This document shows, in pieces, positions 1 to 64,000 of a stretch of 64,000 nt of DNA. The notes below the pieces were generated by a model that saw nothing but the letters and a program-made list of their open reading frames with translations, was not told the DNA's origin and searched no databases. Each line of letters starts with the position of its first letter. The first letter of the stretch is position 1. The position numbers and the translations under genes are program-made. This DNA is from Dendrobates tinctorius. Lineage: Eukaryota. The stretch spans positions 13,454,001 through 13,518,000 of the forward strand of contig NW_027361812.1 in assembly GCF_039654945.1 (NCBI RefSeq). Reading direction: 5' to 3'.

Positions 1-892
1 GGACATTATACTCCATTAGTCGTCGAGATGTAACGCTTTATTCTGTGGATTATCTCGCATATATTTAATGGATCATAAAGCTCCTTCTCTTTTTTTTTTC
101 CACTCCTATATCTTAATCGCTGCCAATATCAGATGTGTGTACACGTTGATCCTGGCATTGTGCGCCCATGTCAGTGAGTATGAGGCTGCACAATCTGTCT
201 GTTCCTACAGCAGACATACACAGTCATCATTGGGGAAAAGGCCTATTTGCAAAACCTCAAAGAAAACGCACAATGCCCTTGGATTCTGCACGTGAAGACA
301 TAATATATATATGAAATGAGATGAAAAGCAGCCAAATCTGCATCCAAGCAGCCTTTAAATGGTACATATTGCCTATAATTGAGGGCACGATGACAGGAGC
401 AGGCAGAGACACTGGGTACATGGATGCACATTATACCTACACAAGATACGCTATTGCATTTTGCAAGATACATCGTCAGATCATTAAGGGTTACCTTAAT
501 CACAGCAGTCTACAGCGATGTCTTCCTGGTCTTCTCCTCGCCTTACACAATAGTGCAGGAGTCTACAGTCCCCAGGGCCTCCTGTCACAGCTTCTGCATA
601 GTCCCCATCTGGCTAATTGTAGTCTCTGGGAGATAGGGGACTTGAGTAAAGTAAAAGGGGGATGGGGATGATGAGCCCAGAGACCCTTTAATTCTCCCCC
701 TTGAAAAGACTGACAGAGCCCAATGGTGCACTGCTCTGATGCTTTGGGGGTGGGTGAGTGTAGGAGGCTGAATCTTGCGTTGATGGAGGGAGAGGAGGGT
801 CAATGATGAGGATCCTCCTATTTTACATCGCATCCCTATGGAGGTCAGTCACGCCCTGAGCTCAGTACCACACTGGCTGACGCTTAACCCTG

Positions 893-913
893 TTCAGCAC
901 CAAGGACAGCAGC
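893..913 (+). promoter_or_regulatory. REST/NRSF binding site (RE1/NRSE)
   Basis: TTCAGCACCAAGGACAGCAGC versus consensus TTCAGCACCACGGACAGCGCC. Both half-sites intact with the canonical 2-nt spacer. Extra TCAGTACC half-site at ~862. Confidence 0.75.
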
Positions 914-998
914 ACCACGAGTGCGAATAGCTACCAGCTCCGCGTGTTGGCCGCTTGGTAAAGTCTATAGGATTTCTCTCCGAAATGAAGTTCACGTT

Positions 999-1490
999 CA
1001 CTATATGGACAAAAGTTTTGGGACACCTTCACATTACATCTATAAATGTCATCACGTTCTAAACCCATAGGCATTAATATGGAGTTGGTCTATATTTTGT
1101 AGCTAAAACAGCTCCCGATCTTCTGAGAAGTTGACTACAAGATTTGGACTGTGTCTGTGGGAAGTTTAAAATTTCAAATTCATTCCAAAAGTGTTAGATG
1201 GGGTTCAGATCTGGGATCTGTGCAGCCAGTAAAGTTCTTACTCGCCAAACTCCCCCAACCATGTCTTTATGGACCTTGCTATGTGCACTGGGACACAGTC
1301 ATGCTGGACCAGAAAAGGGTCTTCCCCACACTGTTCCCACAAAGTGGAAGCTACAATTGTCCAAAATGTCTTCTATGCTGAAGCATTAAGATTTACCTTC
1401 ACTGGAACTAGAGGGCAGAGGCCGACCCCTGAAAAACACCCCATAGTATTATCCCTCCTGCACCAAAGGTTACACTTGGCACAATGCAGT
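999..1490 (-). mobile_element. Degraded Tc1-like transposon fragment
   Basis: TIR-like CACTATATGGACAAAAGTTTTGGGACACC followed by decayed transposase-like sequence. No intact ORF. Confidence 0.55.
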
Positions 1491-1544
1491 CAGGGAGAGA
1501 AGGTCCATGAGGACTGGGCTCCAACACTAAGGAAAAAATCTTAA

Positions 1545-2789
1545 AGGGAACCTGTCAGCAGGATTGTGCACAGTGACCTATAGACAGTGTCAGGTCGATG
1601 CCGTTATACTGATTACAATAAAATCTGTGGTTGCTGATTACAGTAATCTGTATTTGTAGTTTTCGGTTAATGATATGCTCATGATCCTGGACAGCCTGTG
1701 GTCTTTATGTGGTGCTCTGATTACATATGCATCTGTATGTGCTTCTGACAGGTCACCGATCCCTCACTGACCTGCCCCCTATGTTACATACTGTATATCT
1801 TATTGTTTTGAAAAAAAAAATTCAGTAATCATGCAGGCGCTGGCGGTGTCGCCCGCGCTGTAGCACGATCGGATCTATAATATCCATATTTTTTATCTTA
1901 TTTAGTGACATTAATTTCTTTAGAAAAAAAAAATCTTTCTCAAATTGGCGCTGGCTGTACCTGTGCAGTAGCATAATTCGGAACACGAGAGATGCTACTG
2001 CGCAGGCACCACTGCTGGTCCCATTTTGCTAGAGGAAAAGAAAATTTGCCTTCACCAAGATGGCACAGGCAGTAGCATCTATCGGATCGCCGATAGATGC
2101 TACTGAGCAGGTGCAGCCGGCACCATGAGGGCCGGACTGAAGACAAGCCCGAGAATTATCTATATATATATATGAAATTGAATGTATGTGTGTATGTATG
2201 TGTATATCACCAACCAATCACGAAGCATCTTTCATTTCACCAGAGCTGTTTAAAAGAAGCTGAGCTGTGATTGGTTGCTATCAGCAACAGTTTTCCTTGC
2301 AACCAATCACTTAGCATCTTTCATTTCACCAGAGCTGTTTAAAAGAAGCTGAGCTGTGATTGGTTGCTATAATCAACAGTTTTCCTTGCAGCCAATCACT
2401 AAGCATCTTGCATCTTGCATTTCACCAGAGCTGTTTAAAAGAAGCTAAGCTGTGATTGGTTGCTATGAGCAACAGTTTTCCCATTCCACACCTCAGCAGA
2501 CACTGACCGGGTGGGAGAAATCTAGCATCCCCAGGAACATAAGCTCCCAGCCATAAGCTCCCCCAGAAAGGAGCAGAGAGCACATGACAGAAATGAATCC
2601 CCCCTCCCTGCCCATATACCCAGCACACATCCTCCTTCCCATAGTATCCTGTAGTGATAATCTCCTGCAGATAAAACAGTGATTTTTCTCAAACCAACAG
2701 CAATCAGCCCATTAAGTGGCACATCACTAGAATCAGGGTCTCTGTCTCTACATTATTCTGCTCTCTACCTAGTGATAGATTGAATTTAA
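1545..2789. mobile_element. TTAA-type (Kolobok/T2-like) MITE, degraded right end
   Basis: TTAA|AGGGAACCTGTCA start and an approximate inverted end near 2770-2789. Contains the 89-bp tandem array. Confidence 0.45.
2211..2482. repeat. 89-bp tandem repeat x3, each unit internally inverted (CAACCAATCAC...GTGATTGGTTG)
   Basis: Units start at 2211, 2300 and 2389. Confidence 0.85.
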
Positions 2790-3381
2790 TATAGAGCCAC
2801 ACAGTGACTTGTGCCAACAGGACATTGTGATCTTGTGTCATGTAGCCACAGGTTTCCATGTAGTCTTATGTGATGAACCTATGAATGGTAACTGTTTGAC
2901 TTATGCCCTTTGAGACCTTTCTAATAAGGCCATCTCATTAAAAAAAAAAAGCCTTTGGCTCCAATTTATTAAGACTGGAGATTTGCACGTACGATGTGGC
3001 AAAATTGTTTAAATTGGTTGTCTGCATTCAGGTACAACTCGGCACTCAGTCTATGTGACTGCAGAGCTGTGAATGCTGACGTTTATACATTGACAACTCC
3101 TGAAATAGGTTTATACATTAAAGTAATGGAAAGAAATGTATTTATAAAATGTATTTAAAAACACATGAACAAAAGTAGCAATTCAGTTTTAGCAAATAAA
3201 TGTTATTCCTTCTTGTCTCAGTAGCGGTTTTATAACTTTCTAACAAACCTACTGTATCCATTCAGTTTCTCCCAGTTCTCTGCTTGCTGTCATTTAGTAG
3301 AAACTTTTCTTGTTTACTCAGAATAGATACAAATCTGCGCCTGTCACATGATGGACACACTAGGGACGATCTGCATGAATA

Positions 3382-5350
3382 CAGTGGGTACGAAAAGTAT
3401 TCAGACCCCTTTACATTTTTCACTCTTTGTTTCATTGCAGCCGTTTGGTAAATTCAAAAAAGTTCATTTATTTCTCATTAATGTACACTCTGCACCCCAT
3501 CTTGACTGAAAATAAGCAGAAATGTAAAAATGTTTGCAAATTTATTAAAAAAGAAAAACTGAAATATCACATGGTCATAAGTATTCAGACCCTTTGCTCA
3601 GATACTGATATTGAAGTCACATGCTGTCCATTTCCTTGTGATCCTCTGTGAGACGGTTCTACTCCTTCATTGGAGTCCAGCTGTGTTTAAGTAAACTGAT
3701 AGGACTTGGTTTGTAAAGGCGCACACCTGTCTATATAAAGGTCCCTTTACATTTAGCGATGCACCAGCGATCCCGACAACGATACGACCCGGTCAGGGTC
3801 GCTGGTGCATCGCTAAATGGTCGCTAGTGAGCTGCCACACAGGCAGATCTCACAGCGATGTAGCGATGCAGCAGCGGTTGTTACTTACCTTTCAGACGCG
3901 GCGATCCTGACGTCCTCCCGCCCGCGTTCACGCATCGCTCGTCGGCGCCAGCAGGAAGCCCAGCCTGAAACGCCCGACGAGAAATGGAGCTGCACGATCT
4001 CGCGCGATCAGCGACAGACAGCGGAGGAGCCGGTCGGAGGTAAGTATCACACATAGCGATATCGCTAGCGATATCGCTGCTGCGTCACAAAATCAGTGAC
4101 GCTTTAGCGATATCACTAGCGTAAAGGCCCCTTAAGACCTCACAGCTCACAGAATTGTGGCAAGGCACAGATCTGGCCAAGGTTACAAAAGAATTTCTGC
4201 AGTACTCAAGGTTTCTAAGAGCACAGTGGCCTCCATAATCCTTAAATGGAAGAAGTTTGGGACCACCAGAAGTCTTCCTAGACCTGGGTGTCCAGCCAAA
4301 CTGAGCAATCGTGGGAGAAGAGCCTTGGTGAGAGAGGCAAAGAAGAACCCCAAGATCACTGTGGCTGCTGAGCTCCAGAGATGCAGTAGGTAGATGGGAG
4401 AACGTTCCACAAAGTCATCTATCACTGCAGCCCTCCACCAGTTGGGCCTTTATGGCAGAGTGGCCCAACAGAAGCCTCTCCTCAGTGCAAGACATATGAA
4501 AGCCCGCATAGAGTTTCCTAAAAAAAACACATGAAGGACTCCCAGACTTTGAGAAATAAGATTCTCTGGTCTCATGAGACGAAGATAGAACTTTTTGGTG
4601 ATAATTCTAAGCGGTATGTGTGGAGAAAACCAGGCACTGCTCATCACCTGCCCAATACAATCCCAACAGTGAAACATGGTGGTGGTAGCATCATGCTATG
4701 GGGGTGTTTTTCAACTGCAGGGACAGGACGACTGGTTGCAATTGAAGGAAACAAGAATGCGGCAAGTACAGAGATATCCTGGATGAAAACCTCTTCCAGA
4801 GTGCTCTGGACCTCAGACTTGGCCAAAGGTTCACCTTCCAGAAAGACAATGGCCCTAAGCACACAGCTAAATTAACAAAGGAGTGGCTACAGAACAACTC
4901 TGTGACCATTCTTGACTGGCCCAGCCAGAGCCCTGACCTAAACCCAATTGAGCATCTCTGGAGAGACCTGAAAATGGCTGTCCACCAACGTTCACCATCC
5001 AACAATGAACTGGAGAGGATCTGCAATGAAGAATGGCAGAGAATCTGCAAATCCATGTGTGAAAATCTTGTTGCATCATTCCCAAGAAGACTCATGGCTG
5101 TACTAGTACAAAAGGGTTCTTCTACTCAATACTAAGCAAAGGGTCTGAATACTTATGACCATGTGATATTTCAGTTTTTCTTTTGTAATAAATTTGCAAA
5201 AATGTCTACATTTCTGTTTCTTTCAGTCAAGACGGGGTGCAGAGTGTACATTAATGAGAAAAAAATGAACTTTTTTGAATTTACCAAATGGCTGCAATGA
5301 AACAAAGAGTGAAAAATGTAAAGGGGTCTGAATACTTTCCGTACCCACTG
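3382..5350 (+). mobile_element. Tc1 (DD34E, IR/DR type) transposon with both TIRs, defective transposase
   Basis: TA TSD and ~230-bp TIRs CAGTGGGTACGAAAAGTATTCAGACCCC with an internal AAGTATTCAGACCC direct repeat. Transposase is split across ORFs 4157-4393, 4531-4875 and 4902-5135. First catalytic D is changed to H (WSHE). D-34-E spacing. Confidence 0.93.
3739..4132. mobile_element. Harbinger/PIF-type MITE nested in the Tc1
   Basis: TAA TSD (3736-3738 and 4133-4135). TIRs AGGTCCCTTTAC / GTAAAGGCCCCT. AGCGAT-rich subterminal repeats. Confidence 0.8.
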
Positions 5351-5454
5351 TACCTGACTGGTTATAAGATTGACATATTCGCTATAACTGTGATCAATAC
5401 ATGCCTGGGACACATCCTTATTCAGTGGAGGTAAAAAATGAAGGTTCTTATTAA

Positions 5455-6256
5455 AGGAGTTATCTGGGACTTTAACATTGATGGCCTTTTCTTAGGACAC
5501 AGGTCATCAATGTCTGATCAGTGGGGGTTCAACACCCAGTAAAGGGCCTGTCACACTAAGCGATATCGCTAGCAATATCGCTATAACTTGTGACGTTATA
5601 GCGATATTGCTAGCGATATCGCTGTGTGTGATACTTACCTACAACCCGCTCCCCCGCTGGTTATCGCGGATCGCGCGAGAACGTCCTGGGCCGTTTCTCG
5701 TCGTCAGCTTCCTGCGGCGCTTCCTGCTGTGACGACGAGCGACGCGTGGAGCCGGGCGGGAGGACGTCAGGATCACCTAGTGTGACAGATAAGTAGCGAC
5801 CCCCGTCCCCTGCGATGTCGCTGGTGAGATCTGCCTGTGTGGCAGCTCACTAGCGACCACTTAGCGATGCGCAGCGATCCTGACCACGTCATATCGCTGG
5901 TCGGGATCGCTGGTACATCGCTAAGTGTGACAGTACCTTTACTCCGTCTTTCTGCTGTTCCTCGTATCGACAGAAGCCGAAACTGCTCAGTATAGCACCA
6001 TCAACTGTATAGTGGCCGCAGACAGGTACTGCACATCCAGCCACTGTTCAAATCAATAGGGGGTGTATGTGCAGTACGCAGCTATGGTGACTGTTCCATT
6101 GACAGAGCTGCGCAGCTTTGTAACAGAGCAGTTCTGGTCGCTGTCGACACCTGGAACAGCTGATCAAGAGGGGTGCTGGGTGTCGCCCCCAACAATCAGA
6201 CATTGATGACCTTTCCTAAGGATATGCCATTAATGTTAAAGTCACAGATAACCCCT
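5455..6256. mobile_element. TTAA-type (Kolobok/T2-like) MITE containing a nested Harbinger MITE
   Basis: TTAA|AGGAGTTATCTGGGACTTTAACATT ... AATGTTAAAGTCACAGATAACCCCT|TTAA. Confidence 0.8.
5543..5938. mobile_element. Harbinger-type MITE related to 3739-4132, opposite orientation
   Basis: TWA flanks and TIRs AGGGCCTGTCACAC / GTGTGACAGTACCT. The interior resembles the reverse complement of 3739-4132. Confidence 0.8.
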
Positions 6257-6396
6257 TTAATAACAGGAAGGTCTTGAAAACATTTGTATATAGAAAATGT
6301 ATTGACAATTATTTAACTTTTCAGTATAGAAGAAGAAAAAATTTAGTTGCGTAATCGCAAATTCCCTTTGAGGGTTAAATGAAAACTCACCAGTAA

Positions 6397-6894
6397 GGCC
6401 GGTTTCACATTAGCGCATTTTCAACGCACGCACGGCCGGGGGTAGCTCCGCCCCCGAGCCGGCTCTCTGCCCGGCGTGCCCGCCCCTTGCTTGTAGCGCC
6501 GCCTACTAGCGGACAGCGGCGCCTGCGATCGGCGCACCCTATCTTTAGCATAGGGTGCGCAGATCGTGCGCAGGCCGTGCGCTAGTTCCGCTTTGACCTG
6601 CGCTGCGCACTTTTGACGGTGCGCCGTGCGCGCCAAAATCCGAAAAGTTTGATTTTGGCGCGCACGGCGCACCGTCAAAAGTGAGCAGCGCAGGTCAAAG
6701 CGCAACTAGCGCACGGCCTGCGCACGATCGGCGCACCCTATGCTAAAGATAGGGTGCGCCGATCGCAGGCGCCGCTGTCCGCTAGTAGGCGGCGCTACAA
6801 GCAAGGGGCGGGCACGCCGGGCAGAGAGCCGGCTCGGGGGCGGAGCTACCCCCGGCCGTGCGCGCGCTGAAAATGCGCTAATGTGAAACCAGCC
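6397..6894. mobile_element. Near-perfect 498-bp GC-rich fold-back MITE (Harbinger-type)
   Basis: TAA TSD and TIR GGCCGGTTTCACAT / ATGTGAAACCAGCC. Arms are complementary almost to the centre (~6645). Confidence 0.88.
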
Positions 6895-9029
6895 TAAGTG
6901 ATGGTTTTCAGCGGCCAGGAATCTAGAAGTGAGGGTTAGGTTGCAATGCCCCAAAGGTTTTAGCTATTTGTAACTTGATCTGAGCAGAAAACTACGTTAA
7001 TGGTCTGAGTGATTTGAAGGCAGATGAGCCCAACATTAAGAGAGGATGGCAGACCCCCGCTGTCTGTCAGTCAGAAATGAGCCGAAACCTCAAGGAACAT
7101 GACCTAGACTAATACTAGCGATATTTATAGCTGATGCAAAATAGTAATAAAGCTCCTAACTTACCCGTGGATGCTTCATTCAGACCCTACACTTGTATCA
7201 CAAATGTAATGCTATAATCTGTGCGATCTGTTTACACAAAACTTAATTAGTATTGTAACCACCTGCAGGGGGTGAATGGTAAATCAGATTCCAGCCGCAT
7301 AGGGGAAAAATGAACATTGTTATTGAGATTACACTGATTAGCGGTGTGAGTCATTAAAGGAAGTTCTCAGCCGAACGCACACAATTCATAGCTAGTAATT
7401 TAATTTACAAAGGGTAGATGTTTCGAAAATACTAAAACGATCACTAAGCCGTAATTGTTACATTTCTAAAGTGTCTGACTGAATATAAGGTTTACTAGCA
7501 TAGGCTATATACATAGATAGCATAGGATGTAAGTTTATACATAGGGCCATGGAATGAGGTTTTGTAAAATATGAGATTGTTGGTAGTCCTCTATTTAGGA
7601 TAACACAAGAAACTAATGCTATGTTTTAAAGGGAATGTGCCATCAGAAAATTACCTAGGGTTTAAAATCAGGGTTTTATGTTAAAGGGGTTCTCCAAGAA
7701 TGTGATAAAATGGCCCCTGTCACATAATTCAAACGGCAGCCCATCTTAATCACGTGTCAAGATGGGTTGTAGTTTGAAGAATCACAGTTCTAGACGTATA
7801 TGTCAACTGACAGAGGAGCTGTAAGCACATATACCGGAGCCGCCAGAGAAGAGCTGTGTCAGGAGAATAAATTAAATATAATTCTTGGCTGAGCATGGAA
7901 AACTGAGGCTGGAGAAAAAAATCCTTTGTGCTCAGTCATCTGAGGAGAAAATAATTTCCTCTCATATCACAGCTCTTCTCAGGCAGCTCACTGAGGTATG
8001 TCAGTTGAGATACTTGCAAGACTGCTATCAGGAATTTCAGGGCCCATACTGGCAAAATTCTCAGACCTGTGAGACACCACCCAGGCTTCACCCCACCTCC
8101 ACCCCAGCTCCACCTCTATCCCAGTTTCACCTACACCCCTCAAACCTTCCACAGTCCCACTGGCCTCTATTGGAAAAATTCCACTTCTGCACCACATCCT
8201 CACCAATTACACATTAACAGCTCCCATCGATCACCATATCACTTACATAGCCATCAGTTTTTGCTTTGGCCAAAAGATTTTTTAAGCTGCCACCATGACA
8301 AAGAGACTCTTTTGGCAGAGACCTACTCTACTCTAACCTAGAAACATTTCTTAAAATATCCAATACTCTTTTTAGGTTTAATGTTATCTATTTTTCTTTA
8401 AGAGAATGAGTCGCATACATTTTTAAAACTAATTGAAACCCACTCTTCCGAAATCCTCACCGCTGTCTCCTATCCTATAGAGATGAAAATGAGGCATGAA
8501 GGAAGCAGCCGCCATGGATATTCAGCAGATTGTCGGCATGGCTGTCTGAGCCAAACTTCTGCTTGAAGATCGGCCATGTGAACTGGCCCTAATAATTATC
8601 CCATGTGTTGTGAATAGGGGTTAAGTATTAGGTTACTTCAATATCCCCGTACCTTATTGCAGGCAGGCAGGCAGTAGTCAGTAGGGTTGAACTTGGTAGT
8701 ACTTAGTAATTTGCAGACAGGCAGTAAACAGAGATGGCCTCCAACTTAACAATGCATGAGAATGGAGGGGGGCACAAGAAGAGTAGTGAGTGGGTGGACC
8801 AGTTGGTGATCAAATAGAAGTTGGAGTGGGGAATGGAAGGTTGTACGGATGAGTGGGTGGGAAAGCGCACCTCATCAATTTTGGGCCCTCAACTACTGCA
8901 CATATTGTGCCGCAAGGGCCAGGGGCATGCCGGCAGCATAGGAACAGAAGGCGGGCTGAAATTGTCTGGCGTCACTGATTTCAGATGCGGCTGACCACTT
9001 CTGCTGCGGCCATACAACGTAAGTAGTTG

Positions 9030-10765
9030 AAAAAAGGAAAGATGATCCAGCTTCCTAAAACAGCCCAAAATTTATTATTGAATTTTAAAATCGAATACAG
9101 CATGATGAAATTCACATGGGCATGAGTAGCAGCAATGCGTTTTGAAACACATTGCTGCTACTCATACCCATGTGAATTTCATTATTCTGTATTCGATTTT
9201 ATAATCGAACTCCTTGAACAGCATGTCCATGCTCAACTTTCCTCCCACCTCTCATCTAACTCCCTCCTTGACATCCTCCAATCTGGCTTCCGCCCCCTCC
9301 ACTCTACTGAAACTGCCCTGACCAAAATTACTAATGACTACTCACAGCCAAAGCTAACAGACAGTTCTCCATCCTCCTCCTTCTCGACCTGTCCTCTACC
9401 TTCGACACAGTCGACCACTGTCTACTACTACAGATTCTTTCTTCCCTTGGCATCAAAGACCTTGCCCTGTCCTGGATTGCCTCATACTTTTCCGACCGCA
9501 CATTCAGCATTTCCCACTCCCACACTACCTCCTCATCCCGCCCTCTCTCTGTTAGAGTACCCCAAGGCTCTGTCCTGGGACCCCTACTTTTTTCCATCTA
9601 TACTCTTGGCCTAGGACAACTCATAAAGTCACATGAACCAGTACCACCTGTATGCGGACGACACTCAGATCTACATCTCTGGCCCAGATGTCAACTCTGC
9701 TGTCCAGAATCCCGGTGTGTCTATCAACCATATCCTCCTTTTTCACCTCTCACTTCCTAAAACTCAATGTAGACAAAACTGAACTCATTATCTTTCCTCC
9801 ATCTCACGTATCTTCCCTACCCGATCTATCTATTATGGTAAACGGCATCACGCTCTCTCCCGCACCTGAAATCCGCTGCCTTGGAGTAACTCTTGACTCT
9901 GCCCTGTCCTTCAAACCACACGTCCAAACTCTTGCCACCTCCTGTCACCTCCAACTCAAAAATATTTCCAAAATCTGTCCCTTCCTAAGCCCTCAATCTA
10001 CTAAAACTCTTGTACATGCCCTCATTATCTCCCGCCTTGACTACTGCAACACTCTCCTCTGTGGCCTTACTGCTAACTCTCTTGCACCACTTCAGTCTGT
10101 CCTCAAATCTGCTGCCTGACTACTCCCGTCTCTCCCCTCTGCAAATCCCTCCATTGGCTCCCAATTCACCAACGAATCCAGTTCAAACTACTAACACTGA
10201 CCTACAAAGCCATCCACAACCTTTCCCCTCCCTATATCTCTGAACTAATCTCCAAATATCTTCCCTCACGTAATCTTCGATCCTCCCAAGACTTCCTACT
10301 CTCCTCCACACTTATTCGTTCCTCACACAACCGCCTCCAAGATTTCTCCCGAATATCCCCTATCCTCTGAAATTCCTTGCCTCAACACGTCCGATTATCC
10401 ACCACCCACGGATCCTTCAAACGGAACCTGAAAACCCATCTTTTCAGGAAAGCTTACAATCTGCAATAACCATTCTGCTGCCTCACCATCGCCCGAGCTG
10501 CCGCCTCAAAATCACCAGAGTTGCTGCACCCCCGACCTTCTGTCTCTTCCTCACTATCCCATAGAATGTAAGTCCACAAAGGACAGGGTCCCCTCCCCTC
10601 TGTACCAGTCTGTCATTGTAAATTTGTTTACTGTTAACGATATTTATAACTTTGTATGTAACCCCTTCTCATGTACAGCACCATGGAATTAATGGCGCTA
10701 TATAAATAAATAATAATAATAAATTATGGACTATTTTTGGAAGCTGAATCATCTTTAGTTTTTTC
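9030..10765. repeat. Fold-back element (Penelope-terminus-like) whose right arm is split by an L2 insertion
   Basis: Left arm 9030-9140 pairs with 9145-9206 and resumes at ~10715-10765 (aaattatggactatttttggaagctgaatcatcttt). The centre reads aatgcgttttgaaacacatt. Confidence 0.6.
9207..10720 (+). mobile_element. L2 LINE, 5'-truncated (RT C-terminal half + 3' UTR)
   Basis: Frameshifted [22 protein letters not shown]-like, YADD and LVHALIISRLDYCN segments. Ends in a (TAA)n tail. Confidence 0.9.
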
Positions 10766-11668
10766 ATGTGTGCATGTGACGACTACTCGAGTTCCGTGCT
10801 TCCTCACACCACATGCTGCACCAGGTGAGCTGTTTTTTCCTTTTTTCCTTTTTCAATGTAAGTAGTTTCCTGCCTCAGCACAGGCAGTGCAGCGTGTCTC
10901 AGCCAGTCCAAGCACCCCTCTCTGCTTCTGCTCACTGGGCCCCATACAGCAGCAATGGCAGCAATGTCCAGATGGCCGCCCTGGATGCATGTCTCAAAAG
11001 CTGTGTTTCTTCAGACTGCAACCTATCCTGACACATGATTAGGATGTGATTGCAGTTTGAATTATATGACGAGGAAGATTTTATTATACTTTTTAAGAAC
11101 CCCTTTAAATTTTTTTTTGCAAAGCTGTTTTTAATTTTTTTTCTATCTCTGTGACTATTGTAGACTAATCCTTCTTATACTTCCAGAAAATACACATGTA
11201 CATTAGCCGCAGTAGACTGACACACACCCTGTCTTTTATATTAAAGCATCTAATGAACGTGTGCAAAGGTCATTGTGAAGGGAGAGTGAGGAGAGAGAGC
11301 TGTGACATTATGTTTGGTTTTTGTAAGCTGTGTATAGAAGTGTTATCTGTCATTGTAATCCTGTCTGTGATGATACTGAGAATGCTGAAAAGTCTTCTGT
11401 AAAGAACAGGAGTAATGAGTCAAAAATAGCCTCAGTGGCCAGTGTGAAAATAATAAAATTATAATTTTTCCATGTTTGCACTTGTTTTAATAAACAATTC
11501 TGTTTGTTTTTGCAGAATGCATTTATTTATATACATTACAAGCTGCTCGATGCCTTTTAGTGTTAAAAGAGGTTGTCCCATCTCATACAGTAAATATATA
11601 GCATTCCTGCCCAGTATTTAGTGGAACTTCCATGCAAATTGACAGCATTATGTTAAGCCCTGTCTTAG

Positions 11669-11893
11669 GCTGGGGTCAAACTTGTGAGTGCAATGGGAGA
11701 AACTTGCGACTCTGAGGCGACTCTCTCGCCTCAATACCCGGCACTACCGCCGGCACTCGGGACCGGAGTGTGCGGCTGTATGTCTTTTTATGCAGCTGAA
11801 CGCTCTGGTCCGAACCGCCGGCGAGAGACTCAGGTATTGAGGCGAGAGACTCAGGCAAGTTTTTCGTACTGCATTCGCAAGTGTGACCCCGGC
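11669..11893. mobile_element. Short Harbinger-type MITE
   Basis: GGCTGGGGTCAAACTTG ... CAAGTGTGACCCCGGCC inverted ends with TWA-like flanks. Confidence 0.65.
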
Positions 11894-12818
11894 CATAGAG
11901 GTAGATGCAGTTCCCAGTCTAAGATGTAATGATATGAGGAGGTACACTTGTCTGTCATCACAGGGATAGCATATTTACACCAGTTATATTTGTTTTCTAT
12001 GACTCTGTTAGGTGTGTGCCAGAGCCCACCTCTGTGAAGGCACTGTGCACCTGGAGCCACCAGATGAGCATTGTTAATTAGGATGCAGGAGTGCTCTCTA
12101 GGCCACATTCACACTATCAGTATTTGGTCAGTATTTTACATCAGTATTTATAAGATAAAACCAGGAGTGGGTGATAAATCCAGAAGTGGTGACGTGTTTC
12201 TATTATACTTTTCCTCTGATTGTTCTGTCGAGGTAGCTATTTTGGGAGGGCTAAATTAACCCTTCACGGTTGAGCCAGTGATTTCCATATTATTCCAGTG
12301 TTGCTAGCAACTCAAATGACCACACGGAGACTGGGGTCTCTGTACGGGAGGATCAAGGCAGATCACTAAGCCCCTTTATTTTAGTCACATCTTTTATAAT
12401 CTTTTGCTTAATTATGCAAGGTTCTCAAGTACCAATAGCATCATGTCACTTTATAAGCCAATAATATTGCAAGAAAACCGGAAACTACATATATGTCCGT
12501 ACCTAAATAGCGTGGAAAGTAGTATAATGGCATATTCTTCAGAGTTTTACACCCCCGCCTCCCTTATCTTTGTACCTGATGAGAACAGTCTGGTTTCATG
12601 ACAGCCCATGCCAATTACAAAAATTTATCTTACAACAACAAAAACGGAAAAACGAAACCTCCAGAGAATGGATAAAACGAAACTTCATCTCTGATTTTAG
12701 TATTAACCCTTCACATTCACCCCTAGATAAATTTTTCAACACATATGCAGCATCAGAGGTGCTATCCCAAGCTAACAGCTTGAGGGGTACTGGTCTTCAC
12801 ATGACTGATGCCATGTTA

Positions 12819-13215
12819 TCAGTCATGGCTGTCGCGGCGCACCCGTCCCCCCTGTATACTGCAGTTCACGAATAACAATTTTTGATGACGTGGTGGGAAT
12901 CTTTTGTAGGTAGCCATGTGCTTGGCTTCAACATCTTCATCAAGTAGCCTTTTGAGATCGGTGCAGAGAAGAGCAGGGGCAACGACACCTTTGGTATCAT
13001 CATTAGCTGTCTTTGTGCAGACTTTCCTAATACATACAGAAATACACCAAAGCACAAGTTTTAGTATCACATATACAACAAGGATGCAGGCAGCAATGTG
13101 TAACAAGCTTTGTAAGATCCCAGCTATCCAGCCCCCAATTCCCTTGAACCAATTGGCTGGATTGAGAAAGGAGAAGGTGTCCTTATTACGATCATTGTCT
13201 TTATTGTATTGATCT
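12819..13215 (-). pseudogene. ERV env transmembrane-subunit C-terminal remnant
   Basis: FSFLNPANWFKGIGGWIAGILQSLLHIAACILVVYVILKLVLWCISVCIRK: Trp-rich membrane-proximal region plus TM helix, just before the 3' LTR. Confidence 0.75.
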
Positions 13216-13294
13216 GAGTCTTTGAATATCTTCTAACTTTAACTTCTACCAATAATAATATGGAAAATGCGAAAAACCAAAACATTATGTCCCT

Positions 13295-15356
13295 TCATTT
13301 GCTATTGGCTTGTTGGGTGATGAGGAGAACTTGATAGGGACCGTTATACAAGGGTTCTAGTCCGTGCTTCCTGACATGCCTCTTCACGACTACCAAATCA
13401 CCAGGCTTCAGGTTATGACAGGTGTCGGTTTCTGCTGAATCTGGAAAAGAAAAGAAAACTAGAACATAGGTGTTAGCAAGATTTTTACTAAGCAGAATAA
13501 CATATTGAACAACACGGTCAGTTTCTTCTGATAACTGCTGGGGCTGGAAATTTGCAACTGGGGGCCTAGTACCAAACAATATCTCATATGGGGACAGGCC
13601 ATATTTTACAGTAGGGGTAGTACGGATGTGGTATAGTACAATGGGTAGGAGCTCTGGCCATGGAGCCGTAGTCTCCTGCATCATTTTGGTCAATTGTCCC
13701 TTCAGTGTGCCATTCAACCTCTCAACTTTCCCACTGGATTGTGGGTGGTATGGAGTATGGAGGGCTACAGTGGATCCAAGCATTGTCGGAACTTCTTGTT
13801 ACACATGGGAAGAAAAGGCCGGACCTTGATCACTTTCAACAACTTCTGGAACCCCATATCTGCATATCACTTCCATCACCAGTTTCTTTGCTGTGGTTTT
13901 TGCAGTCATGTTGGTAACAGGGAATGCTTCTGGACAACTGGAGAACCGGGGCCCAGTAGAATTTTTGCACCAGTGCGAGGGCCTGATTCTTTCCTCGATA
14001 TGTAGGCCCATGTGCCTATGTGGCAATAGCAGGGTACATCCGCTTAGGGAGACACACAAGTCGGTCCTTTTTCCAGAAACCATTATCCATTCGTGCCCCA
14101 TCAGTCTTCCATTGCTTCACCTCTTCCTTTGGAGACATTCTCTGCATTGTCATTAAGCGGTCTCGCAGGGTTCGACAGAAAACTTCAGTCTGTTGAAGAT
14201 CATCAGGTTCTTGTACGGTCAATGCTTCTTGTAACTGTTTACGCTGAGAGCGTGTGGTCACCATAGTTGGTATGGTTGGTTCAACGGGTAAAAGAGCGGC
14301 GGCTTTTGCTTGCATATCCGCAAATGCGTTGCTAACAGTCTATGGACTGTTCCTAGGACCGTGCGCCTTAACTTTGATAATAGCCACCTGAGTAGGTAAT
14401 TTGATCGAGTCCATGAGGGTTTTAACAGCTTCAGCATTTTTCACTGGGGTTCCAGCAGTAGTAATAAACCCTCGATTGGCCCATAGAGCCCCAAAATCGT
14501 GAACAATAACAAATGCATACCGTGAGTCCGTGTATATATTAGCCCGTCTGTTCTTGGCCAAAGTACATGCAGTAGACAGAGCCTGGAGTTCTGCTTCTTG
14601 TGCTGACTGTGAGGGCGGGAGCGCAGCTGCGTTCACTACAGTGTCCTCTGTGGTAACAGCGTATCCCGTGTGGAATCTACCAAACTCCTCAGCATATCTT
14701 GAACAATCCGTGTATAACACCAGATCAGGATTTGGGAGTGGATTCTCACTGACATTTGGTGGAGTAGCTGTTTTTCAGTCAGAAGTTGGGAACAATCATG
14801 TTGGAGGTAATCCTCATCACTGCCATCTTCCCTTATAGGTCATTATACCGTCTTTCAAGGCGTTGTAAAGGGGTTGAATTATGCGGGATGCATCCGGTAT
14901 CCACTGACAACAATAAGTGCATAGTCCAAGAAAACGCTGGAGTTCAGTTTCATCTTTTGGGAAAGGAAGGGAGCTGACAGCTATTTTTCTTTCTTCTGCG
15001 AGGTGTCTGGCACCCTGAAGGAGACAGTGACCTAAGAATATCACTTGACCAAGGCAGAACTGAAGTCTCGAGACCGAAACCCGACAGTTCAGTGCTGCCA
15101 GATACTTAAGGAGGCTAACAATGGCAGAAATGGCAAAAGACACCTGCTCATATTTTTTCAAATTGGTTGGGACTGTTTTGGGCCCCTTGTGGCATAACTG
15201 TCCATATTAACTGTCGTTCCTGCTAAGTGAATGCAAATAGAAACTGGCAGTCTGGGTGTAACGGAATGCTAAAGAAGGCATTGGTAAGATCAATAACTGT
15301 AAACCAAGCAGCATCCTGGGGTATTTGGGACAAAAGAGTATGAGGATTAGGCACCA
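13295..15356 (-). pseudogene. ERV pol remnants (RT, RNase H, integrase)
   Basis: RT: VPNPHTLLSQIP..IDLTNAFFSIPLHPDCQFLFAFT*..MPQGAQNSP and FLGLCTYC, with no YxDD visible. RNase H: YTDCS..SAQEAEL..IYTDSRYAF. Integrase: ESDQGPAF..YHPQSSGKVERLNGTLK..GPY. Contains stops, frameshifts and deletions. Confidence 0.92.
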
Positions 15357-15734
15357 GGTTTGAGAAACACTTTTACTGGTTCTACAGGCATTTTCCCTAT
15401 ATCATTTGGCCCTTTTGACCAGAGTTTAGATGGTATCTCTGAGAGGTATGGGGTGAGTCATTGATCCTCTGGCAATATTGGGGGTGGATCTGAGCCTATC
15501 AGGGCCATCATAACCGTGAGAAGGGCATGCAAAATACAGATTTCCTCACTGTCTTCATCTACATAGGGATTTTATAACAAAAAAAAAACATCTGACCATC
15601 ATCTTGGAATTGTATTCTGGAGCGGAACTGTGATAATTAATCTACCCCTAGTAAATTTACAGGACATGTGGGAGAGATTACAAACTGAGCAGTAACGAGA
15701 ATTAGCAGGGAGGGGCTGAGGAGCAGGGTTCCCA

Positions 15735-16528
15735 CTAGCTGAAGTCTGAGGAAGGGGGCGAGAGTTTGCTGTGTGGGCTGAAGGGCACACTGTTTGCTCG
15801 CAGCTGCGGTGGGGGCTGGAGGCTGCTGTTTGCTCTCTTTTTTTTTCCCTCTCTCTCTCTCTGCTGAACAGAGCGGGTTAAAGTCTTCTGAAAACTTTTT
15901 TTTTTCTTCTTTGGATCCCCATAACCACTAGCAATATTAGGCATAGCGGGGACTGAGGCTGGCAGCGGTGGCTGATAATAGATACCGTCAGCATTCAACA
16001 AAGGAAAGGTGGGGGCTGCAACACCCGGTCTTCTTGTGCCACAATTATAACAGACCTCTCTCCACTGAGGATTAGTAACTACACATACAGCACAGATCCA
16101 CCCGGCAGGATCATAGGGTGGGGGCATACTGAGTTTCGGTAGTCCAGGATACATCGGTGCCTTAGGGTTAAGGGGCACTGAGCTTACAGTCGGGAGGAGA
16201 GGCTTGATTTCCTGGGGAGGGACCTTATCATCTAACAGGGAAACTTCTTGTTTCAAATCATCACTTTTAACTATTCGACTGCCTGACACATTGGTATTAA
16301 TCTTAATTCCTTCTTAATCAATCACATTCTCACACCACAGTCACTTGCTTGAACCACAATACATCCAGTCCCTGTCATAATAGACAATTTTTCCTTCTTC
16401 AACATAGCAGTAACAGAAACAGTATCAGAATTCACTTGCTGTTCAATTTCCACATAACCTTCATTATACAATTCATGTGCCAAGCCACGGAATTCCTCAG
16501 CGCCTTTAAGTAATCCATCATCAGTCAA
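15735..16528 (-). pseudogene. ERV gag N-terminal remnant (late domains + RanBP2-type zinc finger)
   Basis: PKAPMYPGL and PPPY late-domain-like motifs, then WICAVCVVTNPQWREVCYNC. No capsid or nucleocapsid recognisable downstream. Confidence 0.7.
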
Positions 16529-18950
16529 CCTCCCTTTATTTATTTATTTATTTTATTTTTTAACTCCTTCATCCCATAGCGTAGGCTACAACCTCCCGCC
16601 CTTAGAAAATCCCAGAATCGAAAATATTTTTCCTGCATTCCTGACATTTCTTTCCTCGTCTTTGAATCATAAGACTAACAGTATCTGATCCTTCACACAA
16701 TTCCAAACTTTTCTTTTTCTTCCACAGAAACATAATTCTCTCCTTTAGAGCTAAATATCCTGACAAATTGTGCACAATACTGGAGCAGCCGTCTCCGTTT
16801 GTTCCACAGGGTCAATAATCCCCCTCTGGGATTGCCCAAAATTCGCGGTACTCAGTGAAAGGAGGAGGGCGTCTCAGACTATCCCTCCAGACACCTCTGG
16901 TTATATATATCTATCTATATATACCTGAGTTACGTATCCTACCCAGTCTTCGATCACTAACTACGCCCAATACTAATAATGATCGGGAATTTCAGGATAT
17001 TTTGACTATAAAGAGAGTCACAATCACTGGTCAATCCGGGGTGTCCGTCCCTTATGAGGTACGGTTCGAGCACTGGGCCCCCAACGGGACTAAACCTCTA
17101 TATGATTCCACCCATGAATCACCCCACCACGGGGACAAACCTCAGATCCTCTTTGCAGCAACAAGCACAGGAAAACCACACCAATGGTCAGTCTGAACAG
17201 TATAACTGCCAACTTACCGTGGTTGTGGGGCATGATCAGTCCCAATTTTCCAGCACCTGTGTCCGCTCCGAGGGTCCTTTGTCTTGTTGTCCTCCAGGAG
17301 CAGAGGCGTCCCTGTTCGGGGGCCCCACGTTGGGCACCACTGTCGAGGTAGCTATTTTGGGAGGGCTAAATTAACCCTTCACGGTTGAGCCAGTGATTTC
17401 CAAATTATTCCAGTGTTGCTAGCAACTCAAATGACCACACGGAGACTGGGGTCTCTGTACGGGAGGATCGAGGCAGATCACTAAGCCCCTTTATTTTAGT
17501 CACATCTTTTATAATCTTTTGCTTAATTATGCAAGGTTCTCAAGTACCAATAGCATCATTTCACTTTATAAGTCAATAATATTGCAAGAAAACCGGAAAC
17601 TACATATATGTCCGTACCTAAATAGCGTAGAAAGTAGTATAATGGCATATTCTTCAGAGTTTTACACCCCCGCCTCCCTTATCTTTGTACCTGATGAGAA
17701 CAGTCTGGTTTCATGACAGCCCATGCCAATTACAAAAATTTATCTTGCAACAACAAAACCAGAGAAACGAAACCTCCAGAGAATGGATAAAACGAAACTT
17801 CAACTCTGATTTTAGTATTAACCCTTCACAGTTCCACTCCTGGTTTTGGCTTACAAATACTGATGTAAAATACTGACCAAATACTGAATGTGTGAACGAG
17901 GCCTTATATTTACCATCTGCTGTCTTCTGCTGTTATCGACGCTGCTCCAATCAGTCTCCAGCAGTTTGTGACATGCCGGATCACTCCGGTTTACTGGAAC
18001 CGGAGGTCACTTTTCATTGTAAGTCTATGATAGGCTCATTCTGGCCTCATTCAGGCCTCGTTCTGGCTCTCATAGACTTGCATTGAGAGCAAGTGATTGT
18101 TATGTCTGATTTCCGGTCAGTCAGAAGTTGTGGTCACAAGATGGTGGAGCGGGACCGAAGCGAAGCTGGGAAGAACTGAAGATGTTGGGTGGTGAGTATA
18201 ATACTAAGTTCAGTGACATTTTGTTACCTGTACCTCTCCAGCTGCAATAAGAAAAAACGCTGGAGTGGTGCTTTAATAAACAATTTAATACAAAACCGAT
18301 CTCATTAGCAGGAAACCTTTATATATCTGACTTAGTAGTGTCTTCTTGCAGGTTGATATATTTCATGATCATCTTAGGTACGTTCTATAGTTATGGAAGT
18401 CTTACCATGTCTTGTTGTTCTGTATACTCACTTTTATTTTTGCACATTATCTCACTGAATATGAAGTCCTTCATCTTATTCCTTTGTCTACGGTAACTAA
18501 GATAAAGGCATATAGTTTACAAGCCAAGACAGTGAATATGCTTACCATAATTTCCCCAAGTATTAAGACAGCATTTGTCTATGATGATACATTGGTGAAC
18601 TGTTAATAATTGTACTGTTAGTCCTCCTGTCAGACCATGCACACTAAAGTAAGTGTTATCGACAGTTTACCTTGGAAGAGACATTGCCGTATACTGCCAC
18701 GGAGAGGTTTACGAGAACATAGTGCTGACTTACAGTATGTTAACCAGATCTTCAGCTATTCCTAATTTAAGTTGTATTTAATGTATCACTGAACAATAGT
18801 AGAGAAAGACAGCAGCATATACCAGCTTTATTTCTGACCACACACCTTATAGATGTTGGTCGGTTGCTGAACTATGTGAATAAATATCATGTGCACTACT
18901 AGAATAGGTGCCTTAGGAGGTTCCCACACCGTACATAGAAATATAATAAA

Positions 18951-19297
18951 CTAGGCACTCAACTTATGCTGAATAGTAGTGGTTTTTAATGCAGCCAAAA
19001 AACGTTTCGGCTACAGGCGGCCTTCTTCAGTTGCAGCGATATTGGGGTTCGGGTATGTGAACCCAAACTGTGTAAACGGTATATTAGAAAGACCCGGGAG
19101 GGTGGTGTACCAGCGTGTCAGGCTGTGACGAGGTATCCACCGCTTGTCAGCTCTTTCTTTCTAATACACCGGTTACACCGGTTGGGATCACATGCCCGAA
19201 CCCCAGTATCGCTGTAACTGAAGAAGGCCATCTGTGGCTGAAATGGTTTTTGGCTGCATTAAAAACCACTACTATTCAGCATAAGTTGAGTGCTTAG
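18951..19297. repeat. ~140-bp inverted repeat pair, each arm with a degenerate hammerhead core (Penelope-terminus-like relic)
   Basis: Arms 18951-19091 and 19156-19297. CTGAAGA-A-GGC..GCC-GAAACGTT on - (19030-19001) and CTGAAGA-A-GGCCA tctg TGGCT-GAAA on + (19218-19243). Confidence 0.65.
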
Positions 19298-19837
19298 GTT
19301 GCTCAGCTATGTCTCAGAACTCCGCCATACGTGTGAATACTCCAGGACAGCTTGACATGGGAGAACAAAAGGATGAGGATGGGGCTTTTCACCACAAATA
19401 TCATCTATCCTGACTACAGAATGGTCTGCCATTCCTTCCAAACTTGTCAGGTTTTGCCTTACATGATTCTAATGTGAATAGGGGCTTGATGTATCACTGC
19501 CCGACCTTCATCTCCAAGGACATCACCTTTAATAGAGGTGGGGGTGTCTGTAGGCCCCCAATACACATTACATTAGGATGCTGTTCAGCCAACTTTAGTT
19601 TAATCTGTTTGGATATAAACTTCTGCTACAAGTCATGAAGATGCATTACGAATCATGATAATCTTTGTTACATCTATATGATTGTTATCTATTCTAAAAA
19701 AAAACTGTGCAGAGATTTTAGGTAATGTAACCCTAGAAGACTATTTCTTTAAAGGAATTTTTAGACAGTCTATTCCTGGGTACCAGACTGTCTAATCACT
19801 GAGGTATTCAACAAGTATTCTATCTGGAAGAGACCTA

Positions 19838-20244
19838 CACTCCTCAACATTGAAATTGCTACACCAAGAGTTGTGGAATTAGGGAACTTACAGGACCAAT
19901 AAACATGTTAATGATGTGCAAATGATGAGAAAATAGAAACAAAAAAATTAAAAACACTTTGATTTATTCAATATTATGAGTATGAGTCCCACACTTACAT
20001 GCCTTAGCTGCTGTCAATGAGGTTATTAATGGTTGCGTGAGGAATGTTCTGCCACCCTGAATGCACTTGGAATGTAAATCATCAAGATCAACTGCTGGCA
20101 TCTCCCTTTGGATTTGCCATTTTTAAAAAAAATTGTTTCCAGTTTTAATAATTTGCATATTATTAACATGTCTATCAATGCTGTGAGTTTCATTAATTAC
20201 ATGGCTTTTCCTTCTTGGTATTGCAATTTCAATGTTGAGCAGTG
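19838..20244. mobile_element. Tc1/mariner-derived MITE
   Basis: TA|CACTCCTCAACATTGAAATTGC ... GCAATTTCAATGTTGAGCAGTG|TA. A related degraded longer copy lies at ~34200-36177. Confidence 0.75.
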
Positions 20245-20882
20245 TAGTTTAAACACTATTTTTCCTCAGGAATTATTGCCTGAGCGTCTGTCAATACGAA
20301 ATAACTGTTCAAACTAAGCACAGCACCTTGACGGGAAAATTGCATTTAGTGTCCAAGTCTGTTGCTTTACTTGCCAAAAATTGGCATCATCATCACCCCA
20401 TGATTTTTAGACTCAGGTTTGGTGGTGGTTGGGTGGTTGAGCGTTAAGTACCTTTGTTTCAGTTGCCTCGTGTTGTCAGACTTTAGTCTATTTCGCTTTG
20501 CTTAGCTCCAGCCAGGTGTATCCTCTGTTATTCCTGACTTCCATGCTACAACCAGAGAGTTTCCCAGGCTTGGACCAGGTTACTTAAGAGTTGTCTACAC
20601 AAAGTTCTAAGCTAGTTACCAACTGCTCGTAACTGTACACACCTTGCCTCTGCAATGAAGGAAATTCATCTCTTCAAGTAAATATACAGTATACTTCATT
20701 GCTTTTACATCCCTAATCACTGCTATTAACCATGGTCCTGCTGGAAGACACCAAATTGCATTTACTTGTCAGTTACTCCTGTGTTTAACCATTGCCCTGA
20801 TGGAAAATACTAGGCTGCCTTCCTGCTATTAACTGCTTCCCTGCCAGAAGATACCAGTTTCCTATAAAGTAACTCTTCCTGT

Positions 20883-23469
20883 CAGTAGCGTAGCTACCGG
20901 GGGGGCACAGGGGGCGGTGGCCCCAGGCCCCGCACTCTGAGGGGGCCCACCCGAGCTGTGATTAACTGTTCTATTCTGCAGCAGAGCAGGGAGAATCGAT
21001 CTCCCTGCTCTGCCGCTCGGCTGCTGCGATGTTCATCTCTTCAGTGCGCACAGGACCTGTGATGAGGTCACAGGAGGGGAGGAGTCAGGGGTCACATGAT
21101 CAGGGGTCTCAGTGTATGTAGGACGCTGCTGTCTGTGCTGGTTGTCATGATGCTGAATGAGGGAAGTTTATGTGTGGGGTCAGGAGGGGTTTACAGGGTG
21201 GATGTAGCAGAGCTGTGTGTGTAAAAGGTGTACAGAGCAGAGATGTGTACAGAGCGGAGATGTGTGTGTACAAGGTATACAGAGCTTGTGTGTACAAGGT
21301 GTACGGAGCGGAGCCGCGTGTGTACTTGGTGTACGGAGCGGAGCCGTATGTGTACAAGGTGTACGGAGCGGAGCTGCATGTGTACGAGGTGTACGGAGCG
21401 GAGCTGCGTGTGTATGAGGTGTACGGAGCGGGGATGTGTACGGAGCAGAGCCACATGTGTACGGAGCGAAGCCGCGTGTGTACTCGATGTACGGAGTGGA
21501 GTCGCGTGTGTACGAGGTGTACGGAGTGGAACCATGTGTACGAGGTGTACGGAGCGGAGCCGCGTGTGTACTTGGTGTACGGAGTGGAGCCGTGGGTGTA
21601 CGAGATGTACGGAGCGGAGCCGCGTGTGTACGAGGTGTACGGAGCAGAGATGTGTACGGAGCAGAGCCGCATGTGTACGAGGTGTATGGAGCGGAGATGT
21701 GTACGGAACAGAGCCGCATGTGTGCGAGGTGTACGGAGCAGAGCCACATGTGTACGAAGTGGAGCCGCTTGTGAACGAGGTGTATGGAGCAGAGCCGTTT
21801 GTTTATGAGGTGTACGGAGCGGAGCCAGCGGGGGATCACCTTGGACTTGGGGATGTCGGCCATGTGAGCGGATCATGATATGTCCTGCACCGCGAGGCTC
21901 AGGTGAGCACTGCAACGGGAGCCAGGTTGCTATAGTATCTTTCTTTCTCCAATGTAGCCTCCTTCATATGGTATAATACAGCCCCCCCCAAAGAATATAA
22001 TGTACCCCCTTCAGAATATAATGCAGCCCCCCCTCATAGGGTTTCATGCTGCCCCCCTCATGGGGTATCATGCTGCCCTCCCTCATGTGGGGTATCATAC
22101 TACCCCCCTCATATGGGGTATCTTGCTGCCCCCCCTCATACGGGTATCTTACTGCCCCTCATCATACAGGGTATATCATGCTGTCATACGGGTATCATGC
22201 TGCCGCCCCCCCATACGGGGTATCATAATCATGCAACCAGGTCTCACTATATAAATAATAATAATAAAAAAAACTAACCTCTCATCCTCGCTCCCACGCT
22301 GATTTCGGCGACGGCTCTGCTCCAATGTCAGGAGCTGACGTCATCGTGCACCCGCTCTGTGTCAGAGGAAGAGGGTAATGATGGGAGAAGGAGCGTCATG
22401 TGACACTCTCTCTTCCATTATTGCGGCGCGCACTGGGGGCCGCGCTGATGCTGCGTCCCCCTGTCTTTCGGCCCCATGGGCTGGGGGCCCCTGGGGGGTG
22501 TGGGGGCCCTGGTCTGCAGGCCCTTATAGCGGGCAGTGTTAGCCGCAGCCTGTGGCAAACACTGGCTGCTTAATATTCACTCCTCTCCACGCCCATGGGA
22601 GCGTGGGGAAGCGTGAATATTCATTTCTCTTTAGCAGCGGGAACAGGCTTTGGCTTCCTGTCACCCGCTGCTGCTCTGCTGGCACGGGGGGCCCCCATAG
22701 CAGCTGCTGGTGTGCCGCTATTAGTGACACACCACTGGCTGGGGGCCCCTGGAGCAGCAGGGACCCTAGGCAGCTGGCCCTATATGCCAGCAGGTGTCAG
22801 TGCCTGGGCCCAACCGAAAATCCTCCGGTGGCCCAGTCCGACCCTGAATGTGGGCACTGTTTTCTAAGGCACTTGCACCAGGAATTACTATATTCTAGAG
22901 TGTTGCTTTAGAATTTATAGGTCACATGGAACCAAACAATAGGTGCAGTAGCCGGGACACATACGGCAGCAGCGGCTCAGTATTGGGGTACCAGGTGCAG
23001 TAATAGGGACACATACAGCAGCAGCGGCTCAGTATTGGGGTACCAGGTGCAGTAATAGGGACACAGTATCAGCAGGATGAGCAGTTTGTGCAGGTTGAAA
23101 ATAGTCCAATTGGTGACGGTGCTGAAAATATGAGAAGTAAAACGTGTCTTTGTTGTATTCTCTGCAGCCGAGTCCTGGCTGGAGGAGTCGTCATGTCGGT
23201 CTGGGCCAGATGGAAAAGACATGAAAAGTGAACGATTCCATCAGAAAGAATGTCAGCGGTAAGTCATTATCTGTAACTCTGCTGTGATCTCTTATATGTT
23301 CGGTAGGACTGGTATTATTTACCACTGACCATATGGCGGTAATATCAATACTGGTCTTTTTATCTATAGATTATTTTTGGCAACAGCGCGGTCATCTGCT
23401 GAGATTCTCTGGTTAGGGGCCCACTCAGAAGTTTCGCCCCCCTGAACCAAAACCCTAGCTACGCCTCTG
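20883..23469. mobile_element. Non-autonomous hAT element carrying minisatellites
   Basis: 8-bp TSD CTTCCTGT (20875-20882 and 23470-23477). TIRs CAGTAGCGTAGCTA / TAGCTACGCCTCTG. Confidence 0.88.
21215..21830. repeat. ~30-bp minisatellite (GTGTACGGAGCGGAGCCGCGTGTGTACGAG)
   Basis: Directly visible tandem units inside the hAT element. Source of the overlapping stop-free ORFs. Confidence 0.92.
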
Positions 23470-24252
23470 CTTCCTGTATGTATCCAAACACATTTATACT
23501 TCCTGCTCTGCTTGTTTGTCTGCCGTTCTGCATACTCATGGTCTTGGTCTTTGCTGATCTACGTGTTGTCCAACAACACCTGCTCTACTGGACTGTCACC
23601 TCTGGTCCATAATGCTCATCTAGACTTACTTACGGCTCAGATAATCCACTATTCCCGATTGAGCTCATAAAAGTTATTTTAGTCACCTGATCCAGCTCCA
23701 GTTCTCAGCCTTGCTCCATTCTATGGCTGTATATTTCAGTCTTCGTCTACACTGGGTTGCCTTGTTTACCCAGCAAGTACTTCTGATATCATCCAATAAG
23801 GTTTAATACCTGCTCAGGTAACCATGAGTTGCCTGAGCATTTGAGAAGTAGAGCACCTTGCTACCATGTGCTATATTGCAGGAGTGAGGTCGGAGTCACA
23901 CTAGTGAGAAATACGGACGAGTGCTATGCGAGAAAAAAATAGTCCCAATGTTAATCTATGGGGCAGCTCCCATCAGCTGTTTTTTTTCTCGGCCGTATTA
24001 TACGTGTTGAGAAAATCGCAGCATGCTGCGATTGTCAGCGTATTATGCCCGTAAAATGCCAATGCAAGTCTATGGGGGCGAGAAAAATACGGATTACACA
24101 CGGAGCATACGTGTGACTTGCGAGAAATACGCCCCGGTGTCCTTTAACAAAAGACGTCAATCCAGTGCGCGATACAGTAAAATCACACTGACATGTATAT
24201 TAAAGAATAGAAAGAATGGATATATAGACATAGAATACATATATATATATAC

Positions 24253-24304
<52 letters not shown>

Positions 24305-24305
<1 letters not shown>

Positions 24306-25269
24306 TAGCTATGAACCCGTTCTACGCCCGGGTGGCGAACATTTATATTGTGACATGGTCTGTATTCTGGTATGTGCTGCTTCTATCCTGCGCCGCTCTT
24401 CTGTTATGTGGTACTCTCATCCTGCGTCCCCATTCTGGTATGTGCTGTTGCTATCTAGTGATGTGCTGGTTCTATAAAATAGAACTTGAGTCAATGTGTG
24501 CGTATTTCACAATATCTGGTGTCATTTTGTTGAAGACACTATGTCTAGGAATTTGCACACACAGTGTGTTCACGAAAATGGCATCATAGTGCAGTATGCA
24601 GGCGTTGTCACTGAGGCACTACACTGCACAGGTGTTACCTATTTTGTCTTTGAACCGAAAGACACATTTACTGTTATATATAACATTTTGCCGTGTGCTG
24701 GAGCAGGGCTCTTACAATGGCGGCAGGTGTTGTTCAGTGACATGACGTCATGCTGCGCCACAAACCGCCGTGTGCTGAGAGCAGTGCGAGACCGTTGGCG
24801 TAATGCTGCGCCACAAACCGCCGTGTGCCGACAGCAGTGCGAGACCCAGCATCACTATCAGATTATGACGTAGTTGGGCGGTGATTTCTGTAGAGGGCGT
24901 GTTGTGTGTCTGACTCGGCGCCTGTGCAGATTATTACATAGTTGGGCGGTGATTTCTGTAGTGGGCGTGTTGTGTGTCTGACTCGGCGCTGTCCGCCGCC
25001 ATTTTCTTGAAGATACACTGTAGTGTGCTTCAACATGGCGGCAGTAAGCGATGACTATGCAGGCGCCGAGTTCGGCACCACAACACGCCGTTTCCAGACA
25101 TCACGGCCTAACAACATCATAATCTGGTATTGATTCGGGGTCTCGCTGTGATGTCAGGAGAGGGCCCGCGTCAATACCCGATTGTTTAGCTGTTCTGAGA
25201 TGTGTTTCATAAAATGGCGGTGGTAAGCGTGGGGGATGCGTCACTCTGGGTCCAGACTGCGTAGGCGCT
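24305..25269 (-). mobile_element. Helitron-like element 3' end
   Basis: The - strand reads ...CCCGGGCGTAGAACGGG (hairpin) TTCATAG CTAG|T into a (TA)n tract, which is the canonical Helitron 3' signature. The 5' end was not identified. Confidence 0.55.
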
Positions 25270-26230
25270 TGTAAGTCTTCACAAGGTTGCCACACACTGT
25301 TGTTGGTATGTTGGCCCATTCCTCCATGCAGATCTCCTCTAGAGCAGTGATGTTTTTGGCTTTTCGCTTGGCAACACGGACTTTCAACTCCCTCCAAAGG
25401 TTTTCTATAGGGTTGAGATCTGGAGACTGGCTAGGCCACTCCAGGACCTTGAAATGCTTCTTACGAAGCCACTCCTTCGTTGCCCTGGCGGTGTGCTTTG
25501 GATCATTGTCATGTTGAAAGACCCAGCCACGTTTCATATTCAATGCCCTTGCTGATGGAAGGAGGTTTGCACTTAAAATCTCACGATACATGGCCCCATT
25601 CATTCTTTCATGTACCCGGATCAGTCGTCCTGGCCCCTTTGCAGAGAAACAGCCCCAAAGCATGATGTTTCCACCACCATGCTTTACAGTAGGTATGGTG
25701 TTTGATGGATGCAACTCAGTATTCTTTTTCCTCCAAACACGACAAGTTGTGTTTCTACCAAACAGTTCCAGTTTGGTTTCATCAGACCATAGGACATTCT
25801 CCCAAAACTCCTCTGGATCATCCAAATGCTCTCTAGCAAACTTCAGACGGGCCCGGACATGTACAGGCTTAAGCAGTGGGACACGTCTGGCACTGCAGGA
25901 TCTGAGTCCATGGTGGCGTAGTGTGTTACTTATGGTAGGCCTTGTTACATTGGTCCCAGCTCTCTGCAGTTCATTCACTAGGTCCCCCCGCATGGTTCTG
26001 GGATTTTTGCTCACCGTTCTTGTGATCATTCTGACCCCACGGGGTGGGATTTTGCGTGGAGCACCAGATCGAGGGAGATTATCAGTGGTCTTGTATGTCT
26101 TCCATTTTCTAATTATTGCTCCCACAGTTGATTTCTTCACTCCAAGCTGGTTGGCTATTGCAGATTCAGTCTTCCCAGCCTGGTGCAGGGCTACAATTTT
26201 GTCCTTTGACAGCTCTTTGGTCTTCACCAT
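25241..26230 (-). CDS. Tc1 DD34E transposase (329 aa, C-terminus replaced)
   Basis: [34 protein letters not shown]. The last residues (RSLDPE) come from flanking sequence. Confidence 0.85.
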
Positions 26231-26595
26231 AGTGGAGTTTGGAGTCAGACTGTTTGAGGGTGTGCACAGGTGTCTTTTTATACTGATAACAAGTTTAAAC
26301 AGGTGCCATTACTACAGGTAATGAGTGGAGGAAAGAGGAGACTCTTAAAGAAGAAGTTACAGGTCTGTGAGAGCCAGAAATCTTGATTGCTTGTTTCTGA
26401 CCAAATACTTATTTTCCACCATAATATGCAAATAAAATGAAAAAAAACAGACAATGTGATTTTCTGGATTTTTTTTCTCAGTTTGTCTCCCATAGTTGAG
26501 GTCTACCTATGATGTAAATTACAGACGCCTCTCATCTTTTTAAGTGGTGGAACTTGCACTATTGCTGACTGACTAAATACTTTTTTGCCCCACTG
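25270..26595 (-). mobile_element. Tc1 (DD34E) transposon, 3'-truncated
   Basis: TA|CAGTGGGGCAAAAAAGTATTTAGTCAG left TIR. The second TIR and the last codons are lost at 25270. Confidence 0.9.
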
Positions 26596-27822
26596 TATCT
26601 GTTAAATTAACGGGTAAATTCGCTGAAAAAAATTGTGTGGGCTCCCGCAGTATTTTCTCCGCCAGAGAGGGAAAGCCAGTGCCAGATATTAATAGCCTAG
26701 AGAGGGACCATTGTTTTTGCCCCCCGGCTAAAAAAATCTGCACCCAGCCACCCCAGAAAAGGCGCATCTATAAGATGCACCTTTCTGGCACTTAGCCTCT
26801 CTATTCCCATTGCCTTTAACGGTGGCATATGGGTTAATAAAGGGATAATGTCAACTTGCAATTGAAAGGTGACATTAGGCCGGGTTAATAATGAAGAGGT
26901 GTCAATAAAACACCTATCTATTATTAATCATATAGTAGTAAAGGGTTAAAAAAGACACACACATTAATTAAAAATTCTTGTAATGAAATAATTACACAAA
27001 GTTTTTAACCAAATTTATTATTCTGCTAATCCAACTGATTTCCTTGTTCTCCTGTGAAAAATAATAGAATAAAAAAACAACAATATCCATACCTCTTCGC
27101 AGTTCAGTCAGGTCCCCCGCTGCAATCCATCACAAGGGGTTAACTAGTTTACAACAGGGACCGGTGCTAATGCTACCGACCGCGCTGTAAACCACTGCAG
27201 AATTAAATTATGTCTGTGCAGGCGCCCCGGCTGACCGGGGATGAACTGATTAGCGTGGGAAAGTTTCTGAACTTAGGATTTCCGTTGCCGAAATCCTAAT
27301 CTGCGCATGCGCCGCTTCCAGCAGCCAATTTCCCAGAAGCCACTCATCACAGCAATGAAAGTGCAGAGGCTCCAGGCTTTCAGAAAATGTCGACAGAGCC
27401 CCCGCACCACTGCACGCCGCTGAATCCTGCTGCACCAGCTTAGGATGGAAGTGTGATCATCACCTTGCAGCATCGGACCACCGCATAATCGCCCGACTCT
27501 TGCTGCCACCACACTACTTGTAAGTATATTCTGACTATAAGACGCACCCCTATTTCCCCCAAAAAAGTTTGGCGAGAAAAGTGCATCTTATAGGCCGAAA
27601 AATACAGTAATCAGTTTATGGTGCCCAGACAGTCATTAGGTGGAATATTTATTTAGTTTTTGCTCAGATCTGCATTGTGGTATCCACCAAACAACAGACA
27701 TCACCAGCATAAGTCCAATGGATGTGCGCAGATCAGTAATTTTTCCGCATCAAACATGCCAGGATATCCAATGCAAGTTTTGAACAGTGGAACATTTACG
27801 TCACTTTTGACCAAGGGTTTAA

Positions 27823-29689
27823 AGGGAATGTCACCCCCGGGACGTAAATAACCTGTTAATATGGGCATACAGGTAATAGAAATGTTACACTAGTGGAGCG
27901 CACTGCAGAGCCATGGGGTACTCGGTAACGGGCCAGATCTTATGGGGATGTGTCACGGCAGCGGTGGCCCTGGGCGTCCAATGAAAATGATGATAAAAGA
28001 GGGAAATAAAGTTTATAAGAGATAGTTCGTGATGCCACCTGTGGTGTTCGGCAATGGATGGGACCGCTGGGGCTGATGGTGATGCAGCAGAGTTGTTACA
28101 GTTCTCCACATGTAGAGCTAAGTCCCAGGACAGTTATGCTGTAAAAGATGGTGATGATGGATGTAGTGCAGGACTGAGGGAGCGATTAATCACTGCAGAC
28201 ACAAGAACTGTAGTTTACTTTACGTTTACTTGATGGGCTGAAGTGCAGACCGGAGCACTGGTACAGGTGGAAATGGAGATCTGGGCAGCCTGGAAGCAAA
28301 TTAATATTCCCTAAGCCAGATGGGGTTGGATGCCTCCTTACTGCGCTGTTCTCTGAGCTCCTTGCTGCCTAAAGCTATGCTCAGTCCGCTGTTCCTTATT
28401 GTCCTTAGTACTTGCCCGTATGGCAGGCAGCTTGAGCCTATTGCAGGTGTCACTGCTTCGTGGCGGCTCCGGTTTGCTGCTGTGCCTTCAGTAGTATGAT
28501 GGGGCCAGGAGGCCTGCTGTCTCCTGCCCTCCGGATTTAGCTGATGGGACTGTTGCACCTGTGCAGCCACGGACTCCGGCGTCCGGTTTCAAGCGCTCTG
28601 CCCTGGGGTGAGCTTGGTCACAGCTCCAATCCCCAGGGTTCCCTAAACTTCTCCTTTCTTCTCTCTTTACTCTGCTCTTGCGACAAGCTCCTCACAGCTC
28701 CTGTCCCTTGTACAGACTCTGACAGACTGCAACTAACTAACTCCACCTCCAGCCCAGAACTTATAGGAAAGCTCCCCTGAAACTGGGTTTAGAGCTCCCC
28801 CTTCTGGTGTGGAGTAGGAAAAGTGTTGGATGTTGGTATTATCTGGCTAAGGGACTCCTCCTTGCTTCCAGGCATGTTATCACCCCCCCTTTGAGAGAGG
28901 CAATGCCACTGTGGCAACCGGACTCCTGGGGTGCCACACTAGTCCTACCTAGTAAGCCTCATATTAATGGTCTTGTTGCAGAAATGTTATATTCTCTCTT
29001 TATGTTAATGATTTCTTCCAGGCTCTGGGAGGTGCGGTGCCTGGAAGAAATCCCTATCTCCTGTCTTCACTATAATACTACCCCATTCCATCAGCGTCAG
29101 TTACGCCGCTAGAATACCACACCTGCACCCTCTCAGAAATACATACCTCATCCTCCCTTCTGTGGGCGCTGCATTCAGGGATCCTCTGCTCAGGCGCCGG
29201 CGACTTCCGCTCCAGTGACCTCCGGTGTGCATGCCAATAAGGTGCTCTCCCCACTTCCTCCCTGCACAGTCATCGCTGTGTACACATGGTTCCTACTGAC
29301 AACTGTGCAGGGTTGAAGTGGGGAGAGCATCTTATCGGCTCGCACACCGGACGTCACAGTGACTGGCCTGCGCAGCAAATCCCTGAATGCAGCGCCCATA
29401 GAAGGATGAGATATGTATTTCTGAGGGAGAGGCATGCAGGGCGCAGGATTCCGGGGCCATATCTGATGTTTATGGGAGGGTAGTACCATTATAATGAAGT
29501 CAGGGAGCAGGGATTTCTTCGAGGCATTGCAAGCCCCAGAGCCTGGGAAAAATCATTAGCATAAAGACAGAATATAACATTTCTCAACAACAAGACCATT
29601 AATATGAGGCAGACAGGTAGTGTAACATTTCTATTACCTGTATGCCCATATTAATAGGTCATGTACGTCTCGGGGGTGACAGATTCCCT
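27823..29689. mobile_element. TTAA-type MITE with nested solo LTR
   Basis: TTAA|AGGGAATGTCACCCCCG ... CGGGGGTGACAGATTCCCT|TTAA with long complementary arms. Confidence 0.8.
27894..28938. mobile_element. Solo LTR (probably Gypsy-type), 1045 bp
   Basis: TG...CA termini and a 4-bp TSD CTAG (27890-27893 and 28939-28942). It interrupts the MITE arm. Confidence 0.72.
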
Positions 29690-29714
29690 TTAAATATAAG
29701 ACATGCAAAGTATT

Positions 29715-29962
29715 AATTTATTTTCTTATGTGTAGCGCAGTTAATTCCACAGCACTTTACAGACATTATCACTGTCCTCATTGGGGCTCGCAACTTCAGT
29801 TCCTATCAGTTTGTCTTTGGAGTGTGGGAGAAAACCAGAGTACCAAGAGGAAGTCAACACAAACATGGGGAGAACATACAAACTCCTTGCAGATGTTGCC
29901 CTTGGTGTGATTTGAACCCAGGACCCAAGTGATACATGGTAACAGTGCTAACCAATGGGCCA
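29715..29962 (-). mobile_element. V-SINE-like tRNA-derived SINE
   Basis: The - strand has CCTGGGTTCAAATC (B box) and the core GGAGTTTGTATGTTCTCCCCATGT..TGGTTTTCTCCCACACTCCAAAGAC. Confidence 0.75.
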
Positions 29963-31668
29963 AAGGATAACAAAATGTACAATTATGTAAATAGCGTTGC
30001 AAATAAAATATTGTGCAAAAAAATACTGACAAATTTATGAAATTGGGAGAGAAATACGAGTTGGGGGAACCATTGAGAATTTTTGTAACCCAAGTTGCAA
30101 TTCTTACTATGGAAGTAGAAATACGCTGTGTTATATGGGGAGTGATGTCCTGTGGACATAACAGTGACAAGTTGCCCAACTGCCCTCTAGGAGCTCATCT
30201 GAGCTAGCTTAGCATTCAATAAATTAATGGCTGCCACCCAAATACAAGTGTAGTAACCAATAATATCAATGAATCCAGTAAGGGATACGACGAAGTTTAC
30301 TGGTGATCCATTATAGAAAAAATTTATTCAAGGAATCCAATCCATGTAAATGACAAATATGAGGTCATTTAACAGTAAATTGTAGGTCTTGCTGTTCCAA
30401 GGAATACTTACTGCCCAATATACTTTGTCCTCTAGACGTTATTTAGCGTTAGGTTATATTTCACAGCATCGGTATGATATAAAGCACTCAGCGGTGTTTA
30501 TCAGACCCAAGTTTAATCTTTTTGATTGACCCATAAAGAATTCCAGGAAGTCGTTAGAGAAATGCATGGGCCACTAAAGGTAAAGATTTTGGTGTCAGGC
30601 AGCGGTGGAGGATTGATGTCTGGGTCGGGACACAATTCTGTTTGGTTTGGCGCAGAATTTAGAGGAGCCAAAGACATGATCAGAATTTATTTAACCTGAT
30701 AGCATTCTGCAGATATGCCGGAAAATCTACGGGCTTTCTTGTCCTTTTACAAAGGCTGCTGATGCTATCAAGTAATTGAACTCAGTATCTGGTTTATTAA
30801 ATTGTCAATGTCATGATTTCTAATGGCATTTGCAAACTAAAGAGGACTAAATCTACCTTTGACATTTTCCATTCTCTTGGGTGCACTGTGCCAAGATCAA
30901 GGTAATTCCTCTTCTTTTCCTCCCCGCCCCATGTGATGAAGGTGTCCTGGTATGACCAGACGGCTGCTCATCAATGACTATTGCCGTACACATGGGAGCA
31001 GAAGTTAAGGATCGTTATTTTTCTGGTTTTTTTTTTATCATCTGAAAAAAAATGTCCATTTATTCTAAACATCAAAATATCTGTACTGTCTAGTGCCACT
31101 TATAAATGGCTACCTTGTAAAATGATGTCCAAACCTTATAGTGGTTGAACATTTTCTTGGGGAAGGTCATCAATATCAGATCAGCTCTATGTAACGTGAC
31201 TGGAGCGGGAAAAACAGCTTTGTACATTGTAGTCGACGTTCTCGGGTACTGTAGCTCAGGTCACATTGAAGTAAATGGGAGCCGAGCTGCAGTACCAAAG
31301 AACGGCTGTTACTAACTAAACTGTGCCGTTACGGTTCTGTACAAGGTCTACTTTTGGATGCTGCTGGAGCTGAAAACAGACGATTGCTGGAGGGGTCAGG
31401 TGATGGACTCCCGCTAATCTGATATTGATTACCTATTCCTAAAACAGGTCATCAATATTGAATTTCCGGACAATCCCTTTAAGGAGTCTTGGCCCTAAAT
31501 TATTACCATAGATATTTGTAGCTTTTGTGCACATATTTGTTTCTTTGCAACAACTATTTTATTTTTTTGGGCTGCCAAAATATTTGAATTTAAATATATT
31601 TTTTAATTTCTTTTTGTATATATTACCCCTTAACAGATCACTGGGGTATTTTTTAATATATATATATA

Positions 31669-32886
31669 CACTCACTGGCCACTTTATTAGGTACACCTGT
31701 CCAACTGTGTGTTAAGACTTAATTTCTAATCAGCCAATCACATGGCGGCAACTCAGTGCATTTAGGCATGTAGACATGGTCAAGACAATCTCCTGCAGTT
31801 CAAACCGAGCATCAGTATGGGGAAGAAAGGTGATTTGAGTGCCTTTGAACGTGGCATGATTGTTGGTGCCAGAAGGGCTGGTCTGAGAATTTCAGAAACT
31901 GCTGATCTACTGGGATTTTCACGCACAACCATCTCTAGGGTTTACAGAGAATGGTCCGAAAAAGAAAAAAAATCCAGTGAGCGGCAGTTCTGTGGCCGGA
32001 AATGCCATGTTGATGCCAGAGGTCAGAGGAGAATGGGCAGACTGGTTCGAGCTGATAGAAAGGCAACAGTGACTCAAATTGCCACCCGTTACAACCAAGG
32101 TAGGCAGAAGAGCATCTCTGAACGCACAGTGCGTCGAACTTTGAGGCAGATGGGCTACAGCAGCAGAAGACCACACTGGGTACCACTCCTCTCAGCTAAG
32201 AACAGGAAACTGAGGCTACAATTTGCACAAGCTCATCGAAATTGGACAGTAGAAGATTGGAAAAACGTTGCCTGGTCTGATGAGTCTCGATTTCTGCTGC
32301 GACATTCGGATGGTAGGGTCAGAATTTGGCGTAAACAACATGAAAGCATGGATCCATCCTGCCTTGTATCAACGGTTCAGGCTGGTGGTGGTGGAGTCAT
32401 GGTGTGGGGAATTTTTTCTGGGCACTCTTTGGGCCCCTTGGTACCAATTGAGCATCGTTGCAACGCCACAGCCTACCTGAGTATTGTTGCTGACCATGTC
32501 CATCCCTTTATGACCACAATGTACCCAACATCTGATGGCTACTTTCAGCAGGATAATGCGCCATGTCATAAAGCTCGAATCATCTCAGATTGGTTTCTTG
32601 AACATGACAATGAGTTTACTGTACTCAAATGGCCTCCTCAGTCACCAGATCTCAATCCAATAGAGCATCTTTGGGATGTGGTGGAACGGGAGATTCGCAT
32701 CAGGGATGTGCAGCCGACAAATCTGCGCCAACTGTGTGATGCCATCATGTCAATATGGTCCAAAATCTCTGAGGAATGCTTCCAGCACCTTGTTGAATCT
32801 CTGCCACGGAGAATTGAGGCAGTTCTGAAGGCAAAAGGGGGTCCAACCCCTTACTAGCATGGTGTACCTAATAAAGTGGCCAGTGA

Positions 32887-32889
<3 letters not shown>
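31669..32889 (+). mobile_element. Intact Tc1-superfamily DD36E (Incomer-type) transposon, 1221 bp
   Basis: Perfect 29-bp TIRs CACTCACTGGCCACTTTATTAGGTACACC. Inserted in (TA)n. Single intact ORF. Confidence 0.95.
31817..32857 (+). CDS. DD36E transposase, 346 aa, intact
   Basis: HTH/GRK region, [15 protein letters not shown]. There are 36 residues between the second D and E. Confidence 0.93.
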
Positions 32890-32934
<45 letters not shown>

Positions 32935-35900
32935 TGTATATATATTAGTTTACACTCAATATTGAGATTGCAACACTGAGAAGGACAATAAGATTATGCA
33001 AATAGAGAAAGGAGCAGGTGTCCCTGAGATCTGCAAATTATCACATTTTAAAGAAGCTAGCTTCAGGGCGAGTGCACACGTTGCGGATTGTGCTGCAGAT
33101 TTTTTCTGCGGATTAGCCTGCAGTTTTCCCCTGCGTTTTATACACAGTAAATGGAGGGCACCACCAGAAAAATTTATATTTATATGTAAGAGCAAGAGGT
33201 TTCACTAGGGTATGCAAGTAGACATGTAATAGAGCAAGAAAAAGTCAAACTCATAAAATGGAGCACCTCAATTGCATAAGAAATATATATACCAAATATA
33301 TGTGTAATACAAAATTTGAATTTTTATTATTCACCAAAAAATACATACAGAGACAGAACAAAACACATAGTATAAAAACAATAAAAACTGCATCTATGTG
33401 CAAAGGAGACTCAAGACCAAATGCCACACCTCAGTATAAAGGCAATGGCAAACCACAGCAGGTTCCCATAAAAGGCGCTGAATGAATAAATATAACTGGC
33501 TTTAGAAATGTATGCCTACAAATGTTCAAGCATGTATCACAAAAAACTTATATAAATATAATATGTGCAAAAAAATTGCATATATAGAAAGTGACAAATG
33601 ACAAAATGTAACAATGCGTATACAATACCAAAAGAGGGTCCAACAGCATTTGTGATCAAAGATCGGTTTGAAAAAAATCTCGTTATATGTCCTTCACATT
33701 TGACTCAGTGATAAAATTCCCCCCTTTGAGGGGTTACCATTGTTTCATATTAGCAACTGGATATTTTTTTTTTTTAGATTTCCCCTGCGTTTTGACACCT
33801 GGACAATGGAGCAGGTGCCAAACTGCTGCGGATTCCGCACAAAGAATTGACATGCTGCAGATTTAAAACCGCAGCAAATGCGCACGGAAAAATCCGCAGC
33901 ATGTGCACTGTGTTTTTTGATTTCCATTGAATTTAAAGGTACTGCACAACGCTGTAGAAACTGCTGTGGATCCGCAGGGCCAAAATCGCTGCAGAATACG
34001 CAACGTGTGCACATACCCTCATTCTTTGGCATGTGAAAGAGGCATAAAAGCCAGGTGAAAAGCAAAATTTTTTTAGCCACATGAACCTGCAAAAATTGGA
34101 TCAAATTTTGCGAGATGATTGTGAGGCCTCCTGTTTATCTACGTACTAATTATTGCCACTTTTCGCAAACTAAGAGGGTTAAAATCCTTGAACAGAGAGA
34201 GAAACCTTTGTTTCTCACCCCGGACAATTACATCGCATAAAGGCTAAGATGTCAGCACTCTTCAACGGTTTGTGTCCTTGTAGTTGGAAGAACAAACTGG
34301 CATAACAGCAAGAGGTGCACAGAGGTGACTCTCTGGACGGACAGAACATCAGATTAGAAGAATGGATCCATTATGTACTGCAAGTAAAAATGGACATCAC
34401 ATACCAAGCCTAAGGAGTCAGTGTCTGCACAATCCATCAGAAGGCATGTGCACGACACTGAGTTACGAGCCAGACATCCAGCTACAGGTGTTACATTGAC
34501 CTCACGGCACCTCAAAGGCTATCATGGTGCAAGGCAAGATGGCAATGAAGGTCCATCCTCTTAACGGACGAGTCCTGCTTTTGTCTTGGATGCAATGATG
34601 GCCATAAATTGGTTTGGAGACCATGTGGGCAATACGATGAAGAGACCTTAACAGGGGAACGTCAGACCAGTCCTACTTCCAGGATTATGGTGTGGGCTGG
34701 CATAATGTATGTACGGCAACTGGATCCCTCTAGTTTTCATTTCAGATACAGTAACAGCTCGATGTAACTGTAGATAAAAAAAAGTTTAATCTAGAATGTG
34801 GGACTTTTTTTTTAAAAAAAAGGGAAGAAGCGAGCTCTACCTCTGGTCAGCACACAATACATAAAGTGCATATGCACATATTGATTTCTAACTGTACTTT
34901 AAAATGAGACATTTATCAAACAATTGATCAATGCTTTGAGCCACCCCGCCATGCCAAGGCATTCTCATATAGGTTAGTCCTACTCTACGTTTTTTATATT
35001 CGCTGTGCCATTATGGCCTCCTAAATATATTAAATGCAAACTGTACCTGAAGCGATTCTGAATCACTCCCATGGCGCCAGAAAGGGCGAGCGCAGATAAA
35101 GGCTGACCAGGTCCGGACATGGACATTTCAGATCTAACCTCCATACTGCCAAACCAGCAACCACAGATGAAGGGTGAGACAGGCCCAGGACACAGGTGCA
35201 TAGTCAAATAGAGCCTGGGGCAGGGTAGGGCTGCTGTATGTGTGTACAGCAGCTTAGATCAATCACAATAAAAACAGAAAGAATGGCGTGCATAACCCAG
35301 CGCGCACGGCAACAGTGGTGGTCAGCCACAAATCAATATCATTTTTTTCCACTTGTCATCTGTGTGCAATTTTTTTTTTTTTTTTTTACAGCAGCAGCCA
35401 TTAATCATCTACAGAATTCATTGCACTTCATTAATATAAGAATTACAGAACTGCAATGTATCCGTAAAAATCGCATGCTATACTGCGGCTCCGTATGGTA
35501 TCTAATTTTTATGCACACAGGCTTGAATGGGTGATTCTCATCTGGTATACAGAATAAACTAGTGTATGCGGCAATTTTTTTCACATGCAGATTTGGTCAG
35601 TGAAAAGAAAAATCACTCATCTGCACTGCCCCATTGAACATTGGTCCGAGTGATGTCGGTTTTTACTATCGATAGCACTCGGACCGGAAATATGGTGGTG
35701 TGAACGAGCCCTTACATTGATTTGGTCATTGAACCAGTGTGACAGCCAATTCTCCAATGTGCACTAGGAGATGATTTCAACACGACAGCGCCAGGCTGCA
35801 TGTTGCTTGTGCTACTGTTAGATAAGGCCTGAACGGGCTACCATGGGCTGCAGTGTCTACGGACTTGTCTCCCACTGAACACACTTTGGACATCAATTCA

Positions 35901-37834
35901 AAAGTGAGCTGCCAGCAGAGGATCTTGATGATTTTTCTGAGTGCATTCAGCGTGGCAGAACATTCCTCAAACAACCATTAATAACCTCAGCCAAGGAGTG
36001 TAAGTGTGGGTACTTTTGCGGTGGCGCACATACTCTATATTGAATAAATTGAGATGTTTTTAACATTTTTGTTGCCATTTTCTCATCATATGCATATCAT
36101 TAACATGTCCATCCTGTGATTTCCATAAGTCCACGACTTTTCCTTGTTGATCTTGCAATTTCAATGTTGTGGAGGGTATGTACAGTATCAAATTACAGAT
36201 AATTATTTGCAAAGATCTTTAAAATATTTCCCCCATGTCATGAAAGATTGTAAATTCCATTTTTTTACTTTTATTGCAGCTTTACACTGAAATTGTAACA
36301 AATCAGTGGTGTCCAAATTACTGGAAAAATAGGCCTCTGTGATGCTATTAGCAGATCCAGATCATCCACCTGAATGTGGCGGTCCTCGTGTTTCATGAAA
36401 ACAGTGGGCAGCCGCAAACAGAAAAAAGAACAACAATTAGAAAAATTCTTACATGTCACCCTTTTTCTAGCAAAAGTCAGATCTGAACTTTTGGGATGTA
36501 AGATCCTGGCATTTAGGGTGCGATCCCAGAACCTTCCCCGCTCCCACTCATTATGGCTGTTACTAACTGCTGTGTACATAAGGCAGCAGCGTTACTTTAG
36601 TTAAAAGCACGAGATCTTATGTTTTGTCAGCGAGGGGGTCCATGGAGAGTTGTGGGATTCTGCTTTGCATACCATGATTCCACCACTTGAAAATTCAAAA
36701 CTAACTTTTGCTATAAAGTTGAATTTTTAGGCTGGCATTGGGGACACTTCTGGCCATTTTTCTTATTGATTTTCTTTAACAAAATTACCTGTCTGGATCT
36801 GTCCACCATTTTCTTAAATAAAAAAGGGCAGCCGCAAGCAAGGTACTCTTTTAAAACTTGCACCATACGATTAAACTGGCGCAGGTTTAAAGCCTATGAG
36901 AAAGCTGCGGTACATGAATACTCTGCTTGGTTCTCATATACACCTACCTGAATATTGAGGGTGCTGCCTGACTGATGGGGGGTAGTGTTCAATACTAAGA
37001 AAGGGGGCTGCAAGGATGGGGAAATACTGATTTAAATAAAATTACCTTCATGCATTGATACCTGCTCCTTTCCTGCCTTTAGTGGCAAAATGGCATAGCC
37101 TGAAGGCTACTAAATTAACAGTCGTAGCCCTTCCCCTACCTATTTTACCTTAGAGGTGCACTGTCCTTCTTAAAATAGTATACCTACTTTAGTGCACACA
37201 AAAAGTTCCTTGAATCAATGCACAAGTCTTATGTACACTGATCTGGATGAGATTTTGTTGCAATTATTATATGAAAATTTTTATTCAAAGTCACAGCTGG
37301 CGGTATGGAATCCTAGTGGTGTGGATCAGCTTCAATGGCGGACATTCCCGCCTGGTGTCAGGCATATCGCTCACAAGCTCAATGGTTATGAGGTTGTGTT
37401 CATAATAAAGAATGTTTTTTTTTTCAGATTTTTCAATAAATGCTTTGCTCATCCTCTATCCAGCCAAAGTTGTCTTATTTTGGGTTAGTGGGGTGGGCGT
37501 CACATTACATGTGCAGGTTACATGCTATCAGTCTTATTTGGTTAAGGAGCTTTGAACCTTCATCCAGCTCCAGGACAATCAGAAAATGAATGATGGAACT
37601 CCCATAGCAATGAATGGAGAAAACCAGTGGAAGCACTGCCACCAATCCACTGACTGCTGGTGAGACACCAACCGGAATGAGGGATAGGAGACGACAGCTT
37701 CACTCTCAATATTGAAATATAGGTGCATAGTATAAGAGATTCTATACAGACTGCTGTATGAGGAATTCAGGGATCACACGTCTCTAGAAATATATAAAAG
37801 TAGAGTTTATTTTGTATTCACATTTCATCTGTAA

Positions 37835-38037
37835 GGCCATGTTCACACGTTCAGTATTTGGTCAGTATTTTACCTGAGTATTTGTAAGGGAAACCCAGGA
37901 GTGGGTGATAAATACAGAAGTGGTGACGTGTTTCTATTATACTTTTCCTCTGATTGTTCCACTCCTGGTTTTGGCTTACAAATACTGATGGAAAATACTG
38001 AGCAAATACTGAAGTTACTGAAGGTGTGAATGAGGCC
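37835..38037. mobile_element. Harbinger-type MITE (uninterrupted relative of the ERV target)
   Basis: TAA|GGCCATGTTCACAC ... GTGTGAATGAGGCC|TTA. Confidence 0.75.
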
Positions 38038-38295
38038 TTATACAGTTTATCAGTTGTATTGCACACGCCCTTAGCACTGTATTGTAAAACGACCATGTAC
38101 ATGTGCAAAAACCATCTGGACGCTCATCTGTAGTAGAAAGGGTCCATCACTCATGTAGATCTCCTTCATATCGGTCACACTGAGGAAATGTTAGAATTTG
38201 GTCTCAATATTTCTGCAAAAGAGAAATCGAACAATGACTTAATCCTCTGGAGATGCAGGTAAGACGTGTAGGCACGAGTCACACACAACACTCTA

Positions 38296-38460
38296 TGAGT
38301 AAAGTGTGGAGGTTGTACCACCCGACGGTGAGTAAAGTGTGGAGGTTGTACCACCCGACGGTGAGTAAAGTGTGGAGGTTGTACCACCCGACGGTGAGTA
38401 AAGTGTGGAGGTTGTACCACCCGACGGTGAGTAAAGTGTGGAGGTTGTACCACCCGACGG
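38296..38460. repeat. 33-bp tandem repeat, 5 identical copies
   Basis: (TGAGTAAAGTGTGGAGGTTGTACCACCCGACGG)x5 with no spacers. Confidence 0.95.
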
Positions 38461-38899
38461 CAGAACCCCCGTAGACCAGTGCAAGCCGGGCACCTGGAAA
38501 CCATGGCAACCCATTATCAGAAGCCATTATTCTGCCCTTCATTCCCAATTAATATTACCTACCTAGAATTATTTTCTTACTCCATGAAAAATTACATTTT
38601 TTCCAGCACCAGCTGGAATAAATGTCTAACAAGTAGGCCGCAAGGTTTCCATAGGAACAATTAGTACAGCTCTTCCGATCCTTCATATCAAGGTAGTCAT
38701 CCATGATAGGGGTGATTAGAAACAGCATTTTGCTTTTTGCGGAGACTAGGAACAGTTTCCCCACTCACCATACAATTAGGATGAGCGAGTAAGAGACATC
38801 AGAAAGCGATAAATCTCATAGTTCACAAAATAAAGCTAAAACGTAGTCCATAAATACTAAAGGATGCAAATACTGACTCAGAAGGACACATAAAAGGTA

Positions 38900-39965
38900 A
38901 TGGAGGCACCCTGGGGTGACCCCAATCTGTGACCTGACCCCTACTCTTATATTCATGGATGTACCATGGGTGCTAATGTAGGGGACATTACACAGTTTGA
39001 GGGCTAGTGTGGGGACTACTGTGGAGGGTCTAAATATACAGTGTGGGTTCTACTATGGGGGCCATTATACAATGTGAGGGCTACTGTGGGTGTCATTAAA
39101 CTGTGTTGTAGGGGAGCAGTGGGGACATCACACCGTGTATAGAGGAGCTGTGGTGGTATCATACTGTGCCTAGGGGAGCTGTGGGACCATGATACTGTAT
39201 ATAGCGGAGATGGTGGACATCATACTCTGTATAAGGGAGGTGTGGGTTCACCATACTGTGTATAGAGGAGCTGTAGATTCGGGGGACTCGGTGGACTTTA
39301 TTAAATTTTAAATGACCACATAAGAAGCATTATTGCTACAGAGGCACTCATTGTAATGTGGCCATGAGAGGGGCAAAATGTGGACACGGTTTTCTAGGGC
39401 ATTTGTGCAGGGCATTAATATTTTCTAAGGGGTAATTTTACCATTTAGAGGGCACAAAGGAGGCATTATTACTATGTAAGGGGCACAGTAGTGGCATTAT
39501 AATGTGGGGCAGTAGGAGGAGCGCTGTTATTGTAACACACAGTAGGTGCAGTAATAGGGACACATACAGCAGCAGCGGCCCAGCATTGGGGTATCAGTAG
39601 GATGAGCCATTCGTGCAGGTTGGGAATAGATGGGGGCAGTGCTGGAAATGTGAGAAGTCATATTTGTCATATATGTTTTTTGCTGTAATCTTTGCAGCCG
39701 AGGCTTGGCTGGAGAAGTCACATCGGTCTGGGCCGGAAAGAAAAGACTGGAAAAACGAACGACTCCATCAGAAAGGACATCAGCAATAAGTCACTATATA
39801 TAACTGTACTGTAATCACTTGTATGTTAAGCAGGACTGGTATCTACCACTATGTGATCACCATATGGCGGTAATATCAGTGTGCCACCATAGTAATCAGG
39901 GTTATCGGTTAGGGGCCCAATCGGATGGTTTTCACCCCTGACACGAACCCCTAGCTAAACCTTTG
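38900..39965. mobile_element. Degraded relative of the hAT element at 20883-23469
   Basis: 39540-39965 parallels 22990-23469 and ends in CCCTAGCTAAACCTTTG. Confidence 0.6.
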
Positions 39966-40572
39966 ATATACAGGTTTTACAGTGGGAAAAAGTGAAGATA
40001 AAAGACATTGCACAGCTCATTGGTTTCTCCCAGTCCAGATGAAAGGCAAGCAAAGACAAAGAAGAGGGTCTTATAAGGTTATAGCAAGCACAATCCCTGC
40101 CAGTAAATTGGACTTCACTTCCAAAACCAGTTCAGGCAAAGTGTGACCAGCCAGTCCAGATGCATGGAAGGAGCATGGCGGTGACATTGATAGTAACACT
40201 GTGGCACCATTACTTGTCAGATTTTCTACATAGAAGGGGAAAAACACCATTTTTGTGGAGGGTGATTCAAAATAAGTTGGCTGGTACCAAGTTATTCTCA
40301 TTATTGCCTGTTTTACCCCAATTCAGCTCTTGCAAGGTCACATATTAACTTTAATCCACTTGATCAGTGGATTTGTCCAAGCTGGTGGTTACCACTACCA
40401 TACCCCTAACTACCTTGGACTTGCTATCTTTTTGGCCTACCATCATTCTTTGAATACTTTAAAACAGGATGCAGCCAACCCAGAATGACGCCCCCTCTTC
40501 TCCAGAGGCCTGATAGCAGCGGCCTAGTCCACCTCAATGGTGGGTACGGCCCTCACCTTATTCAGAGTCTTG

Positions 40573-40687
40573 TTATCCTGATGATCCATTACTGGACGGA
40601 TGTTCTTTAGTATGTACCCTTAGTGCCATTTGCTCCAGATTCCTAACTACAGTTCGGCCATCACTCTGCCTTAGCGAATTAGAAGTC
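40573..40687 (-). CDS. FAPP-family gene, probable last coding exon 7
   Basis: ttctgtctcatag| then TSNSLRQSDGRTVVRNLEQMALRVHTKEHPSSNGSSG*. Only the phase-2 frame is open, which fits exon 6. Total predicted CDS 774 nt (257 aa). Confidence 0.45.
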
Positions 40688-42322
40688 CTATGAGACAGAA
40701 GTAACATTTACATCAATTTCTTAGAGACTTCAATTCATCATAGAAAGGATGACTCCAATATGGATGGTATTATTGGACAGTATAGAAAATAGTCCTGTCT
40801 TTTCATGCTCACCTTGGTGGTGTGGACTCAGCGGGCTGACTGAGTGAACGCTTTACCTAATAAAAATGCGCAAATAAAAAAAAAAATATCCATTAATAGG
40901 TTAATAAATTAAGTGGAAAAAAAAGGATAAATTCCTGTATAAGAAACTCAAGCTGCATTTACACTGCGTTACTAGGAATGCTTGTTTCACAGTAATAGGA
41001 CAAGTATACACAACAAAACGTTTGTTCGTTGGGTGAAACGATCATAGTTCTCGGCAGCGCAATGCTCAGTGTAATCCGGACTTGTGCTGCCGAGAACAAT
41101 GGCAGCCTATGCACACTGATCGCTCTATTACAGATCAGTCAGTGCACATCTCATGCCAGGTTTACCTGTGTACACACGCTATGAAACAACCACCGATCAG
41201 CAAACAAGCAGCTGATCAGTGGTTGTCTAGTTCCGTGGTCAGCTGGTGGAAAAGGACTTTTAGTAATTCTAGTATGGGCTAAACCTTATTCTATCTGGTT
41301 TTTGGAGATTACACTTTATAAAACTAGATTTGCAAATATCCCATTGTCAATCGTTAAAAATCATTAAAGGGATAGAATCATGATGTGGGTCAAGATCCTG
41401 AGATATCAAACTGCTGATTTTGGTCAGAAAAGTCACATCCGGCCAAACAGACTGCCCAAGTCAGCAATAACGGATCATAGGGGGCGATCCATATCGGGAG
41501 ATCAAAAATGCAAAAAGGCAAGGGCTGTCAGGCTGGACCACTGCAAGGAAGCTGGCAACGACAAAAACCTCAAAAATAGGACTCAAGTAGAGGTCTAGAG
41601 TACCACTCAGTGGACAATCAGGGGCCTTTCCTCTCTCTGAACCCCTGCAGCAAAGATGTACCTGCAGGTTCTTTATGCCACCTAAAACACTAGTATTAAC
41701 AATGGCGTACAGCAGGAGGGGACACCAGATTTCTTCATTGAGACTCTGGATCTTCATGTTATTGCTTCGTCGCTCATCCATTTAGAAAAAAAAAAAATCA
41801 AGGGGGCAGATTCATCAATGCTTTTATGCCAGTTTTCTTTGAAAGTTGCTAAACATTGGCTTTTCTAAGCCCCATCAAGCGGGAGAATTGAAGGTTTTCA
41901 ACTTCGAGGTCTGATGTGCAGACCAATAACACGAGGAGTACCATGGTGGCAATGTGTCCCAGGCACTGAAGAACTACGTATATAAGACTATGGAGGGAGT
42001 TCATCGGTGGCTTTATGACACTAACGTGGTGAAAAAAATAAAAGATTCTTATTGTGCTATTCTTAAGATTTCTGCTAAAATGTGACTTTCTGCTGCTCTT
42101 AACCCTACAGAGGACTGTCTGGAAAAAGTGTGGATTTACGTGCTAGGGTGAGGAGCCACGAGTGATCCAAACCATGTAGTGCAGATCTACACCTCCTAGC
42201 CTGCCCCTATGGGCGGTGGAGAAAGGGTCAATGTTCTGCTGACTACTTACATCTGCAACCTCTTCTGCTGTCGGTCCTACAACTAGAATATTACCTCTAG
42301 TGTCTTCAGTATTCATCCTCAC

Positions 42323-42360
42323 CCACCACTGACTGGTACAAGCTTACAAATAACGGGTTT
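42323..42360 (-). CDS. FAPP-family gene, probable exon 6
   Basis: tcttctgacctacatag|KPVICKLVPVSG(G)|gtgagg after a 94-nt intron. 38 nt, phase 0-2. Supported by splice signals and phase only. Confidence 0.55.
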
Positions 42361-42454
42361 CTATGTAGGTCAGAAGACTATGGAGACACAAGATGGGCAG
42401 AGAAGGTGTCCGAGTGGAGATATTGTACCACAATTATGTAACGTATAGCCATAC

Positions 42455-42625
42455 CCTTCGACTCTGGGGCAGTTTGGTGCCAACCACATCTCCTGGTAAG
42501 ACTGGCAGAGGAGGGTCTTGCTTATTCAGATGCAGGCTTGTGTTGACGTATGTTATACATTCATCTAATGTAGAACAGATATAAGAACATGTCCCCTGCA
42601 GGTTGGAGCACGCTGTATTAACTTT
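42455..42625 (-). CDS. FAPP-family gene, exon 5
   Basis: Long polypyrimidine tract + ag|KVNTACSNLQGTCSYICSTLDECITYVNTSLHLNKQDPPLPVLPGDVVGTKLPQSRR|gtatgg. Aligns with FAPP1 [24 protein letters not shown]. 171 nt, phase 0-0. Confidence 0.88.
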
Positions 42626-42783
42626 CTAAAAAAGAAGAAAAAAAAAAAAACAATATTCCTAAAGCATTTATACACAGCTCTTACTGTAAACTCTGCAACA
42701 AAAAGAAAATCTTACAATGGCTAAAACATCTAAAGATGGGAATAGCTCTCTAAACGTTATCATCTGTCCATAGGATAACTTAT

Positions 42784-42897
42784 ACAGTACAGACCAAAAG
42801 TTTGGACACACCTTCTCATTCAAAGAGTTTTCTTTATTTTCATGACTATGAAAATTGGAGATACACTCTGAAGGCATCAAAACTATGAATTAACACA
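42784..42897 (+). mobile_element. Isolated Tc1-like TIR fragment
   Basis: TA|CAGTACAGACCAAAAGTTTGGACACACC, truncated. Confidence 0.55.
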
Positions 42898-44288
42898 CTT
42901 TTGATCTGCACTGTACATTCTTGATCGTGGGGAGCAAATCGTTGAAAACCCCCAAAGGTCCTGAGAACAGGGCTGCAGAGCCCCTTCTAACGTACAGCGG
43001 CTGATCACACACACACACACACACATCTCCACTCCACTCATTCTCTGTGGCACTGATGGAGATAGCCAAGTGCCGGACTCGGCTTTTTCCAGGAGTCCCA
43101 TACACAATGAATGGAGCGGTTGTGTGCGTAATCAGCCACTCTAAGTTTAAAAGGGGCTCTGCAGAGTGGACCACCAATCACAAAGGTAATATCTATCCTA
43201 TGGACAAGTGATAACTTCTAAAGTTGGGAATAACCCTTTAACTATGGATCTATCATTTTTGCTTTGTCTGGACAACCCCTTTAGTCTAAGGCCTTTACCT
43301 ATTACACATCCTAGGAATATGTCATTAATGTCTACCATTGGACTAGTCCTTTGAGTCTAGTAAATGCAGATGTTTATTTCCATGGTCCTAATGAGATGAA
43401 TAAAAATAGTGACTCGTACAAAAAAAACCTAATCTCCCAGAACAAGTGTGTATAGTCCAAATACGGTCAGACTAGTAGAGCAGATCCATTTCTAATTGCA
43501 GGGTTACAGATTCCAGCATAGTTTCAGCAGGATTGTGGAAGTTATATTACATTTTCTAATATATGTAATTTTTCTTTTTTGGTGATTCTCCCCAGGTCTT
43601 GAACCCACAACCCTCAACCTCACAGGCAGGAGCTAAAGCTACTGAGCCACAAGCTTTAGTGTCATTTTCTAATATAGGAATGGCAGATTTCAAGTGGTAT
43701 AACCGTAAAGGAACATGAAACACAGAAAAGGCACAAACATCCCACTAAATCCTCCATTAGTCTCAAAATCTTTGATCTGATCTTGTCTTATATTACAATA
43801 AAAACTGGGAAATGAAAACAAAAAATCTCTATCTCAGGAGCTCAACCATGTCCACCCATCCGGACAGTTGTGTGTGGCTGTGAAACAACTTGTTGCAGCA
43901 GGAAGAACCGGGAGAACAAAATAGAGCATGCGGTAACTGACATGTAAAAACATCAATTTTTATTAAGGTAAAGTACTGTGGTTAATACAAAGGTAACACT
44001 GTGCTTGACCAGACAAAAGAGACAGTATCAACCCAGAATACCCCACTCCTCTATCAAGATGGAGCATGAGCCCCAGACTGCATCCCCATGAAGGCCCGTT
44101 TACTGCGCATACAAGTGTAAAAGACATGCACCCAAATGCTAAGTCCAAAGTTGGACATCAAAAGGTGAAAGTGAGACAGGGCGCCAGTGTAATATAGTAC
44201 CGCAGCATAATGCAGTGAGGTAACATAAAAGACAGACCACAGGGGAGCTTACCGGGAGAAGGAGGAGCAGGGGGACCGGGCTATGCCA

Positions 44289-44335
44289 CCCTCGACGCGC
44301 GTTTCGCGGCGCCTCAGGCCGCTTTATCAAGAGGA
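44289..44335 (-). ncRNA. Second, identical hammerhead ribozyme motif (sense to the FAPP pre-mRNA)
   Basis: Exact reverse complement of 45998-46044. Confidence 0.75.
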
Positions 44336-45997
44336 ATCTGGTTAAGGATCCAACCAGGACCTTAAAATAGCCCCTGACCTTGGTCATGTGACCGGGATGG
44401 ACCAATGATGAAGGCGTCAGCGGCGCATGCGCCCCAGCAGGTCCTACAGAGCATAGCGGGCATCATGCACAAAGTGCACACGCGCCGGTACCAAAGTCCG
44501 GGCGCGCGCACAGTGCATATAGATGCCAGCTGCAAAGTGGAGCCGCAGAGTGCAAAGGGCGATGCGCTCGGCCATCAATCATGAAAAGACAGTAAAAGGA
44601 AAGGAGACTAGAAAGATGGTGGATGCAATGCAAAATATTTTAAAAAGACAAAGTAGTACCTAATGCATAGATATAATGCCATGGAAAATACTGTATGTAC
44701 ATATAGACCCATCTAATGGCTGCCAAGTATGAAGAACATAGTGCATAAAAGAGCATACGAATACCATAAGTATACAGTTGGTTACAATATAGCATAAAAG
44801 TACAAGAGTACATAAGGTATAGTGCATATAGCACAGTACATAAATAGTCACCAAGGGCGTACAAGAGACAACAGTATACAGTAATTTTGTAAAAAAAATA
44901 TATACATAAGGCGGTATCCCAAAAAGAAAAAACATATACATGGCAAAGTATTATTATATGAAAAGACAGATGAAGATTGTAGGTACTTGATATGGAGCCA
45001 TTATACTCCTATTTCTAGAAACTTTTTTGGTTCCAGCGATCCTATAAGAGGGTCATTTTCGTGTGGGCACTGCCTGGCTTGCGCCAATGTCCTGCGCTAC
45101 GGATTGCTCTTTTGCATATTTTCGAATTTTGATTAAATGGGTATTTTCCTTTTTTTTGCCTCCACATTCCTGATATCCTCCCATTGGCTCCGTGGCAGCC
45201 TTTTCTGTTTTTAATGGTTTTAGTCTTAATTGTGGCTTTTTCACTGTTATTAATTGCTTTTTCCTCCCCTTTCTTTACTTTAGCCCTTTGCACTTTTTCC
45301 TGGTTTGGCCATTGACGTGATCGTAGGATTGGATTACTACTATCAAGTACGTACAATCTTCATCTGTCTTTTCGTATAATAATACTTTGCCATGTATAGG
45401 TTTTATCTTTTTGGGATACCGCCTTATGTATATATTTTTATACAAAATTACTGTATACTGTTGTCTCTTGTACGCCCTTGGTGACTATTTATGTACTGTG
45501 CTATGTGCACTATGCCTTATGTACTCTTGTACTTTTATACTATATTGTAACCAACTGTATACTTATGGTATTCGTATGCTCTTTTATGCACTATGTTCTT
45601 CATACTTGGCGGCCATTAGATGGATCTATATGTACATATTTTCCATGGCATTATATCTATGCATTAGGTACTACTTTGTCTTTTTAAAATATTTTGCATT
45701 GCATCCACCATCTTTCTAGTCTCCTTTCCTTTTACTGTCTTTTCATGATTGATGGCCGAGCGCATCGCCCTTTGCACCCTGCGGCTCCACTTTGCAGCTG
45801 GCATCTATATGCACTGTGCGCGCGCCCGGACTTTGGTACCGGCGCGTGCGCACTTTGTGCATGATGCCCGCTATGCTCTGTAGGACCTGCGGGGGCTGGG
45901 GCGCATGCGCCGCTGACGCCTTCATCATTGGTCCATCCCGATCACATGACCAAGGTCAGGGGCTATTTTAAGGTCCTGGTTGGATCCTTAACCAGAT

Positions 45998-46044
45998 TCC
46001 TCTTGATAAAGCGGCCTGAGGCGCCGCGAAACGCGCGTCGAGGG
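45998..46044 (+). ncRNA. Minimal type I hammerhead ribozyme motif (U3-A8 variant)
   Basis: UCCUC-UUGAUAA-A-GCGGC cugaggc GCCGC-GAAA-C GCGC G-UC^GAGGG. Stem I is 5 bp (one G-U), stem II 5 bp, stem III 2 bp with a palindromic GCGC loop, and a GUC cleavage triplet. Confidence 0.75.
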
Positions 46045-46869
46045 TGGCATAGCCCGGCCCCCCTGCTCCTCCTTCTCCCGGTAAGCTCCCCTGTGGTCTG
46101 TCTTTTATGTTACCTCACTGCATTATGCTGCCATACTATATTACACTGGCGCCCTCTCTCACTTTCACCTTTTGAAGTCCAACTTTGGACTTAGCATTTG
46201 GGTGCATATCTTTTACACTTGTATGCGCCGTAAACGGGCCTTCATGGGGATGCAGTCTGGGGCTCATGCTCCATCTTGATAGAGGAGTGGGGTATTCTGG
46301 GTTGATACTGTCTCTTTTGTCTGGTCAAGCAGAGTGTTACCTTTGTATTAACTATGGTACTTTACCTTAATAAAAATTGATGTTTTTACATGTCAGTTAG
46401 CGCATGCTCTATTTTGTTCTCCCGGTTCTCCTTGTATATTTTGAGCTTGTGCATTTGGCACTGGTGTTTGGGTTGCTCTTCCCCATCTCCATTACGCCAC
46501 ATTATGATCAAGGGATTTTTGTTGCTAATTATTGTTGCAGCAGGAGCCTCCCCCCAGTGCCCAGGCTGCAGATGCTAAGTCCCACCCCTTACGCTAAAGA
46601 GACAGATTCTGTTGATCACCAGACAAAAATGGCACTGATATGCGGATTAACCCCTTGTGTTTTCTGCAGGTTTCCTGCCAGACCGTCAGTCTGCAGTCTT
46701 TTCGGTATAATACTTCTAAAAATAGTGAACACAACAATATTTTTACTTTAATTTATCCAGTCACTTCTAGGCTTACACTTCAAGACTTATTTTGATTAAT
46801 TTTCCCCTCCAGGAATATTCTCTGTCCGATATGTCACATAGAGTCGAGAGACAACTACTAGTTGGCCGG

Positions 46870-46950
46870 CAGGGCTGTGGAGTCGGAGTCAGAGCCAGTG
46901 TCATGGAAATTGTGGAGTCGGAGGTTTGGCTTACCGACTCCACAGCCCTG
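46870..46950. mobile_element. 81-bp hAT MITE
   Basis: 8-bp TSD TTGGCCGG. TIRs CAGGGCTGTGGAGTCGG / CCGACTCCACAGCCCTG. Confidence 0.88.
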
Positions 46951-47061
46951 TTGGCCGGTAGAGCTGGCAAACAAACATATGACATCCAGCGAGTTTCATA
47001 CATAGGCACAATTACAAAGAAATGTTGATTTTAATACATTATTTTTGTGACAGCTAGGACT

Positions 47062-47378
47062 TAGGGATGAGCGAACGTGCTGGGATAAGGCGTTATCTGA
47101 TCATGCTCGGGTGCTAACCGAGTATCTTCACTTCAGCATGCTTGAAAAATATGTTCGAGTCCCCGCGGCTGCATGTCTCTCGGCTGTTTGACAGCAGCAA
47201 CACACACAGGTATTGGCTGTTAGTCAATCCCTGCATGTGTTGCTGCTGTCAAACAGCCACGAGACATGCAGCCGCGGGGACTCGAACATATTTTTAAAGC
47301 ATGCTGAAGTGAAGATACTCGGTTAGCACACAAGCATGATGAGATAACACCTTATCCCATCACATTCGCTCATCACTG
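47062..47378. mobile_element. Fold-back hAT-type MITE
   Basis: TAGGGATGAGCGAA ... TTCGCTCATCACTG. TSD CTAGGACT/TTAGGACT. ~150-bp complementary arms. Confidence 0.8.
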
Positions 47379-48552
47379 TTAGGACTTCACGTAGTCTAGT
47401 GCATCATATTGAAGCAACCACATATTTATGCCCATCTTACTATATGAGGTTATGCCAAAGACTAAGGGAAGCTCCACCACTGAAATATGCACAGATACTG
47501 TTGAATCTACAAAACGCAACAGTGCCATCTGATAAATGGTGAAAAAAGGATCCAATTTTGTCCATGTCATTTACCCAGGAGTTATTCTCAGCAATTAGGT
47601 TATCTTCAATACCAAAACAGGTGACACCACTAAACCGGTTTGGCTACAATGGTTTTTAATAAAGAACTGTTAGGGTAAAATAACATAGATCACATGGATC
47701 TGTGTAACTGCAGGCAAAAAACAGAGAATAAGCAAATTTGCTCTGCAAAATCAGTCAGCTTGTAGCTGAATCCCCACACAGGGACTCGCCTGTCCCATTA
47801 GCTTCCAGAATAGCTGTAATTTCGGACTTAGAAAAAAATAAAATAAATATAAAATTTGTTTTTGACAAGTGGAATAGTCCAAACATGTGCATCACTGATC
47901 ATTGCAACATGGACATGAGTAAAGATGGATCTCGGAGGCAGATGGACAAAAAATAAAAAGTAGCTTCTCCTCCATCTTCCTCTGTTATCAATGGTCCCCG
48001 CTGATTGGTTACTCTATGTGAGCCTTCCCCTCTTTCACAAATTTATTTATTTAAAAAAAATGCATTTTCTAAATGAATCAATCTTGTAAAGCATACATTT
48101 TTTGCTATATTTTTTATTGCATAAATTAATATTAAATGTAAACATTTACTGTTCATCGTTCTTGCCTGATTTCTGTAAAGATTCACAAATAAAACTGATT
48201 GTTTTTAGTGAATCCAAAAGCAGGAGGAAGGATGGGAGGGATAGGAGGGAGCTGGTGCTGCAGATTCACTACTTCTGTCTGTGGAGGCTCAGATCTCCAT
48301 TTGACCTGTATATGTTCTATCCATTTTTGTTTTTTTTTCCATAAATAGAACTCGCACCCATTATCGTTTATGTGACTGTTCACATATCCATGTTGTATTA
48401 TGGACTGAACATCTGCAAAAACAGAGAAGCAGACACTTGTCCGATTTGATCTGAGCCATGGATCGGCCTTGCGAATGTAAATCTATGGGTCCATGAAAAG
48501 CATTGGGAGGCACAATGATGGCATCCTCGCTGCTTCCTAGTGCAGTTTTTAC

Positions 48553-48689
48553 CTCCGTATTTGGCGCAGCTCCTTCCTCTTCTGTAGTCAATGCTTCCTT
48601 TACTTCTGCCACTTGCCCCATGAGCAGATCACAGAAGAGTCGCAGTTCTGACAGTTTGCGGCTAAGACTTTCATTATCGGGTAGCACAT
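48553..48689 (-). CDS. FAPP-family gene, exon 4 (coiled-coil)
   Basis: tttcctag|DVLPDNESLSRKLSELRLFCDLLMGQVAEVKEALTTEEEGAAPNTE|gtaaaa. Matches the FAPP motif SELRLYCDLL. 137 nt, ends in phase 0. Confidence 0.92.
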
Positions 48690-48705
48690 CTAGGAAAGAT
48701 AGGTA

Positions 48706-49570
48706 GTATTATTATTTATTATTATAGTGCCATTTATTCCATGGCGCTTTACATGTGAGGAGGGGTATACATAATACATACAAGTACAGTAATCTTAAAC
48801 AATACAAGTCACGACTGGTACAGGAGGAGAGAGGACCCTGCCCGCGAGGGCTCACAATCTACAAGGGATGGGTGAGGATACAGTAGGCGAGGGTAGAGCT
48901 GGTCGTGCAGCGGTTTGGTGGATCAGTGGTTACTGCAGGTTGTAGGCTTGTTGGAAGAGGTAGGTCTTCAGGTTCTATTTGAAAGTTTCCATGGTAGGTG
49001 AGAGTCTGATATGTTGTGGTAGAGAGTTCCAGAGTAGGGGGGATGCGCGGGAGAAATCTTGTATGCAATTGTGAGATCTTGTGAGGATCGGAGGTTGCGT
49101 GCAGGTAAGAACCGGGAGACGAGGTCACAGATGTATGGAGGACTCAGGTTGTGGATGGCTTTGTATGCCATGGTTAGGGATTTGAACTGGAGTCTTTGGG
49201 TAATGGGAAGCCAGTGCAGGGATTGACAGAGTTGGAGAGGCCAGGGAATAGCGGGAGGACAGGAGGATTAGTCGAGCAGCAGAGTTTAGAATAGATTGGA
49301 GGGGTGCGAGAATGTTAAAGGGGAGGTCACAGAGCAGGAGGTTGCAGTAGTCAAGGCGGGAGATGATGAGGGCATGCACTAGGGTTTTTGCTGATTCCTG
49401 ATTAAGGAATGTACAGATCTGGGAAATATTTTTGGCAGCGAGCTTGTGGGACTGGGGAGAGTGAGCAGCCATTTACTTTAATAGATAGGTCCATTGGGAA
49501 GGTTGAATGAGATGGTGGAAAGATGATGAATTCTGTTTTGTCCATGTTAAGTTTTAGAAATCGAGCAGAG
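48706..49570 (-). mobile_element. L2 LINE 3' fragment
   Basis: LVHALIISRLDYCNLLL..SAARLI and AYKAIHNLSPPY. The (TAA)n tail ends ~15 bp from the exon 4 acceptor. Confidence 0.85.
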
Positions 49571-49862
49571 GTACAGGATAACTTTCCTAAATTTAAAATA
49601 AAAGTAAAATAAATAACATTTTTAAAGTTCCCTCAATCTGACAAACCCTCCTATGCTAAAATAGCAATGGACGGAATGTGATATAGGACTAGGAAACTCA
49701 GTGTACAGCATTGGCAGAAAAACTCACCCCATCCTGCTGAGGGAATTCATACATAAGGTGAAGTGATTCATCGCAAAGGAAAAGCACACACATATATATG
49801 TGTATAGATTGAGAGAACGGGGTCGTGCCAGAGAGGGAGAGACAGCGGTGGCGCCCGAGAGA

Positions 49863-52609
49863 GACATAGTAACATAGTTATTAAGGTTGAAGGGAGACTT
49901 TAAGTCCATCTAGTTCAACCCATATCCTATCCTAACTTGCCCTAACATGTTGATCCAGAGGAAGGCAAAAAAAACCCATGTGGCAACAAGTAAGCTTCAC
50001 ATTGGGGAAAAAAATTCCTTCCTGACTCCACATACGGCAATCAGACTTGCTCCCTGGATCAACGCAATATTAAGGAAACTAGTGTATATACCCTGTAATA
50101 TTATACTTTTCAAGAAAGGCATCCAGTCCCTTCTTAAATTTTAGTAGGGAATCACTCATTACAACATCATATGGCAGAGAGTTCCATAGTCTCACTGCTC
50201 TTACAGTAAAGAATCCGCGTCTGTGAGTATGCTTAAACCTTCTTTCCTCCAGACGTAGAGGATGCCCCCTTGTCCCCGTCACAGGTCTAAGAGTAAAAAG
50301 ATCATTAGAAAGCTCTTGGTATTGTCCCCGCATATATTTATACATTGTAATAAGATCACCTCTAAGCCTTCGATTCTCCAAACTAAATAACCCCAAGTGT
50401 AATAACCTGTCTTGGTATTGCAGACCCCCTAGTTCCCTAATAACCTTGGTCGCTCTTCTCTGCACCCGCTCCAGGTCAGCTATGTCTTTCTTATACACCG
50501 GAGACCAGAACTGTACACAGTATTCTAAGTGAGGTCGCACTAGTGACTTATATAGAGGTAAAATTATGTTCTCCTCCTGAGCATCTATGCCTCTTTTAAT
50601 GCATCCCATTATTTTATTTGCCTTTGCAGCAGCTGCCTGACACTGGCCGCTAAATGTGAGTTTGTCGTCCACCCATACACCCAGGTCTTTTTCAGTGACT
50701 GTTTTGCCCAGTGTTTTACAATTAAGCACATAATTATACAACTTGTTCGTTCTACCCAAGTGCATGACCTTACATTTATTCCCATTAAAGCTAATTTGCC
50801 ATTTATCAGCCCAAGCTTCTAGTTTACATAAATCCTCCTGTAATATAAAATTGTCCTCCTCTGTATTGATTACCCTGCAGAGTTTATTGTCATCTGCAAA
50901 TATTGAAATTCTACTCTCTATGCCCCCTACAAGGTCATTAATAAATATGTTAAAAAGAAGCGGGCCCAAAACTGACCCCTGTGGTACCCCACTGCTAACC
51001 GTGACCCAGTCTGAGTGTGCTCCATTAATAACCACCCTTTGTTTCCTATCCCTGAGCCAGCTCTTAACCCACCTACACATATTTTCCCCTATCCCCATTG
51101 TTCTCATTTTATGTATCAACCTTTTGTGTGGCACCGTATCAAAAGCTTTTGAAAAGTCCATGTACACCACATCCACTGCATTCCCTTGGTCGAGTCCGGA
51201 ACTTACCTCTTCATAAAAGCTTATCAGATTAGTCTGACAGGAACGGTCCCTTGTAAACCCATGTTGATATTGGGTCATGAGGTTATTCTTCTCCAGATAC
51301 TCCAGTATAGTATCTCTTAGAAAACCCTCCAGGATTTTACCCACAGTTGAGGTTAAACTTACTGGCCTATAATTTCCAAGTTCAGTTTTTGTCCCCTTTT
51401 TGAATATTGGCACCACATTTGCTATACGCCAGTCCTGTGGTACAGACCCTGTTATTATGGAATCTTTAAAGATTAAAAATAATGGTCTATCTATGACTGT
51501 GCTTAATTCCTGCAGTACTCGGGGGTGTATCCCATCCGGGCCCGGGGATTTGTCAATTTTAGTGATTTTTAGACGCCGCCGTACTTCCTGCTGGGTTAAG
51601 CAGGTGACATTTAACAGAGAATTTTTATCCCTGATCATGTTATCCATCATGGGATTTTCTTGTGTAAACACTGTTGAAAAAAAGTCATTTAGCATATTGG
51701 CTTTTTCCTCATCCTCATCCACCATTTCACCCAGACTATCTTTAAGGGGGCCAACACTATCATTTTTTAGTTTCTTACTATTTATGTAGTTAAAGAATAT
51801 TTTGGGATTATTTTTACTTTCTCTGGCAATGAGTCTCTCTGTCTCAATCTTTGCTGTCTTGATTTGCTTTTTACAGAATTTATTTAATCTTCTGTATTTA
51901 GTTAATGCCTCATCACTACCTACTTGCTTTAATTCGCTAAATGCTTTATTTTTGTCCCTTATTGCGCCCCTTACAGCTCTGTTTAGCCATAGTGGTTTCC
52001 TCCTATTTCTCGCATGTTTATTCTCATACGGTATATATTGTGCACAGGTCCTATTCAGGATGCTAATAAACGTCTCCCATTTTCTTTGTGTATTTTTATG
52101 TCTCAGGATATCGTCCCAGTTAATTGCACCAAGATCATCTCTCATCCGTTGGAAATTTGCTTTCCTGAAGTTTAGTGTCCTTGTAACCCCTCTACTACAC
52201 GTCTTATTAAAGGATACATGAAAACTTATTAATTTGTGATCACTGTTACCCAAGTGACCCCCAACCCTTACATTTGATATGCGGTCTGGCCTGTTGGTTA
52301 ATATTAGGTCTAGCAGTGCCGCCCCTCTTGTTGGGTCCTGAACCAGTTGTGAAAGGTAATTGTCTCTCATAGTAGTCAAAAACCCATTACCTTTGCTGGA
52401 ACTGCAGGTTTCTGTTCCCCAATGTATTTCAGGGTAGTTGAAGTCCCCCATAATAATGACTTCTCCTTAAGTCGCAGCTTCATCTATTTGCTTTATGAAG
52501 ATATTCTCTGTTGCTTCCATTATTTTTGGAGACTTATAACAAACCCCTATCAGTAATTTATTATTTTTCCCCCCTCCCCTTATCTCTACCCACAGGGACT
52601 CTACATTTT
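49863..52609 (-). mobile_element. CR1 LINE, 5'-truncated, young
   Basis: TSD CGCCCGAGAGA (49852-49862 and 52610-52620). 3' tail of CTATGTTA repeats. Long open ORF2. Confidence 0.93.
50079..52451 (-). CDS. CR1 ORF2 (partial APE endonuclease + reverse transcriptase), 790 aa open
   Basis: [49 protein letters not shown]. Upstream in-frame TAA near 52468 and 5' truncation make this copy non-autonomous. Confidence 0.9.
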   Translation of the reverse strand: MGDFNYPEIHWGTETCSSSKGNGFLTTMRDNYLSQLVQDPTRGAALLDLILTNRPDRISNVRVGGHLGNSDHKLISFHVSFNKTCSRGVTRTLNFRKANFQRMRDDLGAINWDDILRHKNTQRKWETFISILNRTCAQYIPYENKHARNRRKPLWLNRAVRGAIRDKNKAFSELKQVGSDEALTKYRRLNKFCKKQIKTAKIETERLIARESKNNPKIFFNYINSKKLKNDSVGPLKDSLGEMVDEDEEKANMLNDFFSTVFTQENPMMDNMIRDKNSLLNVTCLTQQEVRRRLKITKIDKSPGPDGIHPRVLQELSTVIDRPLFLIFKDSIITGSVPQDWRIANVVPIFKKGTKTELGNYRPVSLTSTVGKILEGFLRDTILEYLEKNNLMTQYQHGFTRDRSCQTNLISFYEEVSSGLDQGNAVDVVYMDFSKAFDTVPHKRLIHKMRTMGIGENMCRWVKSWLRDRKQRVVINGAHSDWVTVSSGVPQGSVLGPLLFNIFINDLVGGIESRISIFADDNKLCRVINTEEDNFILQEDLCKLEAWADKWQISFNGNKCKVMHLGRTNKLYNYVLNCKTLGKTVTEKDLGVWVDDKLTFSGQCQAAAAKANKIMGCIKRGIDAQEENIILPLYKSLVRPHLEYCVQFWSPVYKKDIADLERVQRRATKVIRELGGLQYQDRLLHLGLFSLENRRLRGDLITMYKYMRGQYQELSNDLFTLRPVTGTRGHPLRLEERRFKHTHRRGFFTVRAVRLWNSLPYDVVMSDSLLKFKKGLDAFLEKYNITGYIH

Positions 52610-53528
52610 CGCCCGAGAGAACGGGAGAGAAAGAGAGAGCGCGAGAAAGGCAGAGAAGTAATACAATGATGGATATGTTGTCTTAGTGGCTGGACAGGTG
52701 TGTTGTCCAGTGACAGAATTTCGGGTCTTCGCTTCGTGTATTTTAATTTGGAGAAGGAGCATGGAAATGGAAATGGTGCGGAATATATGTTGATGTATGT
52801 ATAAGACTTGGTCTGTTTGCCCATAACTTGCTATTTATGATGTACGCTGGATGGATGTTATTCGACCTTCAACTCTCCTATAACATTCAATATAATCAAG
52901 TAGCATGTTTTGGGGGTTTTGGTGGGTGGGGGATTAGGGAGGGCGATGGGGATGCTTTTCGGTATTTCACAGGAAGAAAATATTTTCAATGAAGTTAAAT
53001 TCTACGCCAACAATTTATGAGGGTTCACTTCCTGGGCCCCCCACCAATGCACAGATGTGATGGGGGGGGGTCACAATTTTGGCTTAGTGCCATTTTCTCC
53101 TTATGGCGGTGCTGCACACGGAAAACTTAGAAGGGGATGCGGCTCTACACTAATGCTTCAGCCCATTCATTTTTAGGGTAAATTTAAGGGGGGGGGGGGT
53201 CGCACCAGCTAGCAAAAACTGCTGCAGATCCTATCAGTATGCTGTCACTTTAAAACATGGGAATAAGCCCTGAAGGTTGATACTGTCAGCAATTTCATGA
53301 TCAGCAGCTTGAACCAGTATGTCTGCATTTCCGCACAGAGAGAACCAGTAAGACATGAGATCAGCTGTAGGTCCTGTATGACATAAGTGCAGGTATTCTC
53401 ACTCTGTGTACAGGACCATCCCATGGATGATTGAAAACCTATTCTAGTAAGATCCTGGCCTAAATTCTGATCCACGTAGTGCCGCGCTGACAGTTCTCTT
53501 GGTTATTCTTACAGATAATCCCACTTAC

Positions 53529-53684
53529 CTTTAGAGTTTTGAGTTGCGATGTCTCCCAAACAAGCTTTGGCCGATCCTAAGGCCACCAGCCACCTCTGCC
53601 TGTCGGCCGCACTGTCTGCGCGCAGGTAAAAGCACTGCTCCTTGGGTATATACAGATCCATCCGGCAGCTGTCAGCCTGGTGCA
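53529..53684 (-). CDS. FAPP-family gene, exon 3 (end of PH domain)
   Basis: ccttgcag|[52 protein letters not shown]|gtaagt. 156 nt. Confidence 0.95.
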
Positions 53685-54172
53685 CTGCAAGGAAAGAGAA
53701 TCAGAGCAGAGACACAGAGAAGAGATGGGAGCTATAACATGTGGGGTGACGAGACCAAAGCACCAGATCTATATTTAGGCAATATATTCAGTTTTTACAT
53801 TACATACTTCCCCTGTATAGAGCTTATGGAGGCAAAAATTTGCATTATACATTGTAATCAATAATCTAGATAAATCAAGTGTAACATACCTGCTCAAGTG
53901 CACTTTTACAAATAAATAAGTGTCCAACTTTTTCCCTGCCCTCCATGTAAAACTTCTCAGTATCCACAATAAGCTCCACAGATCAGGAACAGATCAGAAG
54001 TCCGGACTGGGGGTGAATGCACGCCCCAATTACAGCAAACGCATTTGGAGGTCTATGGGTGCCATATGCTGCTACAGGCATGTAGAGTGGCAATCGCTAT
54101 ATAAGTAAGCATCTACTCTATTATTTCTAAACACTGTTTTTCGGTGATTACTTTGTATCTACGTTCATACTG

Positions 54173-54204
<32 letters not shown>

Positions 54205-55083
54205 TGATACACCATTTGAAAGGTAAACCTGCAGAAAGACACAATGACCTGCAGGTGGCACCTCAACCGGAAGACATTTTTTGGCCTCTACTTATCAAAC
54301 TATTTTATTGTATTACCAAGCTACATATATAAATACCTGTCTGTGTTCATCATATCATGAAATACGTTTACATTTGACCAGCTTGCATTTTCTGAAATTG
54401 CCTGTGCCCCTGACGACCAATGTGCGAAAAATTCGCACGGGCCAAGTTAGTAATGATAAATAAGGTTATTGGTATCCTTTTTCCGAATGGGAAAAAAAAA
54501 TCAAAACAAAAAAAAAAAACCCACACAGCTCATACAACCCAAGAAAAATAGTGCATCGTGTGAATGAGATTTTCTATATCTTATTTATCTTGCCGCTATT
54601 ATAAAATGCTGCATTTTTTGTGTGAAAGCAAAGCAGCAAAAACGCTACATGTGAACAAGCGCTTAGAGCTTAATCAATGTTTTTATACCTTTAAGTCATG
54701 TCTGGTTGATATAAAATCAATGGAAAAAACAACTATTCTCAACTGAAGTGAGGACTTGTAAATCTGATGGCTAAAGTGCAGCAAATGCAGGATGTAACAG
54801 GTGGGTTTCAGGTCACAAATCCAGAATATCCCACTACTGGCATGTAGAGAAAGCCACAGTGGGTATACTATAACCGTGAGCATTCAGGGCAGCCGGTCTC
54901 CTCTGCGCCTGGCATCCTCGTCCCTCCATCCTGGGCGCTCCTAGCGCTTCTACATCATAAGGCTGCAGGGCCTACTAGACGTCAGAAGAGCCCAGGCTGG
55001 CAGCAGAGGATGCCAGGAACAGCCCGGCTGCCATGGAAGAGAAGACAGGATCAGTAGTATTCTGTAACAGGAGCACATATTAC

Positions 55084-55200
55084 CTCGGATCTCACACACG
55101 GCCATCTTGATGCTGCCCTTGCTCCCTTTCCCCACATCATCCTGCGAGTCATAGTAGGACAAGATGCCTCCATCCAGCACGAAGTAACGTGGCTGCCAAC
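55084..55200 (-). CDS. FAPP-family gene, exon 2
   Basis: gatcag|[39 protein letters not shown]|gtaata. 117 nt, phase 1-1. Confidence 0.95.
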
Positions 55201-55324
55201 CTGATCACAGGAGAAGACAAGAAGTGGCACATTTCAATAGTGGCAATCAAATAAATATTTCTATCTACTGACAGACAGAGACCAGATCATGGGCAGCTAT
55301 ATGATACCCATATCATCAAGCCAG

Positions 55325-56212
55325 TGGGCAGTATACCATTCAACCAGCAGGCAGTATACCAACCAACCGGCGGGCAGCAAACCATCCAACCGGCAGGCAG
55401 TATACTGTCCAACTGGCGGACAATATACCATCCAACCGGCGGACAGTATACCATCCAACCGGCGGGCAGTATACCGTCCAACTGGCGGACAATATACCAT
55501 CCAACGGGCGGGCAGTATACCGTCCAACTGGCGGACAATATACCATCCAACGGGCGGGCAGTATACCGTCCAACTAGCGGACAATATACCATCCAACCGG
55601 CGGACAGTATACCATCCAACCGGCGGGCAGTATACCGTCCAACTGGCGGACAATATACCATCCAACGGGCGGGCAGTATACCATCCAACTGGCGGACAAT
55701 ATACCATCCAACGGGCGGGCAGTATACCGTCCAACTGGCGGACAATATACCATCCAACCGGCGGACAGTATACCATCCAACCGGCGGGCAGTATACCATC
55801 CAACCGGCGGACAGTATACCATCCAACCGGCGGACAGTATACCATCCAACCGGCGGGCAGTATACCATCCAACCGGCGGGCAGTATACCATCCAACTGGC
55901 GGACAATATACCATCCAACCGGCGGACAATATACCATCCAACCAGCAGACAGTATACCAACCAACCGGCGGGCAGTATACCATCCAACCAGCGGGCAGTA
56001 TACCATCCAACCAGCGGGCAGTATACCATCCAACCGGCGGACAGTATACCATCCAACCGGCGGACAGTATACCATCCAACCAGCGGGCAGTATACCATCC
56101 AACCAGCAAGCAGTATACCATCCAACCGGCGGGCAGTATACCACAGAACCAGCAGGCAATATACGAACCAACCAGCAGGCAGTATACCACCCAACTAGCA
56201 GGCAGTATACCA
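55325..56212. repeat. 23-bp minisatellite (GCAGTATACCATCCAACCGGCGG), about 38 copies
   Basis: Visible tandem array in intron 1 of the FAPP gene. Explains the long stop-free ORFs in several frames. Confidence 0.95.
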
Positions 56213-56360
56213 CCTAGTCATGATTGTGATGTGAATCTACATGATGGATGACACCATCCCTCAGCACCTGCTGGCATAATCCTTCAAGAACATTTTACAA
56301 CGTGGATCCTCTCCGATCACAAGAACAGGGGTGCTAAATGTCCCTTTAGAATGGGCGCAA

Positions 56361-57403
56361 CCTTATTATTATTTATTTATATAGCGCTATTAATTCCATG
56401 GTGCTGTAGATGAGAAGGGGGTTACATACAAAGTTATAGATATCATTACCAGTAAACAAATTTACAATGACAGACTGGTACAGAGGGGCGAAGACCCTGT
56501 CCTTTGTGGACTTACATTCTATGGGATAGTGAGGCAGAGACAGAAGGTCGGGGGTGCAGCCGCTCTGGTGGTGGTGAGGCGGCGGCTCGGGCGGTGGTGA
56601 GGCAGCAGAATGGTTATTGGAGGCTGTAAGCTTTCCTGAAAAGATGGGTTTTCAGGTTCCGTTTGAAGGATCCGAGGGTGGTGGATAATCGGACGTGTTG
56701 AGGCATGGAATTCCAGAGGATGGGGGATAGTCGGGAGAAATCTTGGAGGCGGTTGTGTGAGGAACGAATAAGTGTGGAGGAGAGTAGGAGGTCTTGGGAG
56801 GATTGAAGATTACGTGAGGGAAGATATTGGGAGATTAGTTCAGAGAGATATAGGGAGGGGAAAGGTTGTGGATGGCTTTGTAGGTCAGTGTTAGTAGTTT
56901 GAACTGGATTCGTTGGAGAATTGGGAGCCAGTGAAGGGAGTTGCAGAGGGGAGAGACAGGGGAGTAGCGAGGAGAGAGGTGGATTAGTCGGGCAGCAGAA
57001 TTGAGGACAGACTGGAGTGGTGCAAGAGAGTTAGCAGGGAGGTCACAGAGTGTTGCAGTAGTCAAGGCGGGAGATGATGAGGGCACGTACAAGAGTTTTA
57101 GTAGATTGAGGGCTGAGGAAGGGACGGTTTCTGGGAATATTTTTGAGTTGGAGGCAACAGGAGGTGGCAAGAGATTGGACGTGTGATTTGAAGGACAGGG
57201 CAGAGTTGAGAGTTACTCCAAGGCAGCGGATTTCATGTGCGTGAGAGAGTGTGATGTTATTTACCATAAAAGATAGATCGGATAGGGAAGATACGTGAGA
57301 TGGAGGAAAGATAATGAGTTCAGTTTTGTCTACGTTGAGTTATAGGAAGCGAGAGGTGAAAAAGGAGGATATGGCTTATAGACACTCAGGGATTCTGGAC
57401 AGC
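56361..57403 (-). mobile_element. L2 LINE 3' fragment (same family as 9207-10720)
   Basis: Reverse complement closely parallels ~9700-10720. HWLPILQRIQFKLLTLTYKA; (TAA)n tail. Confidence 0.9.
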
Positions 57404-58346
57404 CTTACAAGGGGTATTCCTATCTCATACAACCCTCTAGGACATATTTTTTGCAAAATGTGCGATTTTAACCACTTGAGTGTCGTAAAATCAGCTTAGG
57501 TAGAAAAAAAGTCAATTTTGGCCTTTGCGCAAAATTCTTGCGTTCATTTATTTTGAGAACTCTGACACGAAAAAAAGTTCAAACACCACAAGTCGAAAAA
57601 TAAAAGTGACTTATAAAAAAAAAAAAGACCATTTTCAACTCTGAGTAAAATTCATGAATACGTGTCGTATTCTGCAAACCTTTATGCGCTAAACGTCCGC
57701 TCATACAGACGACCTGGGTTTGGTCTGAGTGGGGATCGCACTCGCCCCCATGTTATCCAATCAGGCAGCGCGCGTCGGGGCTCGGGGAAAACATCACAGC
57801 GATAATCAGATGACACTCGAACACTGACGTCTATGGATCCGTAGAAAACATAAGAGTGCGGAGCTATTATCATGGACTGACAGAATAAAGAAGATGGGGA
57901 AGCGGAGAAACTTTTTGTTTTTTGACAGATCTTCCTGCGTGTGCACGTACAGATAAGACGCCATGTTTACTCCAGGGTCGACGGACAGAACATCCCCATA
58001 AATCAACAGGCACGGAGAACAGACGGCATTATACGTCATATTACAGTGACCCACAACAGAAATCAGCCATTTACTGATCGGACGCTGTACAACATTGTAC
58101 CCAGACGCTCCTCGCTCTCCCCCACAACATCCTGTCCATCCATGCGGTGGTCCCTGGACTAATAGACACGGTATGAGGAGGCCCACCACAACGCCTCATA
58201 AACTCAGATACTGATGAGAACTTTCTATCATGTCTTTGTGGGAAGTCGCTCTCCTTGTGGAACCAAGATACTGAGATTTACTTCCTGGGAAAAAAATATG
58301 CAAATTAGCTCTCATCCAGAAGGAAGAATGGGAGGCTGTCTCTCTG

Positions 58347-58360
58347 CTGCCACCTAGTGG
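58347..58360 (-). promoter_or_regulatory. CTCF-like core motif in intron 1 of the FAPP-family gene
   Basis: The - strand reads CCACTAGGTGGCAG, which fits the CTCF core CCASYAGRKGGCR. Confidence 0.45.
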
Positions 58361-58618
58361 AGGTAGTCATCTGTGCCATTTTCCTCCTAAATCCTGATTT
58401 GGCCGTAAATAAACGTCAGAAAACCCCTCTCATAGTCTCCCCGCCTTTAGTCACTGGATCGGTATACAGGGGCAATGCTGGAGGAGAGCAATATACTACA
58501 AAGCCTGTGCTGCGCCAACACAGGACTACAAGTCCCAGCATTCCCGGTTTAGTGCTGCACCCAAATAGATGCCTCCGGACACGAGCCACACTGCCCGCGC
58601 CCCGGCTGCTGTACGCAC

Positions 58619-58658
58619 CAGACAAGTAGTTAGTCCATTTCAGCAGAAAACCCTCCAT
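58619..58658 (-). CDS. FAPP-family PH-domain protein (PLEKHA3/PLEKHA8-like), coding exon 1
   Basis: MEGFLLKWTNYLS(G)|gtgcgt matches the FAPP N-terminus MEGVLYKWTNYL[TS]G. 40 nt. An in-frame upstream ATG at 58673 would add MKQLA. Confidence 0.92.
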
Positions 58659-58673
58659 GGCCAGCTGCTTCAT

Positions 58674-59132
58674 TGCCACGCCCACTACCAGAGGAGGGCC
58701 TATCCCTAGGCGAGTTATCTAGGAAGGACCAATGAATGAGAGGAGAGGCGTGGCTTAGCTAAAGGAGAGAAGATTTTCTGTCCTCCTCACCCAATCCATT
58801 TTCGGAGTGGCCGCCGCGTGGATTAGTGGGCGTGTATTTAGGTTACCACGTGACACTCTACACTTTACGTCGGGTCCCTCGCTATAGGCTGCGGCTCTAT
58901 AAGCGTGCGGACTCGGAGTGTACAAAACGTTATGTGATTGGGCGGTTTAGCGGCTGTCGTTTGAACGGTGGCATGCCGGGAAATGTAGTTTTGAACGTGT
59001 AATTCTACGTGTAATTCATGTAGAGTTAGAACTACAACTCCCGGCGAACCATGGTGTTTTTGACTGCATGACCTTCCGGGGCCCTCCTTCCCGCCCCGGC
59101 CATTGTTGCTGGTTAGCGGAGAGCAGGAGGGA
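58674..59132. promoter_or_regulatory. Bidirectional CpG-rich promoter shared by TARBP2 (+) and the FAPP-family gene (-)
   Basis: Divergent start codons ~460 bp apart. ZNF143/THAP11-type ACTACAnnTCCC motifs at 58971-58990 (-) and 59031-59046 (+), with another at 58525-58544. CCAAT boxes (~58729, ~58791, and ATTGG ~58937), E-box CACGTG (~58847), GC-box-like GGGCG motifs. Confidence 0.85.
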
Positions 59133-59182
59133 ATGAGTGAGACCGAGGACTGTGGGAACCAGACGTGCCCCGGGAGTCCCAG
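59133..59182 (+). CDS. TARBP2: TARBP2 (TRBP, RISC-loading dsRNA-binding protein), coding exon 1
   Basis: ATG AGT GAG ACC... encodes MSETEDCGNQTCPGSP(S), similar to the human N-terminus MSEEEQGSGTTTGCGLPS. Ends AG|gtagga (phase 2), which matches the phase of the next exon. Confidence 0.85.
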
Positions 59183-59483
59183 GTAGGAGGCGCAGTCTGC
59201 CGGACTGTCCTCTCCACATAATGGCGCAGATAATGAATGAGTGCAGCTCTGGAGGAGTGCTGCGCCCTGTTCCGGCTGGCGGTGTCGGTGCTGCGCTCAC
59301 ACAGCGCCTCCTCTCTGGATGACCGAACCTGTCCGGCCAGACGCACACAACCTTTTGCATGGGCGCTGTGTAATGCGTCAGGTGCCCAGGGGAGGCGCTG
59401 CAGGGACACTATAGCGCCAACATATACAGCAGCACTGTACAATAAGCGGAGGCGTGTGCAGGCAATAAAGACATGACAGAGTA

Positions 59484-60415
59484 CCACACAGCTCAGCAGT
59501 TCCAGGAGGAGTGAGGTCCTGCTGGCAGCTTACAGTCTATAAGGACATGGGGGCACTACACAGCTCAGCAGTTCCAGGGGGAGTGAGGCCCTGCTGGCAG
59601 CTCAGTCTATAAGGACATGGGGGCACTACACAGCTCAGCAGTTCCAGGAGCAGTGAGGCCCTGCTGGCAGCTCAGTCTATAAGGACATGGGGGCACTACA
59701 CAGCTCAGCAGTTCCAGGAGCAGTGAGGCCCTGCTGGCAGCTCAGTCTATAAGGACATGGGGGCACTACACAGCTCAGCAGTTCCAGGAGCAGTGAGGCC
59801 CTGCTGGCAGCTCAGTCTATAAGGACATGGGGGCACTACACAGCTCAGCAGTTCCAGGAGGAGTGAGGCCTTGCTGGCAGCTCAGTCTATAAGGACATGG
59901 GGGCACTACACAGCTCAGCAGTTCCAGGAGCAGTGAGGCCCTGCTGGCAGCTCAGTCTATAAGGACATGGGGGCACTACACAGCTCAGCAGTTCCAGGAG
60001 CAGTGAGGCCCTGCTGACAGCTCAGTCTATAAGGACATGGGGGCACTACACAGCTCAGCAGTTCCAGGAGCAGTGAGGCCCTGCTGGCAGCTCAGTCTAT
60101 AAGGACATGGGGGCACTACACAGCTCAGCAGTTCCAGGAGCAGTGAGGCCCTGCTGGCAGCTCAGTCTATAAGGACATGGGGGCACTACACAGCTCAGCA
60201 GTTCCAGGAGCAGTGAGGCCCTGCTGACAGCTCAGTCTATAAGGACATGGGGGCACTACACAGCTCAGCAGTTCCAGGAGGAGTGAGGCCTTGCTGGCAG
60301 CTCAGTCTATAAGGACATGGGGGCACTACACAGCTCAGCAGTTCCAGGGGGAGTGAGGCCCTGCTGACAGCTCAGTCTATAAGGACATGGGGGCACTACA
60401 CAGCTCAGTCTATAA
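59484..60415. repeat. 70-bp minisatellite, ~13 near-identical copies, in TARBP2 intron 1
   Basis: Unit CACAGCTCAGCAGTTCCAGGAGCAGTGAGGCCCTGCTGGCAGCTCAGTCTATAAGGACATGGGGGCACTA, period 70. Confidence 0.95.
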
Positions 60416-61605
60416 GGACGTGCACTACACGGCTCCGTGCTCACAGGCTGCCATAGTCCTCATCAGTGCAGATTCTGCTGACACAGATGATGCTCCGCTG
60501 AGAACTATGATTTTTGTTTTGCTCTTCGCAAAAGCTTATTCTATTGGATGAAGTGTTCTGCCTGTTGGTCAGGTCATCAGCAGCCGGTTTACAGGTTTAC
60601 ACGGTCGGATAATAGTGACACAAGCGGTTTTCACACTTGTTCCCCATGATTTAGTGTAAATGCTGCTGAAGGTCCACATACACCTGCAGATAATCCGTGA
60701 TGACCAATGGGATCGTATCTTTTACAGCGAGCAATATTAAGTACTGCCATAATCTAATCTCTCTTCTAATATATTTTAATTAAAAACTCCCTACCGCTCC
60801 CCCTCTGCGCTCTGCTTTTATTACTGCTTCCTCTTTGGTGCATCGGTTGAGAACCCCCCGTGCATGCTGCGATAATCAAACAAGATGTCATCAGTGGGCA
60901 GCCTCTGCCTTCTCCCTGAAACAGAGCATCATAACATCAGTTTCAAGGACAGGACTAGTCCCTGGTCTGAGCTTGGATCAATTCTGATGTCTGCTGAGTA
61001 GATTCTTGTCACTGAGCAATATGCCGTGACAGGGTGCTCCCTCGCCGGCCCTGATCAGATGTGATGGGTCGGCACTGTTAGCGCGTGTTGTAAGGAGACT
61101 ACCCAGCATGCAGGAAAAGCAGAGACCAGCGCTGCCCCCGCAAGTGACTTCACTTACAGGGACGGTGCTGGTCTCTGCTGTTCCTGCAATCTGGGTATTC
61201 TTACAACACTCACTGACAGTGCTCTTTCTTGCCAGCTTGACTCTTCCCATTGAGGGAGCGCACTGTCAGGGCATGTTGCACAGTGACAAGAATCTACTGA
61301 GTATATGTCATAAATGACAACCGACATGTCCACAAAGTATAAAAACACCATGAGGCCGATTCATCAAAGCTTTTACTTTAGAAAGCTGAGTTGCTCCAGT
61401 TTGAAGCAGCTCTGCCGAAATGGTTGGAGCTGGGGAGGGGACAGGACGTGGCTGCGCCCACCTTCAGAGTCATTAAAAAAATGTTTGGGTTTCTCTCCAG
61501 AAATTTTCCTTTGTCCTCTGACTGGAGTAGTGTTTCTGGCAAGGTGCTTGGAGTCACGCCACAGAGTAGATGCACCAAATTTGTTAGGTAGTATATGTCT
61601 CTTAA

Positions 61606-62079
61606 TGGATATCTTTCACCGCATATGACCTATTTAAACTATTAATATGGGCATTCAGATCATAGACTGCTGAAAAATGTCCTCCCTGTGTGTCTCATAT
61701 CAAATGTCTTGTCTTGATAAATAATCTTTTATGACTTTATATAAATGACCTCTTCCAGGCTCGGGTGAGGGTGTTGCCTGGAAGATACCTTGCAGGCTCT
61801 GGAGGCAGAGTTGTGTCAGATATCAGGAGAGCACAGAGCGGCCATTACACATCACATTGGTAACTTCCCCTTCATGTATAATAAGCTCTGGAGGCAGAGT
61901 CCTCTCCAGGCACCATCTGCCCTATAGCCTGGAAGAGGTCACTCATATATAAAGTGAAATAAGATGATTTCTCTGTTACAACACATCTGATATGATTTGA
62001 GACACACAGGGAGGATATTTTTCAGCATTCTATAACCTATTAATAGTTTAGATAGGTCGCATATGGAGATAAATTCCTT
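61606..62079. mobile_element. TTAA-type MITE in TARBP2 intron 1
   Basis: TTAA flanks and complementary arms (catatgacctatttaaactatt / aatagtttagataggtcgcatatg). Confidence 0.6.
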
Positions 62080-62816
62080 TTAATGAATTTGATGCTTTGT
62101 TTTCCATTTAGCCCTTCATTAGGACTGGTGTGCACATTGGTAGTAAATCAGCCCCAATGAATTAGTGTTTTTTTCACAAAGTACATTTTAAATAATAGAT
62201 GTTGCAATAAAATTTGGTGAATTTTACAAACCCCCTTAAACATTCTTTTTCCTGGACATTTTCTAAAACCTGATATGGCATGTGCACCAGAAAACTTTTA
62301 AGTGCCTGTTTAACCAGGGACAAGGCCTCAGTAAAGAATGCGATCTGTAGTAGATTGTTCGGTGCACGTACGGTGGCAGCACCAGTCCTGTTTTCACAGA
62401 TGATGCGCCGCAGAGAACAATGGAATTTTTTTTACCCTGCGTGAAAAGCATATTTGACCCAATGAACAAGCATCTTACTCATTCATTGGGTTATCGGCAT
62501 GTTTAGACTGCAGGATTATCATGAAATGAGCATTCTTAACACTGGTTCATGAGTATCTTGCAGTGTAAATGCAGCTTAATTAACACTGATATTAATTGTT
62601 CGAATGACGAAAAATAATGCCATATATAGATATAAATGTCCCCGTGGATCAGCATCACACAATCTAGTGACCACCAGCCTCATTTTGTCCGGATTCCCCA
62701 TGCGCAGTGGTCACTTCAATGAATTCTCCGCCTTTTTCGTGAACGTATTCTCATAAGCTTTGTTTAATGATCGTTAATAACGCAGATTAATATTAATACT
62801 TACATCTTTTTTGCAG

Positions 62817-62986
62817 TATAGAGCAGATGCTGACGTTGTGTCCTGGGAAGACCCCCATCAGCTTACTGCAGGAGTATGGGACTCGGGTAGGAAAGACCCC
62901 CGTTTATGACCTACTCAAAGCTGAAGGACAAGCCCATCAACCCAACTTTACGTTTCGTGTATCTGTTGGAGACCTCAATTGCACCG
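62817..62986 (+). CDS. TARBP2: TARBP2 coding exon 2 (first dsRBD, N-part)
   Basis: tttttgcag| then (S)IEQMLTLCPGKTPISLLQEYGTRVGKTPVYDLLKAEGQAHQPNFTFRVSVGDLNCT, then |gtcagt. Nearly identical to TRBP dsRBD1. 170 nt. Internal ATG at 62827 corresponds to the short (TRBP1-type) start. Confidence 0.97.
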
Positions 62987-63768
62987 GTCAGTGCCTTTAT
63001 TGAAGCGAAGCTTGAAATGAAGTTCTATGATGATGCACTAAGGACTATCTTGCCTTGGGGATAAATCATTGTATTTAAAGTCCTCGGTGTGAATGATCAC
63101 ATATTCACAAGAGAGAATTAATGTATGATCATTGAGACACCCACGAATAACAAGAATGGGGGTTCCATTTTCCCCTGCATGAGTGAACTGTGTGACTGCT
63201 CTTACAGATGGGGATTAGTGCAGTGGTCCTCCAGGTGTACTCGAGCCTGATCTCCTGTTTCACCAAGATCCCAGCTGTAGTATTCCTGGTAATCATACAT
63301 GTATCCCCTCAATAAATGATATTTATGGGACAAACACATTAATGGAGCAGGTTACTTTTAATATGTTTATATAAAAAAATTTAACTGGGCTTTGTGCAGC
63401 GCTGACATTTATTAACGACTGGCGGTCTTGCAGCACTCGGGACCCCCAAGGTCCTGCAAGCACTGCAATTGGGGTGTAAAGTGATAGCTCGGACAGGTGA
63501 CATCATTGTCTGTGTGGACAGAAAAATAAAAAAGTTACGGCTCTTAGAAGGAAGAGAAAAGCGATGAACAAATTGAAACTGGCCATGTGGTAATGCGGCT
63601 AAAGAGTAAAGAATGATTTTGCTACGCGATATCCTATGATTGTTCATGATGTCTTCTCAGATGACGGTTCTGTCAAGGTTCTCTTGGGTCCTGGCATAGG
63701 GGAATCCATAATGCGAAATAATGGATATATTGGCTCTTAATTACTTTTTATGCTCCTTCTCTCCTCAG

Positions 63769-63871
63769 GTCAAGGACCTAGTAAGAAAGCGGCAAAGCAC
63801 AGGGCAGCAGAAGTGGCAATCGCCATTCTCAAGAGTGGGGCTATGTTTGCAGCAATTATTGAGGAGAACAG
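63769..63871 (+). CDS. TARBP2: TARBP2 coding exon 3 (dsRBD1 C-terminal helix)
   Basis: ctcctcag|GQGPSKKAAKHRAAEVAIAILKSGAMFAAIIEEN|gtgagg. Contains the KKxAK dsRBD motif. 103 nt, phase-consistent. The gene continues beyond the window. Confidence 0.96.
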
Positions 63872-64000
63872 GTGAGGATAGATGGGTTATTCAATACTGC
63901 TTAAAAAGGACCTGTCACAGGGTCACATTTGGACGGTATTTGATCTTATTTTATTCTCGCCACTTCACTGAGTACTTCCCCCCCCCCCCCCCCCCTGGTT

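What the first reader, a model, noticed from the sequence alone, without database searches (positions are those of the whole stretch)
40573..58673. A third FAPP paralogue head-to-head with TARBP2, possibly a 2R ohnologue not retained as a coding gene in mammals
Seen in sequence: a spliceable PH + coiled-coil gene with exons of 40/117/156/137 nt and mixed signatures. [20 protein letters not shown] is FAPP1-like, while NYLSG, RMDL and GSAKACL are FAPP2-like. It diverges strongly after the PH domain and no GLTP domain was found. K7, R18 and the T9-L12 wedge (PI4P and membrane binding) and E50/H54 (ARF1 contact) are retained. Established from recall: human PLEKHA3 lies near PRKRA (the TARBP2 paralogue) in the HOXD region, PLEKHA8 lies in the HOXA region, and human TARBP2 is head-to-head with MAP3K12 with no FAPP gene between. 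Inference: this is a HOXC-paralogon FAPP gene, a potentially uncharacterised Golgi PI4P/ARF1 effector.
Basis: partly seen in the sequence, partly recalled or inferred. Interest (0 to 1): 0.7.

Follow-up and report, generated by a model that had tools for sequence, protein, structure and literature searches.

The report
Third FAPP gene beside TARBP2
This frog window holds an intact, transcribed gene for a third relative of the Golgi adaptors FAPP1 and FAPP2; databases label it "PLEKHA3-like" from sharks to reptiles, I found no mammal or bird copy, and I found no paper that describes it.

Summary
Three more exons complete a 7-exon, 264-aa open reading frame on the minus strand (58673 to 40573). 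It encodes a FAPP-type PH domain, two conserved helices and a C-terminal motif, with no GLTP domain. Assembled transcript contigs from four studies join exons 1-2-3-4 exactly. dN/dS against Bufo bufo is 0.145.

The protein is 86.5% identical to NCBI's "PLEKHA3-like" of Eleutherodactylus coqui. In ML trees it falls in a well-supported clade (100/95) of sharks, chimaera, ray-fins including two elopomorph teleosts, coelacanth, amphibians and reptiles. That clade is sister to true PLEKHA3 (100/95) and separate from PLEKHA8. Related frogs also carry true PLEKHA3 and PLEKHA8.

The gene lies head-to-head with TARBP2, 459 bp between start codons. The same arrangement occurs in toad, turtle and sturgeon. 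No bird or mammal member appeared in the one search that could show it, and no paper describes the gene.

PI4P residues (K7, R18) and ARF1-site residues (E50, H54) are conserved. The C-terminal motif TVxRNLE[EQ]MA is absent from PLEKHA3 and PLEKHA8 but present in cyclostome and sea-urchin FAPPs.

Verdict: a real, annotated but unstudied paralogue. An origin in the 2R genome duplications is plausible but not proven.

The parts
58619..58673 (-). Coding exon 1 (55 nt from the upstream ATG at 58673; the family-conserved Met-Glu-Gly starts at 58658, giving 40 nt). Holds K7 and the WTNYL loop.
   Evidence: Hyloid frog orthologues also start five residues upstream of MEG. RNA contigs continue from exon 2 into this sequence (loose ends).
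55084..55200 (-). Coding exon 2, 117 nt, first half of the PH domain (R18, E50).
   Evidence: Covered with 0 mismatches by RNA contigs.
53529..53684 (-). Coding exon 3, 156 nt, second half of the PH domain (H54).
   Evidence: The joint 53684|55084 is seen in four runs.
48553..48689 (-). Coding exon 4, 137 nt, coiled-coil helix (SELRLFCDLL).
   Evidence: Its first bases are the loose end beyond 53529 in RNA contigs.
42455..42625 (-). Coding exon 5, 171 nt, second conserved helix and proline-rich linker.
   Evidence: tblastn with orthologues; AG/GT sites.
40813..40856 (-). Coding exon 6, 44 nt, basic Ser-rich KRSLSQP motif shared with PLEKHA3.
40573..40687 (-). Coding exon 7, 115 nt including TAA. 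Carries the clade-specific C-terminal motif TVVRNLEQMALR.
58674..59132 (.). 459-bp divergent (bidirectional) promoter region between the two start codons. GC 0.56 and CpG o/e 0.68 over 58500-59600. Contains a block conserved with Bufo bufo (58923-59215, 80% identity) that holds ACTACAACTCCC.
59133..59182 (+). TARBP2 first coding exon (MSETEDCGNQTCPGSP).
   Evidence: Aligned to the annotated Bufo start.
62817..62986 (+). TARBP2 exon encoding dsRBD1.
63769..63871 (+). TARBP2 next exon, end of dsRBD1.

Best explanation
The locus is an intact, expressed seven-exon gene for a 264-aa FAPP-family adaptor. The protein has an N-terminal PI4P/ARF1-type PH domain, a two-helix region shared with FAPP1 and FAPP2, a disordered Ser/Pro linker and a short conserved C-terminal helix motif. 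It has no glycolipid-transfer (GLTP) domain. It is the hyloid-frog orthologue of an old jawed-vertebrate gene that NCBI calls 'PLEKHA3-like' (called A3L here). A3L is the sister paralogue of PLEKHA3 and arose before sharks and bony vertebrates split. In bony vertebrates it sits head-to-head with TARBP2 on a shared short promoter. I did not find it in birds, mammals or most teleosts. These points are shown: gene structure, splicing, purifying selection, clade membership, linkage and conservation of the lipid and ARF1 contact residues. These points are inferred: like FAPP1, it is recruited to the trans-Golgi by coincident binding of PI4P and ARF1-GTP, and it acts as an adaptor rather than a lipid carrier. 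The A3L-specific tail motif (TVxRNLE[EQ]MA) would then bind a partner that FAPP1 and FAPP2 no longer bind.
For: Gene model with AG/GT at every junction and a 795-nt ORF. Transcript contigs of 736-1108 nt from four studies cover exons 2 and 3 with 0 mismatches. They skip intron 2 exactly (CT..AC on the plus strand) and continue into exon 1 and exon 4 sequence. dN/dS against Bufo bufo is 0.145 (PH domain 0.065), with the same exon pattern. The protein is 86.5% identical over its full length to E. coqui 'PLEKHA3-like'. Careful ML tree: A3L 100/95, A3 100/100, A8 100/100, A3+A3L 100/95. Elopomorph teleosts and a pipid frog also fall in A3L. Bufo, Ambystoma, Rhinatrema, Alligator, Latimeria, Callorhinchus and others carry both PLEKHA3 and A3L, and frog PLEKHA8 genes exist. 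A two-dsRBD gene lies head-to-head in Bufo, Caretta and Acipenser and is adjacent in Callorhinchus. The window's copy is TARBP2. K7, R18 and E50 are invariant in 27/27 A3L proteins and H54 in 24/27. K7A/R18L abolishes PI4P binding and E50A/H54A is the Arf-site mutant of FAPP1 (PMC13472501 and PMC5325608). The AF2 model of the E. coqui orthologue has a confident PH domain and two long helices.
Against: No experiment on any A3L protein was found, so localisation and partners are inferred from conserved residues only. Position 19 is Tyr throughout A3L where PLEKHA3 and PLEKHA8 have Trp; its effect is unknown. The C-terminal helix has low model confidence (pLDDT about 55). The frog A3L stem branch is long (0.6 changes per site), so some functional drift in frogs is possible. 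The runs are labelled 'RNA?' by guess, so transcription is inferred from the spliced contigs themselves.
Confidence: 0.85

Rival explanations
1. A3L arose by a small-scale (segmental) duplication of an ancestral PLEKHA3-like gene together with a TARBP2/PRKRA-like neighbour before jawed vertebrates radiated, not by the 2R whole-genome duplications.
For: The tree only dates the split to between the cyclostome divergence and the crown of jawed vertebrates. Only a few neighbours could be seen within 10-kb flanks. PRKRA next to PLEKHA3 was not shown with tools; Amia shows FKBP-type and gasdermin-domain genes there.
Against: A3L neighbours in shark and sturgeon (a tensin-like gene, a KRAP-domain gene, a C2H2 zinc-finger gene) belong to families that, from recall, have members on human 12q13 and paralogues near 2q31-q35 and 7p14. 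The topology ((PLEKHA3, A3L), PLEKHA8) matches the commonly favoured ((HoxC, HoxD), (HoxA, HoxB)) relationship (recall).
Confidence: 0.15
2. The gene is simply this frog's PLEKHA3 or PLEKHA8 orthologue, moved next to TARBP2.
For: Some databases name members of this clade plain 'PLEKHA3' (Pogona, Gastrophryne, Alligator, Latimeria isoforms). The PH domain is most like FAPP1 in PDB.
Against: It is excluded from both clades with full support. Close relatives carry all three genes. The TARBP2 linkage is shared with turtle and sturgeon.
Confidence: 0.01
3. The gene is transcribed but decaying, a relic on its way to the loss seen in mammals and birds.
For: The frog stem branch is long. Frog proteins are about 30 residues shorter than other A3L proteins and use seven rather than eight coding exons.
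Against: The ORF is intact, all splice sites are canonical and dN/dS is 0.145. All key residues and the tail motif are retained across 15 or more frog species.
Confidence: 0.02
4. A3L keeps the FAPP fold but has a different job from Golgi PI4P/ARF1 sensing, for example another membrane or a role tied to its co-regulated neighbour TARBP2.
For: The clade-wide Trp19-to-Tyr change, the distinct tail motif and the conserved shared promoter with TARBP2.
Against: Every residue known to matter for PI4P and ARF1 binding is invariant or nearly so over more than 400 My. A shared promoter does not imply a shared function.
Confidence: 0.15

Closest known systems
PLEKHA3 / FAPP1 (four-phosphate adaptor protein 1)
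   Same: About 300-aa architecture without GLTP. PH domain with K7, R18, E50, H54 and the WTNYL loop. SELRLxCDLL and TC..F..TLEEC helices and a KRSxS[HQ]P motif. The first six intron positions match. It is the sister clade in the tree.
   Different: Separate clade with full support. Tyr19 instead of Trp19. GDxxT after the PH domain. A different tail: A3L has TVxRNLE[EQ]MA and lacks the PLEKHA3 RRRTYSDTE-type tail. The neighbour is TARBP2, whereas Amia PLEKHA3 lies next to an FKBP-type gene.
PLEKHA8 / FAPP2
   Same: Same PH domain family and helices.
   Different: FAPP2 carries a C-terminal GLTP domain (PF08718 in all hits). The window gene has none. It is the more distant clade.
NCBI 'pleckstrin homology domain-containing family A member 3-like' models (for example Eleutherodactylus coqui, Bufo bufo, Caretta caretta, Callorhinchus milii)
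   Same: These are orthologues: 83-87% identity in hyloid frogs, the same exon structure in Bufo, the same TARBP2 linkage and the same tail motif.
   Different: They are automatic annotations only, inconsistently named (some plain 'PLEKHA3', some 'Sesquipedalian' or 'hypothetical'). No functional or evolutionary description was found.
Cyclostome 'PLEKHA3-like' (Petromyzon, Myxine, Eptatretus) and the single sea-urchin FAPP
   Same: They carry the same tail or linker motif (TVVRDLEEMA in lamprey, RNLEDMAARS in sea urchin).
   Different: The cyclostome genes branch outside jawed-vertebrate PLEKHA3+A3L. The sea-urchin protein still has the GLTP domain length (513 aa).

Membership tests
FAPP family (PLEKHA3/PLEKHA8) | FAPP-type PH domain by sequence | tested here: met
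   Exons 2 and 3 hit the human FAPP1 PH domain (PDB 3rcp, 2kcj, 2mdx) at E 1.5e-18 and 3.7e-15. The next family, CERT, scores only 1e-3.
FAPP family (PLEKHA3/PLEKHA8) | PI4P-binding residues K7 and R18 | tested here: met
   Present in the window protein and in 27/27 A3L proteins. Their role comes from the K7A/R18L mutant in PMC13472501.
FAPP family (PLEKHA3/PLEKHA8) | ARF1-site residues E50 and H54 | tested here: met
   Present here; E50 in 27/27 and H54 in 24/27 A3L proteins. Their role comes from the E50A/H54A mutant in PMC5325608.
FAPP family (PLEKHA3/PLEKHA8) | Membrane-inserting beta1-beta2 loop (W8-L12) | tested here: met
   WTNYL is invariant in A3L (L12 in 26/27). The wedge function itself is from recall of the FAPP1 NMR work.
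FAPP family (PLEKHA3/PLEKHA8) | Conserved post-PH helices and shared intron positions | tested here: met
   SELRLxCDLL and TC..F..TLEEC are conserved in all three clades. Helices 118-143 and 154-188 have pLDDT above 80. Intron positions near residues 13, 52, 104, 150, 208 and 222 are shared with Amia PLEKHA3 (boundaries from HSP ends, so approximate).
FAPP family (PLEKHA3/PLEKHA8) | Golgi recruitment by PI4P plus ARF1 | not testable with these tools
   Needs cell imaging or liposome binding.
PLEKHA8 / FAPP2 orthologue | C-terminal GLTP domain | tested here: not met
   No GLTP-like exon by tblastn with FAPP2 proteins. The ORF ends at 264 aa. A3L proteins carry PH-family Pfam hits only.
PLEKHA3 / FAPP1 orthologue | Nests within the vertebrate PLEKHA3 clade | tested here: not met
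   The PLEKHA3 clade (100/100) excludes it; it lies in A3L (100/95).
A3L ('PLEKHA3-like') orthologue group | Clade membership, tail motif TVxRNLE[EQ]MA and TARBP2 linkage | tested here: met
   Tree. Motif in 25/27 A3L, 0/24 PLEKHA3 and 0/16 PLEKHA8 proteins. Linkage in Bufo, Caretta, Acipenser and Callorhinchus.
2R ohnologue | Duplication after the invertebrate split and before the crown of jawed vertebrates | tested here: met
   Sharks, ray-fins and lobe-fins occur in both the PLEKHA3 and A3L clades. Invertebrates have one gene (PMC8983885).
2R ohnologue | Location on paralogous Hox-linked segments with paralogous neighbours | tested here: inconclusive
   TARBP2 lies next to A3L (shown). PRKRA near PLEKHA3 and the HoxA/C/D links come from recall only. 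Amia shows FKBP-type and gasdermin-domain genes beside PLEKHA3, which matches the FKBP7/FKBP14 synteny in PMC8983885.

The most novel reading that the evidence does not exclude
A3L may be the only jawed-vertebrate FAPP that keeps an ancestral partner-binding motif (TVxRNLE[EQ]MA). The motif is also found in lamprey, hagfish and sea-urchin FAPPs and is missing from both PLEKHA3 and PLEKHA8. If so, the standard models (human, mouse, chicken, zebrafish) lack one ancestral arm of FAPP function at the Golgi, and A3L is the way to find that partner.
Probability: 0.3. Interest if true: 0.6.

Novelty: new member of a known kind. Interest (0 to 1): 0.45.

Why it matters
FAPP1 and FAPP2 are reference PI4P/ARF1 effectors of the trans-Golgi, and the FAPP1 PH domain is a widely used PI4P probe. 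The one family-wide evolutionary study I found (PMC8983885) describes only two vertebrate groups. This work shows a third ancient paralogue that is under purifying selection. It is expressed in frogs and present from sharks to crocodilians. It was not found in mammals or birds, and among teleosts only in two elopomorphs. That corrects the family history: three retained copies, GLTP loss before the PLEKHA3/A3L split, and later losses in several lineages. It gives annotators a rule to separate A3L from PLEKHA3: Tyr19, the tail motif and the TARBP2 neighbour. It also offers a testable new Golgi adaptor with a conserved, unexplained motif. Genes lost in mammals are common, so this is useful rather than startling.

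Tried and rejected
The spliced protein has no reference form, so I did not type it into any search tool. I searched with exons by reference and handled the spliced product only inside scripts.

The word search cannot see full-length relatives from a 51-aa exon because of its length window. I therefore used the single large representative search with exon 3, then ran the word searches with the full-length proteins it returned.

The look-up of encoding contigs found nothing for five proteins: P0207, P0156, P0191, P0457 and P0218. At least three of them are non-longest isoforms, which that index does not keep. Gar, python and coelacanth A3L synteny, and shark and gar PLEKHA3 synteny, therefore stay unchecked.

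PRKRA beside PLEKHA3 could not be shown within the 10-kb flanks.

The search of earlier findings by words returned nothing for PLEKHA3, PLEKHA8, FAPP, GLTP or TARBP2, so this genome's own PLEKHA3 and PLEKHA8 loci remain unconfirmed.

One paper (PMC6567041) held no residue information.

The AlphaFold model gave no confident structure for the tail motif, and I ran no fold search.

I did not examine mammalian or human DNA for exon relics between TARBP2 and MAP3K12.

Rejected readings: translocated PLEKHA3 (tree), amphibian-specific duplicate (the clade spans sharks to reptiles), pseudogene (dN/dS and splicing), and hidden GLTP exons (transcript length and tblastn).


Full report
**1. What is in the sequence**

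- 58658 (or the upstream in-frame ATG at 58673) to 58619
- 55200-55084
- 53684-53529
- 48689-48553

Their lengths are 40 (55)/117/156/137 nt, and every internal junction is AG...GT. Translated by reference, exon 2 is 35/38 identical and exon 3 about 30/46 identical to the human FAPP1 PH domain in PDB (E 1.5e-18 and 3.7e-15). The next best family, CERT, is far behind. Pfam sees only a generic PH signal in such short pieces.

**2. Completing the gene**

A full-database profile-free search with exon 3 returned FAPP-like proteins of three sorts. tblastn of those proteins against the window found three further exons:
- 42625-42455 (171 nt)
- 40856-40813 (44 nt)
- 40687-40573 (115 nt, ending in TAA at the finding's start coordinate)

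The seven exons give a 795-nt ORF of 264 aa. No GLTP-like exon was found anywhere in the window.

**3. Expression and selection**

About 13-14% of the sampled words of the 1.86-kb stretch 53400-55260 are held by 20 runs. That is the share made up by exons 2 and 3. Four runs from four studies were laid on the stretch. Contigs of 736-1108 nt cover both exons with no mismatch and skip 53685-55083 exactly. They continue into sequence that is the reverse complement of exon 1 on one side and of exon 4 on the other. The only intronic coverage is a mismatched repeat at 54110-54450. These are spliced transcripts, although the runs' RNA label is itself only a guess.

Against the annotated Bufo bufo orthologue, whose seven exons I mapped and verified by translation, dN/dS is 0.145. 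It is 0.065 in the PH domain and 0.20 in the rest, with dS 0.54. The gene is functional.

**4. What it is**

The protein is 86.5% identical over its full length to NCBI's 'PLEKHA3-like' of Eleutherodactylus coqui, and 81-85% identical to those of Leptodactylus, Bufo and Rhinoderma. The window therefore comes from a hyloid frog.

A word search with a turtle member listed the same gene in many groups:
- turtles, squamates and crocodilians
- salamanders, a caecilian and about 15 frogs
- coelacanth
- sharks, rays and chimaera
- sturgeon, paddlefish, gar and bichir

It is mostly named 'PLEKHA3-like', sometimes plain 'PLEKHA3', 'Sesquipedalian' or 'hypothetical'. The same species also have true PLEKHA3 and PLEKHA8; Bufo bufo has all three.

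A careful ML tree used 75 proteins and 309 columns under LG+C20 with four invertebrate outgroups. Support values are ultrafast bootstrap/SH-aLRT:

| Clade | Support |
|---|---|
| PLEKHA3 | 100/100 |
| PLEKHA8 | 100/100 |
| third clade (A3L, includes the window gene) | 100/95 |
| PLEKHA3 + A3L as sisters | 100/95 |
| lamprey 'PLEKHA3-like' as sister to PLEKHA3 + A3L | 96/88 |

Within A3L the branching follows the species tree. Adding more rows placed two elopomorph teleosts (Megalops, Albula) and the pipid frog Hymenochirus inside A3L. Hagfish joined lamprey outside PLEKHA3+A3L.

No bird or mammal appeared among the hits that outrank true PLEKHA3, and the only teleost members found were those two elopomorphs. 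A bird or mammal orthologue should have appeared there. This is absence from one search, not proof of loss.

**5. Linkage**

The window's plus-strand neighbour is TARBP2, with exons at 59133-59182, 62817-62986 and 63769-63871. Its dsRBD1 scores 110 bits to human TARBP2 against 54 to PRKRA. The two start codons are 459 bp apart. RNA contigs extend exon 1 to at least about 58755, so the two 5' ends lie less than 0.4 kb apart. A 293-bp block (58923-59215) is 80% identical to the toad.

A two-dsRBD gene of 338-360 aa lies head-to-head with A3L in Bufo, Caretta and Acipenser. In Callorhinchus it lies directly downstream on the same strand. Other A3L neighbours are a tensin-like gene in Callorhinchus and a KRAP-domain gene and a C2H2 zinc-finger gene in sturgeon. 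Amia PLEKHA3, by contrast, is head-to-head with an FKBP+EF-hand gene followed by a gasdermin-domain gene. That agrees with the FKBP7/FKBP14 synteny reported for PLEKHA3/PLEKHA8 (PMC8983885).

From recall only: human PRKRA-PJVK-FKBP7-PLEKHA3 lie together at 2q31 near HOXD, PLEKHA8-FKBP14 at 7p14 near HOXA, and TARBP2, TNS2, SP1/SP7 and TESPA1 at 12q13 near HOXC. If that holds, the three FAPP genes sit on three Hox paralogons, and the tree ((PLEKHA3, A3L), PLEKHA8) mirrors ((HoxD, HoxC), HoxA). This makes a 2R origin the best reading, but I could not test it at chromosome scale.

**6. How it probably works**

All three clades share several features:
- the PH domain
- the SELRLxCDLL helix
- the TC..F..TLEEC helix

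PLEKHA3 and A3L also share a basic KRSxS[HQ]P site. Intron positions match those of Amia PLEKHA3.

K7 and R18 are invariant in 27/27 A3L proteins; K7A/R18L destroys PI4P binding of FAPP1 (PMC13472501). E50 is invariant in 27/27 and H54 is present in 24/27; E50A/H54A is the Arf-site mutant (PMC5325608). The WTNYL loop is also invariant.

An AlphaFold model of the E. coqui orthologue, built with a 37-sequence alignment, shows the following:
- a confident PH domain (residues 6-103)
- two long helices (118-143 and 154-188, pLDDT above 80)
- a disordered linker
- a weak C-terminal helix (238-254)

The simplest inference is a FAPP1-like coincidence detector of PI4P and ARF1-GTP at the trans-Golgi that acts as an adaptor. 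The GLTP domain is present in invertebrate FAPPs and in PLEKHA8 and is missing here. It was presumably lost once, before PLEKHA3 and A3L split.

Three things set A3L apart:
- Tyr at position 19, where the other two clades have Trp
- the GD motif after the PH domain
- the tail motif TVxRNLE[EQ]MA

The tail motif is present in 25/27 A3L proteins, 0/24 PLEKHA3 and 0/16 PLEKHA8. It is also present in the lamprey and hagfish genes and, as RNLEDMAARS at the equivalent position, in the single sea-urchin FAPP. My own rough estimate, not a tool result, puts a chance match to that core in the invertebrate set at about 1e-3. The motif therefore looks ancestral: kept in A3L and lost in the two paralogues that mammals retain. 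Its partner is unknown.

**7. Novelty**

Full-text searches found no paper describing this gene. 'PLEKHA3-like' returned nothing, and 'FAPP3', 'plekha3l', 'plekha3a/b' and 'plekha3.2' returned only three unrelated papers. The one evolutionary study of the PLEKHA family states that vertebrates have two groups, Plekha3 and Plekha8 (PMC8983885). The gene is thus annotated by pipelines, and inconsistently, but is undescribed. It is a new member of a known family, not a new kind of system.

**8. Limits**

- I could not inspect this genome outside the window.
- I did not look at mammalian or human DNA for relics.
- Several synteny look-ups failed, at least three of them because only the longest isoform of a gene is indexed.
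- Localisation, lipid and ARF1 binding, and the role of the tail motif are inferences.

Noticed in passing
window 55326-56212: A 23-bp minisatellite with 38.6 copies at 87% match in intron 1 of the FAPP-like gene. It creates long spurious ORFs in all frames on both strands.
   Followed up: partly
window 50079-52451 (minus strand): A 790-aa open reading frame with an endonuclease remnant and a reverse-transcriptase domain (RVT_1 E 4.5e-35; Exo_endo_phos_2). This is a non-LTR retrotransposon in intron 3, in the same orientation as the host gene.
   Followed up: partly
window 43890-46545: A large inverted duplication in intron 4. Mirrored ORFs have identical translations, for example 44523-44663 (+) and 45664-45804 (-).
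   Followed up: no
window 25241-26230 (-) and 31817-32857 (+): Two apparently intact Tc1/mariner transposase ORFs of 329 and 346 aa, with HTH_Tnp_Tc3_2 and DDE_3 domains. The first also has a Sleeping-Beauty-type HTH.
   Followed up: partly
window 13295-16289 (minus strand): Retrovirus-like remnants: an integrase C-terminal (MLV IN-like) piece and a gag-like ORF with a RanBP2-type zinc finger.
   Followed up: partly
window 59031-59042: ACTACAACTCCC lies in the shared TARBP2/A3L promoter, inside the block conserved with Bufo bufo. From recall it resembles the ZNF143/SBS motif common in bidirectional promoters. A CCAAT-type GTGATTGG is also conserved nearby (about 58936).
   Followed up: no
L002 15286/15287 (Bufo bufo): The toad orthologue's exon 3 donor is GC rather than GT, while the window has GT at the same junction.
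   Followed up: no
proteins P0164, P0168, P0191, P0236: Several database records named plain 'PLEKHA3' (Pogona, Alligator, Latimeria isoform, Gastrophryne) rank with the third clade; Alligator and Latimeria were confirmed there by the tree. Conversely, a 'PLEKHA3-like' in sturgeon (P0446) and one in a whale (P0452) look like true PLEKHA3 copies by their 77-80% identity to Ambystoma PLEKHA3. Naming is unreliable for this family.
   Followed up: partly
L001 (Callorhinchus milii): In the elephant shark the TARBP2-like gene lies downstream of A3L on the same strand rather than head-to-head. This implies a local inversion in one lineage.
   Followed up: no
window 21145-21915: A repeat-rich stretch gives long ORFs in several frames on both strands (a repetitive 'YTSYT/RTPRTH' pattern). 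It is likely another tandem repeat.
   Followed up: no
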